NCBI GenBank assembly: GCA_017410455.1
Contig: JAFQQT010000027.1
Span: 15,028-79,027 of the forward strand
Direction: 5' to 3'
Source: Clostridia bacterium
GTDB taxonomy: Bacteria > Bacillota > Clostridia > Christensenellales > Aristaeellaceae
Length of the DNA stretch: 64,000 nucleotides
A program made the translations under genes and the position numbers. The stretch's first letter is position 1; every line of letters begins with the position of its first letter. This document shows positions 1 to 64,000 of the stretch, piece by piece. The notes beneath the pieces were generated by a model. That model ran no database searches. It worked only from the letters and a program-made list of their open reading frames with translations, and was not told where the DNA came from.

Positions 1-524
1 AGGAGGCCGCCGAACCAGAGCACCTCGTCGTCCGGGTGGGTGGAGAAGAGCATCATATCGACCTTCTCCGGGGCGTCGCGCCAGATCTGGACATAATCCG
101 GGGCGTCGCCAGGGGTCAGAACGGTCACCTCGCACAGCTCAAGCTTGCCCTTCTGCGGGGTGATGCGCAGGGTCGATACAGGCTCGGGCAGCACGATGTA
201 CTGCGTGGCAAAGTGAGGGCCGTCCCGGAGGATCTCCACCCACTTGTCGTTCACCTGCGTCTTGAGGATCACGCCGGGCATGTCGATGGTGCGGAACTTC
301 AGCTCCACCGAGCCGATGAGGGCCCCCTCCGGCGCGGTGATGGTCAGCGCGCTGCCGGTGAAGTAGGTGACATAGTCGCCATCGCGGATATCATCCGGCG
401 CATGGCGGTTGTAGGTGCGGTTGTTGATGACGCACTGGGTCGTGATGTCTTCCGCCGTGTCCGCCAGGGCGGCGCAGGGCAGCAGCAGGGCCAGCAGCAG
501 GGCCAGCAGCAGCAGGCGTTTCAT
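1..524 (-). CDS. PIG-L/LmbE-family deacetylase, N-terminal part (gene runs off left edge)
   Basis: My own translation of the minus strand from the ATG at 524 (AAGGAGA RBS upstream) gives the signal peptide MKRLLLLALLLALLLPCAALA and later MMLFSTHPDDEVLWFGG, which carries the HPDDE motif of PIG-L enzymes. It is not in the ORF track because no stop falls inside the window. Confidence 0.6.
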   Translation of the reverse strand, partial: MKRLLLLALLLALLLPCAALADTAEDITTQCVINNRTYNRHAPDDIRDGDYVTYFTGSALTITAPEGALIGSVELKFRTIDMPGVILKTQVNDKWVEILRDGPHFATQYIVLPEPVSTLRITPQKGKLELCEVTVLTPGDAPDYVQIWRDAPEKVDMMLFSTHPDDEVLWFGGL

Positions 525-545
525 GATCGCATCTCCTTCAGGGAA

Positions 546-2780
546 TCAGTCGCTGCCCAGCAGCGCGGCAGCTGCGTGCAGCCGCTGGGTCAGGGAGGTG
601 TAGCGGCGCAGGATGTGGTCATTCTCCACCATCTGGCGCACCACTTCCTCCCGGCCCACCAGCACCACCATGCGGCGCGCGCGGGTCAGCGCGGTATAGA
701 ACAGGTTGCGGGTCAGCAGCATCCGGGGGCCGCCGGCCACGGGCATGAGCACCACCGGGAACTCGCTGCCCTGGCTCTTGTGGACGCTCAGGCAGTAGGC
801 CAGGTCGAGGTTCTCCAGGGCCTGCAGGGCGTAGACGGCCTCGCGCTCCTCATCGAAGGTGACCGTGAGGCAGTGTTCCTGGGCGTCCACCTCGGTGATG
901 AAGCCCACGTCGCCATTGAACACGCCCGCGCCATCCTCCCAGCCCGAGGGGGTGTGGCGGCGCCATTCCTGCTGATAATCGTTCTTCGTCTGCATCACCT
1001 TGTCGCCCAGGCGGAAGACGGTCTCACCCCAGGTGAGCTCCTGCTTTGCGGGGGCGGGCGGGTTGAGGGCGGCCTGGAGCATCTGGTTCAGGGCGATCAC
1101 GCCGCACTCCCCCTTGCGGGCCGGGGCAAGCACCTGGATCTGCCGCACCGCCTGCGCCAGCGCCTCCCTCTCCGGGAATTTCAGGAACTTCGGCAGCCGC
1201 TGGGTCATCAGCGCCACCAGTGCGGCGGCTGCGTCCCCGTAGCCATACTTGCGCTCGAAGAAGAAGTCCGTGCCCTTTTCGTTGAGCAGGGGCATCTCGC
1301 CCCGGTTGATGCGGTGGGCGTTGACGACGATGCGGCTGGTTTCCCCCTGGCGGAAGATGTCCGTCAGGCGGCAGGCGGGGATGATCCCGCTTTCGAGGAT
1401 GTCCCCCAGGACATTGCCCGCGCCCACCGAGGGCAGCTGATCGGCGTCGCCCACAAGGATCAGGCGCGTGCCGGGCTCGATGGCCCTGAGCAGGGCGCGC
1501 ATGAGCATCATGTCCACCATGGAGGTCTCGTCCACGATGATGCAGTCCGCCTCGATGGGGGTCTCCTGGTTGCGGGCGAAGAGGCCCTCCTCGCCGCCGG
1601 ACTCCAGCAGGCGGTGGATGGTCTTCGCCTCCGCCCCGCAGGCCTCGGCCATGCGCTTGGCCGCCCGGCCCGTGGGGGCGCACAGCGCCACCTCCCCCTC
1701 CCGGGAGAGCAGGCTGATGATGCAGTTGATGATGGTGGTCTTGCCCGTGCCGGGGCCGCCGGTGATGACCAGCACGCCCTGCTCGATGGCGGCGAGGATG
1801 GCCTCGCGCTGGCGCTGGCTGAAGGCGATGCCGTGGCGGTGCTCGAACAGGTCGATATCCCGCTCGGCGCCGGAGGCGTCCCCGTGGGGCACGGTGGCCA
1901 GCAGCTCTACCAGGCGGGTGGCCACTTCCTTCTCCGCGCTGTCAAAGGCGGGCAGGTACACCCGCTCCTCCTCGCCGGAGGTCATGAAGATCAGCTCCCG
2001 CTGCAGCGCCATGCGGCTGAGCTGGTGGTCGATGAGCTCCGCATCCACGCGCAGCAGCTGCGCGGCGCGGCCGGTCAGCTCCTCCCGGGGCAGGTATACA
2101 TGGCCCATGCCCACCGCCGCATCCTTGAGCACATACTTCAGCGCCGCCGCCACGCGGCCCTCGCTGTCGGGCGCAACGCCCAGGGACGCGCCGATGCGGT
2201 CCGCCGTCATGAAGCCCACGCCGTCGATGTCCTCGCACAGGCAGTAGGGGTTCCGGCGGATCACCTGCTCCGTCCGCTCGCCGTAGCGCTTGCTGATCCT
2301 GTCGGCCAGGCCCGAGGGGATGCCGTAGCTCTGCAGGAAGATCATCGCCTCCCACGAGCCGGCCTTCTCCCGCACGGCCTCGGCGATCTGCATCCAGCGC
2401 TTCTTGCCCATCTTGGGCACTTCCTGCAGGCGCTCAGGATCCTCCATGATGACGCGCAGCGTGTCCTCGCCGAAGTGCTCGACGATCTTCTTTGCCGTGC
2501 TGGGCCCCACGCCGCGGATCTTCCCCCCGCCCAGGTACCGCTCGATGCCCAGGCGCGTGGTGGGCATCTGCGGCACGCAGGTGGCGCACTTGAGCTGCCT
2601 GCCGTAGGTGGGGTGCTCCACCCATTCACCGGTAAACACCGCCTGATCCCCCGGGCTCATTTCCGGCATGATCCCCACGACGGTCAGCTCCCTGCGGCCC
2701 ACGCGGACGCTGAGCACCGTGTAGCCGGTATCCTCCTTGCGGTAGATCGTACCCTCCACGCTGGCTTCCACCCGCTCCAT
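546..2780 (-). CDS. recD2: SF1B RecD2-type ATP-dependent DNA helicase
   Basis: Track ORF 546..3068 trimmed to MERVEAS at 2780 (GGAGG RBS). Motifs seen: Walker A GGPGTGKTT, LILVGDADQLPSVG and SVHKSQGSEF. Confidence 0.9.
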   Translation of the reverse strand: MERVEASVEGTIYRKEDTGYTVLSVRVGRRELTVVGIMPEMSPGDQAVFTGEWVEHPTYGRQLKCATCVPQMPTTRLGIERYLGGGKIRGVGPSTAKKIVEHFGEDTLRVIMEDPERLQEVPKMGKKRWMQIAEAVREKAGSWEAMIFLQSYGIPSGLADRISKRYGERTEQVIRRNPYCLCEDIDGVGFMTADRIGASLGVAPDSEGRVAAALKYVLKDAAVGMGHVYLPREELTGRAAQLLRVDAELIDHQLSRMALQRELIFMTSGEEERVYLPAFDSAEKEVATRLVELLATVPHGDASGAERDIDLFEHRHGIAFSQRQREAILAAIEQGVLVITGGPGTGKTTIINCIISLLSREGEVALCAPTGRAAKRMAEACGAEAKTIHRLLESGGEEGLFARNQETPIEADCIIVDETSMVDMMLMRALLRAIEPGTRLILVGDADQLPSVGAGNVLGDILESGIIPACRLTDIFRQGETSRIVVNAHRINRGEMPLLNEKGTDFFFERKYGYGDAAAALVALMTQRLPKFLKFPEREALAQAVRQIQVLAPARKGECGVIALNQMLQAALNPPAPAKQELTWGETVFRLGDKVMQTKNDYQQEWRRHTPSGWEDGAGVFNGDVGFITEVDAQEHCLTVTFDEEREAVYALQALENLDLAYCLSVHKSQGSEFPVVLMPVAGGPRMLLTRNLFYTALTRARRMVVLVGREEVVRQMVENDHILRRYTSLTQRLHAAAALLGSD

Positions 2781-3073
2781 GCTCCCGCCTCCTTCGCGCT
2801 TCCCGCAGATGATATCCTGTCTATTATAGCACCAATGCAGCGAAAATGGAATCCCTGCAGCCAACTTTCCCATTCCGCCCGGCCGCGCCTCCGTACACGC
2901 CATTTCTGCCCGAAAAAACCTTCTTGCCATCCTGCCTGTTTGAACAAATCCGGCCGCTGTTTTCGCAGAGTATTGACCAATCCACACCAAAATTCTCGTT
3001 TGAAAATACTTGATTTTTCTGCCATCAGATGGTACAATGCAAGCGTACCAATAACACAGGAGGTGCATTCCCC

Positions 3074-3304
3074 ATGAAGAGCGTGAAGATCCAGCTGAAC
3101 CTGATGACCGACGGTCAGAAGTTCGTGCACATCGTTGGCGCTTACCCCTACGACATCGACCTGCGCAGCGGCCGCCATGTGGTTGACGCCAAGTCCATCC
3201 TGGGCATCTTCTCCCTGGACTGGTCCAAGCCCGTCACCATGGAGATCTACGCTGACGCCTGCGACGACCTGATGAGCGAGATCGCTCCCTTCGTCGTCGG
3301 CTGA
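3074..3304 (+). CDS. small HPr-like domain protein
   Basis: ATG at 3074 follows an AGGAGG RBS. VDAKSILGIFSLD..KPVTMEI resembles the HPr core, but I see no canonical GIHARP His15 motif. Confidence 0.5.
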   Translation: MKSVKIQLNLMTDGQKFVHIVGAYPYDIDLRSGRHVVDAKSILGIFSLDWSKPVTMEIYADACDDLMSEIAPFVVG

Positions 3305-3362
3305 GCCTGCCCAGCAGCGGCACGGGGCAACCCCGTTTCCGCGATTCCGACATGACATTTCA

Positions 3363-3394
3363 CCCTCCCCCGCCGCAAGGCCCGGGAGGGTTTT
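3363..3394 (+). terminator. rho-independent terminator after the HPr-like gene
   Basis: CCCTCCCC..GGGAGGG stem followed by TTTT. Confidence 0.5.
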
Positions 3395-3571
3395 CCTGTT
3401 TTCCGGGGAAGGGGGGGGTGCATCTTATGCTGATGTGTGCCGCATCTCGCAGTTATTCACCTTCGCCCCCCACACAAAACCTTCCCCGAAATCCCCCCCG
3501 CACAGCAGGAATCCGCCCCCCGACGTCAAACTATTCCATAGCAAAACCAACCCAACCAGGAGCCGACGATT

Positions 3572-4324
3572 ATGGAACGCAGACATATCCCCGAAACGGA
3601 GAACCGCCTCATCATCCTCTACACCCTGCGGCAGCTGGGTCCGGTGACGGCCATGCAGCTGCTGCAGGCCCTCACCGAGGCCGACCTGATGAACTACATC
3701 ACCATGCAGCTGGCCCTGTCGGACATGGAGCAGCAGGGGCAGATCGCCATGCGCGCCCACCCGCTGGGCAACCTCATCGAGATCACCGGCGAGGGGGATT
3801 ACATCCTGGACAGCTTCGTCCGGCGCATCCCCGCCAGCCGGCGCAGCCACATCGATCAGCATGCCCCTGTGTGGCGCGGCCGCTTCCTCAACGAGCAGAT
3901 GGCCCCGGCGGAGTCCTTCACCCTGCCCGATGGCCGCGTGTGCGTGCATCTGCGGCTGCTGGACAAGGCCGCCACCCTCATGGACCTGCTGCTCTACCTG
4001 CCCGCCGGACGGCACTTCACGCTCCTGCAGGAGCGGTGGCGCGCCTGTGTGAACGAGGTGTACGCGCTGGTGCTGGGGCGGCTGACAGAGGTCTACGACG
4101 CCGCCGCGCCCATGCCCCCCGCCCCCGAGAAGGAGACCGTGCGCCAGTGCGGCGTGAACGACTGGCTCCTCACCCTCACCGACGATCCAGCCAGCCCGGC
4201 CATCGACGTGCTCATGTCCCTCCCCGACGAGCATCTGGCCCGCTGCGCCGCCGCCCACTGGCCCGCCGTGTGCGGGGACGTGCGGGAGTATGTGATCCGC
4301 GCGCTGGAGAAGGCGCGCACCTGA
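3572..4324 (+). CDS. DUF4364-like putative regulator
   Basis: The N-terminus ENRLIILYTLRQLGPVTAMQLLQAL..MNYITMQLALSDMEQQG looks like the DUF4364 family as I remember it. AGGAG RBS present. Confidence 0.55.
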   Translation: MERRHIPETENRLIILYTLRQLGPVTAMQLLQALTEADLMNYITMQLALSDMEQQGQIAMRAHPLGNLIEITGEGDYILDSFVRRIPASRRSHIDQHAPVWRGRFLNEQMAPAESFTLPDGRVCVHLRLLDKAATLMDLLLYLPAGRHFTLLQERWRACVNEVYALVLGRLTEVYDAAAPMPPAPEKETVRQCGVNDWLLTLTDDPASPAIDVLMSLPDEHLARCAAAHWPAVCGDVREYVIRALEKART

Positions 4325-4463
4325 CCGCAGAAAGTGCCCTCCGCTCCGAACGAAAAAAAGACGAACATTTTTGCATTTTAGTACTTCCATCATTCGCAAC
4401 TATGTGTTATAATGTCCGGGATGCAATGACCGCACCCCACCGACACAAAGGAGCGTAACACCC

Positions 4464-5285
4464 GTGGATAAGATCCGCCGCAACGAGCGCATGAGCGCGA
4501 TGATGAAGATCCTCACCGCGTCGCCCAACAAGATTTTCACCCTGTCCTACTTCTGCGACCTGTTTGGCGCCGCCAAGTCCACCATGAGCGAGGATATCGA
4601 CATCCTGCGCGACGTGGTCAGCCGCTTCGGCCTGGGCGAGCTGGAAACAGTGACCGGCGCGGCCGGCGGCGTGCGCTACCGCACCAAGGTGCGCCGTCCC
4701 GCAGCCCGGCAGTTCATCAGCGGGCTGTGCCAGCAGCTCTCCGGCTCCCAGCGCGTGCTGCCCGGCGGGTTCCTGTACACCTCGGATGTGCTGGCCGATC
4801 CGGAGATCGTGGACCGCATGGGCGAGATCATCGCTACGGAGTACTTCGCCACACAGCCCGATTTCGTGCTGACGATGGAGACCAAGGGGATCCCTGTGGC
4901 CTTCTCCACCGCGCAGGCGCTGGGCGTGCCGCTGGTGATCGCCCGGCGCAAGTCGAAGGCCTATGAGGGGAGCGAGATCAACATCAACTACGTCTCCGGA
5001 TCGGGCACCATCGGTACCATGAGCCTCTCCCGCCGCGCGGTGAAGGAGGGCAGCCGGTGCCTGATCGTGGACGACTTCCTCAAGGGCGGCGGCACGGCCA
5101 AGGGCATGGTGGATCTGATGCGCGAATTCGGCGCGGAAGTGGTGGGCATGGCCTTCGTCATGTCCACGGCCAAGCCGCTGAAGAAGCGCATCAGCGGCGA
5201 AAAGAGCCTGATGGTGCTGGAGCTGGATGCGGACGCGGAGACCGCCGTGGTCAAGCCCGCCTTCTGGCTCAATGGCGACACCTGA
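4464..5285 (+). CDS. purR: pur operon repressor PurR (Bacillus type)
   Basis: GTG start after an AAGGAG RBS. N-terminal winged helix plus a PRT domain with the PRPP loop CLIVDDFLKGGGTAKG. Confidence 0.85.
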   Translation: MDKIRRNERMSAMMKILTASPNKIFTLSYFCDLFGAAKSTMSEDIDILRDVVSRFGLGELETVTGAAGGVRYRTKVRRPAARQFISGLCQQLSGSQRVLPGGFLYTSDVLADPEIVDRMGEIIATEYFATQPDFVLTMETKGIPVAFSTAQALGVPLVIARRKSKAYEGSEININYVSGSGTIGTMSLSRRAVKEGSRCLIVDDFLKGGGTAKGMVDLMREFGAEVVGMAFVMSTAKPLKKRISGEKSLMVLELDADAETAVVKPAFWLNGDT

Positions 5286-5447
5286 CGACATTTCAGGCAC
5301 TGATACGCATCATTTGGCGCAGCCCCCTTGCGCCGGGGCGCATAAAGTGCTATCATCTGTCACAGGCAGCGATGCACGAATCTGCCGGGGCATATCGTTA
5401 TTTATCCTGAACCCCCCGGCACACCTGAAGAAAGCGAGGTAACCCCC

Positions 5448-6257
5448 ATGTCCGAAGATAAGCAGACCCCCGACGCCTCCCCGACGGAATCCACCGAAAA
5501 GAAGCCCCTCTTCGGCTTCCTCAACCGCAAGCCCCTGCAGGACGCCAACGACGGCGACGAGGCCGGCGACGGCAAGAAGAAGAAAAAGAAGAAGACCTGG
5601 CAGCAGGAGCTGCTCGAGTGGGTCGTGACGGCCGTGGCCGCCCTGGCCATCGCCATCGTGGTGCGCTCCTTCATCTTCGAGCCTGTGTATGTGGATGGCA
5701 ACAGCATGTACCCCACGCTGCGCCACGGCGAAATCATGTACGTCTCCAAGACCAGCTACGGCGCGGGCTTCCTGGGCATCCCCTTCACCAACATCGGCAC
5801 ATACTTCAACGTCGGCGGCGACCCTGAGCGCTTCGACGTCGTGGTCTGCCACTACATGGAAAAGGGCTACAACGTGGTCAAGCGCGTCGTGGGCCTGCCC
5901 GGCGACACGGTGGAGATCATCGCCGGCGACCTCTATGTCACCGACAGCACCGGCTACAACGTGGGCGGCTACGACCGCTACGGCAACCCCCTGCCCGTGG
6001 ATGAGGACTTCGTCTACCACAAGGGCACCAGGAGCTACGGCCCCTACTACGTGCCCGCCAAAGGGGACACGCTCGCCGACGGCACCATCTGCGAGGAAGA
6101 CCACTACTTCCTCCTGGGCGACAACCGCACCAACTCCCTGGACAGCCGCGACAAGGGCCCGGTTCCGCGGAGCGAAATCACCGGCAAGGTCGAGGCCGTC
6201 CTCTGGCACACCATCCCCAACCGCCTGGATGACCAGTACGGCCTGGATACCAACTGA
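5448..6257 (+). CDS. lepB: signal peptidase I
   Basis: Ser box VDGNSMYPTL, Lys box VVKRVVGLPGD and LLGDNRTNSLDSR. The N-terminal tail contains a K7 run. Confidence 0.9.
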   Translation: MSEDKQTPDASPTESTEKKPLFGFLNRKPLQDANDGDEAGDGKKKKKKKTWQQELLEWVVTAVAALAIAIVVRSFIFEPVYVDGNSMYPTLRHGEIMYVSKTSYGAGFLGIPFTNIGTYFNVGGDPERFDVVVCHYMEKGYNVVKRVVGLPGDTVEIIAGDLYVTDSTGYNVGGYDRYGNPLPVDEDFVYHKGTRSYGPYYVPAKGDTLADGTICEEDHYFLLGDNRTNSLDSRDKGPVPRSEITGKVEAVLWHTIPNRLDDQYGLDTN

Positions 6258-6264
6258 TCCTCAT

Positions 6265-6294
6265 GCAGCATCCGCAGAACGGGTGCTGTTTTTT
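6265..6294 (+). terminator. rho-independent terminator after lepB
   Basis: GCAGCATCC-GCAGAAC-GGGTGCTG followed by TTTTTT. Confidence 0.6.
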
Positions 6295-6300
6295 CGTTTT

Positions 6301-6394
6301 TCCGGATTTCCGAATTTTCTTTCGCAAACCTCTTGACAACGCCCTCCTGTCATGCTATGATTGAATTACGGTTTTCCGGAATACCGAATTTTCT
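6301..6394 (+). promoter_or_regulatory. sigma-70-type promoter flanked by two 20-bp direct repeats (candidate operators)
   Basis: TTGACA (6333-6338), 17-nt spacer, TATGAT (6356-6361). TCCGGATTTCCGAATTTTCT at 6301-6320 and TCCGGAATACCGAATTTTCT at 6375-6394. Confidence 0.5.
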
Positions 6395-6409
6395 AAAAGG
6401 AGATCCACC

Positions 6410-7042
6410 ATGGAACGCAATTTTACCGAAGAGATCGACGCCCTGCAGCAGCAGCTGGCCGGGCTGCAGGAAGGCATGCAGCAGCTGATGAAGACCATCG
6501 CCCCCCACCTTCCGTCCTGCGCGATGGGCGGCCCCAACCCCACCATCGGCCATGTGGAGGTCATGGAGAACATGCATCCCAACCCCCATCTGGCCGCCGT
6601 CATGAACGACCTGCAGAGCTCCTGCGGTGAAAACGGCAGCACCGGCCGCATCACCTACCTGGGCGTGTTCGCCTCCGGCGGACGGCAGTCCAACTGGATC
6701 CGGCACGACCTGAACACCGACACCCTCCTGCCCCTGATCGAGAACCGCACGGCGGAGAAGGTGCTGGCCTGCGTGGGCAGCAATGACCGGCTGAACATGC
6801 TGCTGGCGATCCTCCGCAAGCCCCGCACCGTGGCCGAGCTGGTCAGCGACTGCGGCTACTCCTCCACCGGGCAGGTGTATCACCACCTCAAGCCCCTCAT
6901 CGCCGCCGACCTGGTGGCCGAGGATGAGCACCGCCGGGGCAGCTACGTCATCCGCCCCCACCGCGTGCAGGGCGTGATCATGCTGCTGGCGGGCATTGCC
7001 GACCTGGTGGACGGCACGTTCACGCAGGGCGCGGTGGACTGA
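6410..7042 (+). CDS. ArsR-like winged-helix transcriptional regulator with N-terminal coiled segment
   Basis: DRLNMLLAILRKPRTVAELVSDCGYSSTGQVYHHLKPLIAADLV is an ArsR-type HTH. AAAGGAG RBS. Confidence 0.55.
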   Translation: MERNFTEEIDALQQQLAGLQEGMQQLMKTIAPHLPSCAMGGPNPTIGHVEVMENMHPNPHLAAVMNDLQSSCGENGSTGRITYLGVFASGGRQSNWIRHDLNTDTLLPLIENRTAEKVLACVGSNDRLNMLLAILRKPRTVAELVSDCGYSSTGQVYHHLKPLIAADLVAEDEHRRGSYVIRPHRVQGVIMLLAGIADLVDGTFTQGAVD

Positions 7043-7152
7043 ACACGGCATACAACGTAGTGCAAAACGACTCCCTCCGGGGGGCCGTTTCTGTTTCGAT
7101 TGACTTCCCCCATGGTATCCCGTATAATATCCCCATCAGGGAGGTGACTGCC

Positions 7153-9150
7153 ATGCCCAGACGCGACTGGGGCGAAACGCTGGAAACCAAGATCGCCATG
7201 CTGCCCGAATCCCCCGGCTGCTATCTGATGAAGGACGCCGGGGGCACGATCATCTACGTCGGCAAGGCGGTGAATCTCAAGAACCGTGTCCGCAGCTATT
7301 TCCGCGACGCCGACCACACCCCGAAGGTCGCCGCGATGGTCGAAAACATCGCCGACTTCGACGTCCTGCTGTGCGACAGCAACCTGGAGGCCCTGTGCCT
7401 GGAATGCAACCTGATCAAGCGCCACCGCCCTCACTACAACATCCTCCTCAAGGACGACAAGCATTACCCCTACATCTGCGTCAACCTGCGCGAACCTTTC
7501 CCCCGGCTGGAGCTGGCGCGGCGCATGCCTGAAGGCGGCAAGAAGGACGGCATGAAGTACTTCGGCCCTTACATCGGCGCCACCGCCGTCCGCCAGGTGA
7601 TCGAGGCCGTGCGCGGCGTATTCCCCCTGCGCACCTGCCGCAAGGACCTGCCGCTGAAGAACCCCTGCCGCCCCTGCGTCAACTACGAGATCGGCAAATG
7701 CATGGCCCCCTGCGCCGGCAAGTGCACCGAGGAAGCCTACTGGGACATGATGGACGGCGTGCTGGCCTTCCTGGGCGGCGACTACGACCAGGTGCTGAAG
7801 GTGCTGCACAGGGAGATGATGGACTGTGCCGCGCAGATGAAATACGAGCGCGCCGCCGCCGTCCGCGACAAGATCCGCGACATCGAGGGCCTGATGGAGC
7901 GGCAGATCGCCATCCGCACCGAGCGGAGCGAACAGGACGTCATCGCCCTGGCCCAGGACGGGCTGGACGCGATGGTGCACATCTTCTACGTCCGCGGCGG
8001 CCGCATGATCGGCGGCGATCACTTCGCCCTGCCCCGCGAGGGCAGCGAGGCCCCCGGCGAGGTGCTGGCGGGCTTCCTCACCCAGTATTATGAGGATGGC
8101 AACCTCATCCCGCGAAATGTGCTGGTGCAGACCCTGACCGAGGGCGGACGCGAGCAGATGGAGCAATGGCTGCGCCAGCAGAAGGGCGCGGCGGTGACGC
8201 TGCTGACCCCCCAGCGTGGCGAGAAGCACGACCTGATCCTCCTGGCGGCCAAGAACGCCGCCGATGCGCTGGAGAAGCGCAACGCAAAGGCCTCCGTCCG
8301 CCAGGAGCGCACCACCGGCGCCTGCGCTGCCCTGGCCAGGGCTCTGGGCCTGGAAAAGCCGCCCCGGCGCATCGAGGGCTACGACATCTCCAACACCCAG
8401 GGCGTGCTGAGCGTGGCCAGCATGGTCGTTTTCATCGACGGCGTGGCGGCAAAGAAGGAGTACCGGCACTTCCGCATCAAGACGGTGGAGGGCGCAAATG
8501 ACTTCGCGTCCCTCAACGAGGTGCTGGGCCGCCGCTTTGCCCGGGGTCTGCAGGAGAAGGCCGAGCGCGAGGCAGCCGGCCTGCCCGCCATCGGCGGCAA
8601 GTTCAGCGACCTGCCCGACCTGGTGCTCATCGACGGCGGCCCCCAGCAGCTGCGCTTTGCAAGGCAGGCGCTGCTGGATATGGGGGTTCGTGTGAAGGTC
8701 GGGCTTCAGCCCGACGAGCATGTCGATTGCTCGCAATCGACGTGCGAAGCCTGCGACGCGCCGGAAGGCGTGGCGCAGGCCGAAGTAGCCATGTTCGGCC
8801 TGGCGAAGAAGCAGGAGGAGATCTTCCTGCCCGACCGGGAGGAGCCGATCCTGCTGGATCACCACACGCCGGAACTGCATCTGATCCAGCGCGTGCGCGA
8901 CGAGGCCCACCGCTTCTGCATCACTCACCACCGCGGTCTGCGCGGCAAGGCCAGCATCCACAGCCAGCTGGAGGACATCCCCGGCATCGGCCCCAAGCGC
9001 CGCAAGGCCCTGCTGACGAAGCTGGGTTCCATGAAGGCCATCTGCGAGGCCACAGAAGAGCAGCTCCTCGCCGTCCCCGGTATGACGAAGGCGGCTGCGG
9101 AGGCCGTCATGAAGTGGGCAGAGGCCACGGCGAAGAATCATTCCCAATAA
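7153..9150 (+). CDS. uvrC: excinuclease ABC subunit C
   Basis: Track ORF trimmed to MPRRDWG at 7153. GIY-YIG block PGCYLMKDAGGTIIYVGKAVNLKNRVRSYF and C-terminal HhH IPGIGPKRRKALL. Confidence 0.95.
   Translation: MPRRDWGETLETKIAMLPESPGCYLMKDAGGTIIYVGKAVNLKNRVRSYFRDADHTPKVAAMVENIADFDVLLCDSNLEALCLECNLIKRHRPHYNILLKDDKHYPYICVNLREPFPRLELARRMPEGGKKDGMKYFGPYIGATAVRQVIEAVRGVFPLRTCRKDLPLKNPCRPCVNYEIGKCMAPCAGKCTEEAYWDMMDGVLAFLGGDYDQVLKVLHREMMDCAAQMKYERAAAVRDKIRDIEGLMERQIAIRTERSEQDVIALAQDGLDAMVHIFYVRGGRMIGGDHFALPREGSEAPGEVLAGFLTQYYEDGNLIPRNVLVQTLTEGGREQMEQWLRQQKGAAVTLLTPQRGEKHDLILLAAKNAADALEKRNAKASVRQERTTGACAALARALGLEKPPRRIEGYDISNTQGVLSVASMVVFIDGVAAKKEYRHFRIKTVEGANDFASLNEVLGRRFARGLQEKAEREAAGLPAIGGKFSDLPDLVLIDGGPQQLRFARQALLDMGVRVKVGLQPDEHVDCSQSTCEACDAPEGVAQAEVAMFGLAKKQEEIFLPDREEPILLDHHTPELHLIQRVRDEAHRFCITHHRGLRGKASIHSQLEDIPGIGPKRRKALLTKLGSMKAICEATEEQLLAVPGMTKAAAEAVMKWAEATAKNHSQ
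8689..8784 (+). repeat. in-frame three-hairpin intragenic element, copy 1 (inside uvrC, sense)
   Basis: H1 GTCGGGC-TTCA-GCCCGAC at 8698-8715. H2 TCGATTGC-TC-GCAATCGA at 8723-8740. H3 interrupted 13-bp stem at 8749-8780. Encodes RVKVGLQPDEHVDCSQSTCEACDAPEGVAQAE between conserved UvrC blocks. Confidence 0.8.
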
Positions 9151-9176
9151 GGTCCTTTTCGGGAGTACACACAAAA

Positions 9177-9216
9177 CCCCGGCGCATGTGTTGCAGCATG
9201 CACCGGGGTAGTTTTT
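9177..9216. terminator. hairpin terminator between convergent uvrC and the methyltransferase gene
   Basis: CCCCGGCGCATG..CATGCACCGGGG stem, then TAGTTTTT on the plus strand and an A-run on the left. Confidence 0.5.
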
Positions 9217-9221
9217 GTGGG

Positions 9222-9974
9222 TCAGCTTTCCGCCAGGATGGTGAACTCCCCGGGCAGGGCCGGGTTCTCCCAGGCAGGGTGCTCATCCAGCCGCCGGAGG
9301 GTAAAGCCCGCGCCAATGATGGCATTGACGATCTCGCCCATGGTGTAGCGTCGCAGGCTGCAGCGGGGGAACTTCGCGCGCTCCTCCTCCGGGTAGAAGC
9401 GGGCATGGGCCATCTCCCCCTCCACCACCGAGGCGTCGAAGTAGTCCATCGTCTGCGTCTGCAGCCCCAGCGAATCCAGCACCTTCGTGAAGGGGTGGAA
9501 GTCGCTGCAGATCATCCGCCCGCCGGGGCGGAGCAACCGCCGCATCAGGGCCATGAAGGCGTCCAGGTCGTGGAAGTAATGCAGCACGCCGCCCTCCATG
9601 AACACCACATCGAAGGCGCCGCCGAAGCGCGCCGGGTCGATCTCCATTACGTCGCCCAGCTGGTAATCCAGCTGCACCCCGGCAGCATCGGCCAGTTCAA
9701 GGGCATAGCGCCGGTTGTCCCGGGAAAGATCGAACACCGTCACCTCCGCCCCCAGCAGCGCCAGGGGCACCGCCTTCTTGCCGCATGAGCCGCAGATGTT
9801 GGCCACCTTCAGCCCTCTGCATTCTCCAAAGTACCCGGCATAACGCTTCAGCCCCCGCATGGGGTCAGCCACGAGCTTCGCCGCCAGCTCCTGCGGTTCT
9901 CCGTTGTGCCGCAGCCAGAAGGCGTACGCGTCGTACTCCCAGGCTGCCCGGTTCTGCTGCACATGATCCGCCAT
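9222..9974 (-). CDS. class I SAM-dependent methyltransferase
   Basis: Trimmed to MADHVQQ at 9974 (AAGGAGG RBS). Gly-rich SAM loop ANICGSCGKKA and the acidic VTVFDLS. Confidence 0.75.
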   Translation of the reverse strand: MADHVQQNRAAWEYDAYAFWLRHNGEPQELAAKLVADPMRGLKRYAGYFGECRGLKVANICGSCGKKAVPLALLGAEVTVFDLSRDNRRYALELADAAGVQLDYQLGDVMEIDPARFGGAFDVVFMEGGVLHYFHDLDAFMALMRRLLRPGGRMICSDFHPFTKVLDSLGLQTQTMDYFDASVVEGEMAHARFYPEEERAKFPRCSLRRYTMGEIVNAIIGAGFTLRRLDEHPAWENPALPGEFTILAES

Positions 9975-10037
9975 CGCGATCCTCCTTTCGCCGATGAGAA
10001 CGCCCGCAGCCATCACAGGCCGCGGGCACGCCGGACG

Positions 10038-11171
10038 TCAGTCCGCCGGGTAGTATTCGCCGTAAATGAACTCGTGCAGGGCCTCGACGTTCTCCTGCAG
10101 GCGCTTGCTGGTGCGGAAGGCCACCACCGACGCGCCGGAGGAGGTCTCATCGTATTTCCAGGTGCCGTCCAGGGGGATGCGGTTCTGCTGCAGCAGGGGC
10201 TCGCCGGAACCCACGCGGTCCAGCAGGCCGCTGCCCAGCACAACCATGGCCAGGTTGCCCATGTCGGACAGGCTCATGTTGGTCTTGGCGTAGGGCAGGC
10301 AGGTCTCCAGCAGGCCGAAGAGCTTGTCGAAGTCCATGCCGCCCTCGGTCACCTTGCGGAACAGCAGCTCCAGCAGGTTGCGCTGGCGGGCGGAGCGGGC
10401 AAAGTCGTTGTCGATGGAGCGCAGGCGGGCGTACATGACGGCCTGGATGCCGTCCAGGTGTTGCACGCCGTCCACCTTCTCCAGCGGCACGCGCTCATAA
10501 TCGTCGCCCTGGTTGTCATAGGCCGGGGGATTCTTGCGGATGTAGGTGTTGATGGCGCCGGCTTCCTGGCGGGTCAGCTCGATGTCGATGCCGCCCAGGC
10601 TGTCGATGATGGAGGCCAGGCCGTAGAAGTTGATGACGATGTAGTGCTCGATGTTCATCTCGAAGTTGTGGTTGATGGTACGCATGGCCAGTTCACCGCC
10701 GCCGCGCTGATAGGCCACGTTGATGCGGTTCTTGCTGACGTAGCCGGGGATGGTCACGTACAGGTCGCGCAGGATGGAGGTCAGCTTGATCTCGCCCGTG
10801 TCCTTGTTGATGGACACGATGATCTGCACATCGCCATGCTGGTTGGAGCCGTCAATGTCCTCCGTGCGGCTGTCGATGCCGATGAGCAGGATGTTGACCA
10901 CATTGTCCGGCAGGTTCTCGTTGATCTCCAGGTTGCCCACGTCCACCGTGTCGTCGATCTCCGCATCCAGGATCTCCACGGTTTCCTTCAGGTCATCGGG
11001 GATCACGAAGCCCTCGATCTCCTCGCCGTCCTCGTTGATGGCCACGCCATCCACCACCACGATATCGCCTTCGTCCAGCTCATCCGGCAGCTCCATCTCG
11101 CCCAGGGCGGTCACGCCCAGCAGCAGGGTCAGCGCCAGCAGCAGCGCGGTCAGCTTCTTCATCATGTTCAT
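10038..11171 (-). CDS. LytR-CpsA-Psr (LCP) family cell-envelope phosphotransferase
   Basis: N-terminal signal/anchor and the NILLIGIDSR motif. Confidence 0.85.
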   Translation of the reverse strand: MNMMKKLTALLLALTLLLGVTALGEMELPDELDEGDIVVVDGVAINEDGEEIEGFVIPDDLKETVEILDAEIDDTVDVGNLEINENLPDNVVNILLIGIDSRTEDIDGSNQHGDVQIIVSINKDTGEIKLTSILRDLYVTIPGYVSKNRINVAYQRGGGELAMRTINHNFEMNIEHYIVINFYGLASIIDSLGGIDIELTRQEAGAINTYIRKNPPAYDNQGDDYERVPLEKVDGVQHLDGIQAVMYARLRSIDNDFARSARQRNLLELLFRKVTEGGMDFDKLFGLLETCLPYAKTNMSLSDMGNLAMVVLGSGLLDRVGSGEPLLQQNRIPLDGTWKYDETSSGASVVAFRTSKRLQENVEALHEFIYGEYYPAD

Positions 11172-11247
11172 TCCTGTATTGCCTCCTCGCGGAAAGGTTC
11201 TGTGTGCACTTCATTTATTATAGCGGAACATGCCGGAAAATGCAAGG

Positions 11248-12042
11248 TCAGCCGCCAGATTGTTGCGCCGCCGCCCGCAGGTTCTGCAGCGAAGCTGACA
11301 GCGCCGCCCCGTCCCGGGCGAGGTACTCATAAGGCTCCAGCACCACCGTGCCGTCAAAGCCCTGCAGGCGCAGCCGCCGCATCAGATCCGGCCAGTCGAT
11401 GACTCCCTCCGGCGGCAGGCAGAGCGTGCCATCCGCCGCCACGTCCAGCGCGTGAACGTGCCGCACGCGGTCGCCCATGGCGTCCAGCATCTCCTCCGGC
11501 GTGAAGCCCGCCCGGTGCGCCTGCTTCGTGTCCAGCACGAACTGCACCTCCGGCAGCAGGCGGATCATCGTGCGCACCTCCTGAGGGCCGCGCAGGGCGC
11601 ACCAGTGGACATTCTCCCACAGGACGGTCAGGCCTCGTTCATGGGCGATCTGCTGCATGCGGGCGAAGACCTCCGGCAGGCGGTGGATCCTCTCAGGCTT
11701 CAGCGGCGCATGCACCCCGAAGGGCCCGTGGAACACGTAGTACTGCGCACCCATCTCCCGCCCCGCGTCGCACACGCCGGTGAAGAGGCGGAAGGCGTCC
11801 TCCACCTGCCGGGCGGACCTGCCGAAGAGCTGCTGCTCGAACTGCGTGCCCAGCGGGTGGATGGACGAGCACGGCAGAGCGCCCAGCTTCTCCCGCACCA
11901 CGCGCCCGAAGGCCCCGCAGTACTCCGAGGGCGTCTGCACGAAGACCTCCGCCGCCTCCGCCGGGTAATCCCGCACGAGGGCCGCCGCGTCCTCCGTTTC
12001 GCACTGGCCATAGAAGGCCGCGCAGCTCAGGCCGATCCTCAC
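11248..12042 (-). CDS. sugar phosphate isomerase/epimerase (xylose-isomerase-like TIM barrel)
   Basis: Track ORF trimmed to the GTG at 12042, which overlaps the upstream stop (GTGA). VRIGLSCAAFYG...VLEPYEY is typical of the family. Confidence 0.65.
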   Translation of the reverse strand: MRIGLSCAAFYGQCETEDAAALVRDYPAEAAEVFVQTPSEYCGAFGRVVREKLGALPCSSIHPLGTQFEQQLFGRSARQVEDAFRLFTGVCDAGREMGAQYYVFHGPFGVHAPLKPERIHRLPEVFARMQQIAHERGLTVLWENVHWCALRGPQEVRTMIRLLPEVQFVLDTKQAHRAGFTPEEMLDAMGDRVRHVHALDVAADGTLCLPPEGVIDWPDLMRRLRLQGFDGTVVLEPYEYLARDGAALSASLQNLRAAAQQSGG

Positions 12043-12626
12043 TGCGCGCCGCCCCCGTTCAGTTCGTCCAGGGAAAGCTCGAAGGAGGGCAGGAACATGC
12101 GCAGGAAGTCCTGCACCTCCGGCAGGTCGATGGCCTCCAGGCTCTGCCGGATGGACTCCCCCGCCGCCTCGAACTCCCGGTTGCCGGCGCGCTTCTCCTC
12201 GATGCACTTCAGGTACGCGCTGATGGAGTCCGCCGCCTTGACCACCGCGCGATCGTAGCCTTCCGGTTCGGTCAGGTAGGGGCGGATGGCCGGCTGCAGG
12301 CTGCCGGGCAGCATCGACAGCAGGCGCTCGTTGGCCATGCGCTCCACATCCTTGTACGCGCCGCGCAGCTCCATGGAGTGGTACTTGACGGGCGTGGGCA
12401 TATCGCCGGTGATGACCTCGGACACGTCATGGTACACGCCCAGGGCAAGGATGTGCTCCGGATCGCAGGCCCGGCCATAGCTGTCCCGGCCGATGGCGGC
12501 GATGGCATGGGCGATCATCGCCACCTGCAGGGAGTGCTCCGCGTCGTTCTCCGGCATCACGGAGCGCATCAGGCCCCACCGGCGGATGTAGCGCAGGCGG
12601 GCCACATAGGCAAAGAAATGATGCAT
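12039..12626 (-). CDS. HD-domain 5'-deoxynucleotidase (YfbR-like)
   Basis: AEHSLQVAMIAH ... YHDVSEVITGD HD motifs. GGAGG RBS. Confidence 0.75.
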   Translation of the reverse strand: MHHFFAYVARLRYIRRWGLMRSVMPENDAEHSLQVAMIAHAIAAIGRDSYGRACDPEHILALGVYHDVSEVITGDMPTPVKYHSMELRGAYKDVERMANERLLSMLPGSLQPAIRPYLTEPEGYDRAVVKAADSISAYLKCIEEKRAGNREFEAAGESIRQSLEAIDLPEVQDFLRMFLPSFELSLDELNGGGAQ

Positions 12627-12788
12627 ATCAGCACCTCCACATCATATGAACGAACCTATTGTACCCCATAATCCCGCAAAATGCGATAGGCTGCGGAAAA
12701 TTTCGCTCCCAGGCTGCAAAAACCGTTTCACCCCGCCCGCCGGTGCGGTATAATGTGTGTACGAAACATCCCGAACGGAGGTCATCCC

Positions 12789-13490
12789 ATGATCCGCAAA
12801 ATCATCCGCATCGACGAAAGCAGGTGCAACGGCTGCGGCCTGTGCGCAAAGGCGTGCCACGAGGGCGCCATCGGCATGGTGGACGGCAAAGCGAAGCTGC
12901 TGCGCGAGGATTACTGCGACGGCCTGGGCGACTGCCTGCCCGCCTGCCCCGTGAACGCCATCTCCTTTGAGGAGCGCGAGGCCCCCGCCTACAATGAGGC
13001 CGCCGTGCTGGCCGCAAAGGCTGCCAGGGCCGCTGCTGAGAAGGCGCCCCTTCCCTGCGGCTGCCCCGGCTCGGCCTGCCAGAGCATCCGGCAGAAGCCC
13101 GCCGAAGCCGCTTCCTTCGAGGTTCCCAGCCGCCTGCGCAACTTCCCCGTGCAGCTGCAGCTGGCTCCAGTGACCGCCCCCTGGTTTGACGGCGCGGACC
13201 TGCTCATCGCCGCCGACTGCACCGCCTATGCCTGCGGCGACTTCCACCGGCAGTTCATCGATGGCCGCGTGACCCTCATCGCCTGCCCGAAGCTGGATGA
13301 GGCCGACTATGCCTCGAAGCTGGCCGAGATCCTCATCTGCAATGACGTGCGCTCCATCACCGTCACCCGCATGACCGTCCCCTGCTGCGGCAGCCTCACC
13401 TACGCCGTGCAGCAGGCCATCGCCATGTCCGGCAGGGACGTCCCCCTGCGCGTGGTCACCATCAGCCCCGACGGGACGATCCGGGCATAA
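12789..13490 (+). CDS. 4Fe-4S dicluster domain protein
   Basis: Trimmed to MIRKII at 12789 (GGAGG RBS). Motifs CNGCGLCAKAC and CDGLGDCLPACP. Confidence 0.6.
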   Translation: MIRKIIRIDESRCNGCGLCAKACHEGAIGMVDGKAKLLREDYCDGLGDCLPACPVNAISFEEREAPAYNEAAVLAAKAARAAAEKAPLPCGCPGSACQSIRQKPAEAASFEVPSRLRNFPVQLQLAPVTAPWFDGADLLIAADCTAYACGDFHRQFIDGRVTLIACPKLDEADYASKLAEILICNDVRSITVTRMTVPCCGSLTYAVQQAIAMSGRDVPLRVVTISPDGTIRA

Positions 13491-13506
13491 GTCCCGAACA
13501 AAATGG

Positions 13507-13534
13507 TTGACAATCCGCCGGAAAGTGCTATAAT
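13507..13534 (+). promoter_or_regulatory. promoter of the TPP riboswitch-thiT unit
   Basis: TTGACA, 16-nt spacer, TATAAT. Confidence 0.55.
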
Positions 13535-13555
13535 AGAACACGAAAATCGCATCCA

Positions 13556-13639
13556 CCGCTGGGGGTGCGGCACGGGAAACCGCCGCCGCTGAGATACACC
13601 CTTGGAACCTGTGTAGGTCATCCTACCGTAGGGAAGCGG
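13556..13639 (+). promoter_or_regulatory. TPP (THI-box) riboswitch
   Basis: CTGGGGGTGC...CTGAGATACACCC..GGAACCTG...GGTCATCCTACCGTAGGGAAGCGG matches the THI element. A GGCA-ATTCG-TGCC hairpin followed by GTTTT lies just downstream. Confidence 0.85.
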
Positions 13640-13792
13640 GGCAATTCGTGCCGTTTTCGTGTAGATCCGGACTACAGGAAAACCCCGAATGGCCATCCTG
13701 CTTTCCCGCGTACACACGCGGGTTTTTCATTTGCGTAAGAGTCGGGGAAACTCCGGCTTGACAGGATGCGTCGCAAAGGAGGATTTTCACCC

Positions 13793-14464
13793 ATGAACGA
13801 GTTTTTTGCCAACATGTTTGAAGACGTGGCCGAGATGTCCGTTGGCGGCTGGCTGCTGATGGCCGTGCTGCTTGCGGGCGGTATCGCCGCCTTCGTGTTT
13901 CTGCGCCGCAGGACCGGCAAGTCCTTCTGGACGGCCCGCACCATGTCCGTGGGCGCAATGTGCATGGCCCTGGCCTCGGTGCTCAGCCTCATCAAGCTCC
14001 TGCCCATGCCCATGGGTGGCTCGCTTACCCCTGCCAGCATGCTGCCTCTGCTGCTCTTCGCCTATGTGTACGGCACCGTCCCCGGTCTGACGCTGGGCGC
14101 GCTCTACGGCGTGATGCAGTTCATCCTCGATGGCGGCCAGTGGATCTGGACGGGTGCGATCCCGAACCTGCTGGACTACCCCATCGCATTCGGCCTGCTG
14201 GGTCTGGCCGGCCTGTTCAACCGCATGGAGAACGAGAAGAAAGGCCTTTCCCTCGGCTTCCTGCTGGGCTGCTTCGGCCGTTTCCTCGCCTCTTTCACCT
14301 CTGGCGTGGTCTTCTACGCCGAGTGGGCGCCCGAAGGCATGCACCCCGCCGTGTACTCTGCCGGGTATAATGCCGCCTACATGCTGCCGGAGTGCATCCT
14401 GTGCATCGCTATTGGCATCTTCATCGCGCCGCGCCTGGTGCGCGAGCTGCGCAAGGTCAGGTAA
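13793..14464 (+). CDS. thiT: ECF-type thiamine transporter S component (ThiT-like)
   Basis: Polytopic membrane protein containing PMGGSLTPASMLPLL. It sits directly behind the TPP riboswitch. Start taken at MNEFF after AAAGGAGG. Confidence 0.75.
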   Translation: MNEFFANMFEDVAEMSVGGWLLMAVLLAGGIAAFVFLRRRTGKSFWTARTMSVGAMCMALASVLSLIKLLPMPMGGSLTPASMLPLLLFAYVYGTVPGLTLGALYGVMQFILDGGQWIWTGAIPNLLDYPIAFGLLGLAGLFNRMENEKKGLSLGFLLGCFGRFLASFTSGVVFYAEWAPEGMHPAVYSAGYNAAYMLPECILCIAIGIFIAPRLVRELRKVR

Positions 14465-14476
14465 ACATGCTTCCCG

Positions 14477-14507
14477 GAGCCGCGTCCGCAAAAGGCGCGG
14501 CTCTTTT
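14477..14507 (+). terminator. rho-independent terminator after thiT
   Basis: GAGCCGCG..CGCGGCTC followed by TTTT. Confidence 0.6.
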
Positions 14508-14589
14508 CCTGTTTTTGCGCAGGATTTTCCCGCCCCCGCGGCGAAAGGTTATCCACATTCCATCCATCAACACGCAGGAGGACTCCCCC

Positions 14590-15510
14590 ATGCTTGACAT
14601 CTGCACCCTGGGCACCGGCGGCACCATGCCCCTGCCCGACCGCGCCCTGTCCGCGCTCTACGTCCGCGTGGGCGGGCGGAGCCTGCTCATCGACTGCGGC
14701 GAGGGCACGCAGGTGGGCGTACAGAAGCTCGGCTGGGGCATGCAGTGCATCGACGGCATCCTCATCAGCCACTACCACGCCGACCACGTTTCCGGCCTGC
14801 CGGGGATGCTGCTGGCGCTGACCAAGGCACAGCGCCAAGAGCCGCTGCACATATACGGCCCCGTGGGGCTGCCCTACATCGTGGGCGGGCTGCGGGTCAT
14901 CGCGCCGCAATTGTCCTTCCCCATCGTGCTGCACGAACTGAAGGAGGATCTGTCGCCCTTCCACATCATCGGGCTGGAGGTCACGCCCTTCCCGCTGGAT
15001 CACGGCATGCCCTGCCTGGGGTACCGGCTGCACCTGCCCCGCGCGGCGGTCTTTGACGCCGAAAAGGCGCGGGCGGCCGGCGTCCCCGTCCCCCTGTGGA
15101 AGCGCCTGCAAAAGGGCGAAACCGTCACCGAGAACGGCCGCACCTTCACCCCGGCGGACGTGATGGGCGCGCCCCGCCCCGGCATCACCGTCCTGTGCGC
15201 CACGGACACCCGCCCCGTGGACGCCATCCCCGACCTGGGCTTCCGCTGCGACATGATGATCCTGGAGGGCATGTACGGCGCGGAGGAGAAGTACCCCCTC
15301 GCCCTCAAGAACCACCACATGCTCTTCCGCGAGGCCGCCGCCCTGGCCCGGGACGCCGAAGCCGGTCAGCTGGTGCTGACCCACTTCAGCACCAGCATCG
15401 AAGCGCCGGAGGATTTCCTGCCCAACGCCACGGCCATCTTCCCGGACACCGTCTGCGCCACAGACGGGCAGACGTGGACGCTGCGCTACCCACAGGGCGA
15501 TAGTAATTAA
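14590..15510 (+). CDS. rnz: ribonuclease Z / MBL-fold hydrolase
   Basis: Trimmed to MLDICTLGTGG at 14590 (AGGAGG RBS). ISHYHADHVSG motif. Length 306 aa. Confidence 0.7.
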   Translation: MLDICTLGTGGTMPLPDRALSALYVRVGGRSLLIDCGEGTQVGVQKLGWGMQCIDGILISHYHADHVSGLPGMLLALTKAQRQEPLHIYGPVGLPYIVGGLRVIAPQLSFPIVLHELKEDLSPFHIIGLEVTPFPLDHGMPCLGYRLHLPRAAVFDAEKARAAGVPVPLWKRLQKGETVTENGRTFTPADVMGAPRPGITVLCATDTRPVDAIPDLGFRCDMMILEGMYGAEEKYPLALKNHHMLFREAAALARDAEAGQLVLTHFSTSIEAPEDFLPNATAIFPDTVCATDGQTWTLRYPQGDSN

Positions 15511-15621
15511 TCATGAATTATGAATTAGGAATGTATCCTGCGGCACGGCCTTTACAAGCCGGCACAACACTCCAAATTCATCATTCATAATTCATAATTC
15601 ATAATTCATAAGTCATAATTA
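15505..15621. repeat. AT-rich module pair forming a long inverted repeat
   Basis: AATTAATCATGAATTATGAATTAGGAATG at 15505-15533 faces CCAAATTCATCATTCATAATTCATAATTCATAATTCATAAGTCATAATT at 15572-15621. Confidence 0.8.
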
Positions 15622-15637
15622 ACCCAAGGGGGGTTCC

Positions 15638-16231
15638 ATGGAACAGTTCAACCACAAGCTCACCCAGTTCTTCTCCCACCTCTGGCCGGCGGAGGAGAAG
15701 GTGCTCGTCTTTGGCGAGGGCAACGCCGACCATCCGGCCATCATGCTCATCGGCGAAGCCCCCGGCGAGCAGGAGACGCTGCAGCGCCGCCCCTTCGTGG
15801 GCAAGGCCGGGAAGAACCTGGACGGCTTCCTGCAGGTCGTGGGGCTGCAGCGGGAGGCGCTGTACATCACCAACGTGGTCAAGATCCGCCCGACGAAGGT
15901 CAGCGAAAAGGGCCGCCTGTCGAACCGCCCGCCGAATAAGGAAGAGCTGGCACTGTTCACGCCCTTCCTGATGGAGGAGATATGGCGGGTGCAGCCCCGG
16001 CTCATCGTCACCCTGGGCAACACGCCGCTCAAGGCGCTCATGGGCGCGAAGGCCGTCATCGGCAGCCTCCACGGCAGCATGCAGACGGCCACTGTCGCCC
16101 ATGAAAAGCAGTCCGCCGACTTCCCCATCTTCCCCCTGTACCACCCGGCCAGCATCATCTATAACCGGGCGCTGCAGGCGGTGTACCAGGCGGATCTGCT
16201 GGCGCTGAAGGCCCTGCTGGCAGAGGGGTGA
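15638..16231 (+). CDS. uracil-DNA glycosylase, family 4
   Basis: MLIGEAPGEQE..RPFVGKAG and the C-terminal LYHPASII. Confidence 0.85.
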   Translation: MEQFNHKLTQFFSHLWPAEEKVLVFGEGNADHPAIMLIGEAPGEQETLQRRPFVGKAGKNLDGFLQVVGLQREALYITNVVKIRPTKVSEKGRLSNRPPNKEELALFTPFLMEEIWRVQPRLIVTLGNTPLKALMGAKAVIGSLHGSMQTATVAHEKQSADFPIFPLYHPASIIYNRALQAVYQADLLALKALLAEG

Positions 16232-16700
16232 CGAATACCAGCGCATCCGCAGGGGCGACTATCAGCCACCCGCATGCCGCATCACCCGATTGTCGCTAAG
16301 GGGCGCACAACGCCAGGCTGCTGCGCATCAGCGCTGCCCTCTGACGACCCACATCGCCGCAGGACACCTCATCACCGCCTGCGGGCGGAGTTTCCCCTCA
16401 AGGGGAAGCCGGGGAAGAATCCGTGCTGGGCAGCTGAAGGCTCTCCCTCAGGGAGAGCTGTCCCGAAGGCACCGAGAGGGGGCTCCCGGCAACGCGCAAC
16501 CATGCCACAGTCCCACGCGGGCGCAAGCATGACCGAAGGCACTCTACTCAATCGCGAGCCGGGTCCAGCGTCACGCTGGTGTCATTTCAGACGCGAAAAT
16601 GTATCTTTGGAGCAAAGCCTATGGCCAAACCCTGTGGCCTGTGCTATACTGCAAGCGTGGTAAGAACCCGGGAAACCCCCGGTAACCCTTGAAGGAAGGA
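16232..16700 (+). repeat. composite GC-rich intergenic repeat (contains the C module and the CTATCAG hairpin)
   Basis: GGCGACTATCAGCCACC hairpin near 16253. CACCTCATCACCGCCTGCGGGCGGAGTTTCCCCTCAAGGGGAAGCCGGGG at 16365-16414. Confidence 0.75.
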
Positions 16701-16711
16701 GGACAAATGCT

Positions 16712-17218
16712 ATGACTGAACTACTGAACTTCTGTGCGGAGAACCTGCCGATTCTGGTTTGCTTCTTCGCGGGCATCGGCTTCCTGATCCTGGAAGTGTT
16801 CATGCCGGGCTTCGGCATGCCGGGCATCACCGGCTGCGCGCTGGAAGTGATCGCACTGGTGCTGACCTGGTTCCATCACGGCGCCATGGCCACCCTGGGC
16901 ATGCTGCTGATCGTGCTGGCGGTGCTGGCCATCGCCATCTCGACGTCGCTGCGAAGCCTCTCCAGGGGCAAGATGAGCAAGAGCAAGCTGATCCTGCACG
17001 AAACGGAGAGCAACGAAGCCGGCTACCGCGCCACGGAGGACATGGAGGTCTTCATCGGCCGCGAAGGCACGACCAGCACGGTGCTGCGCCCCACGGGCAT
17101 CGCCGATTTCGACGGCGTGCGCATGAACGTGTCCAGCGAGGGCGGCTACATCCCCGCCGGATCGAAGATCCGCATCATCAGCGTCGAGGGCCAGAAGATC
17201 CTCGTGCGCGCCATCTGA
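16712..17218 (+). CDS. NfeD-family membrane protein
   Basis: N-terminal TM helices plus a C-terminal OB-like segment GREGTTSTVLRPTGIADFDGVRMNV. Confidence 0.8.
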   Translation: MTELLNFCAENLPILVCFFAGIGFLILEVFMPGFGMPGITGCALEVIALVLTWFHHGAMATLGMLLIVLAVLAIAISTSLRSLSRGKMSKSKLILHETESNEAGYRATEDMEVFIGREGTTSTVLRPTGIADFDGVRMNVSSEGGYIPAGSKIRIISVEGQKILVRAI

Positions 17219-17278
17219 TTCCCCGCTGCCAATGTCAACCCGCCGCGCTCTGCGGCAGAAAAATAGGGAGGTAACATC

Positions 17279-18274
17279 ATGGAACCCATGGCTTGGATCA
17301 TTCTCATCATCGCGCTGGTCTTCATTGGCCTGTGCATCTTCCTCAGCTTCGTGCCCCTGGGCCTGTGGATCAGCGCCCTGGCCAGCGGCGTACGCATCTC
17401 CATCGGCTCCCTGGTGGGCATGAAGATCCGCCGCGTGCAGCCCAAGCGCCTGGTCAGCCCGCTGATCAAGGCCCGCAAGGCCGGTCTGGATGTGACCATC
17501 AACCAGCTGGAAACCCATCTGCTGGCCGGCGGTAACGTCGATCGCGTCATCAACGCCCTCATCGCTGCCCAGCGCGCCAACATCGACCTGCCCTTCGAGA
17601 AGGCCTGCGCCATCGACCTGGCCGGCCGCGACGTGTTCCAGGCCGTGCAGATGAGCGTCACCCCCAAGGTCATCGAGACCCCCGTGGTCGCCGCCATCGC
17701 CAAGGACGGCATCGAGCTGCGCGCCAAGGCCCGCGTGACCGTGCGCACCGACATCAGCCGCCTGGTGGGCGGCGCGGGTGAAGAGACCGTCATCGCCCGC
17801 GTCGGCGAGGGTATCGTCACCACCGTCGGTTCCGCCGACAGCCACAAGGCCGTTCTGGAGAACCCCGACCTGATCAGCCGCACCGTGCTGGCCAAGGGCC
17901 TGGACGCCGGTACCGCCTATGAGATCCTCTCCATCGACATCGCGGACGTGGACGTGGGCCGCAACATCGGCGCACAGCTGATGATGGATCAGGCCGAGGC
18001 CGACCGCCGCATCGCCCAGGCGAAGGCCGAGGAGCGCCGCGCCATGGCTGTCGCCCATGAGCAGGAGATGAAGGCCGCCGTGCAGGAGATGCGCGCCAAG
18101 GTTGTCGAGGCCGAGGCCGAGGTGCCGCGCGCCATGGCCGCCGCCCTGCGCGAGGGCAAGCTGGGCGTGATGGACTACTACCAGATGCAGAACACCATCG
18201 CCGACACCACCATGCGCGATTCCATCGCCAAGGCCAGCCAGCCGCAGTCCACCGTCCTGCCCGAAAAGAAGTAA
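17279..18274 (+). CDS. floA: flotillin-like protein FloA (UPF0365/SPFH)
   Basis: [26 protein letters not shown]...[15 protein letters not shown] is a typical FloA sequence. Confidence 0.9.
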
Positions 18275-18312
18275 GGCCGGACGGCTGACACTTCAGGAAG
18301 GGAGGGACGCCT

Positions 18313-18768
18313 GTGGAAGAACTCGCTGGACTCATTCCGGTTTTCATCATCGCCATCATCAGCATCATCAGCAAGGCCAACGCCAAGAACAAAAAGGCGC
18401 AGCAGCACACGAACCAGTCGTTCATAGCCGCCCGCCCGCCGCAGGCCCAGCCGGCAGCAAAGCCGGCCATCACCCCGCCTGCGCCCGTGACAGCGCCGCC
18501 CGTGCCGCGCACCGCAGCGCAGCCCACCGTGCACACCCATTACCAGCCGGACTGCGAAACGCACGACGCGCCCGGCGGCAGCCTGAACGCACAGAGCACC
18601 GAGGGCAAGGACCCCTGCCACGAGCAGCAGCTGCCCCCGCGCCGCACCGCCGTGCAGGAAGCCCCCGCCGAGCGGCCCGGGCTGACGCTGGACTGGTCCG
18701 CCGACGCGATGGTCAGGGCCTTCGTGATGCAGGAGGTGCTCACCCGCCCCTGCCAGCGCCGCCGCTGA
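18313..18768 (+). CDS. hypothetical membrane-anchored Pro/Ala-rich protein
   Basis: GTG start after GGGAGGG. One N-terminal TM helix followed by a low-complexity PAxP region. Confidence 0.45.
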   Translation: MEELAGLIPVFIIAIISIISKANAKNKKAQQHTNQSFIAARPPQAQPAAKPAITPPAPVTAPPVPRTAAQPTVHTHYQPDCETHDAPGGSLNAQSTEGKDPCHEQQLPPRRTAVQEAPAERPGLTLDWSADAMVRAFVMQEVLTRPCQRRR

Positions 18769-18846
18769 CCCGATAACAGCACCCCCGGGGGAGTGGCCGC
18801 ACGCCGCGGCTGCTCCCCTTTCGCAACGCACCGAAGGAGACGCATT

Positions 18847-19602
18847 ATGGAGAAGATCAGGGTCGTCATCGCCGACGACAACGAAGCCATGCGCATGATC
18901 GAGCGCAAGATGATCGCCCGGGTGGAGGGCTTCGAGCTGGTGGGCGAGGCCTGTGACGGCCTGGAGTGCATCCGGCTGGTGGAGCAGCTGCACCCGCAGA
19001 TCGTCTTCCTGGACGTGGAAATGCCCGGAAAGACCGGCGTGGAGGCCGCCCGCGTCATCCAGGACCTGGACCCGGCCATCATCCTCATCTTCGCCACCGC
19101 CCACGACCAGTACATGGGCGACGCCTTCGAGGTCTATGCCTTCGATTACCTGATCAAGCCCTTCCGGGTGGAGCGGGTGCTGCAGACGCTGGAGCGCGCC
19201 CGCGACCGCCTGCGCCCCGACCGGGATGAGGAGGAAAAGCTCCCCCTCCCCGCCGCGCCCCGCAGGAAGGCCGCCGACCGCCTCATGCTCCACCACCGCG
19301 AGGGCGTGTCCTTCGTCAACACCGGGGACATCGTGCTCGTGCAGCGCGAGGACCGCGCCACCGTCATCTACACCCGGGACGGGGGCCGCTACGTCACCGG
19401 CGACAGCCTCGCCGAGACCGAGGCCCGCCTGGACCCCAGCGTTTTCTTCCGCTGCCACAAGAGCTACATCATCAACCTCAACTTCATCAGCAACATCACG
19501 CCCTACGGCCGCTGGACCTATATCGTGCGCCTGAAGGACATCTCCCAGGATGCGCTGATCACCCATGAGAAGTACGAGGAGCTGGAGAAGCTCTTCTCGT
19601 GA
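18847..19602 (+). CDS. LytTR-family response regulator
   Basis: Trimmed to MEKIRVVIADD. Receiver domain FLDVEMPGKTG and LytTR domain FFRCHKSYIINLNFI. Confidence 0.85.
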   Translation: MEKIRVVIADDNEAMRMIERKMIARVEGFELVGEACDGLECIRLVEQLHPQIVFLDVEMPGKTGVEAARVIQDLDPAIILIFATAHDQYMGDAFEVYAFDYLIKPFRVERVLQTLERARDRLRPDRDEEEKLPLPAAPRRKAADRLMLHHREGVSFVNTGDIVLVQREDRATVIYTRDGGRYVTGDSLAETEARLDPSVFFRCHKSYIINLNFISNITPYGRWTYIVRLKDISQDALITHEKYEELEKLFS

Positions 19603-19639
19603 CCCCCGCACAGGACGCAAAGAACACCGCCATGCAAAC

Positions 19640-19677
19640 GCCCCCTGATGCAGCACGTCATCGCCGCATCAGGGGGC
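19640..19677. terminator. hairpin between convergent genes
   Basis: GCCCCCTGATGC..GCATCAGGGGGC 12-bp stem. Confidence 0.5.
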
Positions 19678-19707
19678 ATTCTGTGTTGGGTGATAAGCCG
19701 AGGCAGA

Positions 19708-20277
19708 TCACAGCAGGCCGCTGGCCATGTCGCGGTGCAGGTCCTCCATCGTGCGCATGCTGCGCTCACGGGTGGCGTCGTAGGTCTGCCAGTGGACGGC
19801 GGCCTCATCGTACCAGCTGATGGGCTGGCGCTCCCAGGCGGGATAGCCGATCTCCAGGATGCACACGGGCCGCACGTCCTCCGGGATGCCGAAGGCCTCG
19901 CTCAGGCGCGCCGCGTCAAAGCCGCCGATGCACACCGACGCCAGCCCCAGCTCGACGCACTCCAGCATGATGTTCTCAGCGCAGGCGCCGATATCAAAGA
20001 GCCAGCCCTCGCCCTTCCAGGGGATGTGGCGGGCCGTGCCACAGACGATGATGGCCAGGGGCGCGTTGTACCGGCCCAGCTTCGCGCAGTCCCGCAGCGC
20101 AGCCAGCCGCTCCCCGTCATCCACGACGATGAAGGTCCACGGCTGCAGATTGCAGGCCGAAGGCGCGGCCATTCCCGCCTCCAGCAGCGTGCGGACGTCC
20201 TCGCGGGACACCTTCTGTTCGGCAAAGCTGCGGATGCTCCTCCTGGCAAGGATGGTGTTGTAAACTTCCCGGTTCAT
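19708..20277 (-). CDS. nitroreductase-family protein
   Basis: Trimmed to MNREVYNTILARRSIRSF. ACNLQPW motif. Confidence 0.85.
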   Translation of the reverse strand: MNREVYNTILARRSIRSFAEQKVSREDVRTLLEAGMAAPSACNLQPWTFIVVDDGERLAALRDCAKLGRYNAPLAIIVCGTARHIPWKGEGWLFDIGACAENIMLECVELGLASVCIGGFDAARLSEAFGIPEDVRPVCILEIGYPAWERQPISWYDEAAVHWQTYDATRERSMRTMEDLHRDMASGLL

Positions 20278-20323
20278 GGTTCTTCTCCCTTCTGTGTTCG
20301 CCTGTGGCGTTCCGGCCGCGCGG

Positions 20324-21478
20324 TCAGTACCGCATGCTCCTGAGATCCGCCACGATGGGCGGCAGACGCTCCAGCACCGCATCGATATCCGCGTCGGTGG
20401 TGTCGGTTCCCAGGGTCAGGCGGAGCGAGCCCTGGGCCTGGGCTTCGGTGAGGCCGAGAGCCATCAGCACATGGCTGGGATCCAGCGCCCCGGAGGTGCA
20501 TGCCGAACCCGAGGAGGCGGCGATCCCCGCCAGATCCAGCCGCAGCAGCAGCGCCTCCCCCTCCACGCCCGCGAAGGACAGGTTCACATTGCCCGGCAGG
20601 CGCTGCGTGGGGTGGCCGTTCAGGCGCACATCACGCACCCGCTCCTGCAGGCCCCGGATGAGCCGATCCCGCAGGCGGGTCATGCGCGCGGCGTTCTCCG
20701 CCTGATGCGCCGTAGCCAGCTCGATGGCCTTGCCCATCCCGACGATGCCCGGCAGGTTCTCCGTGCCTGCACGGAAGCCCCGCTCCTGAGCGCCACCGTG
20801 CAGGAGGCTGGCCAGTTTCACGCCCCGGCGGACGTAGAGCGCGCCCACGCCCTTGGGGCCGTGGAACTTGTGCGCCGAGAGGGTCAGCAGGTCGGCGTTC
20901 ATCGCCTCCGCATCCACCGCGATGGCGCCCAGGGCCTGCACCGCGTCGGTGTGGAAGAGCACGCCCCGTGCCCGGCAGATCGCGCCGATCTCCGCCACGG
21001 GCTGGATGGTTCCGACCTCGTTGTTCGCCGCCATGACGGATACGAGGATCGTGTCCGGCCGCAGCGCGCGCTCCACATCCGCCGGGCTGACCAGGCCATT
21101 TCCGTCCACGGGGAGGTATGTGACCTCAAAGCCCTGCGTTTCCAGCCACTGGCAGGCGTGGAGCACCGCGTGGTGCTCGATGGCCGTGGTGATGATGTGC
21201 CCCGCGCCCCGGGCCAGGGCCACGCCCTTGAGGGCCCAGTTGTCGCCCTCGGTGCCGCCGGAGGTGAAGAGGATCTCCTGCGGGTGCTTCGCGCCCAGGC
21301 CACGCATCACCTGGCGGCGGGCCTGCTCCAGAGCGCGCCTGGCCTCCCGACCGAAGGTATGCACGGAGGATGCGTTGCCGTACACCTGCGTGAAATACGG
21401 CAGCATCGCCTCCAGCACCTGGGGGGCACAGGCGGTGGTGGCGGCGTTGTCAAGGTAGATGCGGGACTGGGCGGGCAT
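20324..21478 (-). CDS. nifS: cysteine desulfurase (NifS/IscS type)
   Basis: PLP-lysine motif [10 protein letters not shown] and catalytic loop SSGSACTSG. Confidence 0.9.
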
Positions 21479-21615
21479 GGCGGTCGCTCCTTTGTGCGTT
21501 CGTTCAGCTTATTGTAGCCCGGATGGCGAAGGCTGTCAACGGGGAAGAAATTTTCTGCCGATGCAAAATCCGCCAGCCCTGCCCCGTCTATATGGGTGAA
21601 AGGAGGCAAAGCATC

Positions 21616-22125
21616 ATGCAAAGCGTTCCGGGCCCGGACAAAGCAACCTTCCCGCAGCTGGTGGAAACGTATCAGAAGCCGCTGCTCAACCTGTGCTACA
21701 TGATGCTGCGCGACCGCACGCAGGCGGAGGACGCGGTGCAGGAGGCCTTCCTGAAGGCATTCCGCGCGCTGCCGTCCTTCCGGGGCGAATGCAGCCACAA
21801 GACCTGGCTGACCCGCATTGCCATCAACGTCTGCCGCGACATGCAGCGCAGCAGCTGGTTCACGCGCATGAACCGGTTCGTCACCCCCGAGGATCTGCCC
21901 GACCGTGCGGCGGAGGAGAACCCCGAATCCGCCGAGCTGGCCGACGCCATCATGCGCCTGCCCGCAAAGTTCCGGGAGGTCATCCTCCTGTATTATGACC
22001 AGAACATGACCATGCCGGAGATTGCCGGGGCGCTGGGCATCCATGCGTCCTCGGTGTCCCGGCGGCTGAAGACCGCCTGCGAGAAGCTGCGCAACGCGCT
22101 GGGAGAGGAGGGGCAGCATGGATGA
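21616..22125 (+). CDS. ECF-type RNA polymerase sigma factor
   Basis: Trimmed to MQSVPG (AGGAGG RBS). Region 2 EDAVQEAFLKAF. Region 4 MTMPEIAGALGIHASSVSRRL. Confidence 0.85.
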   Translation: MQSVPGPDKATFPQLVETYQKPLLNLCYMMLRDRTQAEDAVQEAFLKAFRALPSFRGECSHKTWLTRIAINVCRDMQRSSWFTRMNRFVTPEDLPDRAAEENPESAELADAIMRLPAKFREVILLYYDQNMTMPEIAGALGIHASSVSRRLKTACEKLRNALGEEGQHG

Positions 22126-24301
22126 CAACCGCATGCGGGAGCTGGTGCAGCAGGCCGTAGCCCGGCGCTGCGAGCCTCTTGCCCCCGATCCCTTCCTGGC
22201 CGCCCGCGTGCAGCACGCGGCGGAGCAGAAAGGAGAACCAAGAATGAAGAAGAAACTGTCCGCAGGCCTGGTGGTCTGCATTGTGCTGATCGTGATGTCC
22301 CTGACGGCGCTGGCAGCCGTGCTGCTGACGGGCATGGAGATCATCGACCTGACGGCCATCCCCCTGGCACAGGGCAACGATGGCGCAGTGCGCGTCAACC
22401 GGGATTACACCCACGAGGAGCTGATGGCCGTGCTGAACGCCGCCGCCGAAAACGGCATCATCGTGGAGGATGCTTATATCCTGGAGGCCGTTGCCCTTGG
22501 AGAAGGCTATGATGAGGAGGAGACCATCATGGCCATCTGCCGCGTGGCCTTCGGCGGCCTCATCGATGAATGGACGGTGGAGGAGCGCTTCTGGTTCGGC
22601 GAGAAGATGGTGGAGATCGGCTTCGATGACGAGAACCCCTACCGCCTGCCCGGCGAGGGCCAGATCCAGCCGGAGGAGGCCCGTGCGCTGGCCGTGACGC
22701 TGCTGGAAAGCGAATTTGGTTCCCTGCCCCTCATGGACAGCGCCTGCTACCGCACCAAGGAGCGCTTCGATGAGGACGGCTGGAACACCGCGTATTACCC
22801 CCGTAACCTGACCGCCCCGATGTACCGCATCTTCATCTCCCATGACCGCAGCACGGTGGAATCCGCCTGCATCCCTCAAAGCTGGGAGACCTATACGGAA
22901 ACCCAGCTGATGAGCGGCATTGACAACACCTATGGCTACCGCACGGCCACCCAAGCCAGCTGGTCCCCGGAGGCCTGGTACACCTTCGGGCAGATGCTGC
23001 CCGGCGCCCTCCGCTCCGAAGCCTGGAACACCGAATACGACGGCTACCTGGCCAGCACCTACCTGCTGCCCGCCGAGGGCGACATCACCGAAAAGGAAGC
23101 CTGTGCCATCGCTGAGGCAGACGCAGCTCAGGCTGTGCGCCTCACCGCCCATGGCCTGCTGCTGGGCCGGGGAGAGGAGCGCATCTGGAAGGTGACGCTG
23201 CTGATGCTGGACGAAAACAGCGAACGGGTCACCCGCTCCTGGGAGATCGACGCCGCAACCGGCGAAATCCAGCACCGCATGCTGCATGATACCAGCACAC
23301 CGTACTGGGCGCGCTACATGCTGTGGGAGACCTTCGAGGCCGTGAACAGCACCATCTTCACCCGGGAGGCCGCGTTGGCCCTGGCCGTCCCCGTCCTGCA
23401 GGAATACCTGGACGACCCGACCCTCCCCTTTGACGATCCTGCCGTGTACGAGCCCTTCTTCCGCGGCAGTGCCGACGGCACCTACTACACCATCAACCTC
23501 AACCCCACCGCCGCTGCCGGCATGGAGTACGGCCGCTGCGCCGTTCAGGTGCGCAACACCGGCGAGGTGCGCATCCTGTATGCCGAAGGGCGTGGTCTCA
23601 CGCCAGACAACCTGCTCTCCCGCATGGACGATGCTTACGGCTCCTCCCTCCGCTGGGATCAATCCGTGTGGGTGGAGTTCGACCGGCTGATGGCAGGCCT
23701 CGGGGAGCCCGCGACCTTCGAGGGAAGGCTCCTGGCCGCCACCCGCCATCCCCAGGCCAGCGAGGTGAAGCTGTCCCTGGATGACGCGCTGGACGTGGTC
23801 GCCCTCGACCTGGGCACCCGTTCTGAGGATGCCGTCTCCTGGGTGCTCATCGACACGGAGCCCAACCCCGTCTGGAAGATCCGCATGGGCACCTACCCCG
23901 CCAACACCCTGTACGAGGTGGACGCCATGACCGGCGAGATCCTTGACCGGGAGCTGTACGTCTGCCAGAACCCCGACTTCGACCACGACATGAAGATGTT
24001 CACCCTGCGCAGCGTTTACATGCCCGCGGCCCTGGCGGAGTTCGGCCCGGTGCGCATCGCCATGGAGCTGACCGTCAAGAGCGATTTCGACGCCTTCTCC
24101 TACGACGAAACCGTGTTCATGAACGAGAACTGCTACCAGGTGACCGTAGACGGCATGACCGTGACCTTCACCTCCATCGACGAAAACCTGCCCTCCTACC
24201 GCACCACCATCCTGGATAACGGCATGGACGCGGAGATCGAGGTTTTCGACATCCCCGAACCCCGGCCTGAGAGCGAAGGCTCTCCCTACGGCAACGGCTG
24301 A
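22118..24301 (+). CDS. putative anti-sigma factor with a large extracytoplasmic domain (PepSY-like repeats)
   Basis: Overlaps the sigma gene stop. Single TM segment LVVCIVLIVMSLTALAAVLL. Repeated W.ID..TGEI / EVDAMTGEI motifs. Confidence 0.6.
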   Translation: MDDNRMRELVQQAVARRCEPLAPDPFLAARVQHAAEQKGEPRMKKKLSAGLVVCIVLIVMSLTALAAVLLTGMEIIDLTAIPLAQGNDGAVRVNRDYTHEELMAVLNAAAENGIIVEDAYILEAVALGEGYDEEETIMAICRVAFGGLIDEWTVEERFWFGEKMVEIGFDDENPYRLPGEGQIQPEEARALAVTLLESEFGSLPLMDSACYRTKERFDEDGWNTAYYPRNLTAPMYRIFISHDRSTVESACIPQSWETYTETQLMSGIDNTYGYRTATQASWSPEAWYTFGQMLPGALRSEAWNTEYDGYLASTYLLPAEGDITEKEACAIAEADAAQAVRLTAHGLLLGRGEERIWKVTLLMLDENSERVTRSWEIDAATGEIQHRMLHDTSTPYWARYMLWETFEAVNSTIFTREAALALAVPVLQEYLDDPTLPFDDPAVYEPFFRGSADGTYYTINLNPTAAAGMEYGRCAVQVRNTGEVRILYAEGRGLTPDNLLSRMDDAYGSSLRWDQSVWVEFDRLMAGLGEPATFEGRLLAATRHPQASEVKLSLDDALDVVALDLGTRSEDAVSWVLIDTEPNPVWKIRMGTYPANTLYEVDAMTGEILDRELYVCQNPDFDHDMKMFTLRSVYMPAALAEFGPVRIAMELTVKSDFDAFSYDETVFMNENCYQVTVDGMTVTFTSIDENLPSYRTTILDNGMDAEIEVFDIPEPRPESEGSPYGNG

Positions 24302-24424
24302 GAATCCCTGCGGAGCTGCCTCCGGGCGGCTCCGCCTTTTTCCATTTCCGGCAGGGATTGCGCCGCACCGCGTCGAATGGTGGAGGAAAACAGCAGGGGG
24401 GGCATCCCCCAAGGAGGCAAACCC

Positions 24425-25030
24425 ATGACCGATCTGATCACCACCACCGCCGAAGCCCTTCGGCAGCACGGCTTTCTCGTCCACTGCGCCCCGACCCGTG
24501 AGGAGGCCGTCCGCTGCGTCCTCAGCCTCATCGACGAAGGCGCAACTGTCGGCGTGGGCGGCAGCATGACCATCCGCGAGCTGGGGCTGGCTGAAGCCCT
24601 GCAGTCCGCCGGCCATGCCGTCCACTGGCACTGGCTCCCCGAAGGCCCCGCAGCCTTCGCCCCGGCGCGGGAGGCGGACGTCTACCTCGCCTCCGCCAAC
24701 GCCATCACCACCGAAGGCCTGATCGTCAACATCGACGGCACGGGCAACCGCGTTGCCGCCATGATCCACGGACCGAAGGCGGTCATCGCCATCGCGGGCG
24801 TGAACAAGCTGGTGGAGGGCGGCGTCGCTCAGGCCATCGCCCGCATCAAGCGCGAGGCCTGCCCCGCCAACGCAAAGCGCCTCGGCCTGACCACCCCCTG
24901 CGGCCTGACCGGCCGCTGCAACGCGCTGGAATGCGAGCGCGGCATGTGCAACGTCATCACCATCCAGGAGCACCCCACCGGCAAGCGCCCCTATCATGTG
25001 GTGCTGGTCAATGAGGCCCTGGGCTATTGA
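24425..25030 (+). CDS. LUD-domain (lactate-utilisation YkgG-like) protein
   Basis: Trimmed to MTDLITTTAE (AAGGAGG RBS). GVGGSMTIRELGL and a C-terminal Cys-rich part. Confidence 0.7.
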   Translation: MTDLITTTAEALRQHGFLVHCAPTREEAVRCVLSLIDEGATVGVGGSMTIRELGLAEALQSAGHAVHWHWLPEGPAAFAPAREADVYLASANAITTEGLIVNIDGTGNRVAAMIHGPKAVIAIAGVNKLVEGGVAQAIARIKREACPANAKRLGLTTPCGLTGRCNALECERGMCNVITIQEHPTGKRPYHVVLVNEALGY

Positions 25031-25042
25031 GGAGGGATCCCG

Positions 25043-25918
25043 ATGGGTGCATGGAGCGTTTCCATTACCGGCAATGACACAGCGCGTGACCTGCTCACCG
25101 AGTATTCCGCCGCCTTCAGCCGCTACGCCCCCGCAGAGGCCGTCGCCCTGCTGGACGCTTATGTCCGCCGGGATTTCCGCGCCGGCCCCGGCGACGAGGA
25201 CTGGGTGGACTACCGCTACTCGCTGGCGCAGTTCATGTGGAAGAAGGGCGTGCTGACCGATGCAGTCCGGGACGAGGTCATCGCCATGATCGACCGGGGC
25301 GAATGCCTCGACCTCTACGAGGACGCCGCCACCCTGCGCAAGCGGCAGAAGGTGCTGGCGGAGTTCCGGGCGCAGCTGCTCTCCCCGCAGCCGCCGCGCA
25401 AGCCCATCCGCGTCAGCCGCGCGCAGATGACCCTGCCCTACGAAGTGGGCGACGTGATCGCCATGCGCCTGCACACGGCCGCATGCCGCACCGAGTACCA
25501 CCGCCCCCGCCTGTCCGCAGAGGCCTTCCGCCAGCTGGACGGCCAGTGGTTCGTCTGGCAAATGGTGAAGGCGCATGTGTCCTGGCGTTCCGCCGTTGTG
25601 CCGGAAGTGTTCGACGTGTGGCCGTATTACCGGATGTACGCCGCCGTCTTCCCGGAGGTCCCCACCCTGGCGCAGCTGGCGGACGTGCCCTTCGTGCGCT
25701 ACAGCGACGTATGGCACCCCACCGTCCGCACGGCGCTGATCACCGGCAACAACACCCACACGGGCTACCGCAGGCGCGAGGCGCAGCTGATCGGGCGCGT
25801 CGATGTGACGCTGCCCCGGGGCGAGGCATACAACGAAACGATGATCCTCCCCGCCTGCCTGCCCCCGACCTTCGAGACCGACGCGGAGATCGCCTGCCTG
25901 CTCTACGGGCGGCAGTGA
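25043..25918 (+). CDS. hypothetical protein, DUF4259-like N-terminus
   Basis: MGAWSVSITGNDTARDLL resembles the MGAWG..FDND.A.D start of DUF4259 as I remember it. Confidence 0.45.
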   Translation: MGAWSVSITGNDTARDLLTEYSAAFSRYAPAEAVALLDAYVRRDFRAGPGDEDWVDYRYSLAQFMWKKGVLTDAVRDEVIAMIDRGECLDLYEDAATLRKRQKVLAEFRAQLLSPQPPRKPIRVSRAQMTLPYEVGDVIAMRLHTAACRTEYHRPRLSAEAFRQLDGQWFVWQMVKAHVSWRSAVVPEVFDVWPYYRMYAAVFPEVPTLAQLADVPFVRYSDVWHPTVRTALITGNNTHTGYRRREAQLIGRVDVTLPRGEAYNETMILPACLPPTFETDAEIACLLYGRQ

Positions 25919-25929
25919 ACGGCGGACAG

Positions 25930-26562
25930 GCCCGGAACGGTTGCAGGGGCGGATATCAGCCGCCCGCATCACCGCTGTTCCGGATGGCCGCAAAGGCTCG
26001 CGCCACATCGCACAATCCCTTCCCGCCACGCCCACCTCATCACCGCCTGCGGGCGGAGCTTCCCCTCAAGGGGAAGCCGGGGATGCCCGGGCGGGCGCGT
26101 TCCTTTGCGGGTTGCGCGTTGGTGCGGCATGCGGGAGAGGCAAACCCTCCCCTACGGCATGGGGGAGCGAAACAGAACGGAGCGTCCGTAGGGACGGCTA
26201 TCAGCCGCCCGCCTCGCGCCTGCCCCGGATTGCCGCAAGGGCGCATACCGCCTCACACCCCATGCGCCCGCTTGCCGCTGTTCCGGATGGCCGCAAAGAT
26301 ACGCACCGCCTCACGCACCGTCAGACCGCTGCAGCGCCCCGCCGCCGCATGACACCTCATCACCGCCTGCGGGCGGAGCTTCCCCTCAAGGGGAAGCCGG
26401 GGATGCTCGGGCGGGCGCGTTCCTTTGCGGGTTGCGCGTTGGTGCGGCATGCGGGAGAGGCAAGCCCCTCCCCTACGGCACAGGGGGACGGATCAAGCCG
26501 GACGCCCGCGCTCCCCATCAGCCCCCGCCATCCAAATTCATAATTCCTAATTCATAATTCCC
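25930..26562 (-). repeat. composite intergenic repeat, two tandem ~300-320 bp units ending in the AT-rich module
   Basis: C/D module at 26033-26140 and 26353-26460. CTGTTCCGGATGGCCGCAAAG appears twice. CTATCAG hairpins. AT module at 26532-26562. Confidence 0.85.
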
Positions 26563-26575
26563 GCTTCCTCCCACG

Positions 26576-26606
26576 CAAAAGGGCCTCTCCACCTTCGGAG
26601 AGACCC
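26576..26606 (-). terminator. rho-independent terminator of the 26612 gene
   Basis: Minus-sense GGGTCTCTCC-GAAGGT-GGAGAGGCCC followed by TTTT. Confidence 0.65.
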
Positions 26607-26611
26607 TTATT

Positions 26612-27151
26612 TCAGTCCGGCAGCGCCTCCAGCAGCTGCAGGCTGCGGATGTGCCATCGGCCATTTTCCTTGACCATCTGCACCTGATAGCGGGCGCTGA
26701 CCCACCCCGGGGGGTAGATCGCGTCGTCGCCATAGACGGCGATGTACTCCTCCGCCTTGGCGCCCTTGATGCGCCCGTCAATGCGGGGGATGCGCTCGAC
26801 GATGATGACCCTGGCCGTGGTGTCCCAGGGCCAGACCCAGGTGAAGCCCATTTCCAGCCGGTGGTCGATGCCGCGGACGTTGTAGTCCCGGTAGGGCGAG
26901 AGGCCGTTCAGGGTGTCCTGCACCGCCTGATCGCGGGAGAGGAAGCTCGCCTGGAAAAACTTGCTCAGCTCGCTCACGTCCTCCTGCATCATCACCACCT
27001 GCGCGCGGCGGGCCATGCCGTCCTTGAGCACGACGTACATGTTGGTCATGTTCATCGCGTAGTAGAAGCTGACGACCATCATGCCCAGCACGATCGTCGC
27101 AATCAGCAGCCGGGTCGCGATGTGCCAGATGAGCCGGCGGATGTATTTCAT
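26612..27151 (-). CDS. hypothetical membrane-anchored protein
   Basis: Start chosen at MKYIRRL, 9 nt after AAGGAGG. One TM helix. No recognised domain. Confidence 0.5.
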   Translation of the reverse strand: MKYIRRLIWHIATRLLIATIVLGMMVVSFYYAMNMTNMYVVLKDGMARRAQVVMMQEDVSELSKFFQASFLSRDQAVQDTLNGLSPYRDYNVRGIDHRLEMGFTWVWPWDTTARVIIVERIPRIDGRIKGAKAEEYIAVYGDDAIYPPGWVSARYQVQMVKENGRWHIRSLQLLEALPD

Positions 27152-27211
27152 GCCCATCGTCCTCCTTTCCCGCATTGTCGGTCAGAGATACAACGCCGCA
27201 GCGGGCGCTTT

Positions 27212-27808
27212 TCATGCATCGGCGGCGCAGTTTTCCAGTTCGGAAAGCATCCAGGCTTCCGTGGCTGCCATGGCGCGGATGGTCCTCTCCAGCAGCGTAT
27301 CGAGCTCCCATCCCAGCATCTCTGCGCCCTGGCGGATGGTGTCGCGGCTGCAGCCAGCGGCGAACTTCTTGTCCTTGAACTTCTTCTTGAGGGAGGACAG
27401 CTCCATGTCCGTGGTGGACTTCGAGGGCCGCATCCTTGCCGCCGCGCCGATGAGGCCGGTCAGCTCGTCCGCCGCGAAGAGCACCTTCTCCATCTCGTGC
27501 TCGGGCGCCACCTCGCTGCAGATGCCCCAGGCATGGCTGCACACCGCATGGATCAGCTCGGCGGACGCACCCAGCTGCTCCAGCAGGGGGATGCAGGCCG
27601 TGCAGTGCTCATCGGGCCACATCTCGAAGTCGATGTCGTGCAGCAGGCCCACGGTGGCCCAGAAGTCTGCGTCCGCGCCGTAGCCCAGTTCATTGGCGTA
27701 CCAGCGCATCACGCCCTCCACGGTCAGCGCGTGCTGGAGGTGGAAGGGCTCCCTGTTGTATTGCTTGAGGCCAGCCAGGGCGGCCTCGCGGGTGATGTTG
27801 GCGGTCAT
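27212..27808 (-). CDS. HD-domain phosphohydrolase
   Basis: TVGLLHDIDFEMWPDEH motif. Confidence 0.7.
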   Translation of the reverse strand: MTANITREAALAGLKQYNREPFHLQHALTVEGVMRWYANELGYGADADFWATVGLLHDIDFEMWPDEHCTACIPLLEQLGASAELIHAVCSHAWGICSEVAPEHEMEKVLFAADELTGLIGAAARMRPSKSTTDMELSSLKKKFKDKKFAAGCSRDTIRQGAEMLGWELDTLLERTIRAMAATEAWMLSELENCAADA

Positions 27809-27829
27809 GGTGATTCATCCTTTCGTGGT

Positions 27830-28407
27830 ATGTTGTCGTGCCCGCAGGCGGGAGCCTTTGGCATGTGGTGCCGGGGATTTCTCCGGAAATCCGGTTCAGT
27901 CCGGAGGGCGAAAAGCCGCCCTCTCCGGGGGAGGTTCGTTCCTTTGCGAGGTGTGCGTTGGTGCGGCATGGGGCGGAGCGAACCGGAACGGAGCGTCCGC
28001 AGGGGCGGCTATCAGCCGCCCGACACGCGTCTACCCCGGATTGCTGCAAAGGCGTACACCGCCTCACACCCCACGCGCCCGCTTGCCGGCTGTTCCGGAT
28101 GGGCACAGAGGCATGCACAGCCTCACACATTTCTCTTCCCCCGCAAGACACCTCATCACCGCCTGCGGGCGGAGCTTCCCCTCAAGGGGAAGCCGGGGGA
28201 GATGCCGGGGCGGGGGCGTTCCTTTGCAGGTTGTGCGTTGGTGCGGCATGGGGGCGGAGCGAACCGGAACGGAGCATCCGCAGGGGCAGCTATCAGCCGC
28301 CCGCCTCGCTGCTGCCCCGGATTGCTGCAAAGGCTTGCGCAGCGGGCTGCCCACCCCCGTCCCCACCAGCTAAATTCCGAATTCATAATTCATAATTCAT
28401 AATTCCC
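27830..28407 (-). repeat. composite intergenic repeat, two tandem ~282 bp units ending in the AT-rich module
   Basis: D module at 27937-27974 and C/D module at 28149-28254. GGCGGCTATCAGCCGCC hairpins near 28003 and 28285. AT module at 28371-28407 abuts the NYN gene stop. Confidence 0.85.
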
Positions 28408-29406
28408 TTATAGGAGCTTGATCAGCATCGTCCGCTGCTCGTCCATCTCGACCTCCACCAGGCCGTCCTTCTCCAGCTGCTTCATCACATCGGAGAAGCG
28501 CTTGAAGCCGATGGCGCGCTCGTTGAAGCCGGGGTAGGTGGTGAGGATGTCCGCCTTGAGGATGGAGGGGTTCACGCGCTCGAAGCCGCCCTCCTTGTAG
28601 GCCTGGAGCTGGGCGGCGAAGGCGTCGCGCCAGTTCTCCCGGGTCAGCTGGGACTGGGCCTCGGCAGCGTCACCGCTGTTCAGGCGCACCATCACGTTGA
28701 AGTTGTCGTTCGTCACGTGGATGTCTCCGAACCGGCTGGCCAGGCGCGTCAGGAGCTTGTAGAAGGACGCGCAGCCGTAGGTCTTCTCATTGAAGTCCGG
28801 GCGCAGGCGGGTCAGCACGCCCTTGAGCTCAGAGGCGTACATCTCGTCCATGCCGCTGGACTCGTCCACGATGGACACCACCAGCTTGTTCAGCTCGGCC
28901 TCGTCCGCGGCCTCCTCGCTCACGGCAGCGGCGGTGCGCTGCTTCTTTGCGCGGGCGGGAGCGGCGGCCTTGCGGCTCATGCCCTCCAGGAACTGGAACT
29001 CGTTGCACGCGTTGATGAACACATTGCTGGCGGCTTCCGAGCGGCTGATGCCCAGGACGAACTTGCCCATCGACTTCAGCTTGCCCACCAGGGGGACGTA
29101 GTCGCTGTCGCCGGACACGATGCAGAAGCTGTCGATCAGCGGGTTCGAATAAGCCACGGACAGCGCGTCGATGACCAGCTGGATGTCGGCATTGTTCTTC
29201 TGGGCGATGCCGTAGCGCAGGCTGGGCACAACGGTGAAGGTGTTGGAGAGCAGCGTCTCCTTCAGGGCGGAGAAGCGGTCGGTGTAGCCGTAGACCATGC
29301 CCAGGAGGATATCGCCGCGGATCTTGACCTTCTCCAGCACGCTTTGCAGGGTCTCCACCCGCGCGCCGCAGTTCTCCAGGTCGATAAACACAGCAAATTT
29401 TGCCAT
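28408..29406 (-). CDS. NYN-domain (PIN-like RNase) protein with C-terminal OST-HTH/LOTUS-like region
   Basis: Track ORF trimmed to MAKFAVFIDLEN at 29406. CIVSGDSDYVPLV motif. Confidence 0.8.
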   Translation of the reverse strand: MAKFAVFIDLENCGARVETLQSVLEKVKIRGDILLGMVYGYTDRFSALKETLLSNTFTVVPSLRYGIAQKNNADIQLVIDALSVAYSNPLIDSFCIVSGDSDYVPLVGKLKSMGKFVLGISRSEAASNVFINACNEFQFLEGMSRKAAAPARAKKQRTAAAVSEEAADEAELNKLVVSIVDESSGMDEMYASELKGVLTRLRPDFNEKTYGCASFYKLLTRLASRFGDIHVTNDNFNVMVRLNSGDAAEAQSQLTRENWRDAFAAQLQAYKEGGFERVNPSILKADILTTYPGFNERAIGFKRFSDVMKQLEKDGLVEVEMDEQRTMLIKLL

Positions 29407-29438
29407 TGTGATGATCCTTTCTTGTCGAATTCGCCGCC

Positions 29439-30155
29439 TCAGATGCGGAAGGTGAACCGGTCGCCCCGGATGACCTGGCAGGAGGTGTGCAGCGGCGAGC
29501 CATTCTGGTTGAAGATGATCTGGTTGAGCATCAGCAGCGCGTCGCCGGCGTTCACGCCCAGCAGACGGGCCTGGGCGGGGGTGGCGTAGCAGAGGCTGAT
29601 CTCGTGGATGCCCCGGGTGGGCAGCATCCCCCGTGCCTCCAGCAGGGTGTAGAGCGAGCCATCCAGGTCCGCGTCCAGCAGCCAGCTGCAGCCGGGGCCG
29701 AAGCAGTTCGTTTCCAGCATGACGGGTTCGCCATCTGCCGTGCGCAGGCGGGTGATCTCCACGCACTGCCCCTCCGGCGAAAGGCCCAGATCCGCGCGGA
29801 CCGTTGCATCCGGGGTGGTCATGCGGGCGGAAATCAGGCGCGTGCCCGGCGTGCGGCCCGTCAGGCGGCAGGCCTCATGGAAGCTGATGACGTCCCGCAG
29901 GCTCTGGCTGATGCGGGGTGCGCACACGAAGGTGCCCTTGCCCTGCATGCGGCGCAGCAGGCCCTCCCGCGTCAGCTCCGCCAGCGCCTTCCGCACCGTG
30001 ACCCGGCTGACCCGGTAGGTCTGGCAAAGCTCCGTTTCGGAGGGGATGCGGCTATGGGGCGGGTACACACCCCCGGCGATATCGTCGCGCAGGCGCTCCA
30101 TCAGCTGGCGATAAAGGGGACTGGCGCTCTCGTTGACGAGCATGTTTGCGTTCAT
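29439..30155 (-). CDS. GntR-family regulator with UTRA effector domain
   Basis: Trimmed to MNANMLV (AGGAGG RBS). HTH PSETELCQTYRVSRVTVRKALAEL. Confidence 0.85.
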   Translation of the reverse strand: MNANMLVNESASPLYRQLMERLRDDIAGGVYPPHSRIPSETELCQTYRVSRVTVRKALAELTREGLLRRMQGKGTFVCAPRISQSLRDVISFHEACRLTGRTPGTRLISARMTTPDATVRADLGLSPEGQCVEITRLRTADGEPVMLETNCFGPGCSWLLDADLDGSLYTLLEARGMLPTRGIHEISLCYATPAQARLLGVNAGDALLMLNQIIFNQNGSPLHTSCQVIRGDRFTFRI

Positions 30156-30459
30156 AACGGCCTCCTGTGCAACGTTGGTGGGGGGATATGTGGCCTGGTG
30201 ACCGGGGGGTGTGCGGTTCTTTGCTGCTCGCACGTCCGAACAGCCACAGCGGAACGTTCAGCCCTGCCCTCCGGCATCATCATCCACACCATTCGCCTCC
30301 GGCGAACTCCCGCCTGGCATGTAAACCACGCTCACATCCCAGTATATCATTTTTCCCGGGAAATTTCCACTCCTTTATAGACAAAACAGGCATTTCAGAG
30401 TACAATGATTGATGAGAACATCCCGAAACCGTTCAATCGCCACCCGGAGGAGAGCAGCC

Positions 30460-31230
30460 ATGTATACCGAACCGACCCTGTCCGCCTGCATCGTACTGTA
30501 CAATTCCGGCTCGCGGGCTGCGCAGGCCGTGAGATCCTTTCAGGAGAGCGACGTGCCGCTGCAGCTCTATGTGGTGGACAACGCACCCGGGGACAGCAAC
30601 ATGTACCGCCTCAGGTGGCAGTGCCCGGGGCTGATCTACAAAGCGCAGCCCAGAAACATCGGCTATGGCCGGGCGAACAACCAGGTCCTGCCCCACCTGA
30701 CGAGCAAGTACCACATCATCTGCAACCCGGACGTCACCTTCTCCAGCGACCTGCTGGGCAAGATGGTGCAGTACATGGAGCTGCACCGGGACTGCGCGGT
30801 GCTCAGCCCGCGCTTCTTCAACCCCGATGGCACCGAGCAGTTCCTGCCCAAGCGCGCGCCCACGGTGCGCTACCTGCTGGGCGGGCGGCTGGAGAAGCTT
30901 CCCGGCCCCTTCCGCGCCTGGCGCAGCCAGTACACCCTAAGGGACATGAACCTGGAAACGCCCACGAGCGTCTACTTCGCGCCGGGGTGCTTCCTGATGA
31001 TCCGCACGTCGGTGTTCCGCGCCGTGGGCGGCTTCGACCCCCGCTTCTTCCTCTACCATGAGGACAGCGACCTCTCCCGCAAGGTGCTCCACTACGGCAA
31101 CATCGTCTATCACCCGCAGTTCTTCGTCACCCACGACTGGCAGCGCGCCAGCGCCCACAGCCTCGTCCAGGCCGGCCACCACATCGCCAGCACGGTCAAG
31201 TACTTCGCCAAATGGGGGCTGGAATGGTAA
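30460..31230 (+). CDS. family-2 glycosyltransferase
   Basis: Trimmed to MYTEPTLSACIVLYN. VVDNAPGD and YHEDSDLS motifs. Confidence 0.8.
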   Translation: MYTEPTLSACIVLYNSGSRAAQAVRSFQESDVPLQLYVVDNAPGDSNMYRLRWQCPGLIYKAQPRNIGYGRANNQVLPHLTSKYHIICNPDVTFSSDLLGKMVQYMELHRDCAVLSPRFFNPDGTEQFLPKRAPTVRYLLGGRLEKLPGPFRAWRSQYTLRDMNLETPTSVYFAPGCFLMIRTSVFRAVGGFDPRFFLYHEDSDLSRKVLHYGNIVYHPQFFVTHDWQRASAHSLVQAGHHIASTVKYFAKWGLEW

Positions 31231-32144
31231 GCGTGCTGCTGGCGACCTTCGAGGGCATGGCGCACCTGCCGGAGCAGATCGCCACGCTCCGGGGGCAGAC
31301 GGCGGACTTCCGCGTCCTCTGGCAGGACGATGGCTCCACCGACGGCACGGCGGACTTCCTCGCCTCCCTGGCGGATGGCCGCTTCACCCCCGGCAATCAG
31401 CAGGGCCAGCACCTGGGCGCGACGGGCAACTTCCTCAGCCTCCTCCGCCAGGATGACGCGCCGTACACCGCCCTGTGCGATCAGGATGACCTGTGGCAGC
31501 CGGAGAAGCTTGCCCGGTGCCTGGCCGCCATGGTGCAGGCCGAAGCGGCGTACGGCCCGGAAACGCCCATTCTCATCCACCACGACTGCCGCGTGGTCAG
31601 CGCGGATGGCGCCGTCCTCCACGACAGTTTCTTCCGCCATCAGGGCTGGGATCCCCGGGCGAATACCCTCCCCCGCCTGCTGGTGCAGAACAACGTGACC
31701 GGCTGCACCTGCGTGATGAACGCCGCCCTGCGCCGCCTGGTGGCGGAGCACGCCCGGGCGGAGAGCCTCTTCATGCACGACTGGTTCATCGCCCTGACCG
31801 CCGCCGCCTTCGGGCATATCGTCTTCGTGGACGCACCCCTGGTGGACTACCGCCAGCACGGCAGCAACGTGCTGGGCGCCAGCCGCCACGGGCTGATCCG
31901 CCGGGGGATTGCCGCCCTGCGCACGCCCGAGCGCGCCCGGGATCGCATCCGCCTGACTTACCGGCAGGCCCGCGCCTTCCGCGACCTGTACGCCGGTGCG
32001 CTGCCGGAGACGGCCGCCGCCATTGTGGATGGCTACCTCGCTATCGGGGGGCTGCCCAAGAGCAAGCGCCTCGCCGCGCTGAAGGCGGGCGGGTACCTGA
32101 TGCAGAGCCCCCTGACCCGGCTGGGGCAGAGGATCTTCGGCTAA
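31224..32144 (+). CDS. family-2 glycosyltransferase (rhamnosyltransferase-like)
   Basis: ATG overlaps the upstream stop. WQDDGSTDGT and CDQDDLW motifs. Confidence 0.8.
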   Translation: MVSVLLATFEGMAHLPEQIATLRGQTADFRVLWQDDGSTDGTADFLASLADGRFTPGNQQGQHLGATGNFLSLLRQDDAPYTALCDQDDLWQPEKLARCLAAMVQAEAAYGPETPILIHHDCRVVSADGAVLHDSFFRHQGWDPRANTLPRLLVQNNVTGCTCVMNAALRRLVAEHARAESLFMHDWFIALTAAAFGHIVFVDAPLVDYRQHGSNVLGASRHGLIRRGIAALRTPERARDRIRLTYRQARAFRDLYAGALPETAAAIVDGYLAIGGLPKSKRLAALKAGGYLMQSPLTRLGQRIFG

Positions 32145-32214
32145 CGAATAAGCGCACACGCTGATGTGCGCTTTTTTTGATGCAGCTGTGCCGGTGCCCC
32201 GCGAACTCCCTCAG

Positions 32215-32575
32215 TCATCGGGGAGGGATCCTTGGGTGTGCGCTTGTGCGGCCGGGTGAATCAAGCAGCATGAGGCTGGTACGGGGCTGTTGTGGGGGGC
32301 GTATTTCCCGTTGACTGTGCGGGCATGCCGCATGCAGGCAACCAATGGTCGCCCCTACGGGGACACACGCCACCTCACGCCCCGACGGCGGCGTATTTCC
32401 GTTGACTGCGCAGTCATGCCGCATGCGGGCCGCTGACAGCCACCCCGACAAGGCTTCCGGCTCATCCGGCCTCTCCTGCGCCCCGCCCCCACCATCCAAA
32501 TTCATAATTCCTAATTCCTAATTCATAATTCCTGATCCTCCCCCGTCCCCACCATCCAGATTCCGAATTCAAAAC
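32215..32575 (-). repeat. composite intergenic repeat with one full and one partial AT-rich module
   Basis: Internal direct repeat GGCGTATTTCC(C)GTTGACTG..CATGCCGCATGC. AT modules at 32496-32538 and 32556-32575. Confidence 0.75.
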
Positions 32576-32612
32576 AGGACGCTCCCCACCCAGGAGGGAA
32601 CGTCCCGTTTTG
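32570..32612 (-). terminator. terminator of the hydrogenase operon
   Basis: ACAGGACG..CGTCCCGT stem with flanking A/T runs on both sides. Confidence 0.6.
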
Positions 32613-32623
32613 TATGTGTGCCC

Positions 32624-34063
32624 TTACTGCAGCATGGACACCGCGTCGCTGATGGTCTTCTCCACCGCCTCGCGGCCGTAGCGGTCCACCGCAGCGGCGT
32701 TCTTGTCGCCGTGGGTCAGGCAGCCCGCGCCGTTGATGCAGCCGCCCAGGCAGGCCATGCCCTCGATGAAGTTGCCGCCCAGGATCTTGGGGTTCTTCGA
32801 GAGCTTGAGCAGCGCCATGCGGCACTCCTCGATGCCGCTGCAGACCACGGGCCTTGCCTCGAAGTCGATGCCCTGCTCCTTGAGCGCCTGCGCCACGGCC
32901 TCCGACAGGCCGCCCACGCGGGCGAAGATGCGGCCGAAGTAGCTGGCGTTGTCCAGCACGTCCTCGGGCAGGTCGCTGATCTCGATGTCCCGGCTGTCAA
33001 AGAGCGCCTGCAGCTCCTCGAAGGTCATCACAGCGTCCACATAGTCCTTCACCGTGTCCAGCTGGCGCTCAGCCTTCTTGGCCGTGCAGGGGCCGATGAA
33101 GACGACCTTGGAGGTCGGGTCGGTGGACTTGATGTACTTCGCCAGGGCAGCCATGGGGCTGAGGTTGTGGGAGACGAAGTCCGCCAGCTCGGGGAAGGCG
33201 GTCCTGATGTAGCGCACGAAGGCGGGGCAGCAGGAGGAGGTCATGGCGCCCTTCTCGGCCACCTTCTCCACCAGCTCCTGGCTCTCGGTCATGGCCACCA
33301 GATCCGCGCCCAGGGCCGCCTCGATGACGGTGTGGAAGCCCAGCTGCTTCATGCCGGTGATGGCCTGGCCCACCTTGGCGTGGCTGAACTGGCTGGAGAA
33401 CGCCGGGGCCACGATGGCGTAGACCTTGTAGGCCGTGTTGCCCTGGGAGCCCACCAGCATGCTGATCACGTCCATGATGAAGCTCTTGTCCTGGATGGCG
33501 CCGAAGGGGCACTGGTACACGCACGCGCCGCACTGGATGCACTTCTCATCGTTGATGGCGGCGGCGCCGTCGGGGCTGATGTCGATGGCCTTGATCTTGC
33601 AGGCCAGCTGGCAGGGGCGCTTGCGGTTGACGATGGCGCCGAAGGGGCAGACCTTGGCGCACTGGCCGCACTCGACGCACTTGCTCTTGTCGATGTGCGC
33701 CACATGCTGGTGGTCAAAGGAGATGGCCTTGCGCTTGCACACGTCCTCGCAGCGGTTGGCAAGGCAGCCACGGCAGCTGCCCGTCACCTCGTAGCCCGCA
33801 GCAGGGCACTCATCGCAGGCGATGTCGATCACCTCGATGATGTTGGGGTTGGCGCGGTTGCCGCCCATGGCCAGCTTCACCCGCTCGCCCAGGATCGCCC
33901 GCTCCTTGTACACGCAGCAGCGCATGGTGGGCGTTTTGCCCGGCACGATCACCTTGGGAATCTCCAGCACCTCTTCCGGGGTCAGGCCGTCCCAGGCCCG
34001 GCGGGCCACCTCACGCAGCACCTTGTACTTGAGGTACTGGACTTTCGTATCAAACTTTCTCAT
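32624..34063 (-). CDS. [FeFe]-hydrogenase catalytic protein (short, group-B-like)
   Basis: H-cluster motifs TSSCCPAFV, GPCTAKKAE and EGMACLGGCINGAG. Ferredoxin motifs CVECGQCAKVCP and CIQCGACVYQCP. Confidence 0.85.
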   Translation of the reverse strand: MRKFDTKVQYLKYKVLREVARRAWDGLTPEEVLEIPKVIVPGKTPTMRCCVYKERAILGERVKLAMGGNRANPNIIEVIDIACDECPAAGYEVTGSCRGCLANRCEDVCKRKAISFDHQHVAHIDKSKCVECGQCAKVCPFGAIVNRKRPCQLACKIKAIDISPDGAAAINDEKCIQCGACVYQCPFGAIQDKSFIMDVISMLVGSQGNTAYKVYAIVAPAFSSQFSHAKVGQAITGMKQLGFHTVIEAALGADLVAMTESQELVEKVAEKGAMTSSCCPAFVRYIRTAFPELADFVSHNLSPMAALAKYIKSTDPTSKVVFIGPCTAKKAERQLDTVKDYVDAVMTFEELQALFDSRDIEISDLPEDVLDNASYFGRIFARVGGLSEAVAQALKEQGIDFEARPVVCSGIEECRMALLKLSKNPKILGGNFIEGMACLGGCINGAGCLTHGDKNAAAVDRYGREAVEKTISDAVSMLQ

Positions 34064-34075
34064 CGCACATTCTCC

Positions 34076-35245
34076 TTAGAAATAACTTACCTTCACGCGC
34101 TTGCCCATCTCGCGCAGGCACTTGGTCAGCTCCTCCACCAGGTTCATCTTGATGTTGAAGTTGATGGGCAGGTCGGGGTTCTGATGGGCGGGGTTGATGG
34201 CGCGCCCGACGTAGAAGCTGATGTCCGTCGCCTCCTCGAACAGCAGGCGGCTGATCTGGCTGGCGCCGTCGCGCTTGAGGCTCCAGTGCTCATAGTGCAG
34301 GTTGGGGCCCAGATAATCCCTGGCATACTCCACCACCTTGTTGATGGTGATGACGCCCTCGGTGACCAGATCCACGCCCTCGATGGTGGCCGTGGGGGGG
34401 AGGTCGGAGGAGAAGTCCAGGTTGGCGCGCAGGGGCTTGCCCAGGTAGCGGGCGGCGATGGTGGAGGTGGTGCCGCCGCAGACGATGTGCTTGCCCGCCT
34501 TGGAGAAGAAGAGCGACATCATCCGGTCCGCGTCGTCGCGGTTGAAGGGCGGGCCGAAGAGCAGGTTCATCGGCTCGCGCTTGCGGATTTTCACCACGCA
34601 GGCGGTGGTGTCATCGCCCGGCTCGTGGCCGTAGAGCTTGTCGCACTCGTCCACCAGCATGGTGGCCAGGGTCTTGGCCGTGTACCCCACCGGGGTCAGC
34701 ATGGTCATGAAGTCGATGATGTCCTCGCGCTTCCAGCCGAAGTTGTAGGCGATGCCGATGCCCGCATGGGGGCAGCCGTCCGACATCGCGACGAAGACGT
34801 CCCCCTCCTGCAGGCGCACGACGGACTTGTAGATCGTCTTGCCGCCCACGTGCATCTCCGTCCGGGGGTAGATGTAGTTCTTGTCCCCGCGGATGAGGAT
34901 GACCTGCGGGTTGTCATACTGGATGATCTCGGCCCGCTCGTTATCCCGGATGTGGATGATGGTGAAGGTGGAGTAGGCCACGCCGCGCACCGAGCACACC
35001 GGGAGGGTGGCCGCGATGGTGTTGACGCACTCCTCCAGCGGCAGGCCCTCGGCCAGCATGGTGGAGATGATCCGGGAGGTCAGCGTGGAGAGGATGGACG
35101 CCTTGACCCCGCTGCCCAGTCCGTCGGAGAGCACGATGACCATGGAGTTCTCATCCGGCTCGACGATATCGACATGGTCGCCGCAGAGCTGCTCGCCGAC
35201 GTGGTTGATGCTCTTGTAGCCAATATCGGCGCAAAGGTCATTCAT
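34076..35245 (-). CDS. SpoIIE/PP2C-family serine phosphatase
   Basis: GDHVDIV...VLSDGLGSGVKAS. The start overlaps the HydS stop (ATGAATGA). Confidence 0.85.
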   Translation of the reverse strand: MNDLCADIGYKSINHVGEQLCGDHVDIVEPDENSMVIVLSDGLGSGVKASILSTLTSRIISTMLAEGLPLEECVNTIAATLPVCSVRGVAYSTFTIIHIRDNERAEIIQYDNPQVILIRGDKNYIYPRTEMHVGGKTIYKSVVRLQEGDVFVAMSDGCPHAGIGIAYNFGWKREDIIDFMTMLTPVGYTAKTLATMLVDECDKLYGHEPGDDTTACVVKIRKREPMNLLFGPPFNRDDADRMMSLFFSKAGKHIVCGGTTSTIAARYLGKPLRANLDFSSDLPPTATIEGVDLVTEGVITINKVVEYARDYLGPNLHYEHWSLKRDGASQISRLLFEEATDISFYVGRAINPAHQNPDLPINFNIKMNLVEELTKCLREMGKRVKVSYF

Positions 35246-36911
35246 TCATGATCGACTCCTTCAGCTTCGTCAGCGCGATCTTCGTCTCCGCTGCGGTTTC
35301 GCCCAGAAGGGACGCGATTTCCTGCACGATGCGCATCTGCTTTTCCACCACGCGGTCCGCCACCTCGATGGTCTGCTGGCTGATGATCTCCTTGCGCTCG
35401 CGGGCGGAGGCCTCCTCCGTCACGTCGCGCATGATGCCGATGAGCAGGTGGGAATCCCGGTCGTACATCACCGTCATATCCACATACACGCGGTACTCCG
35501 CCAGATACATGCGGTGGCCAGTCACGTTGCGGCAGCTCTCCAGCACCTGGCGGAAGATGCCGGGCTCCAGGATCCGCACCACCTGCGCGCCCAGCACATC
35601 CGAAGCCGAGCGGATGTTGAACATGCGGCGGGCAGCGGAGTTGATCTGCTGCACCTCCAGCTTGTCGTTGAGGACGATCAGGCCGTTGGGGGTGTTTTCG
35701 ACGATGGTATCGGAGAAGGATTCGGCCTTGTCCTTCAGGTAGGGCAGGCACATCGAGATCTCCGCCTTGCCCTGGCAGACGGCGATGGCCTTCTCCCGGC
35801 AGGTGCTGTAGCCGCAGGAGCCGCAGTTGAGCTCCTGCTCGGGGCGGAACTTGCCCATCTGGCGCAGCACGGCGTTGATCTCCGCCTCCGTGGGCTGGGC
35901 CAGGTGCGGGGCGATGTAGCTGAAGCCCTTCTTCACGTCCAGGGGGTCGGGCTGCGTCACGGGGAAGTCGCCCTCACCGGCGTAGCCCGCCACGGCCAGA
36001 TAATCCTGCACGAGGGCCTTCGAATGCTTCTCCATCACCGGGCCGCCCACGCAGCTGCCCACGCAGGCGCTCATCTCGATGAAGCACTTGTGCACCTTGC
36101 CGGCAACGATCTCATTGAGCGCGGCGATGCAGTTCTCCACCCCGTCCAGAGCGATGAAGGTGTAGCCCGGCTGGGTCTGCGCCATGGTCTTGAGCACGCC
36201 GCCCGTCGTGGGGAAGAAGCGGGCGCGGCTGTTGGGCGCCTCGTCGATCTCCTTTTCCAGGGTGACGCCCTCGGCCTGCAGCCAGCGGGTCAGCTCCTCA
36301 AAGGTCAGCACCGCATCGACGATGCCCTCGTAGTGCTCCGCCTCGTCCTTCTTGGCCACGCAGGGGCCGATGAAGACCGTCTTCGCCTGAGGCATGCGCC
36401 GCTTGATGTCCAGGCAGTGGGCCTGCATGGGGCTAACCACATCCGCCAGGTACTCCAGCGCCGCGGGGAAGTACTTCTGGATCAGCAGGTTAATGGAGTG
36501 GCAGCAGGAGGTGATGATCACGTCCCGCGCCTCCTCGCGGAGCATGCGCTCGTACTCATTCTTGACGATGGTGGCGCCGATGGCGGTCTCCTCCACGTCG
36601 TGGAAGCCCAGCCGCTTCAGCGCGCGCCGCATGGCCTCAATGCCCACGCCCGGATAGTTGGCGATAAAGGAGGGCGCAAGGCTCACCACCACGGGGTCGC
36701 CGGACTGGAGCAGCACCTTGGCCTTCTCCGTGCCATCGACGATCTGCTTGGCATTCTGCGGGCACACCACGAAGCACTGGCCGCAGAGGATGCACTCGTT
36801 GCCCACGATGTGCGCCTGATTGCCGGAGAAGCGGATGGCCTTCACGGGACAATTGCGGATGCACTTGTAGCAGTTCTTGCAGTTGGACTGCTTCAGGGTG
36901 AGGCAATTCAC
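35238..36911 (-). CDS. hydS: putative sensory [FeFe]-hydrogenase (HydS-like, C-terminal PAS)
   Basis: GTG start. Ferredoxin motifs CKNCYKCIRNCP and CILCGQCFVVCP. H-cluster-like TSCCHSI, GPCVAKKDE and EMSACVGSCVGGP. An extra cluster CGSCGYSTCREKAIAVCQG, then a PAS-like ~110 aa region. Confidence 0.8.
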   Translation of the reverse strand: MNCLTLKQSNCKNCYKCIRNCPVKAIRFSGNQAHIVGNECILCGQCFVVCPQNAKQIVDGTEKAKVLLQSGDPVVVSLAPSFIANYPGVGIEAMRRALKRLGFHDVEETAIGATIVKNEYERMLREEARDVIITSCCHSINLLIQKYFPAALEYLADVVSPMQAHCLDIKRRMPQAKTVFIGPCVAKKDEAEHYEGIVDAVLTFEELTRWLQAEGVTLEKEIDEAPNSRARFFPTTGGVLKTMAQTQPGYTFIALDGVENCIAALNEIVAGKVHKCFIEMSACVGSCVGGPVMEKHSKALVQDYLAVAGYAGEGDFPVTQPDPLDVKKGFSYIAPHLAQPTEAEINAVLRQMGKFRPEQELNCGSCGYSTCREKAIAVCQGKAEISMCLPYLKDKAESFSDTIVENTPNGLIVLNDKLEVQQINSAARRMFNIRSASDVLGAQVVRILEPGIFRQVLESCRNVTGHRMYLAEYRVYVDMTVMYDRDSHLLIGIMRDVTEEASARERKEIISQQTIEVADRVVEKQMRIVQEIASLLGETAAETKIALTKLKESIMNE

Positions 36912-36944
36912 TGCCCGTCACTTCCTCTCAATGTTGTTGTGATG

Positions 36945-37193
36945 TCAGCGGAGCCTGGCGAGCACCTGCTGCTCAAAGAACTCCTGGAAGCCTGCGGGCG
37001 TCACGCCCGCATGGACCTCCTCATCCACCTGCACGGTCACGCCCACGCGGTTGCACTTGCCGATGCAGAAACTGCCCGCCAGGGTCACTTCGCTCTCCAG
37101 CCCGTGATCCGCCACGGCCTGCTGCAGGAGCTCCACGATCTCCGCCGAGCCCTTGATGTGGCAGGAGCTGCCAACGCAAATCTGAATCACCAT
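36945..37193 (-). CDS. thioredoxin-like [2Fe-2S] ferredoxin (NuoE/HndA-like)
   Basis: VGSSCHIKGS ... CIGKCN Cys pattern. Confidence 0.7.
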   Translation of the reverse strand: MVIQICVGSSCHIKGSAEIVELLQQAVADHGLESEVTLAGSFCIGKCNRVGVTVQVDEEVHAGVTPAGFQEFFEQQVLARLR

Positions 37194-37196
37194 CGC

Positions 37197-37436
37197 TTAC
37201 GCCTTGCCTTTCACATGGTCGTTGAAGAACGCTTCGACCGTCTCGGGGGTGACGGAGTGGACCACGTCATCCACCATGACGCACACGCCCTTCTGGCACT
37301 GGCCCATGCAGAAGGCGCCGCCCAGGTCGACCCGATCGGCCAGGCCGTTGTCCTCGATCAGCTTCTTCAGCCCCGTCACCACCTGACGGGAGCCCTTGAT
37401 GTGGCAGGAGCTGCCGATACAAACCGAAATCCTCAT
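37197..37436 (-). CDS. thioredoxin-like [2Fe-2S] ferredoxin, paralogue
   Basis: IGSSCHIKGS ... CMGQCQ Cys pattern. Paralogue of the downstream gene. Confidence 0.7.
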   Translation of the reverse strand: MRISVCIGSSCHIKGSRQVVTGLKKLIEDNGLADRVDLGGAFCMGQCQKGVCVMVDDVVHSVTPETVEAFFNDHVKGKA

Positions 37437-37528
37437 GTGTGATCCTCCTCGTTATCCTGACGCGCCGGGGATGCCTCCCCTGCGCCTGATTTTTCTCCCG
37501 CCCGCCGTTCGCACAGCGAGCCTGTTCT

Positions 37529-37557
37529 ATTATGCCACAAAACGACGGGTTTGGCAA
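37529..37557 (-). promoter_or_regulatory. candidate promoter of the ferredoxin-HydS-PP2C-hydrogenase operon
   Basis: Minus-sense TTGCCA, 17-nt spacer, CATAAT. Confidence 0.45.
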
Positions 37558-37827
37558 TAGTTTAACAATCTTCCGCGGAAATAATTGGGGAGGCAGGGGC
37601 TTGTTGTCTGTGCCGGTGTGGGGTGCCCCAGCGGCAACCCGCACACAGGACAAGCCGCAAAGGATGCACACAACCCCTTCCGCCCTGGCGAAGGCCGCTT
37701 CCTGCACGAACATTCATTCGCACAATACCATCATACCACACCTCCCCTGAAAACGCAAGCTAATCTTTGCTACTTCGTGATAGTCGGTTATGGAAACATA
37801 AACGCGAACAAATTTTCGCAAAAGGGC

Positions 37828-37856
37828 TTGCATTTTCCATCGGGATGTGCTATGAT
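37828..37856 (+). promoter_or_regulatory. candidate plus-strand promoter reading into the tandem repeat array
   Basis: TTGCAT (37828-37833), 17-nt spacer, TATGAT (37851-37856). No RBS or ORF follows. Confidence 0.4.
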
Positions 37857-37895
37857 GATCCTGGGTACAGCGAACGCCCGTTCGTTCACCCAACA

Positions 37896-38355
37896 CCTGA
37901 CAGGCCGATCCCTCCGGGGGTGATACCTGATCAGCCCCGATCGTGGGGGGTAAGGGGGGCAGGACAGAGCGCAGCGATGGCCTGACCGATCCCACCGGAG
38001 GTGATAAGGCACAGGCCGAGCGCAGCGACAGCCTGATCAGGCCTCCCCCATCAAAGGGGAAAGGGCACAGGCTGAGCGCAGCGATGGCCTGATCAGGCCT
38101 CCCCAATCAAAGGGGAACAGGCGCAGGCCAAGCGCAGCGATGGCCTGATCAGGTCTCCCCAATCAAAGGGGGAAAGGGCACAGGCCGAGCGCAGCGATGG
38201 CCCGATCAGGCCTCCCCAATCAAAGGGGAAAGGGCGCAGGCCAAGCGCAGCGATGGCCCACCCCCACCAACGGTGGCAAGGCAAGCCCATCGCAGCGCCC
38301 CCATCCCATCCCCACCCGATCGGTGGAAAGGGGTACCAGCCGAGCTCCGCAATGG
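37896..38355. repeat. tandem array of about 9 units of ~56 bp
   Basis: Units start at 37896, 37926, 37981, 38032, 38088, 38143, 38201, 38257 and ~38300. Core unit: CCTGATCAGGCCTCCCCAATCAAAGGGGAAAGGGCACAGGCCGAGCGCAGCGATGG. Confidence 0.85.
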
Positions 38356-38369
38356 CCCCGTCCCACAAA

Positions 38370-38404
38370 CCAAATTCCTGATCCATAATTCCTAATTCAT
38401 AATT
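38370..38404 (-). repeat. AT-rich module copy
   Basis: Minus-sense AATTATGAATTAGGAATTATGGATCAGGAATTTGG, directly after the pepM terminator. Confidence 0.8.
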
Positions 38405-38433
38405 AAAACGGGCTTGCCCCGTTGGACAAGCCC
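38405..38433 (-). terminator. rho-independent terminator of the phosphonate operon
   Basis: Minus-sense GGGCTTG-TCCAACGGGG-CAAGCCC followed by GTTTTAATT. Confidence 0.6.
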
Positions 38434-38443
38434 GACCTCCCCC

Positions 38444-39736
38444 TCACTGATTGGGCAGCAGCGTCAGGATCTCTTTAATGGACATGCACAGCTGATCAGC
38501 CTCGCGGCTGCGGCCGTTCTCCAGGATCGACCGGGCCGTGGCCTGCATGGCCGGGAAGGCGCTGCGGATCAGGTGGTTGGCGTGGATGACGACGTTCACC
38601 CCGTGGGCGGCCAGCTCGGCCTCGGTGGCGCCGTTGTAGGTCGTGGGCACGACGATGATGGGCGTCTTCGGGTCCACCCGGCGGAAGGCGTCGCAGAAGG
38701 TGTACACCTCGTCCGGGGTCTTCGACTTGGAGTGGATCATGATGCCGTCGGCCCCGGCCTTCACATAGGCGTGGCAGCGGGTCAGGGCGTCCTCCATCCC
38801 CTGCTCCAGGATCAGGCTCTCGCAGCGGGCGATGATCATGAAGTCGCGGGTCTTCCGGGCGGCCTTGCCGGCGGCGATCTTGTGGCAGAAGTCCTCGATG
38901 CTGTCCTGCACCTGCCCCACGCCCGCGCCAAAGAGGCTGTTCTTTTTCAGGCCCTTCTTGTCCTCGATGATGATGGCGGAGATGCCCATGCGCTCCAGGG
39001 TCTGCACGTTGTATACGAAGTGCTCCACCAGGCCGCCGGTGTCCCCGTCGAGGATAATGGGCTTGGTGGTGACCTCCATGATCTCCTCCAGCGTGCGCAG
39101 GCGGCTGGTCATGTCCACCAGCTCGATGTCAGGCTTGCCCTTGGCGGTGGAGTCGCACAGGCTGCTGACCCACATGGCGTCAAACTGGCGGCGGCCTGCG
39201 GGGGTCTCCACGGCGGTCTTTTCCACGATCAGGCCGGTGATGCCGTTGTGGGCCTCGCACACGCTCAGGCAGGGCTTGCAGCTCAGCAGGCGGCGCAGGC
39301 GGCTCCGGCGGGTCTCCGGCAGGGACAGCAGCGCGTCCAGCGCGGAGAGGGTCTCCTCCGTGGGCGTGTGCGTGTAGGGGAACTCGACGAGCTGTCCGCC
39401 CCACCGGGCCAGCACCTCGATCACCCTCTGGCGGATGTTGGCCTGGTAGCCCACGAGCCAGTCATCCCCGTGGACGACGACGTCCGGCTTCAGCCGGATG
39501 AGGATATCGGTGTAGTCGAGGGTCTCCTGCACCACCACGCGGCTGACGTATTTCAGGCTCTCGAACATCGCCACGCGCTCCTCCAGCGGCAGCAGCGGGT
39601 AATGCTTGTAGCTGGCCACAACCTCGTCCGTCAGGATGCCGACGGTCACTTCGCCCAGCGCCGCGGCCTTCTTGAGGATGGAGAGGTGGCCGTTGTGGAT
39701 GATGTCGGTGGAAAAGCAAATGTAGACCTGCTTCAT
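38444..39736 (-). CDS. aepX: cytidylyltransferase-PEP mutase fusion protein
   Basis: N-terminal HxGH nucleotidyltransferase motif STDIIHNGH. C-terminal PEP mutase motifs ILDGDTGG and IIIEDKKGLKKNS. Confidence 0.85.
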   Translation of the reverse strand: MKQVYICFSTDIIHNGHLSILKKAAALGEVTVGILTDEVVASYKHYPLLPLEERVAMFESLKYVSRVVVQETLDYTDILIRLKPDVVVHGDDWLVGYQANIRQRVIEVLARWGGQLVEFPYTHTPTEETLSALDALLSLPETRRSRLRRLLSCKPCLSVCEAHNGITGLIVEKTAVETPAGRRQFDAMWVSSLCDSTAKGKPDIELVDMTSRLRTLEEIMEVTTKPIILDGDTGGLVEHFVYNVQTLERMGISAIIIEDKKGLKKNSLFGAGVGQVQDSIEDFCHKIAAGKAARKTRDFMIIARCESLILEQGMEDALTRCHAYVKAGADGIMIHSKSKTPDEVYTFCDAFRRVDPKTPIIVVPTTYNGATEAELAAHGVNVVIHANHLIRSAFPAMQATARSILENGRSREADQLCMSIKEILTLLPNQ

Positions 39737-40548
39737 GCCAGTACCTCCTTGGCAAAGCGGCGGCTGACGGCTTCCTTGTCAGCCTGGTTGTCGATCTCGG
39801 CGCAGAGGAGCCCCGCCACATCCAGCGGGCGGATGGGGATCTCCCGCCACGCGGCGTTGAAGGCGTTCTCGGCGTAGACGCGGTCGTTCCCGGCGGATTC
39901 GAAGGCGGCGATCTCCTGCAGCCAGCGGTCCACCTGAGCAGCCCTGAGCAGATAGGCGGGCTGCAATTCGACGCAGTCCGGGCCGAAGACGTTCACGCCC
40001 ACCTCGCAGACGAGGCCATCGGCAATGCGCCCCTTGAAGTCCTTTTCGGGCAGGGGTAGCGTGCTGTCGACGGTCACGGCGGATACGGGGGACGCGGCCA
40101 GGCGGCGCATCACCTCCGGGTGCATCACCAGGTCGCCGTGCAGGCTGATGACATCCTGACCAGCAAGGAGTTCGCGCGCCAGGTGAACGGAGTGGATGTA
40201 ATTGGTCTCCCAGAAGCGCGGATTGTGCACGAAGCGGAAGCGGATGGGCGTGTCCAGCGAGCGGAGGTAGCCTTCCAGCATGTCGCTCAGGTGCCCGGTG
40301 GTGACCACGGCCTCGGTGACGCCGACGGCTTCCAGGCACTTCAGCTGCCAGGAGATGATGGTCTCCGGGAGTGGCCCAAGGTCGGACGCATGTCCGACTG
40401 GCGACAGCGATTCCTTGGAATCGCCGAGCGTAGCCAGCGGCGGAGCTTGCCTCCGGTGATGGCCGAGTACCGTCATGCATTTGGGGTGTTCGCGGGTCTC
40501 GTCCCCCATGCGGGAGCCGAGGCCGGAATTGAGAAGCAGTGCGATCAT
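39733..40548 (-). CDS. LicC-like nucleotidyl(cytidylyl)transferase
   Basis: Start chosen at MIALLLNSGLGSRMG (GGAGAA RBS). The stop overlaps the pepM-fusion start (ATGA). Confidence 0.7.
   Translation of the reverse strand: MIALLLNSGLGSRMGDETREHPKCMTVLGHHRRQAPPLATLGDSKESLSPVGHASDLGPLPETIISWQLKCLEAVGVTEAVVTTGHLSDMLEGYLRSLDTPIRFRFVHNPRFWETNYIHSVHLARELLAGQDVISLHGDLVMHPEVMRRLAASPVSAVTVDSTLPLPEKDFKGRIADGLVCEVGVNVFGPDCVELQPAYLLRAAQVDRWLQEIAAFESAGNDRVYAENAFNAAWREIPIRPLDVAGLLCAEIDNQADKEAVSRRFAKEVLA
40381..40455 (+). repeat. three-hairpin intragenic element, copy 4 (inside the LicC-like gene, antisense to it)
   Basis: H1 GTCGGAC-GCAT-GTCCGAC at 40381-40398. H2 GCGATTCC-TT-GGAATCGC at 40407-40424. H3 CGGAG-CTTGC-CTCCG at 40441-40455. 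Confidence 0.75.
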
Positions 40549-40599
40549 AGCGTTCTCCATCAGGGTATATATTGGGATTAAGGTATATTTCAGGATCGT

Positions 40600-40881
40600 C
40601 TCCAGTGCTGCCGCAGGGGCGGGTGTCAGCCCCCTTCGCCGCTGGTTCACGCCGCCGCAGGACACCTCATCACCGCCTGCGGGCGGAGCTTCCCCTCAAG
40701 GGGAAGCCGGGGAGGCGCCGGGCAGGGCGTTCCATTGCGGGTTTGCGTTGGTGCGGCATGCGGGAGGACTGCAGCATAGCAGACCAGCCCAAGCCTCCCT
40801 CCCCGAGGGAGGTAGATTCCTTCGCGGCTTGAAAAGCCGGGTAGGAAGACGGAAGGGGGCCTCCTGCAGGCCTCGCCGGGC
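40600..40881 (+). repeat. composite GC-rich intergenic repeat inside the phosphonate operon
   Basis: C/D module at 40663-40767, then the CCTCCCTCCCCGAGGGAGG hairpin and others. Confidence 0.75.
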
Positions 40882-42099
40882 TCACTGCTGCAGGAAGGCC
40901 ATCAGCGCGTCGCGGTTCTGCTGCGGGGTGGTGGTGGGGCGGCCGAGGTCAGCCCGCGCACCCACGGCGCACATCACCTCGATGAAGGCCAGCTCCCCGG
41001 CGGACAGGGCCGCATCGATGGCATTGAGCAGGGTTTCGGGGCTGTTCGCGCGGCAGACGCTGCGGTAGCCCGCGGCCATGGCCAGGGCGCACAGGTCGAG
41101 GCCGCCCTCGCACACGGGCATGCCGCCGACGGTCTCATGGGCGCCATTGTTGATCACGACATGCACAAGGTTGCGGGGCTGCCGCTGGCCGATGACCGCC
41201 ATCGCGCCCAGGTGCATCAGGGCTGCGCCGTCGCCATCCAGGCACCAGATGCGGCGCTCGGGCTGCTCCATGGCAATGCCCAGGGCGATCATGGAGGCGT
41301 GGCCCATGCTGCCCACGGTGAGGAAGTCGCGCTCGTGGCCCTGATGTGCCGCCTCCCGCAGCTCGAACAGCTCGCGGCTGAGCTTGCCTGTGGTAGACAC
41401 GAAGGCGTCGCGGCTCCCCGCCAGCCGGGCGATGATCCCCACGGCCTCCTCGCGGGTCATGGCGTGGGCGTTGCCGTAGACGGGCTTGGCGGAGCAGGTG
41501 AGCGCGCCCTTCTTCACCACGATGGCCGCGGTGCGGTTGGCAGCCAGGTGGGCGCGGATGCCCGCGAAGGCCGCGTCGAAGTCGGCCTCGGTCATGGCCT
41601 TGTCCAGCACCATGTACGGCACATCCAGCAGCTCCAGCTGGCTGAGGGTCACCTGCCCCTGCTTGACATGCTGCGGCTCGTCATCAGTCGCCCTCGTCAC
41701 GCTTTGCGCGCCGGGGGTACAGGCCATCAAATCCGAGGATTTGACAGCCTTAGTCAGCGGTGAACCGCTGACCTCCGTCACGGGTTCGCCGCGCCAGCCG
41801 ACGACCAGCAGGCAGGGCATGGCGTAGACCTGAGCATCCATCAGCGAGGCCAGGGGGTTGACGGCGTTGCCCAGGCCGGAATTCTGCATGTAGCACAGCG
41901 CGGGCCGCCCGGTGGCCAGGAAATGCCCGGCGCACAGGCCGATGGCGTTGCCCTCGTTGGCGGCGACGATGTGCTTCTCCTTCACGCCCAGGGTGGCATA
42001 GAGCGTATCGCACAGCCCCTTGAGCTGCGAGTCCGGCACGCCGGTGAAGAAGTCGATGCCCGCATCACGGCAGGCGGCAAGCAGGTGCTGTGCGTCCAT
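40882..42099 (-). CDS. aepY: phosphonopyruvate decarboxylase (ThDP enzyme)
   Basis: ThDP motif GDGAALMHLGAMA..NNGAHETVGG. VVGWRGEP...DDEPQHVKQG block. Confidence 0.85.
   Translation of the reverse strand: MDAQHLLAACRDAGIDFFTGVPDSQLKGLCDTLYATLGVKEKHIVAANEGNAIGLCAGHFLATGRPALCYMQNSGLGNAVNPLASLMDAQVYAMPCLLVVGWRGEPVTEVSGSPLTKAVKSSDLMACTPGAQSVTRATDDEPQHVKQGQVTLSQLELLDVPYMVLDKAMTEADFDAAFAGIRAHLAANRTAAIVVKKGALTCSAKPVYGNAHAMTREEAVGIIARLAGSRDAFVSTTGKLSRELFELREAAHQGHERDFLTVGSMGHASMIALGIAMEQPERRIWCLDGDGAALMHLGAMAVIGQRQPRNLVHVVINNGAHETVGGMPVCEGGLDLCALAMAAGYRSVCRANSPETLLNAIDAALSAGELAFIEVMCAVGARADLGRPTTTPQQNRDALMAFLQQ
41689..41784 (-). repeat. in-frame three-hairpin intragenic element, copy 3 (inside aepY, sense)
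   Basis: Sense H1 GTCAGCGG-TTCA-CCGCTGAC (41772-41753). Sense H2 TCAAATCC-TC-GGATTTGA (41744-41727). Encodes VTEVSGSPLTKAVKSSDLMACTPGAQSVTRAT. Confidence 0.75.
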
Positions 42100-42261
42100 G
42101 TGTCATCACTCCATTGGTTGGTATTCATATCATTATAGCATATCCGGCAGGGTTTGGCTACAGGAGATTTCAGCAGGCAGCAAAAAAGGCCGCCGCACCG
42201 AAGCGCAGCGACCAAACCAGGGTACATTCCAGGACTCCCGAAAACCACCCCAGTCCACAAA

Positions 42262-42294
42262 CCCAATTCATAATTCCTGATTCCTAATTCCTGC
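42262..42294 (-). repeat. AT-rich module copy abutting the capA stop
   Basis: Minus-sense GCAGGAATTAGGAATCAGGAATTATGAATTGGG, starting 1 nt after the TGA. Confidence 0.8.
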
Positions 42295-42295
42295 T

Positions 42296-43471
42296 TCACT
42301 TCTCCTCTCCCCATTCCAGCGGATACTCCGCCACCGCATAGGTCAGGTTCTTGCCGTTCCTGAGGAGGGTGTTGACGACGGCCTCCTTGGAAGAGGCGCT
42401 GTCGTAGGGCGTGGGGGTGAAGTCGTTGCGGTTGGTGCGGGAGGAGATGCGGATGGGGATGATGCGGAAGCCCTCGTTGGCGATGACCTGGCCCTCCTCG
42501 CCCTCGGTGATGCGGAAGCGGGTCTGGAAGAGGAAGGACGTCATGTCATCGGGGTTGTTGTGGCCAGCGAAACAGAAGTTGCCCAGGCTGTAGCAGATGT
42601 ACACGCCCTTGTACTGCTCGATGGGCTGGATGCGGTGGCTGTGGTGGCCGATGACCAGATCCGCGCCGGAATCCACGGCCAGGCGGCCCATCTTGACCTG
42701 ATTGTTCGTGGGGACGTACTCCTTCTCGTTCCCCCAGTGGAAGCTGACGATCACGATGGGGTACTGCGCCTTGGCGGCGGCGATGTCTGCAGGCACCACG
42801 TCCCAGAGCTTCGAATAGCGGTCGATGCACAGGTAGGAGAGCATGGCGATCTTGACGCCCTTGACCTCGTAGACGCCCAGTTCGCCATCGCCGGACCAGA
42901 CCACGCCCGCATCCGTCAGGTGCTGCTTGGTTTCGTCCCACACGGCCTGGCCGTGATCGAGCACGTGGTTGTTCTCCAGCGACACGGCCTCGATGGAGTT
43001 GTCCGTCAGCATCCTGGTGTAGGAGGGCGGCGCGCTGAAGAGGAACTGGTTCTCCCGCTTCTCCGGGGGTACATAGGTGCTCTCGGTCAGCGTGCCCTCG
43101 AAGTTCACGATGGTCAGGTCGTCCTTTTCGAGGATGGACCTGATGTTGCGCAGAGCAAAGTTGGGGTCGCCGCCCTGGCGCTCCAGCTCATCCTCCCAGA
43201 TACTGCCCCGGTCGCGGCTGTCCCCGCCGACGGTGAAATCGCCCGTGGCGGTGATGGTGATGAGGATGGAGCCGTCCTCCTCGTAGAAGCTGGTGAGGGT
43301 CGCTTCCACCTCGATGGCCTGATCCTCCACTTCCTCAGGGATGACGATAAAGGTGTCGAACACCACGTCCGGGTCGGCGTTTTCCATCAGGTCCGCCATG
43401 GACAGCTCCTCCTCCGCAAGGGCCGCGGGGATGAGCAGCAGGCACAGCAGCAGCACGATCAGTTTGCGCAT
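42296..43471 (-). CDS. CapA-family (poly-gamma-glutamate/metallophosphatase-like) secreted protein
   Basis: Signal peptide. GHHSHRIQPIE and YSLGNFCF motifs. Confidence 0.8.
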   Translation of the reverse strand: MRKLIVLLLCLLLIPAALAEEELSMADLMENADPDVVFDTFIVIPEEVEDQAIEVEATLTSFYEEDGSILITITATGDFTVGGDSRDRGSIWEDELERQGGDPNFALRNIRSILEKDDLTIVNFEGTLTESTYVPPEKRENQFLFSAPPSYTRMLTDNSIEAVSLENNHVLDHGQAVWDETKQHLTDAGVVWSGDGELGVYEVKGVKIAMLSYLCIDRYSKLWDVVPADIAAAKAQYPIVIVSFHWGNEKEYVPTNNQVKMGRLAVDSGADLVIGHHSHRIQPIEQYKGVYICYSLGNFCFAGHNNPDDMTSFLFQTRFRITEGEEGQVIANEGFRIIPIRISSRTNRNDFTPTPYDSASSKEAVVNTLLRNGKNLTYAVAEYPLEWGEEK

Positions 43472-43493
43472 GGGTACCTCCAGTATGTTCGTA

Positions 43494-44678
43494 TTAGCCG
43501 CGCACCTGGCGGACGAAAGCCTCCATGCGCTCCAGGGCGATGTTCAGCTTGTCGATGCCCGTGGCGTAGGAGCAGCGGATGTGGCCCTCGCCGCAGGCGC
43601 CGAAGGCCGTGCCGGGCACGCAGGCCACCTTGTGCTCCAGCAGCAGGCGGTTGCAGAAGTCCTCGCTGGTCAGGCCCGTGGGCTGGATGCCGGGGAAGAC
43701 GTAGAACGCGCCCCTGGGCTCAAAGCACTCCAGGCCCATGGCCCGGAAGCCCTCCACCATCAGGCGGCGGCGGCGGTCGTAGCTCTCGCGCATCTTCCGC
43801 ACGTCCTCATAATCGGTCAGGCGGCCGCTGCGCAGGGCCTCCAGCGCGGCCACCTGGCCCATGCGCGGAGCACACATGATGCCGTACTGGTGGATCTTGA
43901 GCATCACAGAGATGATCTCCCGCGGGCCGCAGGCATAGCCCACGCGCCAGCCGGTCATGGCAAAGGCCTTCGAGAAGCCGTTCAGGGTAATGGTGCGCTG
44001 CCACATGCCGGGCAGCGCCGCGAAGGACACATGCTGATGGTCGCCGTAGGACAGCTCGGCGTAGATCTCGTCGGAGATGACCAGCAGGTCATGCTTCTCC
44101 ACCACTGCGGCGATCTTCAGCAGATCCTCCCGGCCCATCACGCCGCCGGTGGGGTTGTTGGGATACGGCAGGATCAGGAACTTCGTCCGGGGGGTGATGG
44201 CCGCTTCGATGGCCTCGGGGGTGAGGCGGAACTCAGTCTCCGCCGTGGTCACCACGCCCACGGGGGTGCCAGTGGCGAAGATGACGCTGGGGCTGTAGCT
44301 GACGTAGCTGGGTTCGGGCACCAGCACCTCGTCGCCGGGGGAAACCAGGGCGCGCAGGGCCACGTCGATGGCCTCCGAGGCGCCCACGGTCACCATGATC
44401 TCCGTGGCCGGGTCGTACTTCGTCTGGTAGCGGTGCTCCAGATACCAGCTGATCTCCTCCAGGAGCTCAGGCATGCCACGGTTGCCGGTGTACTGCGTTT
44501 CGCCGTCCAGCAGGCTGTTGATGGCGGCGTTGCGGATGTGATAGGGGGTCACGAAATCCGGCTCGCCCACGCCCAGGGAAATGGCGTCCTTCATCGTGGC
44601 GGCAATGTCAAAGAAACGGCGGATGCCGCTGGGGGGCACGGCCGCGATGGCGGGGTTGATAAACTTCTCGTACGTCAC
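43494..44678 (-). CDS. class I/II PLP-dependent aminotransferase
   Basis: GVGEPDF and the PLP-lysine motif GFSKAFAMTGWRVGY. Confidence 0.85.
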   Translation of the reverse strand: MTYEKFINPAIAAVPPSGIRRFFDIAATMKDAISLGVGEPDFVTPYHIRNAAINSLLDGETQYTGNRGMPELLEEISWYLEHRYQTKYDPATEIMVTVGASEAIDVALRALVSPGDEVLVPEPSYVSYSPSVIFATGTPVGVVTTAETEFRLTPEAIEAAITPRTKFLILPYPNNPTGGVMGREDLLKIAAVVEKHDLLVISDEIYAELSYGDHQHVSFAALPGMWQRTITLNGFSKAFAMTGWRVGYACGPREIISVMLKIHQYGIMCAPRMGQVAALEALRSGRLTDYEDVRKMRESYDRRRRLMVEGFRAMGLECFEPRGAFYVFPGIQPTGLTSEDFCNRLLLEHKVACVPGTAFGACGEGHIRCSYATGIDKLNIALERMEAFVRQVRG

Positions 44679-45166
44679 GGGGTGATCACCAGCCTGTTGT
44701 CAGTTTTGCCTTCCTCAAAGACCACGCCCTCTTCCTTGTAGCGCTTGAGGATGAAGGAGGTGGCCGTACCGGTCACCATTTCCAGCGTGGAGAGCTTCGA
44801 GGACACGAACAGCGCGCACTCCTTCAGCGTCCTGCCCTCCACCAGCACCAGCAGGTCATAGCCGCCGCTCATCAGATAAACGGACTTGACCTCCTCAAAC
44901 CGGTAGATGCGCTTGGCCACCTCGTCAAAGCCCGCGTCCCGCTGGGGCGTCACGGACACCTGGATCATCGCCTCCACTCGCTCGCGGTCGGTCTTGTCCC
45001 AGTTGATGGTGGGCGCATAGCGCAGGATGACGCGCTGCTTCTCCAGGCTGTCGATGGTCTCCGCCACCTCGGCAGTCGTGGCGCCCAGCATCACCGCCAG
45101 CTTCTCCAGCGGCAGGCGGCAATCCTCCTGCAGCAGATCCAGCAGCTGCATTTCAAGCTTTTTCAT
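44675..45166 (-). CDS. Lrp/AsnC-family transcriptional regulator
   Basis: HTH plus an RAM-like domain. The stop overlaps the aminotransferase start. Confidence 0.85.
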   Translation of the reverse strand: MKKLEMQLLDLLQEDCRLPLEKLAVMLGATTAEVAETIDSLEKQRVILRYAPTINWDKTDRERVEAMIQVSVTPQRDAGFDEVAKRIYRFEEVKSVYLMSGGYDLLVLVEGRTLKECALFVSSKLSTLEMVTGTATSFILKRYKEEGVVFEEGKTDNRLVITP

Positions 45167-45270
45167 CGGGATATCCCCCTTTCATGCGAATAATACTGAA
45201 ACAGTATACAACAAACGTACCGTATACGCAAGTATTTTCTGCGTATGCTGCCGTTCTTCCCCCTGCGCCG

Positions 45271-46401
45271 TCACTCGATGAACATGGCGTCGCCGAAGGA
45301 GAAGAAGCGGTAGCGCTCCTCCACCGCCTCGCGGTAGACGTCCAGGGCCGTTTCCCGGCCCATGAAGGCGCTCACCAGCATCAGGAGCGTGCTCTGCGGC
45401 AGGTGGAAGTTGGTAATCAGCGCATCCACGGCCTTGATCTTCTTGCCGGGGTAGATGAAGATGGCCGTGTCCCCCGCGCCGGGGTGGATGACGCCGTCCT
45501 CGGTGGCGACGGTCTCCAGCGTCCGCACAGAGGTGGTGCCCACGCAGATGATGCGCCCGCCCGCCGCGCGGATGGCGTTGAGCGTGTCCGCCGCCTCCTG
45601 GCTGACGTGGTAGTACTCCGAGTGCATCACATGGGTGTCCACATCCTCCACGGTGACGGGGCGGAAGGTGCCCAGCCCCACATGCAGGGTCACGGGCACG
45701 ATGGTCACGCCCTTCTGCTTCACCTTCTCCAGCAGCTCCGGGGTGAAGTGCAGACCGGCGGTGGGCGCAGCGGCAGAGCCCTCGTTCTTCGCATAGACGG
45801 TCTGGTAGCGGCTGCGGTCCTCCAGCTTCTCGTGGATGTAGGGCGGCAGGGGCATCTCGCCCAGCCTGTCCAGGATCTCCTCGAAAACGCATCCGGCCAT
45901 CCCCGGGACAAGCCCGGTGCTGGCTTCACCCGGCGATTGCGAGCAATCGCTCGGGCTCGTCGGGCTTTGCCCGACCTGATCCCACATGAAGCGCACGATG
46001 CGCCCGCCGATCTCCGGCACGGAGGACAGCACCTCGCACCGGAGCAGGCCATCGCCGAAGACGCACACCGCGCCGGGCTTGAGCCTGCGGCCCGGCTTGA
46101 CCAGCGCCTCCCAGTCCGTGGCGTTGATGCGCCTGAGCAGCAGCACCTCCACCGGGACGCTGTGGCCCTGGCTGTCGACGCCCTCCTTCACGCCCAGCAG
46201 ACGCGCCGGGATCACCTTCGTCTCGTTGATGACCAGCGCATCACCGGCGTTCAGGTAGTCGAGGATATCGTGGAAATGGCGATGCTCCCGGCTGCCGTCG
46301 CTCCGGTGGACGACCAGCATGCGGGAGTGGTCACGGGGCTCCACGGGGGTCTGGGCAATCAGCTCCTCGGGGAGGTTGTAGTCAAAATCAGCGGTTCTCA
46401 T
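45271..46401 (-). CDS. queA: S-adenosylmethionine:tRNA ribosyltransferase-isomerase
   Basis: [19 protein letters not shown] and [10 protein letters not shown] motifs. Confidence 0.95.
45900..45981 (-). repeat. in-frame three-hairpin intragenic element, copy 2 (inside queA, sense)
   Basis: Sense H1 GTCGGGC-AAA-GCCCGAC (45975-45959). Sense H2 GCGATTGC-TC-GCAATCGC (45950-45933). Sense H3 CCGGG-CTTGT-CCCGG (45917-45903). Encodes [28 protein letters not shown]. Confidence 0.8.
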
Positions 46402-46410
46402 GGGGATTCC

Positions 46411-46956
46411 TCACAGTCTTTTTATCATCAGGTATTCGTCCATCACGCGGCCGTCGGGGAAGCGCACCGCGCCGGGGTGCACCATGGCGATGCGGCAGCC
46501 CTCACGCTCGTAGAGGCGGATAGCGCGGGTGTTGTGCGCCATGACCTCCAATTCCATCTGAAGGCAGCCCATTTCCCGGGCGACCCGCTCGGCGGTGTGC
46601 AGCATGGCCGTGGCCAGGCGCTGTCCCCAGTATGCCCGCAGGACGCACAGCCCCAGGCGGAAACGGTGGCACACCTTGCGCCGGGGCTTGATGAAGCCGT
46701 GCAGGCGGCCCACCACCTCGCCATCCGCCACGCAGACGAGCAGCAGCGCATACGGGTCGTCCCGCACATCCTCCAATGCGGCGGCATGGCGGGGCGCATC
46801 CCCGGATACCTCCTCCGGGCTGAGCAGCAGGAACTCCGTTTCGGCGGCGGCCTGCTGCATGCAGCGCAGGTCAGCGGCGGCGTCCTCCGGCTCCGCACTG
46901 CGCAGGATGACCCTCCGGCCATCCTGCAGGCGCAGCTTCATCGGGCTGATCTGCAT
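46411..46956 (-). CDS. GNAT-family N-acetyltransferase
   Basis: Start chosen at MQISPMKLRLQDG by collinearity with the upstream paralogue. Start uncertain by up to 12 nt. Confidence 0.7.
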   Translation of the reverse strand: MQISPMKLRLQDGRRVILRSAEPEDAAADLRCMQQAAAETEFLLLSPEEVSGDAPRHAAALEDVRDDPYALLLVCVADGEVVGRLHGFIKPRRKVCHRFRLGLCVLRAYWGQRLATAMLHTAERVAREMGCLQMELEVMAHNTRAIRLYEREGCRIAMVHPGAVRFPDGRVMDEYLMIKRL

Positions 46957-46964
46957 GCCCCACC

Positions 46965-47516
46965 TCACACCGGACGCTGCATCAGGTACAGCGCCAGCAT
47001 CGTGCCATCCTCCTGCCGGATGGCGTCGGGGTGCATGCCCGTGATGCGGAAGCCCATCTTCTCGTACAGGCCCCGGGCGCGGGCGTTGCCCTCGATGAAT
47101 TCCAGCTCCATCACCATCACATCCTCGCGTGCTTCGGCCAGGCGGATCATCTCGGCAAACATGGCCGTGCCGATGCCCAGGCCCCAGTAGGCCTTTCGCA
47201 GCGCGATGGCGACCTCGCAGCGGTGGCGCACCTTCTTCTTGCCCATGAAGCTCAGGTGGCAGTTGCCGGCGATGCAGCCATCCACCTCGCAGAGGATCAT
47301 GCAGTCGCTTTCGCTGTCAACCACGGCCTCCAGGAAGCGCTCCTCCCCCTCCACGGTCATGGTGATCTCATCGGGCGTGCGCAGCACAAAGGGCGTGTCC
47401 GCGGCGGTGTCGTGGAGGTACTGCACCAGGTCGGCCGCGTCCTGCACAGGGTCAGGGCTGCGCAGGATGGCCGTGGAGCCGTCCTTCAGGGGGATGGACT
47501 TGGGCGCAAAGTACAT
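46965..47516 (-). CDS. GNAT-family N-acetyltransferase (tandem paralogue)
   Basis: AIALRKAYWGLGIGTAM acetyl-CoA loop. Confidence 0.8.
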   Translation of the reverse strand: MYFAPKSIPLKDGSTAILRSPDPVQDAADLVQYLHDTAADTPFVLRTPDEITMTVEGEERFLEAVVDSESDCMILCEVDGCIAGNCHLSFMGKKKVRHRCEVAIALRKAYWGLGIGTAMFAEMIRLAEAREDVMVMELEFIEGNARARGLYEKMGFRITGMHPDAIRQEDGTMLALYLMQRPV

Positions 47517-47598
47517 GCAGGCGTCCTCCTTTGGGGTATATTGCGGGATTTCAGGGTATGTTTCAGGATTGCATGTTCAGGGTATGTTTCGGGCGGAA

Positions 47599-48831
47599 TC
47601 AGTGCTCCACCAGCGGCATCAGCTGCGTCAGATCCTCCCGGAACTGCTTCCAGGCCGGCGTGTTGCGCCAGTAGCGGGTCAGCTCCGTGCCATCGCGGAA
47701 GGGCTGGCGGTAGGTCGCCTTGGAGCGGATGAACAGCAGCGCCACATCCGCCCCGCCCAGGTCACGGCTGATGGACACGGGCTCGCCGAAGCGGAAGCCG
47801 TCCGCCGTGGACTCGATGCTGCTGCTGGTCACCTGGCTCAGGCGGGTGAACCAGCGGCCATACTCGCTCTTCAGCTCAATGCCGCTGCGGCTGATGACCT
47901 CGCAGGTCACCACGACCTCGTCGCCCCACACGTCCACATAGCATTCGCCGATGAACCGCGCGTTGCTGATGACGAGGAAGTAAGTCTGCCGGCCCTGGCG
48001 CGTGAGGTCCACCGGAATCACGTTGTACCACTTGTCAGGCAGGCGGGAGTCCGCCTCCTGCAGGCTCAGGCCGGCCAGGGTGATGGTGTTGTTGGGGTAC
48101 CACACCACCTCGGGCGTGGGCGAGGGCTCCGCGATGATCAGCAGCGGGCTGACGCGGGTGGGGTCGAGATCCAGCCGGACGGGGATGTTCCCCGCGGGCG
48201 CCTCGATGAACCAGCCCTCCCCCGGCTCCCAGGTCAGGGCGTAGGAGCCATCGGAGTAGGTCGCCCAGCAGACATTGCCCGCCAGGTCGAACCACACGCG
48301 CATGCCCTGCGCCTCGTAGGAGTACACGGTGGCGTTGCCCGAGGCGTCAAAGCGCGTCCACACGCCGCTCTTTTCGTCGCGGAACTCGGTGAACACGCCG
48401 TCCGCCCCGTAGACGAACTCATTGTAGCTGCCATCGAAGCGGGTGAGCTGCATCAGGCCGCCGCCCATGTTGAAGCGGGCGGTTGCGTTGACGCCGCCCT
48501 CCACCCAGGCCAGCTCGATCCGCAGCCACTGCCCGCCGGAGGGCAGGCTCTCCGCGGTGAATTCGCGGCCCACCTGGGCATAGCGCACGGAGACCTCGCG
48601 CCCCTCGCCATCCAGGGCGACGAAGGACAGCAGCATCTCCCGGGGCAGATCGCGGTCAAAGGTGACGGCCACCTCCGCGCCGGAATGCACCGCCCGCACG
48701 ACCTGCGGAGCCTGCGGCGCAGCGGGAATGGCGGGGATTTCCCCCGTGGACAGGGGGACGACGGTGGCGGCATGCGCGGGGAGGGCGAGGAACAGGGTCA
48801 GCAGGAGCAGAATGAGGGGGATACGCTTCAT
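47599..48831 (-). CDS. secreted hypothetical protein
   Basis: Signal peptide MKRIPLILLLLTLFLALPAHA. AAGGAGG RBS. No recognised domain. Confidence 0.6.
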   Translation of the reverse strand: MKRIPLILLLLTLFLALPAHAATVVPLSTGEIPAIPAAPQAPQVVRAVHSGAEVAVTFDRDLPREMLLSFVALDGEGREVSVRYAQVGREFTAESLPSGGQWLRIELAWVEGGVNATARFNMGGGLMQLTRFDGSYNEFVYGADGVFTEFRDEKSGVWTRFDASGNATVYSYEAQGMRVWFDLAGNVCWATYSDGSYALTWEPGEGWFIEAPAGNIPVRLDLDPTRVSPLLIIAEPSPTPEVVWYPNNTITLAGLSLQEADSRLPDKWYNVIPVDLTRQGRQTYFLVISNARFIGECYVDVWGDEVVVTCEVISRSGIELKSEYGRWFTRLSQVTSSSIESTADGFRFGEPVSISRDLGGADVALLFIRSKATYRQPFRDGTELTRYWRNTPAWKQFREDLTQLMPLVEH

Positions 48832-48948
48832 GAGGGGCGCCTCCTTTCAGGTCGGTCAGGTTGGGTTGCATTTCCTCTGCACCATACCTAACGGATCATG
48901 CGGGGGGATTGCTGCAGGGGGGAGGCGGATTCACCGCGCAGGCGCAGG

Positions 48949-51489
48949 TTATGCCTTGTTTACCTTGCAGAGTTTGCGGTAGCTGATGTATATGTTGATC
49001 AGGATGACGACAATAGGGAGGACATAGGCGACGATGGGGTAGGCAGCGTACTCCGCTTGCATTTTCGCGTTCGTTTTCGTTGGGTCTGTCGTAATTACCT
49101 GCACAATACCGACCTGACAATTAAAGACCACATGCCATATATGCGGGGCGATGGCGTACATGTTCCGGAAAAAGAAGATACACACAAGGCTGCCTATCAT
49201 CGCAAGACTGACCAAAGCATAGAGCCTATCATCCTCGATGAGTGACCTACCGAAGAGCACTGCTGCCAGCGCAAGCAGCGTTACGCCTTCGCTATACAGC
49301 TTCGATCGCAGAGAACCCTGAGGAAACAACTGGCTACATAAGAATGCGACAGTTCCAATAAACACCGGATATTTCAGCGAGCTCACCGGGTCTGAATACG
49401 CGAAAACAATGCCGTACAGTGCTGCTGCGGTAAGCAACGGACAGAGCCACATATCGCGTTTTGCGTTGGTTTTCCACCGTGCTATAACCTCCTGCTGCAG
49501 GATCTGCAGCTCATGGCATCGTTGTGCACTGACTTCCGTCAGCATCTTCTTCCACCAGTCTTCGCCGAACCAATCCGCTGGCACCTTCGCCAGGTCAGAG
49601 ATATGGGCTTCTGCCATGTGCTTGAGGAGTTCGCGCTCAGGGTGGGATTCAAGCTCATTACACGCTTGAAGTGCGTCTTTCCACTTTCTCCTTGCAAGCA
49701 AGGCGTTGATGTCGTCGCGTTGTCTCTGCAGGACGCGCTCTTTTTCCAGCTGTGCCCGACGGGCTGCTTCTGCAGCCTGCTTCTGACGGATTCTCTCAGC
49801 TTCAGCTGCCCGTTCCTCCGCCTTCTTCCGGCGCAGTTCCTGCGAAGCCTTCAGCCACCTGTCCATCTCCTCCTGCCGCGACAGGTTCGCATACCAGTAA
49901 GCATTCTGCCAGTGTTTACTGTTCTCAAATGGGACTTCAAGCTGCATCAGTTCTTCCAGAGAACGCAGTTCAAACTCAGCAAGGAGGCGCAGCAGATGAC
50001 CCTGGAACTCCCGCGAGAATTCGCGAATCATCTCATCCGCCCTGCTTTTCGCTTCAACCCAATTCATTTCACGGAGCGCAGCTTCCGTTTCACGCTTCAT
50101 GCTTTGCAGCTTTTGCTCGCGCATCTCCCGTTCCTGACGCTCCCGCTCAAGGCGTTCGGCCTCACGCCTGCGCTGCTCTTCCGCTTCCCGGCGCTTGCGT
50201 TCTTCTTCCCGCCTGCGACGCTCCGCTTCCTGACGGCGACGCTCCTCTTCCTGCCTGCGACGCTCTTCCGCTTCCCGCCGCTTGCGTTCCTCCTCCTGCC
50301 TGCGTGCCTCCAGCGAAGCATCGAGGATTCCCTGCCATCCAGCCCGCTCAACCTCGCTGGCGTTCTCCATGGCACGCTTCCACTCTCTCGTGCTCTCAAA
50401 GGGTTCCATGCATCCGCGCAGCTCGTCCGGCGTTCGCAGGTGCTTCATCGCCAGCAGCTTGTACAGGTGCGCCGCAGCGCAGGAGGGGTACACGTCGATC
50501 AGGCCGTCCGCCAGATTACGGGCAGCATCCCAGTTGGCGTCATCCAGCCGGTACAGCACGCCCTTGAGCCGCTCCTGCACATCCGGGTTGACCTTCGGCT
50601 GGTCAGCTTTCGTTTCCCTGATTTCCCGCTCCAGCACCTTCAGGAGCGGGCTGAACCAGTCGTCTCCCTTACGCACGCGAGCACTCTGCTTCCCGCTCAG
50701 TTCGCCGGGCATGGCGTAAGGATTTTCCAGGCACTGGTCATACAGCACGGGGATCAGCAGCGCGTCCCTGCGCTGGGCAAAGCGCGACCATTCGCTATGC
50801 ACCCAGGGGGTGGTCAGGTTCTCCGGATCGCCGCAGACCACCAGCATCACCCGGGCGGAATAGATGGCATGGAAGATCTGCGCCTCGTAACTCGCACCCA
50901 GCTTGTCGTTCAGCGTGACGTCGGCAAAGAACACCCGATAGTTCTTTTGCAGCAGCAGGGTGTACAGCTTCTGCGCGTAGGTATATTCGGCGGCGTATGT
51001 TCCCTTTTCCTTGCCGCTCTGCTTGTAGCACAGGAAGATGTCCCAGGGCTCCGTCCGGATCTTCCGGACCTCCTCCTGGATCTCGTGCAGGTACTGCCCC
51101 TGCGCCTCGTAGTGCTTCCGGGTGTCCTCGTCCGCCAGTTCACGGGCGCGCTGGTAGTCCGGGTCTTCCAGCACATCCTCCTCACGGTAGAAGTGGATGG
51201 TCAGCTTGCCCTTCACCACCTCCACGCCGTATTTGCACAGCACCAGACCCCACAGGGCCGTGTGCTCCTCCGGGTTCCGGTGCAGGATCTCCCGGTAGTC
51301 CGCCGCCGCGTTGACAAAGTCACATTTGACGCGCCGGGCATTGGCCAGTTCCAGCAGTTCAAGGGTCTCCCCCTCCACCTTCGGCCTGCCATGGATACGG
51401 CCGCAGCCAATGCAGGGGAACGTCGTCCGCTCCAGCGGGTAGTCGAACCGGTAGCCACATTTATCGCATCTGTATGCCTGAGTTCGCAT
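48949..51489 (-). CDS. Zn-ribbon / TIR-domain / long Glu-Arg coiled-coil / multi-pass membrane protein
   Basis: CDKCG..CIGCG zinc ribbon. TIR block WDIFLCYKQ...VMLVVCG...TPWVHSEWSRF. ERKRREAEERRRQEEERRRQ coiled-coil. About 5 C-terminal TM helices. GAAGGAGG RBS 36 nt after the argH stop. Confidence 0.8.
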   Translation of the reverse strand: MRTQAYRCDKCGYRFDYPLERTTFPCIGCGRIHGRPKVEGETLELLELANARRVKCDFVNAAADYREILHRNPEEHTALWGLVLCKYGVEVVKGKLTIHFYREEDVLEDPDYQRARELADEDTRKHYEAQGQYLHEIQEEVRKIRTEPWDIFLCYKQSGKEKGTYAAEYTYAQKLYTLLLQKNYRVFFADVTLNDKLGASYEAQIFHAIYSARVMLVVCGDPENLTTPWVHSEWSRFAQRRDALLIPVLYDQCLENPYAMPGELSGKQSARVRKGDDWFSPLLKVLEREIRETKADQPKVNPDVQERLKGVLYRLDDANWDAARNLADGLIDVYPSCAAAHLYKLLAMKHLRTPDELRGCMEPFESTREWKRAMENASEVERAGWQGILDASLEARRQEEERKRREAEERRRQEEERRRQEAERRRREEERKRREAEEQRRREAERLERERQEREMREQKLQSMKRETEAALREMNWVEAKSRADEMIREFSREFQGHLLRLLAEFELRSLEELMQLEVPFENSKHWQNAYWYANLSRQEEMDRWLKASQELRRKKAEERAAEAERIRQKQAAEAARRAQLEKERVLQRQRDDINALLARRKWKDALQACNELESHPERELLKHMAEAHISDLAKVPADWFGEDWWKKMLTEVSAQRCHELQILQQEVIARWKTNAKRDMWLCPLLTAAALYGIVFAYSDPVSSLKYPVFIGTVAFLCSQLFPQGSLRSKLYSEGVTLLALAAVLFGRSLIEDDRLYALVSLAMIGSLVCIFFFRNMYAIAPHIWHVVFNCQVGIVQVITTDPTKTNAKMQAEYAAYPIVAYVLPIVVILINIYISYRKLCKVNKA

Positions 51490-51524
51490 GGACTTCCTCC
51501 TTCACGTTTGTACAGGGGGTGCAG

Positions 51525-52898
<1,374 letters not shown>

Positions 52899-52943
52899 AA
52901 GTGTTGCCTCCTTAAAATATGTGAGCATTCTTATCCACGATAT

Positions 52944-52972
52944 AGTATAACAGATGCAGGGGCTTTGTTCAA
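52944..52972 (-). promoter_or_regulatory. argH promoter (inside the repeat)
   Basis: Minus-sense TTGAAC, 17-nt spacer, TATACT. Confidence 0.55.
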
Positions 52973-53001
52973 TCTCTCAAAACAATTTGCGCAATAAAAT
53001 A

Positions 53002-53047
53002 CGATTGAGTGTTGAGCACACAGAGCAACACCCAATCGTTTTCCATA
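53002..53047 (-). terminator. rho-independent terminator of the 233-aa cassette ORF
   Basis: Minus-sense CGATTGGGTGTTGC..GCTCAACACTCAATCG followed by TATTTTATT. Confidence 0.7.
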
Positions 53048-53054
53048 TGGACAT

Positions 53055-53756
53055 TTACTGCAACTGCTTGTAGAGTTCTTCAAGTGTCGCAGTCTCTACT
53101 GGGGCGGGCTTGTTCGCTTGTGCTGCACGCTCTCGCTCCAAAACTTTTGCAATATGTCTGAGATGCGCGGCCGCCTCATCATTATCACAGGGGCTCAAAC
53201 GTGTACCAACATATGTCGACTGCCCTACGTATGATCGGCTGAACTCCTCTCGCCTCATACCGAATCGCCCCTTCGTTACCGTGCGTTTCCACAGTACAGT
53301 CAACAAGTATGGCATGATGCACGTCTCATATCTATCATAGTCGTGCATGCTATTTGGAATTGTGAATAGATAGTCCCCTTTCGTCAGTCTGCAGAAATCA
53401 AACTGCTGATGGGTCGCCACATTCTCGATTATCAGCCGTGGAAACCGCCAGCCGTTACTGTTTTTCACTGCTTTGGCCACATCAAGCACTTTACACAAGC
53501 AAGTAATTGGCTCACGGAACATGCCAACGTTGCCGTCCGCATAGTACCCCTTATCCCAGAATACCGCGCGGAATTCACCTATTCCCCATCCGTCACCGGC
53601 TCTATAGGCTTCTGATTCATGCATCACATCATGTTCACCATCAGCACGTAAAACCCAGTATTGGCCCACGCAGAAGCGTTCCAATGTACGGTTAGCCTCC
53701 ACCATCAAATTGTCCAGATCCACATCCCATGTGTTGATTCTTCTTCTCATGCTCAT
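53055..53756 (-). CDS. hypothetical protein (233 aa) on a low-G+C cassette
   Basis: GGGGAGG RBS. Composition is clearly more AT-rich than the flanks. No domain recognised. Confidence 0.6.
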   Translation of the reverse strand: MSMRRRINTWDVDLDNLMVEANRTLERFCVGQYWVLRADGEHDVMHESEAYRAGDGWGIGEFRAVFWDKGYYADGNVGMFREPITCLCKVLDVAKAVKNSNGWRFPRLIIENVATHQQFDFCRLTKGDYLFTIPNSMHDYDRYETCIMPYLLTVLWKRTVTKGRFGMRREEFSRSYVGQSTYVGTRLSPCDNDEAAAHLRHIAKVLERERAAQANKPAPVETATLEELYKQLQ

Positions 53757-53789
53757 AATGCAGCCTCCCCATATTGATGAAGTGGTTTA

Positions 53790-53921
53790 TCATGACAGAT
53801 CGATTCCCCGAACGACGAACATGTCCTCCTCGGCCATGCGCTGGTCGAAGGAAATGGAAGAATGGAAATCGTCCATCAGGTGATCGGTGGATTTGGCAAA
53901 ACGGCCGCCCCAGAGTTTCAT
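53790..53921 (-). pseudogene. argH 5' remnant (34 argH codons fused to 9 foreign codons)
   Basis: MKLWGGRFAKSTDHLMDDFHSSISFDQRMAEEDMFVVRGIDLS. It carries its own copy of the promoter and RBS. Confidence 0.85.
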
Positions 53922-53997
53922 AAGTGTTGCCTCCTTAAAATATGTGAGCATTCTTATCCATGATATAGTATAACAGATGCAGGGGCTTTGTTCAATC
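53821..53997 (-). repeat. 177-bp direct repeat, distal copy
   Basis: See 52798-52974. Confidence 0.95.
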
Positions 53998-54023
53998 GGG
54001 TGTGCAAAAAAGATGCAGGGCTC

Positions 54024-54052
54024 TTGCGCTTTCCTGCGCGCGGCGATATAAT
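54024..54052 (+). promoter_or_regulatory. candidate promoter of the phd/doc pair
   Basis: TTGCGC, 17-nt spacer, TATAAT. Confidence 0.5.
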
Positions 54053-54072
54053 CAATGCAGGAGGTGATCCCC

Positions 54073-54246
54073 ATGACCCTGGTTGAACGCATTGCCCGGG
54101 AGGTCAGCGCCCTGCCCGCCCCCGCGCAGCAGCAGGTGCTCGATTTCGCGCAGTTGCTCAGGCAGCAGGAGCAGCAGCGTCTGGAGGAGGACATGGAAGC
54201 CATCATCATGGAAAACCTGCCCGCCTGGAAGGAGCTGGCCAAATGA
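54073..54246 (+). CDS. Phd-position antitoxin (DUF2281-like)
   Basis: Trimmed to MTLVERIAREVSALP (AGGAGG RBS). Small and acidic. Overlaps the doc start. Confidence 0.6.
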   Translation: MTLVERIAREVSALPAPAQQQVLDFAQLLRQQEQQRLEEDMEAIIMENLPAWKELAK

Positions 54247-54632
54247 TGTACTGGCTTCCCGATCCGGACACGGTGCTGCGGCTGCACAGCATGATGATCC
54301 TTCATTCCGGCGGATCCGATGGCGCGCGGGACATCGGGCTCGTTCACAGCGCCATCGCCCGGGCCAGCGCCGCCTTCGGGGGCGTGGAAGCCTATCCGGC
54401 TCTGGTCGAAAAGGCAGCCGCCATGGGCTGCGGCCTGGCGCAGAATCACGGCTTCATCGACGGCAACAAGCGCATCGGCATGGCCGTGATGCTGCTGATC
54501 CTGCGGCGCAACAGCGTCGCCCTGCATTACTCGCAGGAGGAGCTGGTTGCCCTGGGCCTCGCCGTCGCCCGCGGAGACGCCGATGTTCAGGACGTACTGA
54601 ACTGGATCAAGTCACATATCGCAACAGAATAA
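54243..54632 (+). CDS. doc: Doc (death-on-curing) Fic-fold toxin
   Basis: HGFIDGNKRIG Fic/Doc motif. Confidence 0.85.
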   Translation: MMYWLPDPDTVLRLHSMMILHSGGSDGARDIGLVHSAIARASAAFGGVEAYPALVEKAAAMGCGLAQNHGFIDGNKRIGMAVMLLILRRNSVALHYSQEELVALGLAVARGDADVQDVLNWIKSHIATE

Positions 54633-54659
54633 CGCGGCCTGCACCACGCAGACCGCGTT

Positions 54660-54890
54660 TTACTTATCCGTTTCATCCTCCACCAGGCGGAACAGTTCGC
54701 TCAGGGGCATGTCCAGTGCGTCGGCAATCTTCCAGAGCGTTTCGGCATTTGCGCTGTGCTGCCCCGTTTCAATCTTCGCAAGATGCGTCCGGTCCATCCC
54801 CGCAAGGCCGCTGAGCACATCCTGTGATTTCCGCTTCTGCTTGAGGACTCTGCGGATGACCTCTCCCATCCGATGATGATCGTACTGCAT
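54660..54890 (-). CDS. XRE-family HTH regulator
   Basis: SQDVLSGLAGMDRTHLAKIETGQ HTH. GGAGG RBS. Confidence 0.85.
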   Translation of the reverse strand: MQYDHHRMGEVIRRVLKQKRKSQDVLSGLAGMDRTHLAKIETGQHSANAETLWKIADALDMPLSELFRLVEDETDK

Positions 54891-55036
54891 GAAGACACCT
54901 CCGTGCAGCTAAGATATCCTCTGCACCAATAAAAAACTTGGCAAGCATTACACACTTTGCAAATATTGTGTATACTATTGCACATCGCGGAGGATCGATA
55001 TGAAAATTTCTATTGCACACCAGGGAGGCAAAAGAC

Positions 55037-55342
55037 ATGAAATGCCCGCAGTGCCTGCAGGATACACTGAGCCCCACCTATGATGGACTGACGGTTTCCT
55101 TCGCCCTCGGCCAGCCCATCCCCCGTCAAAGCAGCCTCCGCCTGACGACGCTGATCTGCACCCGCTGCGCCGCCTGCTGGTACACCCTTCCCCATGAAAC
55201 CGCAGCCTCCGCCTATATCCGGATATGCAACGAGGAGCCACACCCATCAGTGCAGCCCCTCGTTTGGCTATGTTACTCGTTCTCCTCGTCAAACGCGCTG
55301 AGCATGGGCTTGACGTCCTTGCCCTTCTGGCGGTCGAGGTAA
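55037..55342 (+). CDS. possible small Zn-ribbon protein (weak call)
   Basis: GGGAGG RBS. MKCPQC...CTRCAAC. The 3' end overlaps the convergent symporter gene by ~70 nt. Confidence 0.3.
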   Translation: MKCPQCLQDTLSPTYDGLTVSFALGQPIPRQSSLRLTTLICTRCAACWYTLPHETAASAYIRICNEEPHPSVQPLVWLCYSFSSSNALSMGLTSLPFWRSR

Positions 55343-56781
55343 TTCTTCGTGATCTTCATCACCAGGCCGGAGAGGGCGATGACGCCGATCAGGTTGGGGA
55401 TCATCATCAGGCCGTTGAAGGTGTCGGAGATGTCCCAGGCCAGGGAGGAGGTCAGCAGCGCACCCAGCAGCGCCATGACCAGGTGGATGACCTTGTAGAC
55501 CTTGTTGGACTTCACCCCGAAGAGGTATTCCCAGGCCTTGGTACCGTAGTGGTTCCAGCCCAGAACGGTGGTGAAGGCGAAGAGCAGGATGGCGACGGCG
55601 ATGAACTTGGCGCCGATATCACCCCAGGAGAAGACGGAGTTGAAGGCGCTCGCCACCAGGGTCGCGTCGGTCACGCCCTCGGCCAGCACGCCGGTCTCCA
55701 GGTTGTACAGGCCGCTGGTCAGCACCACCAGGGCCGTCATCGTGCAGACGATCATCGTGTCCGCGAAGACCTCAAAGATGCCCCACATGCCCTGCTTGAC
55801 GGGCTCCTTGACGTTGGAGTTGGAATGCACCATGACGGAGGAGCCCAGGCCGGCCTCGTTGGAGAAGACGCCGCGCTTGAAGCCCTGCACCATCACCGTG
55901 CGGATGGCCGCGCCCGTCACGCCGCCGGCAGCGGCAATGGGATTGAAGGCGGTGACGAAAATGGCCTTGAAAGCAGGCAGGATGCTCTGCCAGTTCACCG
56001 CGATGATGACCAGGCTGCCCGCCATGAACAGCACCACCATGAAGGGCACGATCTTCTCTGCAAAGGCCGCCACGCGCTTGAGGCCGCCCAGGGTGATGGC
56101 CGCCGCCAGCGCCACCAGCACCAGGCCGATGAGGAGGGCGTACAGGCTCACGCCGTCATAGAGCTCCACGCCGCTGAGGGCGGGGATATCGAAGGCGGAC
56201 TCGATGTTCACGACGATCTTGTTGACCTGGCCCATGCCGCCGATGCCAAAGGCCGCCAGCAGCGTCACGATGCAGAAGATGACCGCCAGGGCCTTGCCGA
56301 TGGCCTTGCAGCCCTTCATGCCGCCCAGGCCGTCCTGCAGGTAGTACATCGCGCCGCCGGACCATTCGCCGTTCTCGTTGCGGCGGCGGAAGAAGATGCC
56401 CAGCACGTTCTCGGAGTAGTTGGTCATCATGCCCAGGAAGGCCGCCACCCACATCCAGAACACCGCGCCGGGGCCGCCGATTGCGATGGCCGCCGCCACG
56501 CCGGCGATGTTGCCCACGCCGATGGTGGCCGCCAGGGCCGTACACAGGGCCTGGAAGGGAGAGATGGCCTTGCCGGTCTGGTCATGCTTGATGACGTCCT
56601 TGCTGAACAGGCTGCCGATGGTGTTCTTCCACCACAGGCCAATGTGGGTCACCTGGAACACCTTGGTGATGATGGTGGTCAGCAGGCCCGTGGCCAGCAG
56701 GAGCACCAGGCCCAGGGTCGTCCAGATGAAGGTGTTGACGACGTCATTGCCCTTTGCCAGGGCGTCGAGGAATTCAGCCAT
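55273..56781 (-). CDS. alanine/glycine:cation symporter (AGCS family)
   Basis: TIGVGNIAGVA motif and multiple TM segments. Confidence 0.9.
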   Translation of the reverse strand: MAEFLDALAKGNDVVNTFIWTTLGLVLLLATGLLTTIITKVFQVTHIGLWWKNTIGSLFSKDVIKHDQTGKAISPFQALCTALAATIGVGNIAGVAAAIAIGGPGAVFWMWVAAFLGMMTNYSENVLGIFFRRRNENGEWSGGAMYYLQDGLGGMKGCKAIGKALAVIFCIVTLLAAFGIGGMGQVNKIVVNIESAFDIPALSGVELYDGVSLYALLIGLVLVALAAAITLGGLKRVAAFAEKIVPFMVVLFMAGSLVIIAVNWQSILPAFKAIFVTAFNPIAAAGGVTGAAIRTVMVQGFKRGVFSNEAGLGSSVMVHSNSNVKEPVKQGMWGIFEVFADTMIVCTMTALVVLTSGLYNLETGVLAEGVTDATLVASAFNSVFSWGDIGAKFIAVAILLFAFTTVLGWNHYGTKAWEYLFGVKSNKVYKVIHLVMALLGALLTSSLAWDISDTFNGLMMIPNLIGVIALSGLVMKITKNYLDRQKGKDVKPMLSAFDEENE

Positions 56782-56877
56782 GTGTGTTGTCCCCTTTCAA
56801 ACGAAAAATGGCCGCCCGTTTTTCAACAGACAGCTCCGGGGAACGACGCAGACACTGATACCCGATGGTACATATCG

Positions 56878-56971
56878 CCTGCTCCGTCCTTTTGCCTGAG
56901 AGATTCCACCGATGCAGCCGCACCGGCTTTGCACCTTCGGCACTCACCTGTGTGAGGTTCTCCGGAGTTCC
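56878..56971 (-). promoter_or_regulatory. glycine riboswitch, single aptamer
   Basis: Minus-sense CCGGAGAACC...GTGCCGAAGGTGCAAAGCC...GAATCTCTCAGGCAAAAGGACGGAG. Confidence 0.8.
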
Positions 56972-57023
56972 CTCCCCCCGCGGGCTGTGTTGGTTCCTGC
57001 GGATATCGTCGGGAATGGTCATT

Positions 57024-57052
57024 ATTTTACCGTATGCAACCAATACTGTCAA
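57024..57052 (-). promoter_or_regulatory. promoter of the riboswitch-symporter unit
   Basis: Minus-sense TTGACA, 17-nt spacer, TAAAAT. Confidence 0.6.
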
Positions 57053-57113
57053 GGTAATGCAAACGTTATCATTGCACTTCCTGTGTATTTCCGGCAATGC
57101 GGGACATGCAAAT

Positions 57114-57142
57114 CCCCGGCCCTCCGCGCAGGAGGACCGGGG
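57114..57142 (-). terminator. hairpin terminator after argG
   Basis: Minus-sense CCCCGGTCCTCC-TGCGC-GGAGGGCCGGGG followed by ATTT (weak U-tract). Confidence 0.5.
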
Positions 57143-57170
57143 ATGAAATGCACCTCGGGGAAATGGCAGC

Positions 57171-58379
57171 TTACTTGCTGCGCTGATCAACGATGGCCTT
57201 GACCTTCAGCGGCAGGCCCAGGAGGTTGATGAAGCCCTCGCTGTCGCGGTGGCTGTACATTTCGCCCGAATCGCCGAAGGTGGCGATCTCCTCCAGGTAC
57301 AGGCTGCAGGGGGACTTGACGCCCGCGTTGATGCAGTTGCCCTTGTAGAGCTTGATGCGCACGGTGCCGGTGACGTTCTGCTGGGTGGAATCCACGAAGG
57401 CGGACAGGGCCTCGCGCAGGGGGGTGTACCACATGCCGTCGTAGACCAGCTCGGCGAACTTGGAGGCGATCAGCTCCTTATAGTGGCTGGTGGCGCGATC
57501 CAGGGTGATGGACTCCAGGATGGAGTGGGCGGTGTAGAGCAGGGTGCCGCCGGGGGTCTCATACACGCCGCGGCTCTTCATGCCCACCAGGCGGTTCTCC
57601 ACCAGGTCAGCGCAGCCCACGCCGTTGCGGCCGGCGATCTCGTTGGCGCGGGTCAGCAGGTCGATGGCCTCCAGCTTCTCGCCGTTGATGGCGACCGGCA
57701 CGCCCTGCTCGAAGTCGATGGTGACATACTCGGGGGTATCGGGCGCCATTTCGGGGGTGACCATGGTCAGCAGCAGGTCCTTCGGCGGCTCATTCCAGGG
57801 ATCTTCCAGGTCCGCGCCCTCGTGGCTGATGTGCCAGATGTTGCGGTCCATGGAGTAGGGACGATCCTTCTTCACAGGCACGGGGATATTGCGCGCCTCG
57901 GCGTACTCGATCTCCTCCTCGCGGGTCTTGATGTCCCAGATGCGCCAGGGGGCGATGATCTTCATGTCGGGGTCGAAGGCCTTGATGGTCAGTTCAAAGC
58001 GGACCTGGTCATTGCCCTTGCCGGTGCAGCCATGGCAGATGGCGGTGCAGTTCTCCTCGTGGGCGATCTCCACCAGGCGCTTGGCGATCAGGGGACGGGC
58101 GAAGGAGGTACCCAGCAGGTACTTGCCCTCGTACACCGCGCCGGCCTTGAGGGTCGGCCAGATGAAGTCCTCCACGAACTCCTTGCGCAGGTCAGCGATG
58201 TAGAGCTTCTCCGCGCCGCAGCGGGCAGCCTTCTCGTGCAGGGGCTCCAGCTCTTCGCCCTGGCCCACGTCACCGGCCACGCACACCACGTCACAGTCGT
58301 AGTTCTCCTTCAGCCACGGCACGATAATGGACGTATCCAGACCACCGGAGTACGCCAGCAGAACACGCATCTTCGCCAT
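57171..58379 (-). CDS. argG: argininosuccinate synthase
   Basis: Start at [17 protein letters not shown] (AAGGAG RBS). A TTG 9 nt upstream is an alternative start. Confidence 0.95.
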
Positions 58380-58431
58380 ATCAGTCAATCTCCTTTGGAT
58401 GTTGTGATTTCCTTAACAGGGAACAACGGAG

Positions 58432-58460
58432 ATTATACGCCCGATAGCATAAAAATGCAA
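58432..58460 (-). promoter_or_regulatory. argG promoter with an overlapping ARG-box-like palindrome
   Basis: Minus-sense TTGCAT, 17-nt spacer, TATAAT. TGCATTTTTATGCT resembles an ArgR/AhrC half-site pair. Confidence 0.4.
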
Positions 58461-58508
58461 GGGGGATTCCGATTAAAGACAGCATTAGTACAATCGGCAG
58501 AGCCCGCG

Positions 58509-59885
58509 TCACTTCGTGTCGATCACGTACACCAGGATCTCCGGGGTAACGCCCTCGGGAATGCCGTTGATCTCCACATCCCGGTACACATACCACGAGC
58601 CGGTCACAGTGGGGCCGGCCAGCTTGTGGCTCACCGTGCCGCAGGAGATCATGCTCATGTCCTCCGGGTTGCGGGCGTACCAGAGCAGGCCCGCAACAGG
58701 GGCCTCGAGGAAATTCAGCGTCTCCCCGCACAGCTCCTCGGGAATCGTCACATCCAGATACACCTTCCCGTCCTCCACGCGGACGGCATAGTGCTCCTGC
58801 GGCAGCACCACCAGGCTGTAGGGGGATTCCTCGTGGATGGCCTTGCCGGAGACCGTGACCGTTTCAGGCACGAAGTCCTCCGGCACGCCGCCGAAGGTGT
58901 ACTGCATGGCCGTGAGGCCGAAGGCTTCCAGCTCCCACAGCGCGCAGTCAAACGCGACGGAGGAATAGTACCCCTTCTCCCCTGCTGCGTCGAAAATGTT
59001 CACGTCGTGGCCGTTGAAGTCGATGGGTTCGCAGGAGCCATTCTGCAGCAGGCAGTACGCGCGCCACACGCCGGGCTCCAGGTGCTCGAGGGTAGATGCC
59101 AGCACCACCAGGGGGCTCTTGGTGCGGTAGGTCGCCACGGCGCCGCTGGCGGGGATGTCGTCCTTCAGCAGGCCCGTCAGGGGTCTGTCGGCGAAGAAGT
59201 AGTAGTTCGACCTCGGGTTGAACTCGATGCCATAATACGCGATCACATCCTCCGTCAGACCGGTGAGCTCGCACAGCTTCGCCATCGCCTGCGAACCGGG
59301 AACCTCGCAGTCCGCATCCTCCCAGGAGAAGCTCTCAAAGCCCAGGTACGCATCATCCACATCATAGACGTGCAGCACCATCATGTAGCCCGCGTGGCGC
59401 ATCTCCGTCCTGGGCTCCTCCAGCCAGCAGGTGGCCGCGGGGCCGCCGCCGGCATGCATGAGGATGTAGCCCGCGTCGATCTCCATGGGCTCAGCAGCGG
59501 GCTCATCGAAGCTCTCGCCGGGGATGCCGAGGATCTGGTACGACGCGGCCACCGCGCCCTCCGGGAGCGTGTAGACCATCGTCACCGGGAAGAACTGATC
59601 CCCGGCGGGCACGGGGTTGATCGGCGCGATCATCTCCGTGGTCAGCGGCACGATCTCGTTGCCCTCCGCGTCCAGCAGCACGACCTTCACTTCATCCAGG
59701 CAGTACTGGATGCCGCCCGCCTTCATCAGGCGCAGATGCAGCATGCACACACCGTCCTCCGCCATCACCAGGCGGCGCTCATATAGATAGAATCCGTAGG
59801 GGTCTTCGCTCGCCTCTTCCTCCGCGAGGCAGACCAGGGGCAGCAGCAGGCTCAACGCCAGCAGCAGACTCAGCAGTTTCTTCAT
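58509..59885 (-). CDS. secreted hypothetical protein
   Basis: Signal peptide MKKLLSLLLALSLLLPLVCLA. AAAGGAG RBS. No recognised domain. Confidence 0.6.
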   Translation of the reverse strand: MKKLLSLLLALSLLLPLVCLAEEEASEDPYGFYLYERRLVMAEDGVCMLHLRLMKAGGIQYCLDEVKVVLLDAEGNEIVPLTTEMIAPINPVPAGDQFFPVTMVYTLPEGAVAASYQILGIPGESFDEPAAEPMEIDAGYILMHAGGGPAATCWLEEPRTEMRHAGYMMVLHVYDVDDAYLGFESFSWEDADCEVPGSQAMAKLCELTGLTEDVIAYYGIEFNPRSNYYFFADRPLTGLLKDDIPASGAVATYRTKSPLVVLASTLEHLEPGVWRAYCLLQNGSCEPIDFNGHDVNIFDAAGEKGYYSSVAFDCALWELEAFGLTAMQYTFGGVPEDFVPETVTVSGKAIHEESPYSLVVLPQEHYAVRVEDGKVYLDVTIPEELCGETLNFLEAPVAGLLWYARNPEDMSMISCGTVSHKLAGPTVTGSWYVYRDVEINGIPEGVTPEILVYVIDTK

Positions 59886-60072
59886 TATTCAACGCTCCTT
59901 TGCAGATTGTCTATGCCCATTGTAGCCCAGGCTTCCTCCTGTGTCAACGCAGGAGAGGGCACGATTTCACCTGTTTTTCCGTCATCGGGCGGAAAAATCC
60001 GTGTTCGCGTTGACAACCTCCGCCCATCGCGGTATCATGAGAGGGTACGAACATACGAACGGGAGAATCATC

Positions 60073-60567
60073 ATGATCGTTCTTGGCATCGACCCCGGCT
60101 ACGCGCTGATGGGCTGGGGCGTGGTGGAATCCAACGGCAGCCATATGAAGCTGCTGGGCTATGGCTGCATCGAAACGAAAGCCGGAACCCCCATGCAGCA
60201 CCGCCTGCGCACCCTCCAATTAGGCGTGCGCGACCTGACCCTCATGTACCGCCCGGACGAGGTGGCCTTCGAGGAACTGTTCTTCGCGCAGAACGTCACC
60301 ACCGCCCTCATGGTCGGCGCGGCCCGCGGAGCCGCCATCATCGCCGCCGCCGAATACACCGAGAACCTCTACGAATACACCCCCATGCAGATCAAGCAGG
60401 CCATCACCGGCTACGGCAAGGCCGACAAGAAGCAGATCCAGCAGATGGTCAGAATGCTCCTGAACATGGACTCCCTCCCCAAACCCGACGACGCCGCCGA
60501 CGCCATCGCCTGCGCCATCACCCACTGCCAGGCCGGTCGGCTCAAGGAGCAGTTCCGCATGAAGTGA
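60073..60567 (+). CDS. ruvC: crossover junction endodeoxyribonuclease RuvC
   Basis: Trimmed to MIVLGIDPGYALMGWG (GGGAGA RBS). Confidence 0.9.
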   Translation: MIVLGIDPGYALMGWGVVESNGSHMKLLGYGCIETKAGTPMQHRLRTLQLGVRDLTLMYRPDEVAFEELFFAQNVTTALMVGAARGAAIIAAAEYTENLYEYTPMQIKQAITGYGKADKKQIQQMVRMLLNMDSLPKPDDAADAIACAITHCQAGRLKEQFRMK

Positions 60568-61046
60568 CCAGGGGCCTCCGGCGGGCAGGGGCGCTGCCCC
60601 TGCACCCTGCGAAGGGACTTCGTCCCTTTCGAAACCCATTCTCGCGATTTTGTTTTGGGTTCTCCTGGAGCTGGACTCGCGTGGGAGTTGGGCGGGGGTG
60701 CGCGTCGCACGTGGCACGGAGGGTGCCACGCGCGGGCACGGCTCGCAGAGGGCGAGCCGCGCTGGTGTTGCGCTTTGCCAAGGCTCCAGGGGCCATTAAC
60801 ATTCCTCGTCGCTTTCGCCTTCGGCGAACTCCCCACTGGGGAGCCGCTCCCGCGGAATGCCCCTTTGACTCCAGCAGGGGGACTTCGTCCCCCTGCACCC
60901 CCTCGCGGCTGCGCCGCGTGCCCACCCGCCCACCCCGGGGGCTATCGCCCCCGACCCCCATGGACGCTGCTCGCTTCGCTGCGCTGCTGCTTTCCCGTGC
61001 CCACACAATCAATTCCGAATTCCGCATTCCGAATTCGTATTCCGGA
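60568..61046. repeat. GC-rich hairpin train plus an AT-rich-like module between ruvC and ruvA
   Basis: Hairpins CAGGGG-CGCT-GCCCCTG, AAGGGAC-TTC-GTCCCTT, GTGGCAC-GGAGG-GTGCCAC, CGGCTCG..CGAGCCG, GGGGGAC-TTC-GTCCCCC and GGGGG-CTATC-GCCCCC. AATTCCGAATTCCGCATTCCGAATTC at 61010-61035. Confidence 0.75.
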
Positions 61047-61055
61047 GGAATACCA

Positions 61056-61661
61056 ATGTACGCATTCATCGAAGGTCAGGTCTGCGAAAAGACCAACAAC
61101 CAGCTCGTGCTGCTGGCCGGCGGCGTAGGGTATCTGCTGAGCTGCTCCATGGCGACGCTGAACGCCGCGCCGGTCACCGGCGAAACGATGCGCTGCCATA
61201 CCTGGCTGTCTGTGCGCGAGGACGCCATGGAGCTCTTCGGGTTCGCCACGAAGGAGGAGAAGCAGCTCTTCCTCATGCTCACCGGCGTCACCGGCGTGGG
61301 GCCCAAGATGGCCCTGGCGCTGCTGTCCACGCTGAGCGTGCAGGATCTGCGCCTGGCCATCATCATGGAGGACGAGAAGACCATCGCCCGTGCCCCCGGC
61401 GTTGGCAAGAAGATCGCCCAGCGCATCGCCCTGGAGCTCAAGGACAAGCTGGGGCAGTTCAGCGTGTCCTCCGGCGCAGCGGCCAGCCCGGTGGCGGCCG
61501 TCCCTGCAGCGGCGGACAACTTCGCCCAGGCCATCGCCGGCCTGACCGCCCTGGGCTACACCCCCGGTGAGGCCCGCGACGCACTCAGCAAGGTCGAGAA
61601 CAAATCCGCCCCCGTGGACGAGCTCCTGCGCCTGGCGCTGCGCTCCATGGCGGGAATGTAA
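61056..61661 (+). CDS. ruvA: Holliday junction DNA helicase RuvA
   Basis: My own start call at MYAFIEGQV, inside the spurious 584-aa track ORF. GVTGVGPKMALALL HhH. Confidence 0.95.
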   Translation: MYAFIEGQVCEKTNNQLVLLAGGVGYLLSCSMATLNAAPVTGETMRCHTWLSVREDAMELFGFATKEEKQLFLMLTGVTGVGPKMALALLSTLSVQDLRLAIIMEDEKTIARAPGVGKKIAQRIALELKDKLGQFSVSSGAAASPVAAVPAAADNFAQAIAGLTALGYTPGEARDALSKVENKSAPVDELLRLALRSMAGM

Positions 61662-61662
61662 A

Positions 61663-61693
61663 GGGAATTATGAATTAGGAATTATGAATTGGG
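61663..61693 (+). repeat. AT-rich module copy 2 nt after the ruvA stop
   Basis: GGGAATTATGAATTAGGAATTATGAATTGGG. Confidence 0.85.
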
Positions 61694-61738
61694 TTTGTGA
61701 CGCGAACGACGGATCACAGGAGGAGAACGAGTTTCATT

Positions 61739-62770
61739 ATGTTTGAAGATCGCTTCATGGATGCAGGCTATCACCCCGAGGACGCCGCTGAGCAGTCCCT
61801 CCGCCCGAAAACGCTGCGGGACTACATCGGGCAGAATGCCGTCAAGGACAGCCTGAGTATCTACATCCAGGCCGCCCTTTCCCGCCGGGACGCGCTGGAT
61901 CACATCCTGCTCTACGGCCCGCCCGGCCTGGGCAAGACCACCCTGGCCAACATCGTGGCGGCGGAAATGGGCAGCAACATCCGCATCACCTCCGGCCCGG
62001 CCATCGAGCGGCCCGGTGATCTGCTGTCCATCATCACCAACCTGAACCAGGGCGACGTGCTCTTCATCGACGAGATCCACCGACTCTCCCGCACGGCGGA
62101 GGAGGTGCTTTACAGCGCCATGGAGGATTTCGCGGTGGACATCGTCACCGGCAAGGGCCCCATGGCCAACTCCATCCACATGACCGTGCCGCGCTTCACC
62201 CTGATCGGCGCAACGACCCGCGCAGGTCAGCTTTCCGCGCCCCTGCGCGACCGCTTCGGCATCCTGTTCCGGCTGGAGATGTACTCGCCCCAGGAGCTGG
62301 CGAAGATCGTCGGGCGCAGCGCGTCGATCCTGAATGTGGAGGCTGCGCCGGAGGGCATCCTCGAGATCGCCCGCCGCAGCCGCGGCACGCCCCGCATCGC
62401 CAACCGCATGCTCAAGCGCGTGCGCGACTACGCGCAGGTGAAGGGCGGCGGCGTCATCACCCTCGACATCGCCCGGGAGGCCATTGCCATGCAGGGCGTG
62501 GACGAGCTGGGCCTGGACAAGACCGACCGCACCATGCTGACCACCATGATGGACAAGTTCGGCGGCGGCCCGGTGGGCCTGGACACCCTGGCCGCCACCA
62601 CGGGCGAGGACGCCATCACCATCGAGGACGTGTACGAGCCGTACCTGATGCAGCTGGGCTTCCTGATGCGCACGCCGCGCGGCCGCATCTGCACCCCGGC
62701 GGCCTGGCAGCACATGGGGCGGACGCAGCCGGGTGCAGCGGCGGACGGGCAGGTCAGGATGGAATTATGA
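61739..62770 (+). CDS. ruvB: Holliday junction DNA helicase RuvB
   Basis: Trimmed to MFEDRF. Walker [15 protein letters not shown] and Walker [10 protein letters not shown]. Confidence 0.95.
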
Positions 62771-62794
62771 ATTGAGTTTGTGTACAGCTTTTTG

Positions 62795-62822
62795 TGGCGC
62801 ACCTTGCGGGGGCGCCATTTTT
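62795..62822 (+). terminator. rho-independent terminator after ruvB
   Basis: TGGCGC-ACCTTGCGGGG-GCGCCA followed by TTTTT. Confidence 0.65.
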
Positions 62823-62870
62823 GCCGCCATATTTTCGGCACTTTCGTATCGTTTTCGGACCGGATTGGCC

Positions 62871-62899
62871 TTGACGATTTGGAATTAATACCCTATAAT
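62871..62899 (+). promoter_or_regulatory. promoter of the downstream secreted-protein gene
   Basis: TTGACG, 17-nt spacer, TATAAT. Confidence 0.6.
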
Positions 62900-62968
62900 G
62901 GAAACAAGTCTTATTGCGGTGCATACGTTCCGCATTAATGCTATCGTTCTATATGAGGAGGAATTACC

Positions 62969-64000
62969 ATGAAGAAGCTCCTGTCCATGCTGCTGGCGGT
63001 CATGATGCTGGCCACCGTGGTGCTGAGCGTCGTTCCTGCGTCCGCCGAGGACGAGGCGACCACCGCCACCGCCTGGCTGCTGTATTTCGCGTCCAACCAC
63101 GAGAAGGACTCCGCCAACTTCCCCTGGTGGCCTCAGCATCAGCGCATCGATCAGCCCGCCAGCGAGACCGGCGTTGAGTACACCAACGCCACCATCACCG
63201 GCCCGGGCAACTACACCGTGGGCCTGAAGTTCAACTGGCAGAAGGCCGAAGGCGCCATCCAGTTCAACCTGATCATCAACGACGCCGAGCGGCTCTTCCC
63301 CGGCTACTACGTTGACATCACCGACATCCGCGTCAACGGCGTGTCCATCCCCATGAACGAGAACTACTACGGCACCTACCATGACGACACCAACGCCGGC
63401 ATGGTGCCGCTGTACAACAGCTACTGGGATCCCTTCTTCACCCCCGACGCGCAGGGCCCCCAGGGCTACCGCGCCTTCGACGGCACCCCCGAGGACGCCA
63501 CCCACATGGTCATCAACCCCGATGACATCGTCGCGGGCGATACCATCGAGGTGGACTTCATCTTCGCCAAGGAAGCCGGCGCGGCTCCCGAGGAGCTGGG
63601 CGAGCAGCCCAAGGCCGGCGTGGAGCTGGTCGCTCCCGCTGCGGAGGACATCCCCCCGTCTGCCACTGCCAAGATGCACTACGTCTCCGGCGGCTGGTGG
63701 CCCACCACTGACGGCACGCTGGGCGTCTCCAGCACCGTTGACATCACCGGCGAGGGCAACTACACCCTGACCGCCACCATGCTGGATCAGGGCGGCTGGA
63801 CGCCCCAGGGCAACGGCGTGAACAAGCTGATGATCATCGTTGCCGACGGCAACACCGCCGATTCCGTGATGGACGGCATGTACCTGGGCATCAGCGACAT
63901 CCGCATCAACGGCACCTCCATCAGCGTGGGCAACGTGGCTTACGGCCCCACCGGTTATGACGAGGGCAGCGGCCTTTTCGACGCGGATGACGAGTACGCC
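62969..64000 (+). CDS. secreted repeat-domain protein, N-terminal 344 aa (runs off right edge)
   Basis: My own translation: GAGGAGG RBS, then MKKLLSMLLAVMMLATVVLSVVPASA. Two homologous modules, ITGPGNYTV..ITDIRVNGVSI and ITGEGNYTL..ISDIRINGTSI. No stop before the window end. Confidence 0.6.
   Translation, partial: MKKLLSMLLAVMMLATVVLSVVPASAEDEATTATAWLLYFASNHEKDSANFPWWPQHQRIDQPASETGVEYTNATITGPGNYTVGLKFNWQKAEGAIQFNLIINDAERLFPGYYVDITDIRVNGVSIPMNENYYGTYHDDTNAGMVPLYNSYWDPFFTPDAQGPQGYRAFDGTPEDATHMVINPDDIVAGDTIEVDFIFAKEAGAAPEELGEQPKAGVELVAPAAEDIPPSATAKMHYVSGGWWPTTDGTLGVSSTVDITGEGNYTLTATMLDQGGWTPQGNGVNKLMIIVADGNTADSVMDGMYLGISDIRINGTSISVGNVAYGPTGYDEGSGLFDADDEYA

Follow-up and report, generated by a model that had tools for sequence, protein, structure and literature searches.

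The palindromic elements RPE-1 to RPE-8 of Rickettsia were reportedly described by Ogata et al. in 2000. The BOX elements of Streptococcus pneumoniae are built of boxA, boxB and boxC modules; they are intergenic, are transcribed with their neighbours and vary in module number. They are not known to occur as in-frame gene inserts. The IS200/IS605 family and its miniature derivatives, PATEs, transpose by a single-strand peel-and-paste mechanism; insertion, by the Y1 enzyme TnpA, is strand-specific, linked to replication and directed 3' of a fixed short target sequence that is kept at the left flank. Coxiella burnetii harbours the MITEs QMITE1/2, small palindromic repeats that also land in genes and alter proteins (PMC5896051). 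In-frame REP or RPE inserts, some of them in uvrA, uvrB or uvrC, are documented in Proteobacteria, Verrucomicrobia and Rickettsia; reports of REPs cover Proteobacteria, Cyanobacteria, Chloroflexi and the PVC group but no Firmicutes (PMC3733652).

The window analysed here, a 64,000-nucleotide stretch of a Clostridia contig, contains an insert of this kind in uvrC. This segment is best explained as one copy of a dispersed, non-autonomous, REP-like mobile hairpin repeat, a reading to which a probability of about 0.65 is assigned; the broader statement, that it is a mobile repeat with tolerated in-frame copies, is very likely to hold. The element is a new family within the already described kind of palindromic in-frame inserts, a Firmicute counterpart of the cases known in Rickettsia and in REP-rich Proteobacteria. 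The initial annotation had likened it to the Rickettsia RPEs and considered it possibly new. As an in-frame palindromic insert it is indeed comparable, but it lies closer to REP-type repeats than had been assumed, and its kind is known (PMC3733652). Since inserts in other phyla, some in uvr genes, have already been described, the element is less novel than was implied. A literature search returned no mention of the element sequence, of the H2 strings, of such repeats in Christensenellales or of RAYTs in Clostridia. With it, the range of palindromic "selfish DNA in genes" kept in frame reaches beyond Rickettsia and the REP-rich Gram-negatives to abundant uncultured gut Clostridia.

The three-hairpin insert of uvrC

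The initial annotation placed three consecutive hairpins, encoding the peptide RVKVGLQPDEHVDCSQSTCEACDAPEGVAQAE, within uvrC, and sequence, peptide and hairpins are all found where it had put them (Table 1). Its span needs one correction: the insert is real, but the mobile core is the 87-nt unit, and the 12 nt preceding it are a leader or remodelled flank. This flank reads GCGGAG in the empty allele L042, GTGAAG in L044 and GTGAAAGTGAAG in L045.

Table 1. Positions of the element copies, their parts and their host genes in the window (CM, covariance model R1).
Feature	Position	Strand	Size or content	Match or fold
uvrC host gene	7153..9150	+	665 aa from Met at 7153	Pfam GIY-YIG, UVR, UvrC_RNaseH, UvrC_RNaseH_dom, HHH
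5' leader or remodelled flank in uvrC	8686..8697	+	12 nt, GTTCGTGTGAAG (GTTCGT GTGAAG); final two bases = invariant AG	
uvrC element core	8698..8784	+ (sense)	87 nt, three hairpins	CM 79.5 bits, E = 8e-14
uvrC element H1	8698-8715	+		
uvrC element H2	8723-8740	+	extended 12-bp stem, 8718-8745	
uvrC element H3	8749-8780	+		
uvrC element tail	8781-8784	+	CGAA	
LicC-like nucleotidyltransferase host gene	39733..40548	-	271 aa as called in metagenome records (L001)	weak NTP_transf_3 match
LicC-like gene element copy	40381..40467	+ (antisense to gene)	87 nt, read as LGHHRRQAPPLATLGDSKESLSPVGHASD	CM 96.5 bits, best in window
TPP-dependent decarboxylase host gene	40882..42099	-	405 aa	Pfam TPP_enzyme_N (residues 3-106), TPP_enzyme_C (257-375)
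Decarboxylase element copy, divergent	41687..41772	- (sense)	full length, three hairpins	CM 34.8 bits, E = 4e-5; fold z = -6.2
queA host gene	45271..46401	-	376 aa	Pfam Queuosine_synth, E = 9e-138
queA element copy	45892..45975	- (sense)	84 nt, read as 28 residues	CM 88.7 bits; fold z = -3.9

Folding of the uvrC segment yields exactly three hairpins. As RNA it reaches -66.1 kcal/mol (z = -4.95), a value equalled by none of 200 dinucleotide shuffles; the z-score is -6.74 for the segment folded as DNA and -7.6 for the 87-nt core by itself, so shuffled sequences fall short of the hairpin stability observed. The H1 and H2 strings occur in the window far above chance, and the combined H1-spacer-H2 pattern has three matches against 0.00 expected. 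The UvrC_RNaseH_dom match covers 158 profile positions with 195 residues, and hence contains extra residues.

Comparison with relatives bears out the in-frame insertion proposed for uvrC. Among 120 UvrC homologues (74-100% identity), the ancestral state is QALLDMG-A-EVAMFGLAKK and the insert is confined to a minority; it is absent from the solved UvrC of Geobacillus and of Thermotoga and from a third solved UvrC, and no homologous peptide occurs in distant UvrC orthologues. Within the same identity range the site is found filled, empty, partly deleted or triplicated: several lineages have lost most of the insert, and one UvrC carries three in-frame copies. The uvrC site offers in this way a natural series showing entry, tolerance and decay of such inserts in essential proteins. 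The insert aligns to a gap between secondary-structure elements of solved UvrC; in an AF2 model that is poor as a whole (mean pLDDT 53), it lies between helix 497-509 and strand 544-550 with a pLDDT below 50.

Selection for a function in the host protein, with the insert acting as a module such as a Cys-rich loop (DCxQSxCExC in UvrC), could account for the C..C..C pattern retained in several orthologues and for the three copies of one lineage. Yet codon positions 1 and 2 of the uvrC insert evolve at 2-3 times the rate seen in the rest of the gene, most of the insert is deleted in several lineages, and the Cys codons are forced by the TGC/GCA sequence of the stem. Moreover, most members of the family are intergenic and contain stop codons, and both orientations are used in genes. 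A protein-level module is accordingly highly improbable.

Copies in other genes of the window

A covariance model run on the window detects exactly four copies, all genic: in uvrC, in queA, in a gene for a TPP-dependent decarboxylase and in a LicC-like gene. The initial annotation had claimed the same layout in the last three genes; the three copies exist and fold alike. It had also maintained that no copy brings in a stop codon, which is correct for all four in the frame that is read.

In QueA, the inserted residues 144-171 have no counterpart in the B. subtilis structure 1YY3, where they fall at an alignment gap between secondary-structure elements, and the orthologue of the relative L049, 347 aa long, lacks them. 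Orthologous filled copies are present at this site in L010 and L038. Among queA orthologues, third codon positions diverge by 0.07-0.11 within the element, against 0.26-0.33 in its flanks. The decarboxylase is probably a phosphonopyruvate decarboxylase, judging from its position beside a PEP_mutase gene. Its copy, with the arms GTCAGCGG/CCGCTGAC in H1 and TCAAATCC/GGATTTGA in H2, directly follows the N-terminal TPP domain and so sits between the two TPP domains; the L049 orthologue (377 aa) has no insert. The copy of the LicC-like gene keeps GTAG and TGA on the element's own strand, and the corresponding L049 gene, encoding 241 aa, is empty. L049 possesses the uvrC insert, while its queA, decarboxylase and licC sites are all empty. 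An H1-like string at 39482-39499 was rejected as a further copy; it belongs to the conserved ..LKPDVVV.. motif of a cytidylyltransferase domain.

Across the family, all genic sense copies are read in the single frame left open by the consensus (..SPTSxSDCxQSP..), and all genic antisense copies as ..LGDxKxSLxLVG... The length is divisible by three in 15 of 16 genic sense copies versus 23 of 53 other copies, and the mean number of open sense frames is 2.4 in the former versus 1.06 in the latter. Since genic copies combine stop-free frames and lengths divisible by three with sites at which orthologues, the solved UvrC and QueA structures included, show alignment gaps, they would stay in the mRNA and, by inference, be translated into a loop of 28-31 residues. 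The best reading is that they are survivors of selection, persisting only in stop-free frames and in loops.

Were the segment spliced out of the message or the protein, in the manner of an intron or intein, the frame would be irrelevant, and genic copies would have no need to be selectively stop-free and divisible by three, as they are. Beyond its strong structure, nothing in the element suggests removal: 87 nt are too short for known self-splicing RNAs, 29 aa are too short for an intein, and no Rfam family matches. The probability of such removal is close to nil.

Family distribution, consensus and boundaries

The family extends well beyond the window and what the initial annotation could see. 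Exact pattern matches, of which none is expected by chance in the window, number 36 over 35 loci of reference MAGs, and at least 75 covariance model matches (E < 1e-6; 57-107 bits) occur in ~450 kb of DNA from related Christensenellales-like MAGs. Contigs of one MAG, SIG357 (SVGL01), contain 17 exact matches, and further ones are detected by the covariance model. The hosts form a clade of uncultured gut Clostridia rich in GC (Christensenellales- or Aristaeellaceae-like MAGs), which the repeat has colonised. About two thirds of the copies are intergenic, and the description of an intragenic family has to be abandoned. At an intergenic site upstream of an asnC-like gene, L049 and L010 carry a copy that the window lacks. 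Together with the uvrC, queA, decarboxylase and licC sites, this site documents presence/absence at orthologous positions. The proposal of the initial annotation, an in-frame insertion of a repeated, hairpin-forming, possibly mobile element, is supported; none of the refuting conditions it had listed (a homologous peptide in distant UvrC orthologues, hairpins matched by shuffled controls, no further copies) holds. Head-to-tail arrays are found in L014 (period 106), L053 and L045; these are the only dimeric or multimeric arrangements seen, with no inverted dimers of the BIME type (head-head or tail-tail) among them. GC skew in the window follows the gene strand and is uninformative on replication orientation.

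Family members are 84-99 nt long. From 5' to 3', the consensus comprises a leader ending in AG, H1 (GTCGGGC-loop-GCCCGAC), a linker TAGCGAGA, H2 (GCGATTGC-TT-GCAATCGC, its stem continuing beyond a GA-rich internal loop), a linker CGAGCGTAG, H3 and the tail CCGAA. H3 is a long interrupted stem of 12-13 bp that has a variable inner part and whose fifth position is a G.A mismatch. The GAGA/CGA internal loop is conserved and has covarying pairs on both flanks. All 24 modelled stem pairs are kept, 98.3% of the pair cells being paired versus 24-39% in slid controls, and compensatory changes affecting both sides are found in 20 of them. Compensated arm changes are also observed among orthologous copies, both in uvrC and upstream of rpoB; like the low third-position divergence of the queA copies, they indicate that the stems are maintained after insertion.

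Template switching during replication can create and perfect hairpins, and such quasi-palindrome formation might have made the hairpins locally in each gene. However, copies at unrelated loci (75 copies, 57-107 bits) share sequence, order, linkers and ends, which rules out local genesis as their origin; as an account of the family it is extremely improbable. Template switching is possible as a process maintaining the stems, and may explain why arm complementarity persists after insertion.

The boundaries of the element show several conserved features. AG at positions -2/-1 of H1 is invariant in all copies, GAG occupies -3 to -1 in ~75% of them, and the empty uvrC and asnC-upstream sites have the AG as well. 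Of 53 non-genic copies, 39 have GTAG immediately before H3, versus 2 of 16 genic sense copies; the last G of this motif pairs as the first stem base of H3. Genic junctions are unclean, with 3-15 extra or remodelled bases at the edges, including those of the queA, decarboxylase and licC copies, so that the exact ends and the AG target rule are provisional. The similarity of the target site to the 3' end of the element is indistinguishable from chance at the four sites compared.

These boundaries bear on a possible classification as a classical MITE, meaning a DDE-type IS reduced by deletion and moved by cut-and-paste via terminal inverted repeats (TIRs) of about 15-30 bp, with target-site duplication (TSD) of fixed length. 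It is small, multi-copy, non-coding and structured, and a few copies are flanked by repeats of 7-10 nt, such as GAAAGGAGGT in L041. On the other hand, its ends, GAGGTCGG... and ...GGCCGAA, share TCGG/CCGA alone and form no further TIR; the longest flank repeat averages 4.9 nt versus 4.6 nt in mismatched controls; and comparison of empty with filled sites (uvrC, asnC-upstream, and queA, decarboxylase and licC with L049) reveals no duplication. The MITE reading is largely refuted and very unlikely.

An RNA-level reading, mode of spread and described repeats

A more serious competitor, although still unlikely, puts function first: the element would primarily be a cis-acting RNA module, for example one that stabilises mRNA from the 5' UTR or between cistrons, is processed by an RNase or binds a protein by ribosome-binding sites, its spread, by whatever route, and genic copies being secondary. 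Such a reading does not conflict with mobility. Intergenic copies and the gene downstream share their orientation in a ratio of 24:5, and at least 14 copies end 13-25 nt ahead of a start codon, with a Shine-Dalgarno sequence directly following; the genes concerned include rpoB, infC, rpmI, phoU and apparently trpS. In L049 and L010 the element starts ~9 nt past a -10 box, and would therefore form the 5' end of the mRNA. Orthologous copies are kept across species with few changes overall, which affect loops and spare stems; the conserved GAGA/CGA internal loop resembles a recognition motif. In the stems, G.T outnumbers A.C (27 vs 10, p = 0.008, shared ancestry being uncorrected and the RNA scoring of the model slightly favouring G.T).

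Against an RNA module stand the copies inside unrelated genes in both orientations, the lack of a pathway common to the neighbouring genes, and a copy number that differs among close relatives, tandem arrays and triplication included. A promoter is found immediately upstream of only 4 of 40 copies, an enrichment over the 1.4% at random positions that amounts to no rule, and in several UvrC lineages deletions have eroded the genic copy. Rfam 15 at the gathering threshold retrieves from the window TPP and glycine riboswitches alone, both away from the element, and at a permissive threshold nothing above noise between 8600 and 8900. A stronger form of the proposal makes the three-hairpin unit a mobile functional RNA domain recognised by a protein or RNase, with the conserved GA-rich internal loop and H2 as a variable specificity stem, acting by the ribosome-binding sites of core operons such as rpoB, infC-rpmI and pst/phoU and under nucleic-acid selection even in uvrC and queA. 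This form is quite improbable; if the RNA-domain reading were true, the uvrC and queA coding sequences would hold regulatory RNA structure. Copies set so closely ahead of start codons, with their stems retained, allow the recruitment of a mobile repeat as an mRNA element to be put forward as a testable idea.

For the preferred reading, a REP-like mobile repeat, the following route can be proposed. An HUH/Y1-type enzyme that recognises hairpins would act in trans, moving the element in single-stranded form as in REP/RAYT or IS200/IS605 systems, and the element would insert 3' of an AG with no target duplication. Insertions that break genes would be purged by selection, and surviving genic copies would have lost TAG motifs, the GTAG tag included, before decaying via in-frame deletion or expanding via tandem duplication. 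Selection at the nucleic-acid level might keep the stems, by way of RNA hairpins located in 5' UTRs and intercistronic regions; alternatively, the palindromes might correct themselves. The absence of TSD and TIR, the invariant AG, the GTAG 5' of H3 and the strand asymmetry, seen in the excess of G.T over A.C and in the 24:5 co-orientation, are in line with this single-stranded route, which taken specifically remains tentative, with chances somewhat below even. No mobilising enzyme, whether TnpA, TnpB or RAYT, was found: a tblastn search of 577 kb flanking the element, run with approximate sequences of IS200 TnpA and E. coli RAYT, gave only noise, a weak negative. Further counterpoints are to be weighed: orthologous copies with few changes across species fit functional RNA at least as well as they fit selfish DNA; the 24:5 orientation bias could reflect RNA-level selection and not strand-specific insertion; and the fixed three-hairpin composite differs from single REPs.

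The closest resemblance is to the RAYT-associated GTAG REPs and BIMEs (Di Nocera et al. 2013, PMC3733652); a RAYT gene, of the Y1/HUH type, usually has REPs on its flanks. Both have GTAG 5' of a GC-rich interrupted stem, and the 12-13 bp H3 with its mismatch at the fifth position matches the description of GTAG-24. Both show complementary arm changes, G.T pairs and clusters in which flanking DNA is reiterated; both are present in many, mainly extragenic copies, lie between co-directional ORFs and have intragenic copies encoding 20-30 aa, with uvrA/B/C and further repair genes prominent among the hosts. Whereas REPs are single hairpins of 20-40 nt that for the most part form inverted dimers and lie 3' of genes, the element joins H1, H2 and H3 in fixed order, forms head-to-tail arrays and lies upstream of start codons; H3 alone would fit a REP.

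Like the RPEs, the element is a short palindromic repeat found between genes and, in frame, in housekeeping genes, where it is predicted to add peptide loops, and only stop-free, frame-preserving insertions survive. Its hosts are free-living or gut Bacillota, whereas those of RPEs are obligate intracellular Alphaproteobacteria, and its fixed hairpin order and strong bias of position and orientation by ribosome-binding sites set it apart. The different phylum and GC content make sequence homology to RPEs unlikely. With the ends of IS200/IS605 elements and PATEs (PMC6006769) it shares hairpins at both ends (H1 5', H3 3'), the lack of TIR and TSD, a conserved short sequence immediately 5' of the left end and strand asymmetry; it differs in that H1 starts at the very end and not some bases inside, and in having a conserved middle hairpin with no counterpart there. 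The BOX elements are likewise modular multi-hairpin intergenic repeats in a Firmicute, from which the element is set apart by its in-frame genic copies and by the different GC content of its hosts, with no evident sequence similarity. Finally, the QMITEs (PMC5896051) have TIRs and are classed as MITEs, unlike the element, which lacks both TIR and TSD.

The covariance model R1 can be used to mask or track the element. Oddities of 28-31 residues in MAG proteins, as well as hypothetical ORFs of 40-100 aa, may be repeat-derived, of which annotators should beware. A protein search with the doubled element peptide, which did not recover QueA itself, returned 22 small hypothetical ORFs that are mis-called intergenic copies.

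The uvrC insert and its relatives in the window

The gene that holds the insert is identified as uvrC by Pfam, its match to the RNase H endonuclease domain containing ~36 additional residues. Window positions 8662-8811 translate as QALLDMG-VRVKVGLQPDEHVDCSQSTCEACDAPEGVAQA-EVAMFGLAKK, and folding of the segment DNA yields the three successive hairpins described in the initial annotation, termed H1, H2 and H3 from 5' to 3'. The RNA fold of the segment reaches -66.1 kcal/mol (z = -4.95, against z = -6.74 for DNA), which is matched by none of 200 dinucleotide shuffles; the 87-nt core of the element by itself folds with z = -7.6.

That this segment is an insertion is borne out by an alignment of 120 UvrC homologues (74-100% identity, the relatives being labelled Aristaeellaceae or Clostridia). 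The majority read QALLDMG-A-EVAMFGLAKK, without the insert, and the solved UvrC structures 3c65, 8b0q and 2nrt have no residues at its position. The full insert of 29-31 residues is found in a minority of homologues (P0001, P0003-8, P0010-12 and P0017), while P0002 (DNA stretch L045) possesses three copies in tandem and in frame, each unit being 93 nt long. DNA comparison identifies the shortened inserts of several other homologues as internal deletions of the same element: stretch L043 retains H1 alone, and L044 has H1 together with half of H2 and a portion of H3. This allelic series is unusually informative, and its simplest reading would be a single insertion ancestral to a sub-clade, after which copies decayed or duplicated in frame.

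Scanning for hairpin pairs and searching with a gapped pattern revealed related copies in the window. A covariance model of the element, R1, was built from 37 copies; it detects exactly four in the 64 kb window, all inside genes whose identities were verified by Pfam and all folding as three hairpins. The recurrence noted earlier in queA, the decarboxylase gene and a LicC-like gene is therefore confirmed. The copy in the decarboxylase, here assigned to the TPP type, retains the layout with different stem sequences. Residues 144-171 of QueA, which correspond to the insert, lack an equivalent in B. subtilis QueA (1YY3). To note, two of the four copies lie in a phosphonate-type cluster (38444-44678) encoding a PEP mutase-cytidylyltransferase fusion, the LicC-like nucleotidyltransferase, the TPP decarboxylase, a PGA_cap protein and an aminotransferase.

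Element copies in the window and hairpins of the uvrC copy (5 nt of 5' leader are counted in the R1 spans)
Feature	Position	Strand	Basis
Element in uvrC	8693-8784	+	R1, 79.5 bits
H1 in uvrC	8698-8715	+	Folding
H2 in uvrC	8723-8740, extended to 12 bp at 8718-8745	+	Folding
H3 in uvrC	8749-8780	+	Folding
Element in LicC-like gene	40376-40467	+	R1, 96.5 bits
Element in TPP decarboxylase	41687-41777	-	R1, 34.8 bits
Element in queA	45892-45980	-	R1, 88.7 bits

A dispersed family with maintained stems

Copies beyond the window, anticipated in the initial annotation, are numerous. The pattern GTCGGNC-N3-4-GNCCGAC-N6-9-CGATTNC-NN-GNAATCG has 36 matches in the reference-genome collection, spread over 35 stretches that all come from uncultured Clostridia MAGs: 17 lie on contigs of MAG SIG357 (SVGL01), and further matches belong to MAGs labelled Christensenellales, Candidatus Limiplasma and, once, Faecousia. 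Three more occur in viral contigs, and 10 stretches of JGI metagenomes carry the pattern. Applied to ~450 kb of retrieved DNA at E < 1e-6, R1 yields 75 copies. The consensus of the family is nnGAG / GTCGGGC-loop-GCCCGAC / TAGCGAGA / GCGATTGC-TT-GCAATCGC / CGAGCGTAG / CCAGCGCC-(variable stem-loop)-GGTGATGG / CCGAA.

In the 75-copy alignment, which is fitted to R1 and made of related sequences, pairing is retained in 98.3% of pair cells (24-39% with slid partners), and 20 of the 24 stem pairs display changes on both sides. An independent RNAalifold run on a MAFFT alignment returns identical helices. The H2 extension comprises two covarying pairs (one being GC 24, AU 10, GU 3) across a conserved GAGA/CGA internal loop, which could form tandem G.A pairs. 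Within stems, G.T combinations outnumber A.C by 27 to 10. At least six units with period 106 stand head to tail in L014 1-602 on the minus strand, and L053 harbors a tandem array of two units. The L014 units share identical H1 and H3; their H2 comes in three versions (GCGATTGC, GCCAATGC and GCTCATTGC), and the changes in its arms are fully compensated. Besides these arrays, one copy (L037 1580-1730) has a ~20-nt direct repeat on either side (GACATCCGYGATTTGAA); it recurs in two IMG/VR viral contigs (L046 and L048), suggesting that the region may be prophage-borne.

Third codon positions of queA orthologues differ by 26-33% in the gene and by 7-11% in the element, where changes fall mostly in loops. 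In uvrC orthologues, first and second positions of the insert change 2-3 times faster than those of the gene, with 95% of stem cells remaining paired and compensated changes such as TCGATTGC/GCAATCGA, GTGATTG/CAATCAC and CCGATTGC/GCAATCGG. Likewise, the rpoB-upstream copies of four MAGs differ in H3 by compensated changes. This upkeep of the stems would reflect either selection at the nucleic-acid level or self-correction of the palindromes by intrastrand templating; the deletion decay in several UvrC lineages indicates that any selection on the element is not absolute.

Placement, reading frame and age of the insertions

The view of an intragenic family holds for the four window copies but not for the relatives, where about two thirds of copies are intergenic according to a heuristic, simple GC3-based gene caller. 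Among 29 intergenic copies, 24 are co-oriented with the downstream gene. At least 14 copies stop 13-25 nt upstream of a start codon with a Shine-Dalgarno sequence directly 3' of the copy, the following genes including rpoB, infC, rpmI and phoU (recognised by their N-termini). A stop codon immediately precedes some copies, the one between rpoB and rpoC directly following the rpoB stop codon, and two orthologous copies start ~9 nt past a -10 box. Public gene calls P0121-P0142 include hypothetical proteins of 41-98 aa that are translated intergenic copies; these are spurious repeat-derived ORFs.

One sense frame of the consensus is open (VGQSPTSESDCLQSPSVASAG..) and two are blocked by TAG or TGA, while two antisense frames are open. 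All genuine sense genic copies are read in the open frame, and all antisense genic copies as ..LGDxKxSLxLVG... Fifteen of 16 genic sense copies (~8 independent loci, since several are orthologues) are 84 or 87 nt long, whereas 23 of 53 other copies have a length divisible by three; the mean number of open sense frames is 2.4 and 1.06, respectively. Judged from sequence, this is the pattern expected of random insertions filtered by purifying selection. Removal of the segment from RNA or protein would make frame and stop codons irrelevant, and the pattern thus means that genic segments are presumably read through in frame.

Filled and empty sites differ between genomes. In the relative GCA_965339835.1 (L049), uvrC carries the insert, while the queA, decarboxylase and licC sites are empty given product lengths of 347, 377 and 241 aa. 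L049 and SIG357 (L010) both have a copy at a site upstream of an asnC-like gene that is empty in the window, and the queA copy is common to the window, SIG357 and RGIG6373 (L038). The insertions therefore differ in age, having accumulated while the group diversified.

Probable mobility, affinities and neighbouring repeats

Palindromic elements inserted in frame have a precedent in Rickettsia (RPEs). A survey of GTAG/CGTC REPs described in-frame inserts in Proteobacteria, Opitutus and others, with uvrA/B/C and other repair genes among the noted hosts, and found such REPs in no Firmicute (PMC3733652). The novelty claimed for the element stands insofar as the searched literature holds no mention of its sequence or of such repeats in Christensenellales, and Rfam lacks a model of it; it yields to the clear precedents elsewhere. 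The element is therefore classed as a new family within a known type. What sets it apart is the fixed order of its three hairpins, an internal loop that is conserved, an H2 that varies, the head-to-tail arrays, the RBS-adjacent placement and the UvrC allelic series. It is possible that it constitutes a functional RNA module residing also inside coding sequences, which would give it greater significance.

The earlier interpretation of a repeated, possibly mobile in-frame hairpin element is upheld overall. The element sequence and alignment display no terminal inverted repeats, flank repeats are not longer than in mismatched controls, and comparisons of empty and filled sites reveal no duplication. 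Positions -2/-1 are invariably AG, often with G at -3, and this AG pre-exists in the empty uvrC (GCGGAG|GTT) and asnC-upstream (GTTTCAG|TAT) sites. H3 resembles the GTAG-tagged REPs of Di Nocera et al. (PMC3733652), as GTAG immediately precedes it in 74% of non-genic copies and its 12-13 bp stem, closing a variable inner stem, has a G.A mismatch at the fifth position. Unlike REPs, the unit is a composite of three hairpins in head-to-tail order. We infer that transposition by a hairpin-recognising single-strand (HUH/Y1) route, of REP/RAYT or IS200/IS605 type, would fit the combined features, the G.T excess in stems included, better than a DDE MITE. Against this route count the composite unit and the genic-copy junctions, remodelled by 3-15 nt; tblastn with approximate IS200 TnpA/RAYT queries found no mobilising enzyme in 577 kb of element-flanking DNA, a weak negative.

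Other GC-rich hairpin repeats (D1, D3, D4, D7, D10 and D11; for example CCGCCTGCGGGCGG then AGCTTCCCCTCAAGGGGAAGC) pack the intergenic intervals 25900-26600, 27850-28400, 16240-16415 and 40607-40780, and are separate families because R1 misses them. The ruvC-ruvA interval contains two hairpin / 8-nt spacer / hairpin pairs (60585-60628 and 60710-60759) with the H1-H2 spacing of the element, unrelated stems and no sequence similarity. AT-rich (GGAATTA[TG])n / AATTCATAATTC tracts (D2, D5, I3, I7, I8 and I11) occupy about nine intergenic places of this 64% GC genome, at 15558, 26518, 28356, 32482, 38356, 42248, 60994 and 61664. The two examined, at 61664 (ruvB) and 42248 (decarboxylase), lie on the 5' side of the gene, and these tracts may be promoter- or leader-associated. 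Tandem repeat D6 (37997-38258) has ~five units of 56-57 nt (four overlapping 93-nt copies) and includes the palindrome GGCCTGATCAGGCC. A 177-nt duplicate, 99% identical (52798-52974 and 53821-53997), overlaps or adjoins the neighbouring genes 53055-53756 (-) and 53790-54527 (-), both without a Pfam match; they lie in a lower-GC stretch (57-59%, ~50-56 kb) that may have been acquired or duplicated recently. A TPP riboswitch (13551-13651, +, 63 bits) and a glycine riboswitch (56874-56975, -, 52 bits) both exceed the Rfam gathering score.

Follow-up and report, generated by a model that had tools for sequence, protein, structure and literature searches.

Intergenic arrays of tandemly repeated heptanucleotides are known from several groups of bacteria. 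In Xanthomonas (unit GGGAATC) and Nostoc PCC 7120 (unit GGGGA(C/T)T) they mostly comprise 4 units, are 89–93% intergenic, and lie at a mean distance of 28 nt from the upstream ORF vs. 160 nt from the downstream ORF, being located either downstream of an ORF on the coding strand or upstream of an ORF on the non-coding strand (Rehm et al., 2015; PMC4692102). Inverted pairs are frequent, length and sequence of the arrays vary between species at conserved positions, and in Xanthomonas no regulatory role of the repeats emerged (PMC4692102). As related in that article, an over-representation of heptamer repeats in many bacteria has been noted since 2007, and heptanucleotides of Calothrix PCC 7601 are mentioned there as well (PMC4692102). 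TAACTGA repeats of 2–6 copies occur in intergenic DNA of marine Beggiatoaceae, cyanobacteria, and some Bacteroidetes (MacGregor, 2015; PMC4679880). They are mostly situated immediately 5' of start codons in forward orientation, and translational roles have been proposed for them (PMC4679880).

Here we describe a dispersed family of short tandem 7-base repeats with the unit GAATTAT/GAATTAG, which is present in 11 copies in a 64-kb stretch of DNA (64,000 nucleotides; the window) from an uncultured, GC-rich gut Clostridia lineage, the relatives of which are labelled Aristaeellaceae. This module is a new, AT-rich case of the known, functionally unexplained intergenic heptamer repeats of bacteria. 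With at least two head-to-tail units of 7 nt, a bias towards non-coding DNA, an ORF-proximal polarity, and variation at conserved positions (ruvA-ruvB, hisB-hisA, and the NYN stop), it displays the properties of intergenic heptameric simple-sequence repeats. Like the Xanthomonas and Nostoc repeats, it consists of tandem heptamers in arrays of about four units, which are dispersed in a GC-rich genome, lie nearer to the upstream ORF, follow a rule of placement and polarity, occur in inverted pairs, and keep their position while length and sequence vary; neither a tie to one gene function nor a proven role exists in either case, and the GGAAT core is common to both. In contrast to them, its AT-rich unit (GAATTAK) is unable to form a G-quadruplex, G-richness being restricted to the short tail, its host belongs to the Clostridia, and array and tail make up a discrete insertion unit that adjoins trains of GC-rich repeats. 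Quadruplex potential, which is lacking here, is a trait of the Xanthomonas/Nostoc subtype and not of heptamer repeats generally. With TAACTGA the module shares the AT-rich heptamer, the many intergenic sites, a patchy distribution across phyla, an orientation-specific position beside ORF boundaries, and stop codons (in the forward frames in TAACTGA) that restrict the possible sites, but it has another unit, most of its copies are found just past stop codons or terminators, and no conserved tail has been described for TAACTGA. Cyanobacterial heptamers of the short tandemly repeated repetitive (STRR) type were reportedly described by Mazel et al. in 1990. These also are dispersed intergenic tandem heptamers that form compound arrays, a first heptamer type giving way to a second; they differ in lineage and unit set, their arrays are often much longer, and we know of no gene-end rule reported for them. 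The module is probably the Clostridia counterpart of the Xanthomonas, Nostoc/Calothrix, and Beggiatoaceae repeats. It would be a spreading repeat that avoids ORFs and exerts a generic effect at most.

The Repeat Unit and Its Tail

Every one of the 11 copies contains a tandem array of 2.5–7 heptamers. A previous sequence-only reading of the window had described the module as an AT-rich element of 25–35 nt and had missed its tandem heptanucleotide nature; all eleven copies located by that reading were recovered, shuffles predict none, and its flank consensus was confirmed by reading the copies. Period-7 arrays of 3.4–6.6 copies each are detected by TRF at nine sites (15509–15532, 15575–15620, 26531–26561, 28380–28405, 32495–32533, 38373–38404, 42266–42298, 61011–61044, and 61665–61690), and the two-unit copies at 62761–62777 and 32556–32575 were read directly from the sequence. 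A 27-mer consensus allowing at most 3 mismatches has 9 matches in the window (0.00 expected from shuffles), and GAATTAKGAATT with at most 1 mismatch has 28 (0.08 expected). Among about 44 units in register, GAATTAT occurs 15 times, GAATTAG 6, GAATTTG 4, and GAATTGG 2 times; AGGA is carried by GAATTAG units, and GAATTAT units contain neither AGGA nor GGA. The arrays have a GC content of 15–44%, as compared to 64% for the window.

In at least 7 of the 11 copies the array is followed on its 3' side, on the same strand, by a G-rich tail (GAATT(T/G)GG-(A/T)T(G/T)GTGGGGACGGGG), array and tail together measuring about 30–55 nt. The tail consists of a few degenerate G-rich heptamers (GAATTKG, GWTKGTG, and GGGACGG), and its fullest form, GGWTKGTGGGGACGGGG, has three real matches in all, every one of which adjoins an array. 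No quadruplex motif of the type (G3+N1-7)x3 G3+ exists within 45 nt 3' of any array and only two-tetrad G2x4 patterns are encountered, in five of ten tails; a G-quadruplex was therefore discarded as an explanation.

Position and Polarity of the Copies

Coding sequence accounts for 84% of the window, and all 11 copies are located outside ORFs (P ~2e-9); five of them overlap a stop codon or start at most 1 nt from one. The gene names MBL/rnz-like, NYN, PGA_cap, RuvA, and RuvB are supported by Pfam. Copy A (15505–15533, plus strand; AATCATG AATTATG AATTAGG AATG) begins within the stop of the MBL/rnz-like gene (14392–15510), the TAA of which (15508–15510) falls inside the copy. It forms one inverted pair with copy B (15572–15621, minus strand), the longest array with about 6.6 units, which is inverted and ends 16 nt 5' of the UDG start (15638). 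Copy D (28350–28407, minus strand), the site of the original observation, comprises an array at 28371–28407 and the tail TAGCTGGTGGGGACGGGGGTGGG; its array abuts the TAA (28408–28410) of the NYN/OST-HTH gene (28408–29766). Copy G (42250–42295, minus strand; array plus tail GGGTTTGTGGACTGG) is a 46-nt insertion between the stop of the PGA_cap gene (capA) and its terminator, the capA TGA being 1 nt away from the copy as first delimited and 4 nt from the first GGAATT. Copy I (61663–61699, plus strand), a four-unit array with the tail GGGTTTGTG, lies 45 nt before the ruvB start, and the TAA of ruvA ends 1 nt before 61663 and 2 nt before the GGAATT of the copy. Copy J (62761–62782, plus strand), the two-unit remnant GGAATTATGAATTGAGTTTGTG, contains the TGA of ruvB (62768–62770), and the ruvB end Glu-Leu-stop is encoded by GAA TTA TGA here as opposed to GAG CTG TAA in relatives.

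Other copies follow terminator-like hairpins. Copy C (26513–26562, minus strand; array at 26532–26562 plus the G-rich tail GGATGGCGGGGGCTGATGGGG) is found 49 nt past the stop of the gene at 26612–27175, behind a hairpin and a T-run, which were read from the minus-strand sequence as the terminator scan flagged this site on the plus strand only. Copy E2 (32539–32575, minus strand), a two-unit array (GAATTCG GAATCTG; 32556–32575) with the tail GGATGGTGGGGACGGGGG, is situated directly behind the terminator-like hairpin of the [FeFe]-hydrogenase gene (32624–34063), and copy E (32478–32538, minus strand), a five-unit array (32496–32538) with the tail TGGATGGTGGGGGCGGGG, adjoins it. In copy F (38356–38405, minus strand; tail TGGTTTGTGGGACGGGG) the array is fused to the T-run of the terminator-like hairpin behind the PEP-mutase gene (38444–39736) and merely continues this T-run. 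In the scan, hairpins thus precede the arrays of E2/E and F and follow that of G. The terminators previously proposed in front of minus-strand copies are supported by the scan at F and E2/E, and at C by the minus-strand sequence; the stop-codon positions given for rnz, ruvA, ruvB, NYN, and capA all check out. Copy H (60994–61046, minus strand), with inverted GAATTCG-type units and the tail GATTGTGTGGGCACGGG, ends 9 nt 5' of the ruvA start (61056).

Trains of GC-rich repeats sit on the G-rich side of the modules, as had been described: at 25919–26512 for copy C, at 27809–28350 for copy D, and over about 430 nt (60568–60993) for copy H. A 56-nt tandem repeat (37967–38258) occupies the tail side of copy F. 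The GC-rich hairpin repeats look more REP-like than the module itself.

The sequence-only reading counted nine of eleven copies with the same polarity as the adjacent gene end, a count that is correct and yet not significant by itself (two-sided p = 0.065). The placement is better described by the G-containing strand pointing with its 5' end to whichever ORF boundary is nearer: in 11 of 11 copies the 5' end of the array is closer to such a boundary than its 3' end (p = 0.001). In nine copies this boundary is the stop codon or terminator of a co-oriented gene, and in two (B and H) it is a start codon that is faced in inverted orientation. A third inverted copy just 5' of a start codon is present at hisB-hisA in L418, and in all three, which lie 9–25 nt 5' of start codons, the AATTCAT strand is the coding strand. 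The same boundary rule has been published for the Xanthomonas and Nostoc repeats (PMC4692102). An active targeting of 3' ends is only partly supported, by the sense placement at stops or terminators in nine of eleven copies here and at a ratio of about 2:1 elsewhere, whereas the three inverted copies at gene starts speak against it.

Comparison With Relatives and Within the Species

Modules are gained and lost as units between close relatives. The 46 nt after the capA stop are absent at the orthologous site in L424 and L567, the module behaving as a discrete insertion. The spacer between the NYN and HD genes measures 600 nt here but only 18 and 58 nt, module-free, in L567 and L568; in L569 it has 119 nt and contains a (GAAATGC)n array that shares the GTGGGGGACGG tail. 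Between ruvA and ruvB there are 74 nt in the window, 54 and 53 nt in the relatives that bear arrays of different units (L424 and L425), and 12 and 15 nt in the array-free ones (L427 and L428), the units at this position turning over between GAATTAK, GAATTAC plus GAATTGA, and CATTAAG. The hisB-hisA array is also present in L425. The module has multiplied in this species, its density being about 1 per 6 kb (in about 73 kb of source-genome DNA covered) vs. 0–2 per ~12–21 kb of sampled DNA in relatives.

Arrays change by replication slippage, which is evident from whole-unit length polymorphism and from the turnover of units between species at fixed positions. Nine further samples of the species have a copy B that is two units (14 nt) shorter than in the window. 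Array G is identical in 9 same-species samples and array I is invariant in 6, so that slippage is infrequent. At copy H, strain L419 has kept the module and lacks the ~430 nt of GC-rich repeats. Clear pairs of filled and empty orthologous sites show the module moving as a unit, and they make this lineage a usable comparative system for the spread and the polarity of heptamer repeats.

The clean presence or absence of 46 nt right after the capA stop might also be explained, along the lines of the sequence-only reading, by a small non-autonomous mobile element that actively targets gene 3' ends in fixed orientation, an enzyme encoded elsewhere recognizing the array or its tail and pairs such as A/B serving as terminal inverted repeats. 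Proliferation in this species only would agree with this, as would the near identity of copies at unlinked sites (94% over 36 nt for G and I), the five copies at stop codons, and the end of ruvB, which the module recodes while the protein sequence is kept. The A/B pair is predicted to form a long hairpin (z = -3.8), and inverted array pairs are common on other contigs. We nevertheless consider such an element unlikely. No target-site duplication is seen when filled and empty capA sites are compared, no transposase, RAYT, or TnpA is encoded in the 64-kb window, the window contains a single inverted pair, A/B, with a unique 32-nt core, the polarity of three copies at gene starts is reversed, and orthologous arrays keep their position while their units drift, which fits repeat evolution in situ.

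The module is neither a REP nor a classical MITE, and it is no terminator. With REP/BIME elements and MITEs it has in common that it is short, non-coding, dispersed, and intergenic, often at gene 3' ends, that it is present or absent between relatives, and that it clusters with other repeats. It is, however, a direct tandem repeat with an asymmetric tail and not the imperfect palindrome of REP/BIME elements, the A/B pair alone forming a hairpin and this by means of two separate arrays, and the earlier assertion that it is no REP holds for what has turned out to be a real, polar, dispersed direct repeat. It differs from MITEs by the lack of terminal inverted repeats (arrays are solo at 9 of 11 sites) and of a target-site duplication, and from intrinsic terminators in that the arrays are no hairpins. 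At the gathering threshold, Rfam identifies only a TPP and a glycine riboswitch in the whole window, and a search of 25900–28420 at E up to 1 gives nothing credible for arrays or GC-rich repeats. HutP- or TRAP-like triplet sites, iterons, and telomere-like addition were set aside, copy number and spread being at odds with a regulator of a single operon.

Arrays on Unrelated Contigs

GAATTAT/GAATTAG units are found in phage and metagenome contigs of 22–69% GC, apparently from many phyla. On unrelated contigs their arrays show a sense bias at gene stops of about 2:1 (64 vs. 31, the sum over pattern-unbiased sets with crude ORF calls), and in the mid-GC class of contigs there is no sense bias (6 vs. 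12). A pooled orientation census (39 vs. 7) was dropped because two of the search patterns demanded KGG at the 3' end of the array. These data hint that the unit is common in phage and metagenome contigs with a like stop-proximal sense bias. A gene in the same orientation lies downstream of 25 of 39 post-stop arrays in GC-rich contigs, and many such arrays fill the whole junction, running into AGGAG...ATG. In some contigs, which we take to be cyanobacterial, compound arrays occur in which GAATTAT units run into GGGGAGT/GGGGTGT units. The G-rich tail was discarded as a general feature, since in the pattern-unbiased viral set the two flanks do not differ in composition.

A scan of a genome collection (596 Gb) with GAATTATGAATTKGGNTKG, a pattern too short for a collection of this size, listed 112 matches, of which about 25 are true arrays as judged by eye; most of the matches listed are coding coincidences, e.g., N-Y-E-F-G-W. 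Viral contigs contain at least 119 loci for the heptamer, as compared to 99 and 87 for two control heptamers. This raw count is uninformative, and the GC distribution alone separates the unit from the controls: among the matches listed, 24 viral loci are above 55% GC vs. 1 and 1 for the control heptamers. No relevant literature was retrieved for the literal repeat strings, and heptamers go unmentioned in a recent survey that covered short tandem repeats throughout the tree of life.

The numerous control loci show that AT-rich heptamer tandems of other sequence are common in viral contigs, and heptamer repeats are over-represented in many bacteria (PMC4692102), as would be expected if the copies were independent neutral microsatellites that originated separately at each site. 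This reading is scarcely credible for the window and is already contradicted by the features that the copies have in common as judged from their sequences, a non-repetitive tail and up to 94% identity over 36 nt. The presence of 11 copies where none is expected in 64 kb, a polarity rule followed by all of them, and the near absence of the control heptamers from GC-rich contigs also oppose it. GAAT-core arrays (GAATTAK, GGGAATC of Xanthomonas, and GAATTAT/GAATTAG of phage and metagenome contigs) might constitute one pan-bacterial class, the common polarity and post-stop placement of which have a single machine-level cause, rather than lineage-specific selfish DNA. The cause might be a signature of replisome or primase slippage coupled to the direction of transcription, or a conserved interaction of (GAAUUNN)n with terminating or re-initiating ribosomes. 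We regard this as a long shot.

Possible Origin and Effect of the Arrays

Our best guess is a spreading repeat that is kept only where ORFs are avoided and has at most a generic effect on transcripts. The module, gained and lost as a unit, has multiplied in this species, and its arrays have then been altered by replication slippage. Only copies outside ORFs would survive, since five or six of the six frames are interrupted by stop codons in most arrays (8 of 10; in copy H a stop occurs in one frame only, and in copy J, with its two units, in three). Survival would also favor the orientation in which the G-containing strand has its 5' end next to the closest ORF boundary, which may leave an AU-rich, G-containing, nearly C-free tract directly behind a stop codon or terminator, or the complementary tract just 5' of a ribosome-binding site. 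GC-rich REP-like repeats might then accumulate on the tail side. Any effect in cis would probably be generic, the arrays acting as 3'-UTR or intercistronic spacers or as weak AGGA Shine-Dalgarno-like sites and not as a specific signal. The predicted unpaired probability of the arrays is only 0.45 vs. 0.38 for their flanks, which leaves the spacer idea weakly supported; markedly unstructured RNA was rejected on the same grounds. A hairpin sequestering the ruvA Shine-Dalgarno sequence appears in the minimum-energy fold, yet it is no better than those of shuffled sequences (z = -0.15) and was not retained.

The sense bias at stops, the co-oriented genes behind post-stop arrays and the arrays that reach AGGAG...ATG would also suit a more specific cis element of the transcript, which tunes translation, coupling, or decay of the flanking genes by means of weak Shine-Dalgarno-like standby sites (AGGA), sites bound by a global RNA-binding protein of the S1, cold-shock, or CsrA type, or AU-rich tracts at which RNases enter. 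Its position is kept across species at ruvA-ruvB, hisB-hisA, and the NYN stop despite unit turnover, and the same proposal has been published for the TAACTGA repeats (PMC4679880). Several observations render this improbable: GGA is missing from GAATTAT units, copies C, E, and F are situated past terminator-like hairpins with convergent genes or long spacers ahead, array-free spacers of 12–18 nt suffice in relatives, the adjacent genes are functionally unrelated, the arrays are barely less structured than their flanks, and no regulatory role emerged for the Xanthomonas repeats in the work of Rehm et al. (PMC4692102).

Very little speaks for an element that acts at the DNA level, such as a promoter, a putative site for a nucleoid-associated protein, or an easily melted or structure-forming site made of AT-rich tracts phased at 7 bp. 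Five or more perfect AATTCAT units do contain TTCATA-N17-CATAAT, a promoter-like match is flagged within copy E, copies B, H, and hisB-hisA have the AATTCAT strand as coding strand close to start codons, and the arrays contrast sharply in composition with the window. Most arrays, however, do not reach five perfect units, in nine copies transcription from the promoter-like strand would run antisense into the gene upstream, true promoters in the window match far better (e.g., 42160–42132), and the tails are devoid of G3x4 quadruplex motifs.

Whatever the effect of the spreading repeat favored here, modules and neighboring GC-rich repeats matter for genome analysis: they coincide with breaks in metagenome assemblies, e.g., in the ruvC-ruvA spacer, and in annotation they give rise to long spurious ORFs and to miscalled gene ends.

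Sequence and Repeat Structure of the Module

A composition scan places the GC content of the window at 60-67% nearly everywhere, and the AT-rich module at 28371-28407, read directly on the plus strand as CTAAATTCCGAATTCATAATTCATAATTCATAATTCCCTTATAGG, is one of eleven copies (A to J, including E2). A 27-nt consensus with at most three mismatches finds nine matches in the window and none in 100 dinucleotide-preserving shuffles, and the 12-mer GAATTAKGAATT with at most one mismatch finds 28 against 0.08 expected, so that the module described in the sequence-only reading is real. What that description left unstated is that each copy is a period-7 tandem array of 3.4 to 6.6 units (Tandem Repeats Finder). 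Counted in register (n about 44), the units are GAATTAT (15), GAATTAG (6), GAATTTG (4), and GAATTGG (2), the remainder being single variants. In at least seven copies, a G-rich tail (TGGATGGTGGGGACGGGGG, TGGTTTGTGGGACGGGG, GGGTTTGTGGAC) lies 3' of the array in the orientation of the GAATTAK unit (GAATTAT or GAATTAG); in register it consists of the degenerate heptamers GAATTKG, GWTKGTG, and GGGACGG, and a window-wide search locates its fullest motif beside arrays only. Copies G (42262-42294) and I (61663-61693) are 94% identical across 36 nt, a resemblance that independent microsatellites would not yield, and such an origin of the copies is hardly credible.

The RuvB sequence encoded in the window matches, at 100% identity, a protein from the MAG of an uncultured "Clostridia bacterium", and close homologues carry the label Aristaeellaceae. 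Contigs for comparison were chosen by exact or related proteins; those of the same species come from several metagenomes (L418-L423, L549-L566), and relatives were ranked by RuvB identity (L424, 95%; L425 and L426, 91%; L427 and L428, 89%) or by hydrogenase identity (L567, 93%; L568, 92%; L569, 91%). Coverage of the source genome amounts to about 73 kb, the main limitation of the analysis.

Position and Polarity at Gene Ends

Pfam assigns the neighboring genes to MBL/RNase-Z-like followed by UDG, NYN/OST-HTH, [FeFe]-hydrogenase, PEP mutase, PGA_cap, RuvC, RuvA, and RuvB. None of the eleven copies falls within an ORF, with 84% of the window coding (P ~2e-9). Five of them, A (15505-15533, plus), D (28371-28407, minus), G (minus), I (plus), and J (62761-62777, plus), overlap the stop codon of a co-oriented gene or start at most 1 nt from it. 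Another four on the minus strand, C (26532-26562), E (32496-32538), E2 (32556-32575), and F (38370-38404), are situated 38-85 nt past a co-oriented stop, right behind a hairpin and T-run; terminator-like sites were flagged by the scan on the strand of the gene at E2/E and F, while the hairpin preceding C was read from the sequence, its site being flagged on the opposite strand only. Copies B (15572-15621, minus), before UDG, and H (61005-61046, minus), before ruvA, are inverted and end 9-16 nt 5' of the start codon. The earlier count of nine in eleven copies sharing the polarity of the adjacent ending gene is right, but by itself it gives p = 0.065. In every copy, the GAATTAK strand has its 5' end nearer to an ORF boundary than its 3' end (11/11; p = 0.001), and the tail and, where present, long clusters of GC-rich repeats lie on the side away from that boundary. 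A twelfth copy, just outside the window between hisB and hisA (L418, 10920-10952), is inverted and fills the 63-nt spacer, and here it is the 3' end that lies nearer to a gene.

The terminator scan led to the rejection of the module as the terminator itself. REP-like elements were rejected as well, because the module is not palindromic, in agreement with the previous view that it is unlike a random REP, and so were classical MITEs, since terminal inverted repeats and target duplication are lacking. A specific cis function at the RNA level appears quite improbable. The module matches no Rfam family, the tails hold no G3x4 quadruplex motif, and predicted structure is only slightly lower in the arrays than in their flanks (unpaired probability of 0.45 versus 0.38). 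No tRNAs are encoded in the window.

Gain and Loss Between Relatives

Comparison with relatives shows that modules come and go as whole units. Downstream of capA the window reads TGA-AGCAGGAATTAGGAATCAGGAATTATGAATTGGGTTTGTGGACTGG-GGTGGTTTTCGGGAGTCC and both L424 and L567 read TAA-GGTGCATTTCGGGAGTCC, which amounts to a clean 46-nt insertion immediately past the stop, and the terminator and promoter farther downstream are conserved. A mobile element that actively targets gene 3' ends could leave such a pattern; there is no target duplication at this insertion relative to L424 and L567 and no transposase in the 64-kb window, and we regard this explanation as unlikely. The ruvA-ruvB spacer comprises 74 nt with four GAATTAK units in the window, 54 nt with GAATTAC/GAATTGA units in L424, and 53 nt with CATTAAG/AATTAAG units in L425, and is devoid of an array in L427 (12 nt) and L428 (15 nt). 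Between the NYN and HD genes, the spacer measures 600 nt in the window, and the module is absent from L567 (18 nt) and L568 (58 nt); in L569 the NYN stop is followed by GCAATTT GAAATGC GAAATGC GTAATTC GAAATGC GAAATTT GAAGTGG GGGACGG, with the same tail but a different unit. The inverted hisB-hisA array is also present in L425 and L426. In the same-species contig L419 (RuvB identical), the ruvC-ruvA spacer of only about 50 nt is the inverted module alone, whereas in the window strain about 430 nt of GC-rich repeats are inserted at its tail side, which supports the proposal that hairpin trains extend from the GG side. The last ruvB codons, Met-Glu-Leu-stop, are ATGGAATTATGA in the window (62756-62770) and ATGGAGCTGTAA in L424 and L425 (~11020-11035); in a genome with a third-position GC of about 0.9, the module has overwritten the end of ruvB with rare AT-rich synonymous codons and left the protein unchanged. 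Module density is about one per 6 kb in the window versus 0-2 per ~12-21 kb sampled in each relative, and therefore the family is expanded in the window species.

In the window, copy B exceeds its length in nine further same-species samples by exactly two units (14 nt), whereas G is invariant in nine samples and I in six; slippage thus happens but infrequently, as expected for short imperfect arrays. Between species, the unit sequence turns over at fixed sites.

Similar Units in Other Genomes and Published Parallels

Exact GAATTAKGAATTAKGAATT occurs at 119 or more loci in viral contigs with a GC content from 22% to 68%. Two control heptamers matched in composition occur there at 99 and 87 loci, so that tandems of AT-rich heptamers are generally common. 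Among the matches listed for viral contigs above 55% GC, however, there are 24 GAATTAK loci and one for each control; frequency in GC-rich contigs is a property of GAATTAK and not of the two control heptamers. A metagenome scan encountered the units at 120 or more loci in two settings. One consists of compound heptamer arrays like those of cyanobacterial STRR; the other consists of contigs with 60-69% GC, where the units frequently stand as inverted pairs able to form hairpins. The A/B pair of the window has this same architecture (fold z = -3.8). A first pooled orientation census, with sense far commoner at stops, was set aside because the search patterns had biased it. In five pattern-unbiased sets based on simple ORF calls, sense and antisense arrays within 10 nt of stops number 14/4, 33/14, 6/12, 6/1, and 5/0, in sum 64 versus 31, and beside gene starts this ORF-based census gives no orientation preference. 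A co-oriented gene lies downstream of 25 of 39 post-stop arrays in GC-rich contigs, many of which occupy the whole junction and run into AGGAG...ATG. Outside the window lineage, a G-rich tail is not a general feature. GAATTAT/GAATTAG/GAATTCG arrays are also present in another GC-rich Clostridia MAG (58-60% GC), at L321 4046-4490 (Clostridia bacterium RGIG1839 from goat caecum) and L379 718-749; three arrays in L321, 200 nt apart, each lie within one copy of a ~200-nt tandem repeat and therefore form part of a larger repeated unit.

Xanthomonas genomes possess 183-186 GGGAATC heptamer arrays each, mostly of four units; 89-93% of the arrays are intergenic, their mean distance is 28 nt to the upstream ORF and 160 nt to the downstream ORF, and 70-75 inverted pairs occur; their positions are often common to species, length and sequence are variable, ruvA is among the associated genes, and no regulatory role was found (Rehm et al., PMC4692102). 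They share anatomy, polarity rule, and a GGAAT core in the unit with the window modules. TAACTGA heptamers of Beggiatoaceae, cyanobacteria, and Bacteroidetes lie mostly directly 5' of start codons, their placement is constrained by stop codons, and S1, cold-shock, or CsrA-type binders have been proposed (MacGregor, PMC4679880). As cited in PMC4692102, heptamer repeats are over-represented in many bacteria, possibly via polymerase slippage. No relevant occurrence of GAATTAT/GAATTAG repeat strings was found in the literature searched. The module is an AT-rich Clostridia addition to a known, unexplained kind of bacterial repeat, of moderate interest as a clean comparative system whose GAATTAT/GAATTAG unit recurs widely.

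Interpretation

The module is a dispersed, polar, strictly intergenic tandem heptamer that has expanded in the window species and undergoes slippage and unit turnover. Stops occur in five or six frames in eight of ten arrays, and copies may persist solely where ORFs stay unbroken. Selection or an insertion preference would hold the 5' end of the G-containing strand against the ORF boundary, GC-rich REP-like repeats would afterwards accumulate on the tail side, and copies might spread by an enzyme, by recombination between copies, or by gene conversion. Any cis effect would probably be generic, as a 3'-UTR or intercistronic spacer, through weak AGGA sites, or through weak promoter-like hexamers on the opposite strand. 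We consider this account as a whole probable; the sequence-only reading is confirmed in its observation and supported in part in its interpretation. A function at the DNA level seems very improbable. Five or more perfect AATTCAT units always hold TTCATA-N17-CATAAT, a 9/12 match to a sigma-70-type promoter (for example 32501-32529, plus). The match is directed at the gene boundary next to the array: it runs antisense into the gene upstream when the copy follows a stop, and in sense into the gene downstream when the copy is inverted, as B is.

Other Features of the Window

GC-rich interspersed repeats without an Rfam family occupy long spacers beside modules (16243-16415, 25916-26472, 27925-28369, 40607-40782). 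Their units of about 120 nt contain CCGCCTGCGGGCGG and CTTCCCCTCAAGGGGAAG hairpins; a 56-nt unit is present in five tandem copies at 37967-38258, and related units occur in L568 (~16900-17160, four tandem copies) and L427 (13735-13800). These repeats resemble a REP-like or small-hairpin system belonging to the lineage. Five of the six same-species ruvB contigs shown (L418-L423) begin inside ruvA or the repeat-rich ruvC-ruvA spacer (window ~60780-61060), L419 beginning in ruvC instead, and these repeats may fragment short-read assemblies. A 7-bp hairpin at 61038-61054, GTATTCC-GGA-GGAATAC, contains the Shine-Dalgarno sequence of ruvA in its loop and 3' arm, and its pairing is kept with other sequence in L419 (~215-232; GAGTCC-GGA-GGATTC); the hairpin is in the minimum-energy structure, yet no better than shuffles (z = -0.15).

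A low-GC island (0.54) at 52798-54890, probably an inserted toxin-antitoxin or mobile cassette, contains two direct repeats of 177 nt (52798-52974 and 53821-53997, 99% identical) enclosing an ORF without Pfam match (53055-53756). Next to these repeats are a Fic/DOC gene (54243-54632), preceded by a small partner (54055-54246, weak match to DUF2281), and an HTH_3 gene (54660-54890). In L425 and L427, a Fic pair is located elsewhere, near ruvC.

The longest NYN/OST-HTH ORF (28408-29766; 452 aa, GTG start) is probably over-extended, judging from orthologues of 330-332 aa in L427, L428, and L567-L569, and exemplifies how ORFs are inflated in GC-rich DNA because stop codons are rare. A glycine riboswitch (56874-56975, minus, 52 bits) lies upstream of a Na+/alanine symporter gene (55273-56781), and a TPP riboswitch (13551-13651, plus, 63 bits) lies 5' of a region whose counterpart in the same-species locus L549 holds a thiamine-transporter-like gene (Thia_YuaJ).

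Follow-up and report, generated by a model that had tools for sequence, protein, structure and literature searches.

A three-hairpin interspersed repeat of Christensenellales lies antisense and in frame in a LicC/PntC-like transferase gene

The transferase gene and its repeat copy

The window that we analysed, a stretch of 64 kb, carries on its minus strand at 39733-40548 a gene for a LicC/PntC-like NTP transferase of 271 residues, beginning at the ATG of MIALLLNSG, whose product gives a weak match to NTP_transf_3 in Pfam. Its neighbours encode a phosphonopyruvate decarboxylase and a CTP-transferase/PEP-mutase fusion, and we therefore assign the transferase to a phosphonate cluster. Inside this gene, on the plus strand at 40378-40467, lies a full-length, 90-nt copy (copy D) of a repeat made of three hairpins: H1 (GTCGGAC-GCAT-GTCCGAC, 40381-40398, the pairing of helix 1), followed by a linker (TGGCGACA); H2 (GCGATTCC-TT-GGAATCGC, core 40407-40424, or 40401-40429 with its outer closure, in which two outer pairs, 40401-02 with 40428-29, form across an internal loop); and H3 (40433-40463), which has a conserved base, GCCA...TGGC (outer stem, 40433-36 and 40460-63), and a variable upper stem, CGGAG-CTTGC-CTCCG (inner stem, 40441-40455). 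The letters that an earlier sequence-only reading had given for H1, linker, H2 and H3 on the plus strand (40381-40455) match exactly, and the family layout it had seen there was borne out, all three hairpins being present. Our covariance model R1, of whose training set copy D is itself a member, scored copy D at 97.4 bits on the plus strand and at 31 bits on the minus strand, so that the orientation call is secure. Copy D also satisfies a pattern built from two other copies, A and B (29 matching stretches in 596 Gb of genomes), and its fold energy is -47.6 kcal/mol, compared to -37.6 +/- 3.6 for shuffles (z = -2.8).

With the element on the plus strand and the gene on the minus strand (39733-40548), copy D is antisense to its LicC-like host, as that reading had proposed, and it preserves the host ORF by adding 30 in-frame residues. 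The sole long ORF with coding composition across copy D is the transferase gene itself (GC3 0.81), in whose frame copy D reads as LGHHRRQAPPLATLGDSKESLSPVGHASDL (residues ~28-57), flanked by PKCMTV and GPLPETIISWQL. Based on the conservation of frame and of freedom from stops, copy D is probably translated as part of the transferase, and the junction-spanning tryptic peptides predicted for such a product are ...CMTVLGHHR and ESLSPVGHASDLGPLPETIISWQLK. An AlphaFold2 model computed from an alignment of 41 sequences had a mean pLDDT of 85.8 and showed residues 32-58 as coil with values below 50, the insert exiting and re-entering between the first strand-loop, which bears the PK motif, and helix 64-74; the model suggests that copy D forms a disordered loop of ~30 residues on an otherwise confident transferase fold. 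Copy D has been kept in three lineages, whose transferases are 81-89% identical.

Other copies in the window

A search with the covariance model with its filters off identified exactly four strong copies in the 64 kb, all of them in genes. Copy A (8695-8784, plus strand) is in frame in uvrC, within the RNase H-like endonuclease domain just before the GLAK strand; copy B (45892-45978, minus strand, 87 nt) is in frame in queA; and copy C (41686-41775, minus strand; 48 bits) is in frame in the phosphonopyruvate decarboxylase gene (ppd). These three are read in the sense orientation, copy D being the only one of the four that is antisense to its gene, and the strand of the window copies bears no constant relation to GC skew. 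The model hits themselves span 8695-8783, 45893-45978, 41688-41775 and 40378-40466. Three hairpins form in each of the four, including copy C, the letters of whose H1 and H2 are unlike those of other copies yet are paired (GTCAGCGG/CCGCTGAC and GTCAAATCC/GGATTTGA, respectively).

Consensus, structure and covariation

The consensus of the element runs GAG GTCGGGC-N3-4-GCCCGAC TARCGASA GCGATTGC-TT-GCAATCGC and continues after H2 with CGAGYGTA GCCAGCGC-(variable hairpin)-GTGATGGC CGAA. The covariance model R1 was built from 34 copies, and RNAalifold predicted 24 pairs in the element. In an alignment of 48 copies, which was itself fitted to the covariance model and whose pairing figures are to be read with that caveat, 98.0% of cells were paired, compared to 82.3% in column shuffles and 23-43% when the partners were slid, and 19 of the 24 pairs had changes on both sides. 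For helix 1 these figures were 97.8% of cells and five of seven pairs, and the outer R-Y pair that closes the internal loop around H2 covaries as well (GC 31, AU 11, GU 4). Paired cells included 17 G-U and five A-C combinations, an excess which gives a weak hint that the strand shown is the folding strand; the hairpins are near-palindromic and fold equally well on either strand.

The upper stem of H3 is hypervariable and self-complementary in every copy. Its behaviour is that of a hypervariable cassette: the orthologous copies located 5' of rpoB in three MAGs (L006 4780-4868, L025 371-457 and L029 5-91) all have the same H1 and H2 and almost the same flanks, but their H3 stems are unrelated, and a role of H3 as a target guide is ruled out by these differing stems in copies with the same flanks. 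Pairing is kept even in genic copies that are fixed, via non-synonymous double changes; one H3 pair in the three orthologous copies D is G.G, C-G and A-T, both changes being non-synonymous in the host frame. Part of the covariation may come from gene conversion or quasi-palindrome template switching, besides selection.

Filled and empty sites

A homology search with the transferase gave 2243 homologues at E <= 1e-10, and we inspected the best 120 of the 2243. Nearly all of these are ~241 residues long, only 3-4 residues separate PKCMT.I from ETIISWQ in the aligned ones, and the extra 30 residues are present among them only in the window protein (271 residues) and in P0001 (272 residues). Two homologues, P0100 and P0102, have another insertion, of 22 residues (TLRADSTWNAGNLPAYAKWVEDP), at a different site between VFGP and CVELQPAY.

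Contigs related to the window provided direct comparisons. The syntenic contig L001 has copy D and is without copies B and C, the length differences to the window at queA and ppd being exactly 87 and 90 nt; L004, which is 96% identical to L001, is without copy D; and a contig from impala gut (L037) has copy D at the identical site. In all three filled/empty comparisons (87, 90 and 90 nt), with the bounds of the element set as NAG-GTC...GGCCGRN, the insert equals the element and there is no target duplication (the insert in L001 is 93 nt, the flanking loop there having one extra codon). The element is thus gained or lost as an exact unit, without target-site duplication. Since the empty junctions are without GAG, we count the 5' GAG as part of the element, and the idea that it is a Shine-Dalgarno-like target was rejected on the same observation at the empty genic sites.

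A metagenome scan for licC relatives identified six loci, one of which was filled. Differences between L001 and L004 cluster near the site of copy D, where L001 resembles the window, a combination that points to allele exchange; precise excision was discarded as an inference from this pair for the same clustering of differences. The alignments thus suggest that the filled and empty licC alleles were exchanged by homologous recombination rather than made by excision.

Distribution and genomic contexts

A scan with a degenerate H1-H2 pattern of one genome each from 185,579 species (596 Gb) returned 29 stretches, all in gut MAGs of Christensenellales/Clostridia, including Ca. Limiplasma, with isolate SIG357 alone providing 14 of the 29. 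In the window and the pattern-scan loci together the covariance model identified 48 strong copies. The element was not found in GenBank phages or PLSDB plasmids, and no Rfam family overlapped it, whether the window was scanned at the gathering threshold or five copy-bearing loci at E <= 1. Three contigs in IMG/VR have a copy; the copy at L030 1609-1696 is the same as those at L040 952-1039 and L042 5614-5701 of IMG/VR, and is thus present on contigs classed as viral. The L030 copy is also the only one with a long, imperfect direct repeat in its flanks (~25 nt, ACAyGACATCCGyGATTTGAA..GCG).

Tandem arrangements occur both between and within genes. At L008 1-600 (minus strand), 5' of a divergently oriented ABC-permease-like gene, at least six units of 106 nt follow one another in tandem, differing mainly in H2, where they show three fully compensated stems (GCGATTGC, GCCAATGC and GCTCATTGC). 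The uvrC ortholog of MAG RGIG4686 (L015 6450-6724, minus strand) has three in-frame tandem units with a period of 93 nt, compared to one unit in the window. Among the single intergenic copies, at least 12 in the sense orientation end 3-25 nt before the Shine-Dalgarno sequence and ATG of a gene; the genes 3' of such leader copies are rpmI, infC, rpoB, rpoC, trpS, pstS and pstC and those for an ECF sigma factor, a GH3 glycoside hydrolase, an aminotransferase and ArsR- and XRE-type regulators. A crude gene caller placed ~16-17 of 21 intergenic copies in the same direction as the gene that follows. At L012 2001-2377 (minus strand) a copy lies between a T-box leader and the Shine-Dalgarno sequence of a tryptophanyl-tRNA synthetase gene, and an ATG within the 3' end of this copy is in frame with the start codon of the synthetase.

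About 40% of the copies are intragenic, roughly half of them sense and half antisense. Besides uvrC, queA, ppd, the licC-like gene and others, GH genes also have an in-frame copy. Antisense in-frame copies are present in at least six genes other than the transferase, and Pfam confirmed as hosts a response regulator (with the copy between MLP and GEDG), KsgA, a B12/radical SAM protein, an aldo-keto reductase and an Mrp/Nuo subunit; the B12/radical SAM protein has three copies, two sense and one antisense. Copy D is therefore no oddity, the antisense reading being a regular fate of the family. Searches at the protein level were of a kind to which a short insert in a long protein is invisible: a profile of the concatenated antisense and sense peptides found only 10 small ORFs, and phmmer with the 33-residue antisense peptide against 1.84 billion representatives gave six matches, five to unrelated low-complexity repeat proteins and one to a translated array.

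Reading frame and stop codons

Stop codons were mapped in six frames for 47 copies and compared to shuffles. Open sense frames numbered 56 (58 expected) and open antisense frames 87 (70 expected); 33 of the 47 copies were open in both orientations, where shuffles predict 35, and 14 had no open sense frame. The sequence-only reading had taken a stop-free frame in each orientation as a possible sign of neutral design; this is at chance level for an 89-mer of 65% GC (33 versus 35) and so provides no evidence that the element evolved translation neutrality. Its other suggestion, that only ORF-compatible insertions survive, fits the census. Every one of the genic copies has a length divisible by three and no stop in the host frame, and the genic inserts for which an empty site is available are 87 or 90 nt. 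While the consensus has stops after H1 (TAG/TAA) and before H3 (TAG), sense genic copies avoid them by having GAG or GAAG at these places or by an H1 loop of 3 nt, with which the stop falls into another frame. The 14 copies with no open sense frame fit a survival of ORF-compatible insertions too. The proposed stop maps and census of orientation and frame thus gave a split answer, in that genic copies are in frame and stop-free but openness as such is what chance predicts.

The modal length is 89+1 = 90 nt with the terminal A, and 32 of the 47 copies have a length of 2 mod 3, i.e., a multiple of three with the terminal A, a state commoner in genic copies (13 of 16) than in single intergenic ones (11 of 23). 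In addition, all seven independent antisense genic events use one phase, even though the copies usually have another antisense frame open as well (p of roughly 0.01 on the assumption of equal chances for the two). The modal 90 nt and the single antisense phase are hints toward an evolved translation neutrality. As H1 and H2 are palindromic and in the same phase, the sense and antisense peptides share the motifs VGxxP and DCxQS, in the order VGxxP...DCxQS in sense and DCxQS...VGxxP in antisense, and both are rich in Ser, Pro, Gly and Asp. The single phase and the shared motifs are more than survivorship by itself would explain.

Relation to known repeats

The closest precedent is the Rickettsia palindromic element (RPE; Ogata et al. 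2000, Science 290:347, cited in PMC10969869). RPEs and the present element alike are short palindromes that are interspersed as repeats and encode nothing by themselves; both lie in frame in many unrelated housekeeping genes, where the extra peptide is compatible with the fold; for the element, insertion in frame with preservation of the ORF was found in unrelated genes. The likeness is one of behaviour, architecture and host being different and the sequence very probably unrelated: RPEs are ~100-150 nt and reside in an obligate intracellular alphaproteobacterium, whereas the element is ~90 nt with three separate hairpins, has as its host a gut Firmicute of high GC (Christensenellales), can be read in either orientation, forms tandem arrays and strongly prefers sense 5' leaders. 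Given that the pattern scan hit only Christensenellales MAGs, it is very unlikely that the element belongs to the RPE sequence family, the likeness being functional only; we regard it as a new sequence family, and Christensenellales as a new bacterial group for RPE-like behaviour.

Other classes of small repeats share single traits with the element. REP sequences are single palindromes of 20-40 nt, extragenic by definition, and the associated RAYTs are Y1 HUH transposases. REP, BIME and REPIN elements resemble ours in being hairpin-based, in having covarying stems, arrays and locations within operons, and in being without terminal inverted repeats (TIRs) or target-site duplications (TSDs), and a REP-like GTAG stands directly 5' of H3 (GTAG-CCAGCGC...). 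The element, unlike the short extragenic REP palindrome, is a 90-nt fixed trio of different hairpins with ~40% of its copies inside genes. Palindrome-associated elements derived from IS200/IS605 (PATEs) likewise have subterminal hairpins at both ends, no inverted repeats, no duplication and exact insertion with no footprint in the empty allele; for the element no conserved target tetranucleotide could be defined, GAG 5' of H1 travels along with it and the left flank beyond GAG is not conserved. MIRUs are mycobacterial units of 40-100 bp, intercistronic and not hairpin trios. Like the element they occur singly or in tandem arrays of variable copy number between cistrons in the direction of transcription, and in both some copies have an ATG that either overlaps the following start codon or leads into it in frame; they differ in phylum, and MIRUs are not reported within conserved enzyme cores in both orientations.

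Origin and fate of the genic copies

Copy D is probably one copy of a selfish, non-autonomous, interspersed palindromic repeat specific to Christensenellales, whose genic survivors are in frame and translated. Insertions of the element are seen within genes as well as between them, and they may face either way. Most genic insertions would be purged, and those that survive would be a multiple of three in length, free of host-frame stops and located in surface loops. A survivor would then simply be translated, in copy D as an excursion of 30 disordered residues that separates the PK-motif strand of the nucleotidyltransferase from the helix that follows. The hairpins may be kept because a mobile single-stranded form (DNA or RNA) needs them or, alternatively, because quasi-palindrome template switching keeps their arms matched. 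The most plausible candidate for the movement is a hairpin-recognising HUH/Y1-type transposase acting on single strands; a tblastn search with IS200 TnpA and E. coli RAYT queries gave no match in the window and 350 kb of copy-bearing loci, which together are a tiny and biased sample. The comparisons of filled and empty alleles date no transposition event, and the licC alleles point to exchange by recombination, which weighs against the selfish-repeat reading.

Foremost among the rival readings is a role in 5' leaders at the level of RNA, in which the element would serve first of all as a structured RNA, e.g., to stabilise the leader or to modulate translation, and the genic copies would be its by-products. 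The sense bias in leaders and the G-U excess hint at a role at the RNA level that a purely selfish DNA model would not predict: at least 12 sense intergenic copies stand 3-25 nt before the Shine-Dalgarno sequence and ATG of unrelated genes, the direction of ~16-17 of 21 intergenic copies matches that of the next gene, covariation is strong and G-U outnumbers A-C by 17 to 5. We nevertheless regard this rival as distinctly unlikely, as half of the genic copies are antisense, one array is antisense to and divergent from its neighbour gene, the near-palindromic hairpins fold equally on both strands, there is no U-tract or other regulatory signature, and the bias could reflect counter-selection of the antisense form, with its anti-SD-like 3' end (...GACCUC). 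The downstream genes have no common function, which argues against a riboswitch-type sensor. As a minority possibility we entertain a related idea, namely that the element is adapted to genes and transcripts rather than just tolerated in them. Selection would then act on a mobile structured module as RNA or as a single strand, and its coding design would be translation-neutral whatever the orientation; the modal 90 nt, the single antisense phase, the shared peptide motifs, the pairing kept in fixed genic copies and the sense leader copies would speak for this idea.

The remaining rivals fare worse. Small size and many copies would suit a classical MITE moved by a DDE transposase, with TIRs and TSDs, as would a weak match (6/8) of the 5' end (GTCGGGCA) to the reverse-complemented 3' end (TTCGGCCA) and a flank similarity slightly greater within than between copies (p about 0.003-0.03). 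However, the insert equals the element in three filled/empty pairs with no duplication, local alignment of 40-nt flanks gave no repeat above the cross-copy background except in L030, and the ends (GAGGTC... and ...GGCCGAA) form no convincing inverted repeats; with no real TIR and no TSD, a MITE is very improbable. Even less credit can be given to removal or skipping of the element before the protein is made, by an intron-like process or translational bypass, with frame preservation incidental. Bypass elements are known from T4 gene 60 and from Magnusiomyces mitochondria, which the strong hairpins in coding sequence recall, but all genic copies here have a length that fits the host frame and no stop in it, the consensus stop is specifically lost in sense copies, and the Rfam scans gave no match to a ribozyme or intron family; keeping the frame and avoiding stops would be needless if the segment were untranslated. 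Finally, there is next to no chance that the segment is an ordinary, lineage-specific variable loop with fortuitous hairpin potential; an ordinary variable loop was the alternative that the sequence-only reading had set against itself. A surface-loop position is all that favours it, whereas the same 90 nt are present in three other genes of the window and at further loci, nearly all of the best 120 of 2243 homologues are ~241 residues long, those aligned are without the loop, and an empty contig (L004) shares 96% identity with a filled one (L001).

The preferred reading, a selfish palindromic repeat with translated genic survivors, would extend the Rickettsia type of such repeats in housekeeping enzymes to abundant, uncultured gut Firmicutes, and would show that such elements can be read on either strand. 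For annotation, it would account for lineage-specific loops of 29-31 residues in otherwise conserved proteins, and the hairpin-rich stretches could be mistaken for regulatory RNAs. For the biology of mobile elements, it offers a compact, strongly covarying element with neither TIR nor TSD, together with natural in-frame copy-number variants, e.g., one versus three units in uvrC.

Other repeats and RNAs in the window

The window has several further repeats. GC-rich intergenic repeats of 120-300 nt that form a separate family (…CACCTCATCACCGCCTGCGGGCGGAGCTTCCCCTCAAGGGGAAGCCGGGGA…) lie at 40607-40850, 16243-16415, 25916-26480 and 27925-28400, one copy of which fills the spacer between the decarboxylase and transferase genes and adjoins copy D. 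An AT-rich motif, of the AATTCATAATTC type, is repeated between genes in both orientations in this window of 64% GC (15539-15634, 26499-26566, 28337-28409, 32463-32530, 38337-38404, 42229-42296, 60994-61039 and 61661-61699). Just 3' of the PEP mutase gene, at 37997-38258, are four to five tandem units of ~56 nt (…GGGCACAGGCCGAGCGCAGCGATGGCCTGATCAGGCCTCCCCAATCAAAGGGGAA…), and 177-nt direct repeats that are 99% identical lie 1023 nt apart at 52798-52974 and 53821-53997, where the GC content falls to 57%. A TPP riboswitch (13551-13651, plus strand) and a glycine riboswitch (56874-56975, minus strand) scored above the Rfam gathering scores.

Follow-up and report, generated by a model that had tools for sequence, protein, structure and literature searches.

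A 90-nt stretch carried in frame within the phosphonopyruvate decarboxylase gene (ppd) of an uncultured gut Clostridia bacterium probably represents a copy, old and diverged, of a dispersed repeat that is small, structured and non-coding. The window, that is, the whole 64,000-nucleotide stretch of DNA analysed here, includes four copies of this three-hairpin repeat of 87-90 nt, and the ppd copy is the most diverged among them. The host, an uncultured Clostridia MAG, comes from gut samples of animals and humans and has Aristaeellaceae among its relatives. The ppd insert is real, non-random and structurally constrained, and the conservation of its stems at silent sites is its standout feature. 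The features of the window and the basis of their assignment are as follows.

40882..42099, minus strand: ppd, the phosphonopyruvate decarboxylase host gene, from the ORF list, 405 aa with the insert, against 375-377 aa in most orthologues.
41683..41772, minus strand: element copy in ppd, 90 nt in frame (GTC...GAT), of a diverged subtype, a 30-codon gap against empty orthologues.
41773..41781, minus strand: GTG ACG GAG, the three codons at the junction, in place of GGC GTG AAG (GVK) in empty alleles.
41753..41772, minus strand: H1 of the ppd copy, GTCAGCGG-TTCA-CCGCTGAC, 8 bp, from the fold.
41722..41749, minus strand: H2 of the ppd copy, with the core TCAAATCC-TC-GGATTTGA at 41727-41744, from the fold.
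41687..41720, minus strand: H3 of the ppd copy, imperfect, CCCCCGG CGCGC AAA GCGTG ACGAGGG, from folds, alignment and consensus structure.
8698..8784, plus strand: sister copy in uvrC, master-like, 87 nt, sense (host gene 7060..9150, plus strand).
40381..40470, plus strand: sister copy in the NTP_transf_3 gene, 90 nt, in frame, antisense (host gene 39733..40665, minus strand).
45889..45975, minus strand: sister copy in queA, 87 nt, sense (host gene 45271..46401, minus strand).

The ppd ORF encodes a two-domain thiamine-diphosphate enzyme with Pfam matches to TPP_enzyme_N and TPP_enzyme_C. The nearest solved structures to its product are the alpha and beta subunits of Ppd (PDB 9iz3), and its database orthologues are named phosphonopyruvate decarboxylase. 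The NTP_transf_3 nucleotidyltransferase gene adjoins ppd and is assigned to the same pathway.

From 41772 to 41727 the minus strand reads GTCAGCGG-TTCA-CCGCTGAC TAAGGCTG TCAAATCC-TC-GGATTTGA, as given in the preliminary description, with the GTC in frame within the 405-aa ORF; the peptide quoted there is also correct. The whole copy (41683..41772, minus strand) is translated as VSGSPLTKAVKSSDLMACTPGAQSVTRATD, and the peptide LTKAVKSSDLMACTPGAQSVTR is an example piece of this predicted translated insert. Its size, put earlier at about 32 aa, is exactly 30 aa (90 nt) against orthologues. Among the best 120 relatives of Ppd, 113 proteins are 375-381 aa long and seven are 405-407 aa long, and in the alignment the long proteins have exactly 30 extra residues from WRGEP to DEPQH. 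The short proteins, some of them 92-94% identical to that of the window, read EP-GVK-DEPQH. The insert splits the WRGEP-GVK-DEPQH block, which is unbroken in most orthologues. Such a loop is not general among Ppd orthologues, most of which are without it; its generality was one outcome that the preliminary description had named as contrary to its reading.

The GGAG at the ppd junction is the conserved 5' tag of the repeat family. Of the five other filled ppd orthologues, L005 retains TTCA as the H1 loop and the remaining four have TGAA. H2 is lengthened by GGCTG/TGGCC to about 12-13 bp, G.T pairs included. H3 is the homologue of the GCC...GGC hairpin that forms H3 in other copies, and at its end has GGGCGA where the family has GGCCGA. 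An AlphaFold model of Ppd, based on a 46-sequence alignment, shows the enzyme folding around the insert, with residues 108-146 at pLDDT 26-29 and devoid of secondary structure. The insert peptide is thus predicted to be a disordered loop between the strand at 96-102 and the helix at 152-157.

The comparison with the uvrC copy largely agrees with what had been reported. In H2, the G>A, T>A and G>C changes of the 5' arm relative to the uvrC H2 (TCGATTGC/GCAATCGA, 8723-8740) are each matched in the 3' arm, and the ppd H1 is re-paired with a sequence unlike that of the uvrC H1. The spacers, described as having the same 8 nt, differ in length; the uvrC spacer is GAGCATG, 7 nt, and the earlier quotation had an extra T. 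The two copies still have a common frame because the ppd H1 is longer by 1 bp and its spacer by 1 nt, a net gain of 3 nt. The statement that the loops are kept is only partly right: the H2 loop is TC or TT in most copies, and the H1 loop is AAA, GCAT, GCGA, GTC or CTTG in other copies and TGAA in orthologous ppd copies.

The paired hairpins in the window are not due to chance. Two perfect hairpins of at least 7 bp lie close together at six loci of the window, against a mean of 0.27 and a maximum of 1 in 30 dinucleotide shuffles. All four copies were matched by the covariance model R1 with E <= 1e-13 (41680-41778 in ppd), and each is an in-frame insert relative to the relatives or solved homologues. 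In uvrC, about 31 extra residues lie between MGVR and VAMFGLAK, in the LGLDVPLAGLAK segment of 3c65, according to the PDB 3c65 alignment. The nucleotidyltransferase has 271 aa in the species of the window and 241 aa in relatives. The alignment of QueA with PDB 1yy3 breaks at B. subtilis residue 141, and the QueA proteins of relatives have 347 aa. Gene-resident copies are free of stop codons and have lengths divisible by three (87, 87, 90 and 90 nt), and most reading frames of most copies are without stop codons. The dispersal of the REP or RPE kind, the antisense, intergenic and tandem copies, and the third hairpin were all absent from the preliminary description.

The native unit of the family is about 89 nt long and consists of a 5' tag G(G/T)AG, GTC-H1-GAC, a spacer, H2 with a TY loop, a GCGAAGCC-like linker, H3 and a terminal GGCCGA. 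Across copies, H1 has a stem of 7-8 bp and a loop of 3-4 nt, and H2 has a stem of 8 bp and a 2-nt TY loop. The unpaired motifs that are conserved comprise the 5' G(G/T)AG-GTC, GAC-GAGCGACA, CGAGCGAAGCC and the 3' GGCCGA. The 5' tetramer is GGAG in the ppd copy, in the first of the two copies of L095 and in both spacer copies of L003, GTAG in two copies (those of L248) of about 13, and AGAG, GAAG, TCAG, CAAG or CTGG in the remaining copies. As the native unit is not divisible by three and the gene copies have 87 or 90 nt, it looks like length acts as a filter on survival in genes.

Copies in relatives were found between genes of the 21-kb locus L003 (6930-7027 and 2003-2102) and of L006, and also in L095 (two), L248 (two) and L131. 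The pairs in L095 and L248 are arranged head to tail with a period of 89 nt. L003 has three copies, against four in the 64-kb window, and further copies lie in four other MAGs or contigs. About 13 distinct copies were collected in total; the large DNA scans mostly returned chance matches. A scan of genome contigs with the 16-nt H2 core gave 119 loci, nearly all of them chance palindromes in unrelated phyla, with real copies only in L006 and L095. A scan of metagenome contigs with a pattern of H1 plus GAGC gave 120 loci, essentially all chance GC-rich hairpins, of which L131 alone was real, and a scan of viral contigs gave no copies. The six-frame peptide query had three matches, all spurious ORFs across intergenic tandem copies, and the ppd-type peptide query matched nothing. 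The single match in the representative library, P0124, was rejected as a repeat-protein artefact. No copy matched any Rfam family at the gathering threshold, permissive scans giving noise only, and no description of the repeat family was found in the literature.

The ppd stretch had been proposed as a diverged relative of the element in uvrC and queA, and this relationship was recovered with a second covariance model, R2, built from eight copies with the ppd copies excluded. R2 matched the ppd copy of the window at 41681-41778 with 39.9 bits (E 3.9e-6), and the ppd copy in L003 and L247 with 41.6 bits (E about 1e-6), against 79-97 bits for master-like copies. Since no ppd copy was used for training, the detection indicates that the ppd copy is a genuine, strongly diverged member of the family. 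A second copy of the ppd subtype was not found with the R1 and R2 models or the peptide queries; with this single copy, divergence in place and insertion of an already different subfamily fit equally.

Maintenance of the stems by compensatory change, which had been read from the ppd and uvrC copies, is supported by strong covariation across the family. RNAalifold recovered three helices from eight copies, with compensatory change at 14 of the 27 pairs. When twelve copies were aligned to the model, 91.5% of pair cells were standard pairs, against 29-37% with the 3' partners slid by 1-3 columns; double changes occurred at 17 of the 27 pairs, and none of 500 shuffles matched the observed covariation score, in a set of which 5 of the 12 copies are orthologous ppd copies and whose alignment was fitted to the model. 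Mismatches of G.T and of A.C occurred about equally often. Strand-specific folding was considered from these counts and rejected, as they have no asymmetry.

Several other identities of the stretch were considered and rejected: an intein or intron, as it is too short and its frame is open; an integron attC site, as R''/R' core sites are absent and copies lie outside cassette arrays; a tRNA-like cloverleaf, as the arm lengths misfit and acceptor pairing is absent; a terminator, as no T run follows the hairpins; and ends of the IS200/IS605 type, as H1 is unlike H3. No direct repeat was seen when filled and empty alleles were compared for queA, ppd and the nucleotidyltransferase gene, the empty ones coming from diverged relatives whose loops vary. 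Target duplications of 9 nt at ppd and of GAT at queA were rejected as the lengths misfit the frame. The insert lengths tentatively fit integration directly 3' of NAG without duplication, with the empty sites being diverged. Terminal inverted repeats seen in the alignments are limited to TCGGSC / GSCCGA, imperfect at about 5/6 nt. No transposase or mobilising gene was found among the 20 scanned genes of the window and the called genes of related loci.

The conservation of the insert was analysed in six filled ppd genes (window, L005, L003, L247, L245 and L246), whose DNA identity is 79-97% outside the insert and 86-100% inside. The window and L003 agree at 94% of third-codon positions within the insert and at 68% of those outside it. 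In the 99-nt segment, variable columns are 4 of 68 where paired and 13 of 31 where unpaired (Fisher P = 3.3e-5), and only 1 of the 23 paired third-codon positions in the insert varies, against 59% of third positions gene-wide (binomial P = 4e-8); 30% of all columns of the gene are variable. The changes inside the insert lie at the junction codons, in the H1 loop (an inversion of TTCA to TGAA), at apical pairs and at loop or bulge sites of H3, and one C>U leaves a G.U pair. Substitutions in loops and junctions are mostly non-synonymous. The near invariance of the stems in the six orthologous inserts, even at third positions, agrees with the earlier proposal of selection on nucleic-acid structure and not on the peptide, and the data support nucleic-acid structure (mRNA or DNA) as what is constrained in the ppd insert.

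A reading in which the peptide is what is conserved, with the 30-aa insert as a functional segment of Ppd and the hairpins incidental to it, is hardly credible. All six orthologues keep the insert open and in frame, and it adjoins the conserved WRGEP and DEPQH, but third positions are as conserved as the other two, and conservation tracks pairing instead of codon position. The changes that do occur mostly alter residues (T>V/A, S>E, G>V, S>F, S>A, P>L, S>G and D>A/N), the AlphaFold model has the insert at low pLDDT without secondary structure, and the same element encodes unrelated peptides in other genes, as the preliminary description had noted for ppd against uvrC and queA. It is also improbable, if less so, that selection has no part, the insert being younger than the gene after spreading between lineages through recombination or repeated site-specific insertion, or the palindrome correcting itself by template switching between its arms. 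Filled and empty alleles are mixed in the Ppd tree, the ppd DNA of the window being 88.5% identical to the filled L005 and 88.1% to the empty L001, two insert sites show homoplasy between orthologues (CCC/CTC and, at the apex of H2, G/A), and the inversion of the H1 loop is a hairpin event at the DNA level. Yet the 30 nt of the left flank have six differences between the window and L003, so that no recent recombination tract is visible for this pair. The near-identical L245 and L246 differ at 4 of 99 insert positions, with 96% identity inside the insert against 97.4% outside; as they differ inside as much as outside, the insert is not simply younger than the gene, nor is it frozen by youth; it combines freely changing sites with frozen stems. 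Self-correction predicts compensatory double changes among orthologues, and there are none in the core stems; the failure to find a second ppd-subtype copy also leaves no possible donor in view. The altered junction codons are common to all filled ppd alleles, which points to a single origin, and GVK is common to distant orthologues and is thus ancestral, so that the empty ppd alleles are not excision products. The intermixture of filled and empty alleles among close relatives implies an old polymorphism or exchange of alleles. The other three copies of the window are younger than the ppd copy, with uvrC as an exception: L001, L003 and L005 lack the copies in queA and the nucleotidyltransferase gene, which all ten contigs of the species of the window have, while uvrC of L003 retains, where the copy lies in the window, an in-frame remnant of 21 nt, GTCGGGCATGGGGCTGATGAA. 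This remnant indicates that resident copies can decay and that maintenance in place is not general. The patchy presence of copies is the pattern expected of mobile DNA.

An old repeat copy carried in frame thus fits these data as the probable explanation; why its stems are kept in place, and how the family moves, we infer. In a lineage of uncultured Clostridia of the gut, the family would spread as DNA, and a likely route would be a trans-acting enzyme recognising single-stranded hairpins, by analogy with what is proposed for REPs and RAYT transposases. Copies are present between genes, in some cases in head-to-tail arrays, as well as inside genes in both orientations, and all those seen inside genes are stop-free and divisible by three. 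After its insertion, the three stems of the ppd copy stayed almost unchanged in at least six orthologues while loops, junctions and the surrounding gene diverged, which indicates purifying selection on the folded nucleic acid. A purely selfish element fails to explain this conservation of one resident copy across species. Exaptation of the ppd copy, and perhaps of others, as a host-functional cis element in coding sequence is possible but unlikely. In that case a folded mRNA (acting on stability, processing or translation pausing) or a protein-binding site in a DNA hairpin or cruciform would serve the phosphonate cluster. The invariance of the stems at synonymous sites in genes down to 79% DNA identity speaks for such a role, as do the fast sites of the insert, which evolve at least at the rate of the gene, the preserved G.U pair, and the presence of a copy both in ppd and in the neighbouring nucleotidyltransferase gene, which belong to one pathway. 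Against it, most Ppd orthologues, including those at 92-94% identity, work without the insert, the nucleotidyltransferase copy is antisense, which makes a common role at the mRNA level unlikely, the uvrC copy has decayed in L003, and the G.T and A.C mismatches are without strand asymmetry. A still fuller version, with the ppd hairpins exapted under purifying selection of their own and the family forming a REP-like system of Bacillota with an undescribed mobilising enzyme, is likewise doubtful.

The family adds a statistically well-supported case, from gut Clostridia, of structured 'selfish' repeats in frame in housekeeping genes, which were earlier described mainly in Rickettsia and several non-Bacillota phyla. 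The ppd copy is unusual as its orthologous filled alleles show selection on stems at silent positions inside a coding region, and these alleles make it directly testable whether such an insert is tolerated or has acquired a role. The inserts lengthen proteins by about 30 residues and could pass for lineage-specific protein features. They can also push domain matches below threshold, as for the nucleotidyltransferase (22.7 bits against a cutoff of 27).

The repeat family is new, while its kind, that of intragenic REPs and Rickettsia palindromic elements (RPEs), is already known. BIMEs are mosaic units in which a hairpin of REP type is combined with other conserved motifs, and they can be arranged head to tail in spacers. 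The present repeat resembles them in both respects, but BIMEs are enterobacterial, extragenic and made of inverted pairs of REPs, and similarity in sequence to them is not expected. Prokaryotic MITEs such as Coxiella QMITE1, Correia and ERIC are small, non-coding, multi-copy and structured, and sometimes form in-frame fusions (PMC5896051, PMC10969869). The repeat has all of these properties, including in-frame fusions with host ORFs, whereas its ends are imperfect 6-mers at most and not the terminal inverted repeats of MITEs, target-site duplication was not detected at the sites compared, and no related autonomous IS is known.

REPs tagged by GTAG or CGTC are described by Di Nocera et al. (2013, PMC3733652) as hairpins with terminal tags, subfamilies with complementary stem changes, TY loops and clusters; some REP units or groups lie wholly inside ORFs and code there for 20-30 aa, uvr and further repair genes being frequent hosts. 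The present repeat likewise consists of short hairpins rich in GC, with one end marked by a short unpaired tag, forms clusters or tandem groups, has subfamilies with complementary stems and, in H2, 2-nt TY loops, and has one copy in uvrC. Its stems and loops fall within those of REPs, for which a stem of 5-13 bp, a short loop and a GTAG tag in >90% of members are given (PMC3733652), but only 2 of its about 13 copies have GTAG, far from that proportion, and GGAG or NAG is the usual tag. Where REPs are a 20-40-bp single palindrome or an inverted dimer, its unit is a composite of fixed form with three hairpins in about 89 nt, and its Clostridia (Bacillota) host belongs to a group unmentioned in the PMC3733652 survey.

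The classic example of repeats lying in frame is that of the RPEs (Ogata et al. 2000, as cited in PMC10969869). As far as that account describes them, RPE-1 is about 150 bp long, against 87-90 nt here, and belongs to a different phylum, so that the two are likened by behaviour alone; the copies of the present repeat lie in genes in both orientations and in tandem arrays in spacers, unlike those RPEs. In the same account RPEs are palindromic repeats lying in frame in unrelated housekeeping genes, translated, compatible with the protein fold and retained at orthologous sites, and the present repeat resembles them in this, being inserted in frame into the unrelated conserved genes uvrC, queA, ppd and that of the nucleotidyltransferase.

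The ppd gene (phosphonopyruvate decarboxylase) of the window carries a 90-nt in-frame copy of the three-hairpin element, and the loop of its first hairpin, H1, is TTCA (41757-41760), as it is in the orthologue from the related locus L005. In the other four orthologues, L003 and L245 to L247, the H1 loop is TGAA, the reverse complement of TTCA. This difference is an inversion of the hairpin loop, an event at the DNA level. L003 derives from a species more distant from that of the window, and it carries the filled ppd allele. The assemblies of L003 and of L250, a locus of the window's own species, come from one sample, ERZ27256804. These lineages thus live together, and allele exchange between them would be possible.

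The uvrC gene of L003 (14732-16663) retains a 21-nt in-frame remnant, GTCGGGCATGGGGCTGATGAA, at about 16400-16440, the exact site at which the uvrC of the window contains the full 87-nt element. Because of this remnant, decay of resident copies through internal in-frame deletion is possible.

The nucleotidyltransferase gene (39733-40665, minus strand) carries a 90-nt insert in antisense orientation, and its score of 22.7 bits is under the Pfam NTP_transf_3 cutoff of 27 bits. No precomputed Pfam match was found for the 271-aa product in any strain; its 241-aa relatives have one.

Two additional pairs of perfect 7-8 bp hairpins were recognized in the spacer 60567-61076, which follows the gene ending at 60567, with the members of each pair separated by 7 nt.

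Additional hairpin pairs in the spacer
60585-60629, hairpin pair
60710-60760, hairpin pair

Their loops are GCT/TTC and GGAGG/AGAGG. Neither element model matches them, and the window has no second copy of them. A 16-mer from this spacer, similar to AAGGGACTTCGTCCC, is also present in L003 (2209-2224), close to an element copy.

Several other features of the window were observed. About 1 kb (37436-38444), bounded on one side by the PEP-mutase gene and on the other by two small genes of the 2Fe-2S thioredoxin-like type, contains no convincing ORF; this gap is common to all strains of the species, its GC content falls to 0.47, and A greatly exceeds T on the plus strand at 37900-38400 (AT skew 0.34-0.56). 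An 846-aa ORF (48949-51489, minus strand), with no Pfam family on record, shows a third-position GC of 0.71 versus about 0.9 in its neighbours and may have been horizontally acquired. Two riboswitches matched Rfam at the gathering level.

Riboswitches in the window
13551-13651, plus strand, TPP riboswitch (63.2 bits)
56874-56975, minus strand, glycine riboswitch (52 bits)

At two related loci, two units of the element follow one another head to tail with a period of 89 nt.

Tandem element pairs
L095, 4247-4424, head-to-tail pair
L248, 270-440, minus strand, head-to-tail pair

The L095 pair is flanked on both sides by host sequence that forms an inverted repeat, CATACGTTGG ... CCAACGTATG. The L248 units include an extra hairpin, GCCGCTTTCG-CGCGT-CGAAAGCGGC, which is complete solely after the last unit. 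They have a short H3 and the 5' unpaired tetramer GTAG, which is typical of REPs.
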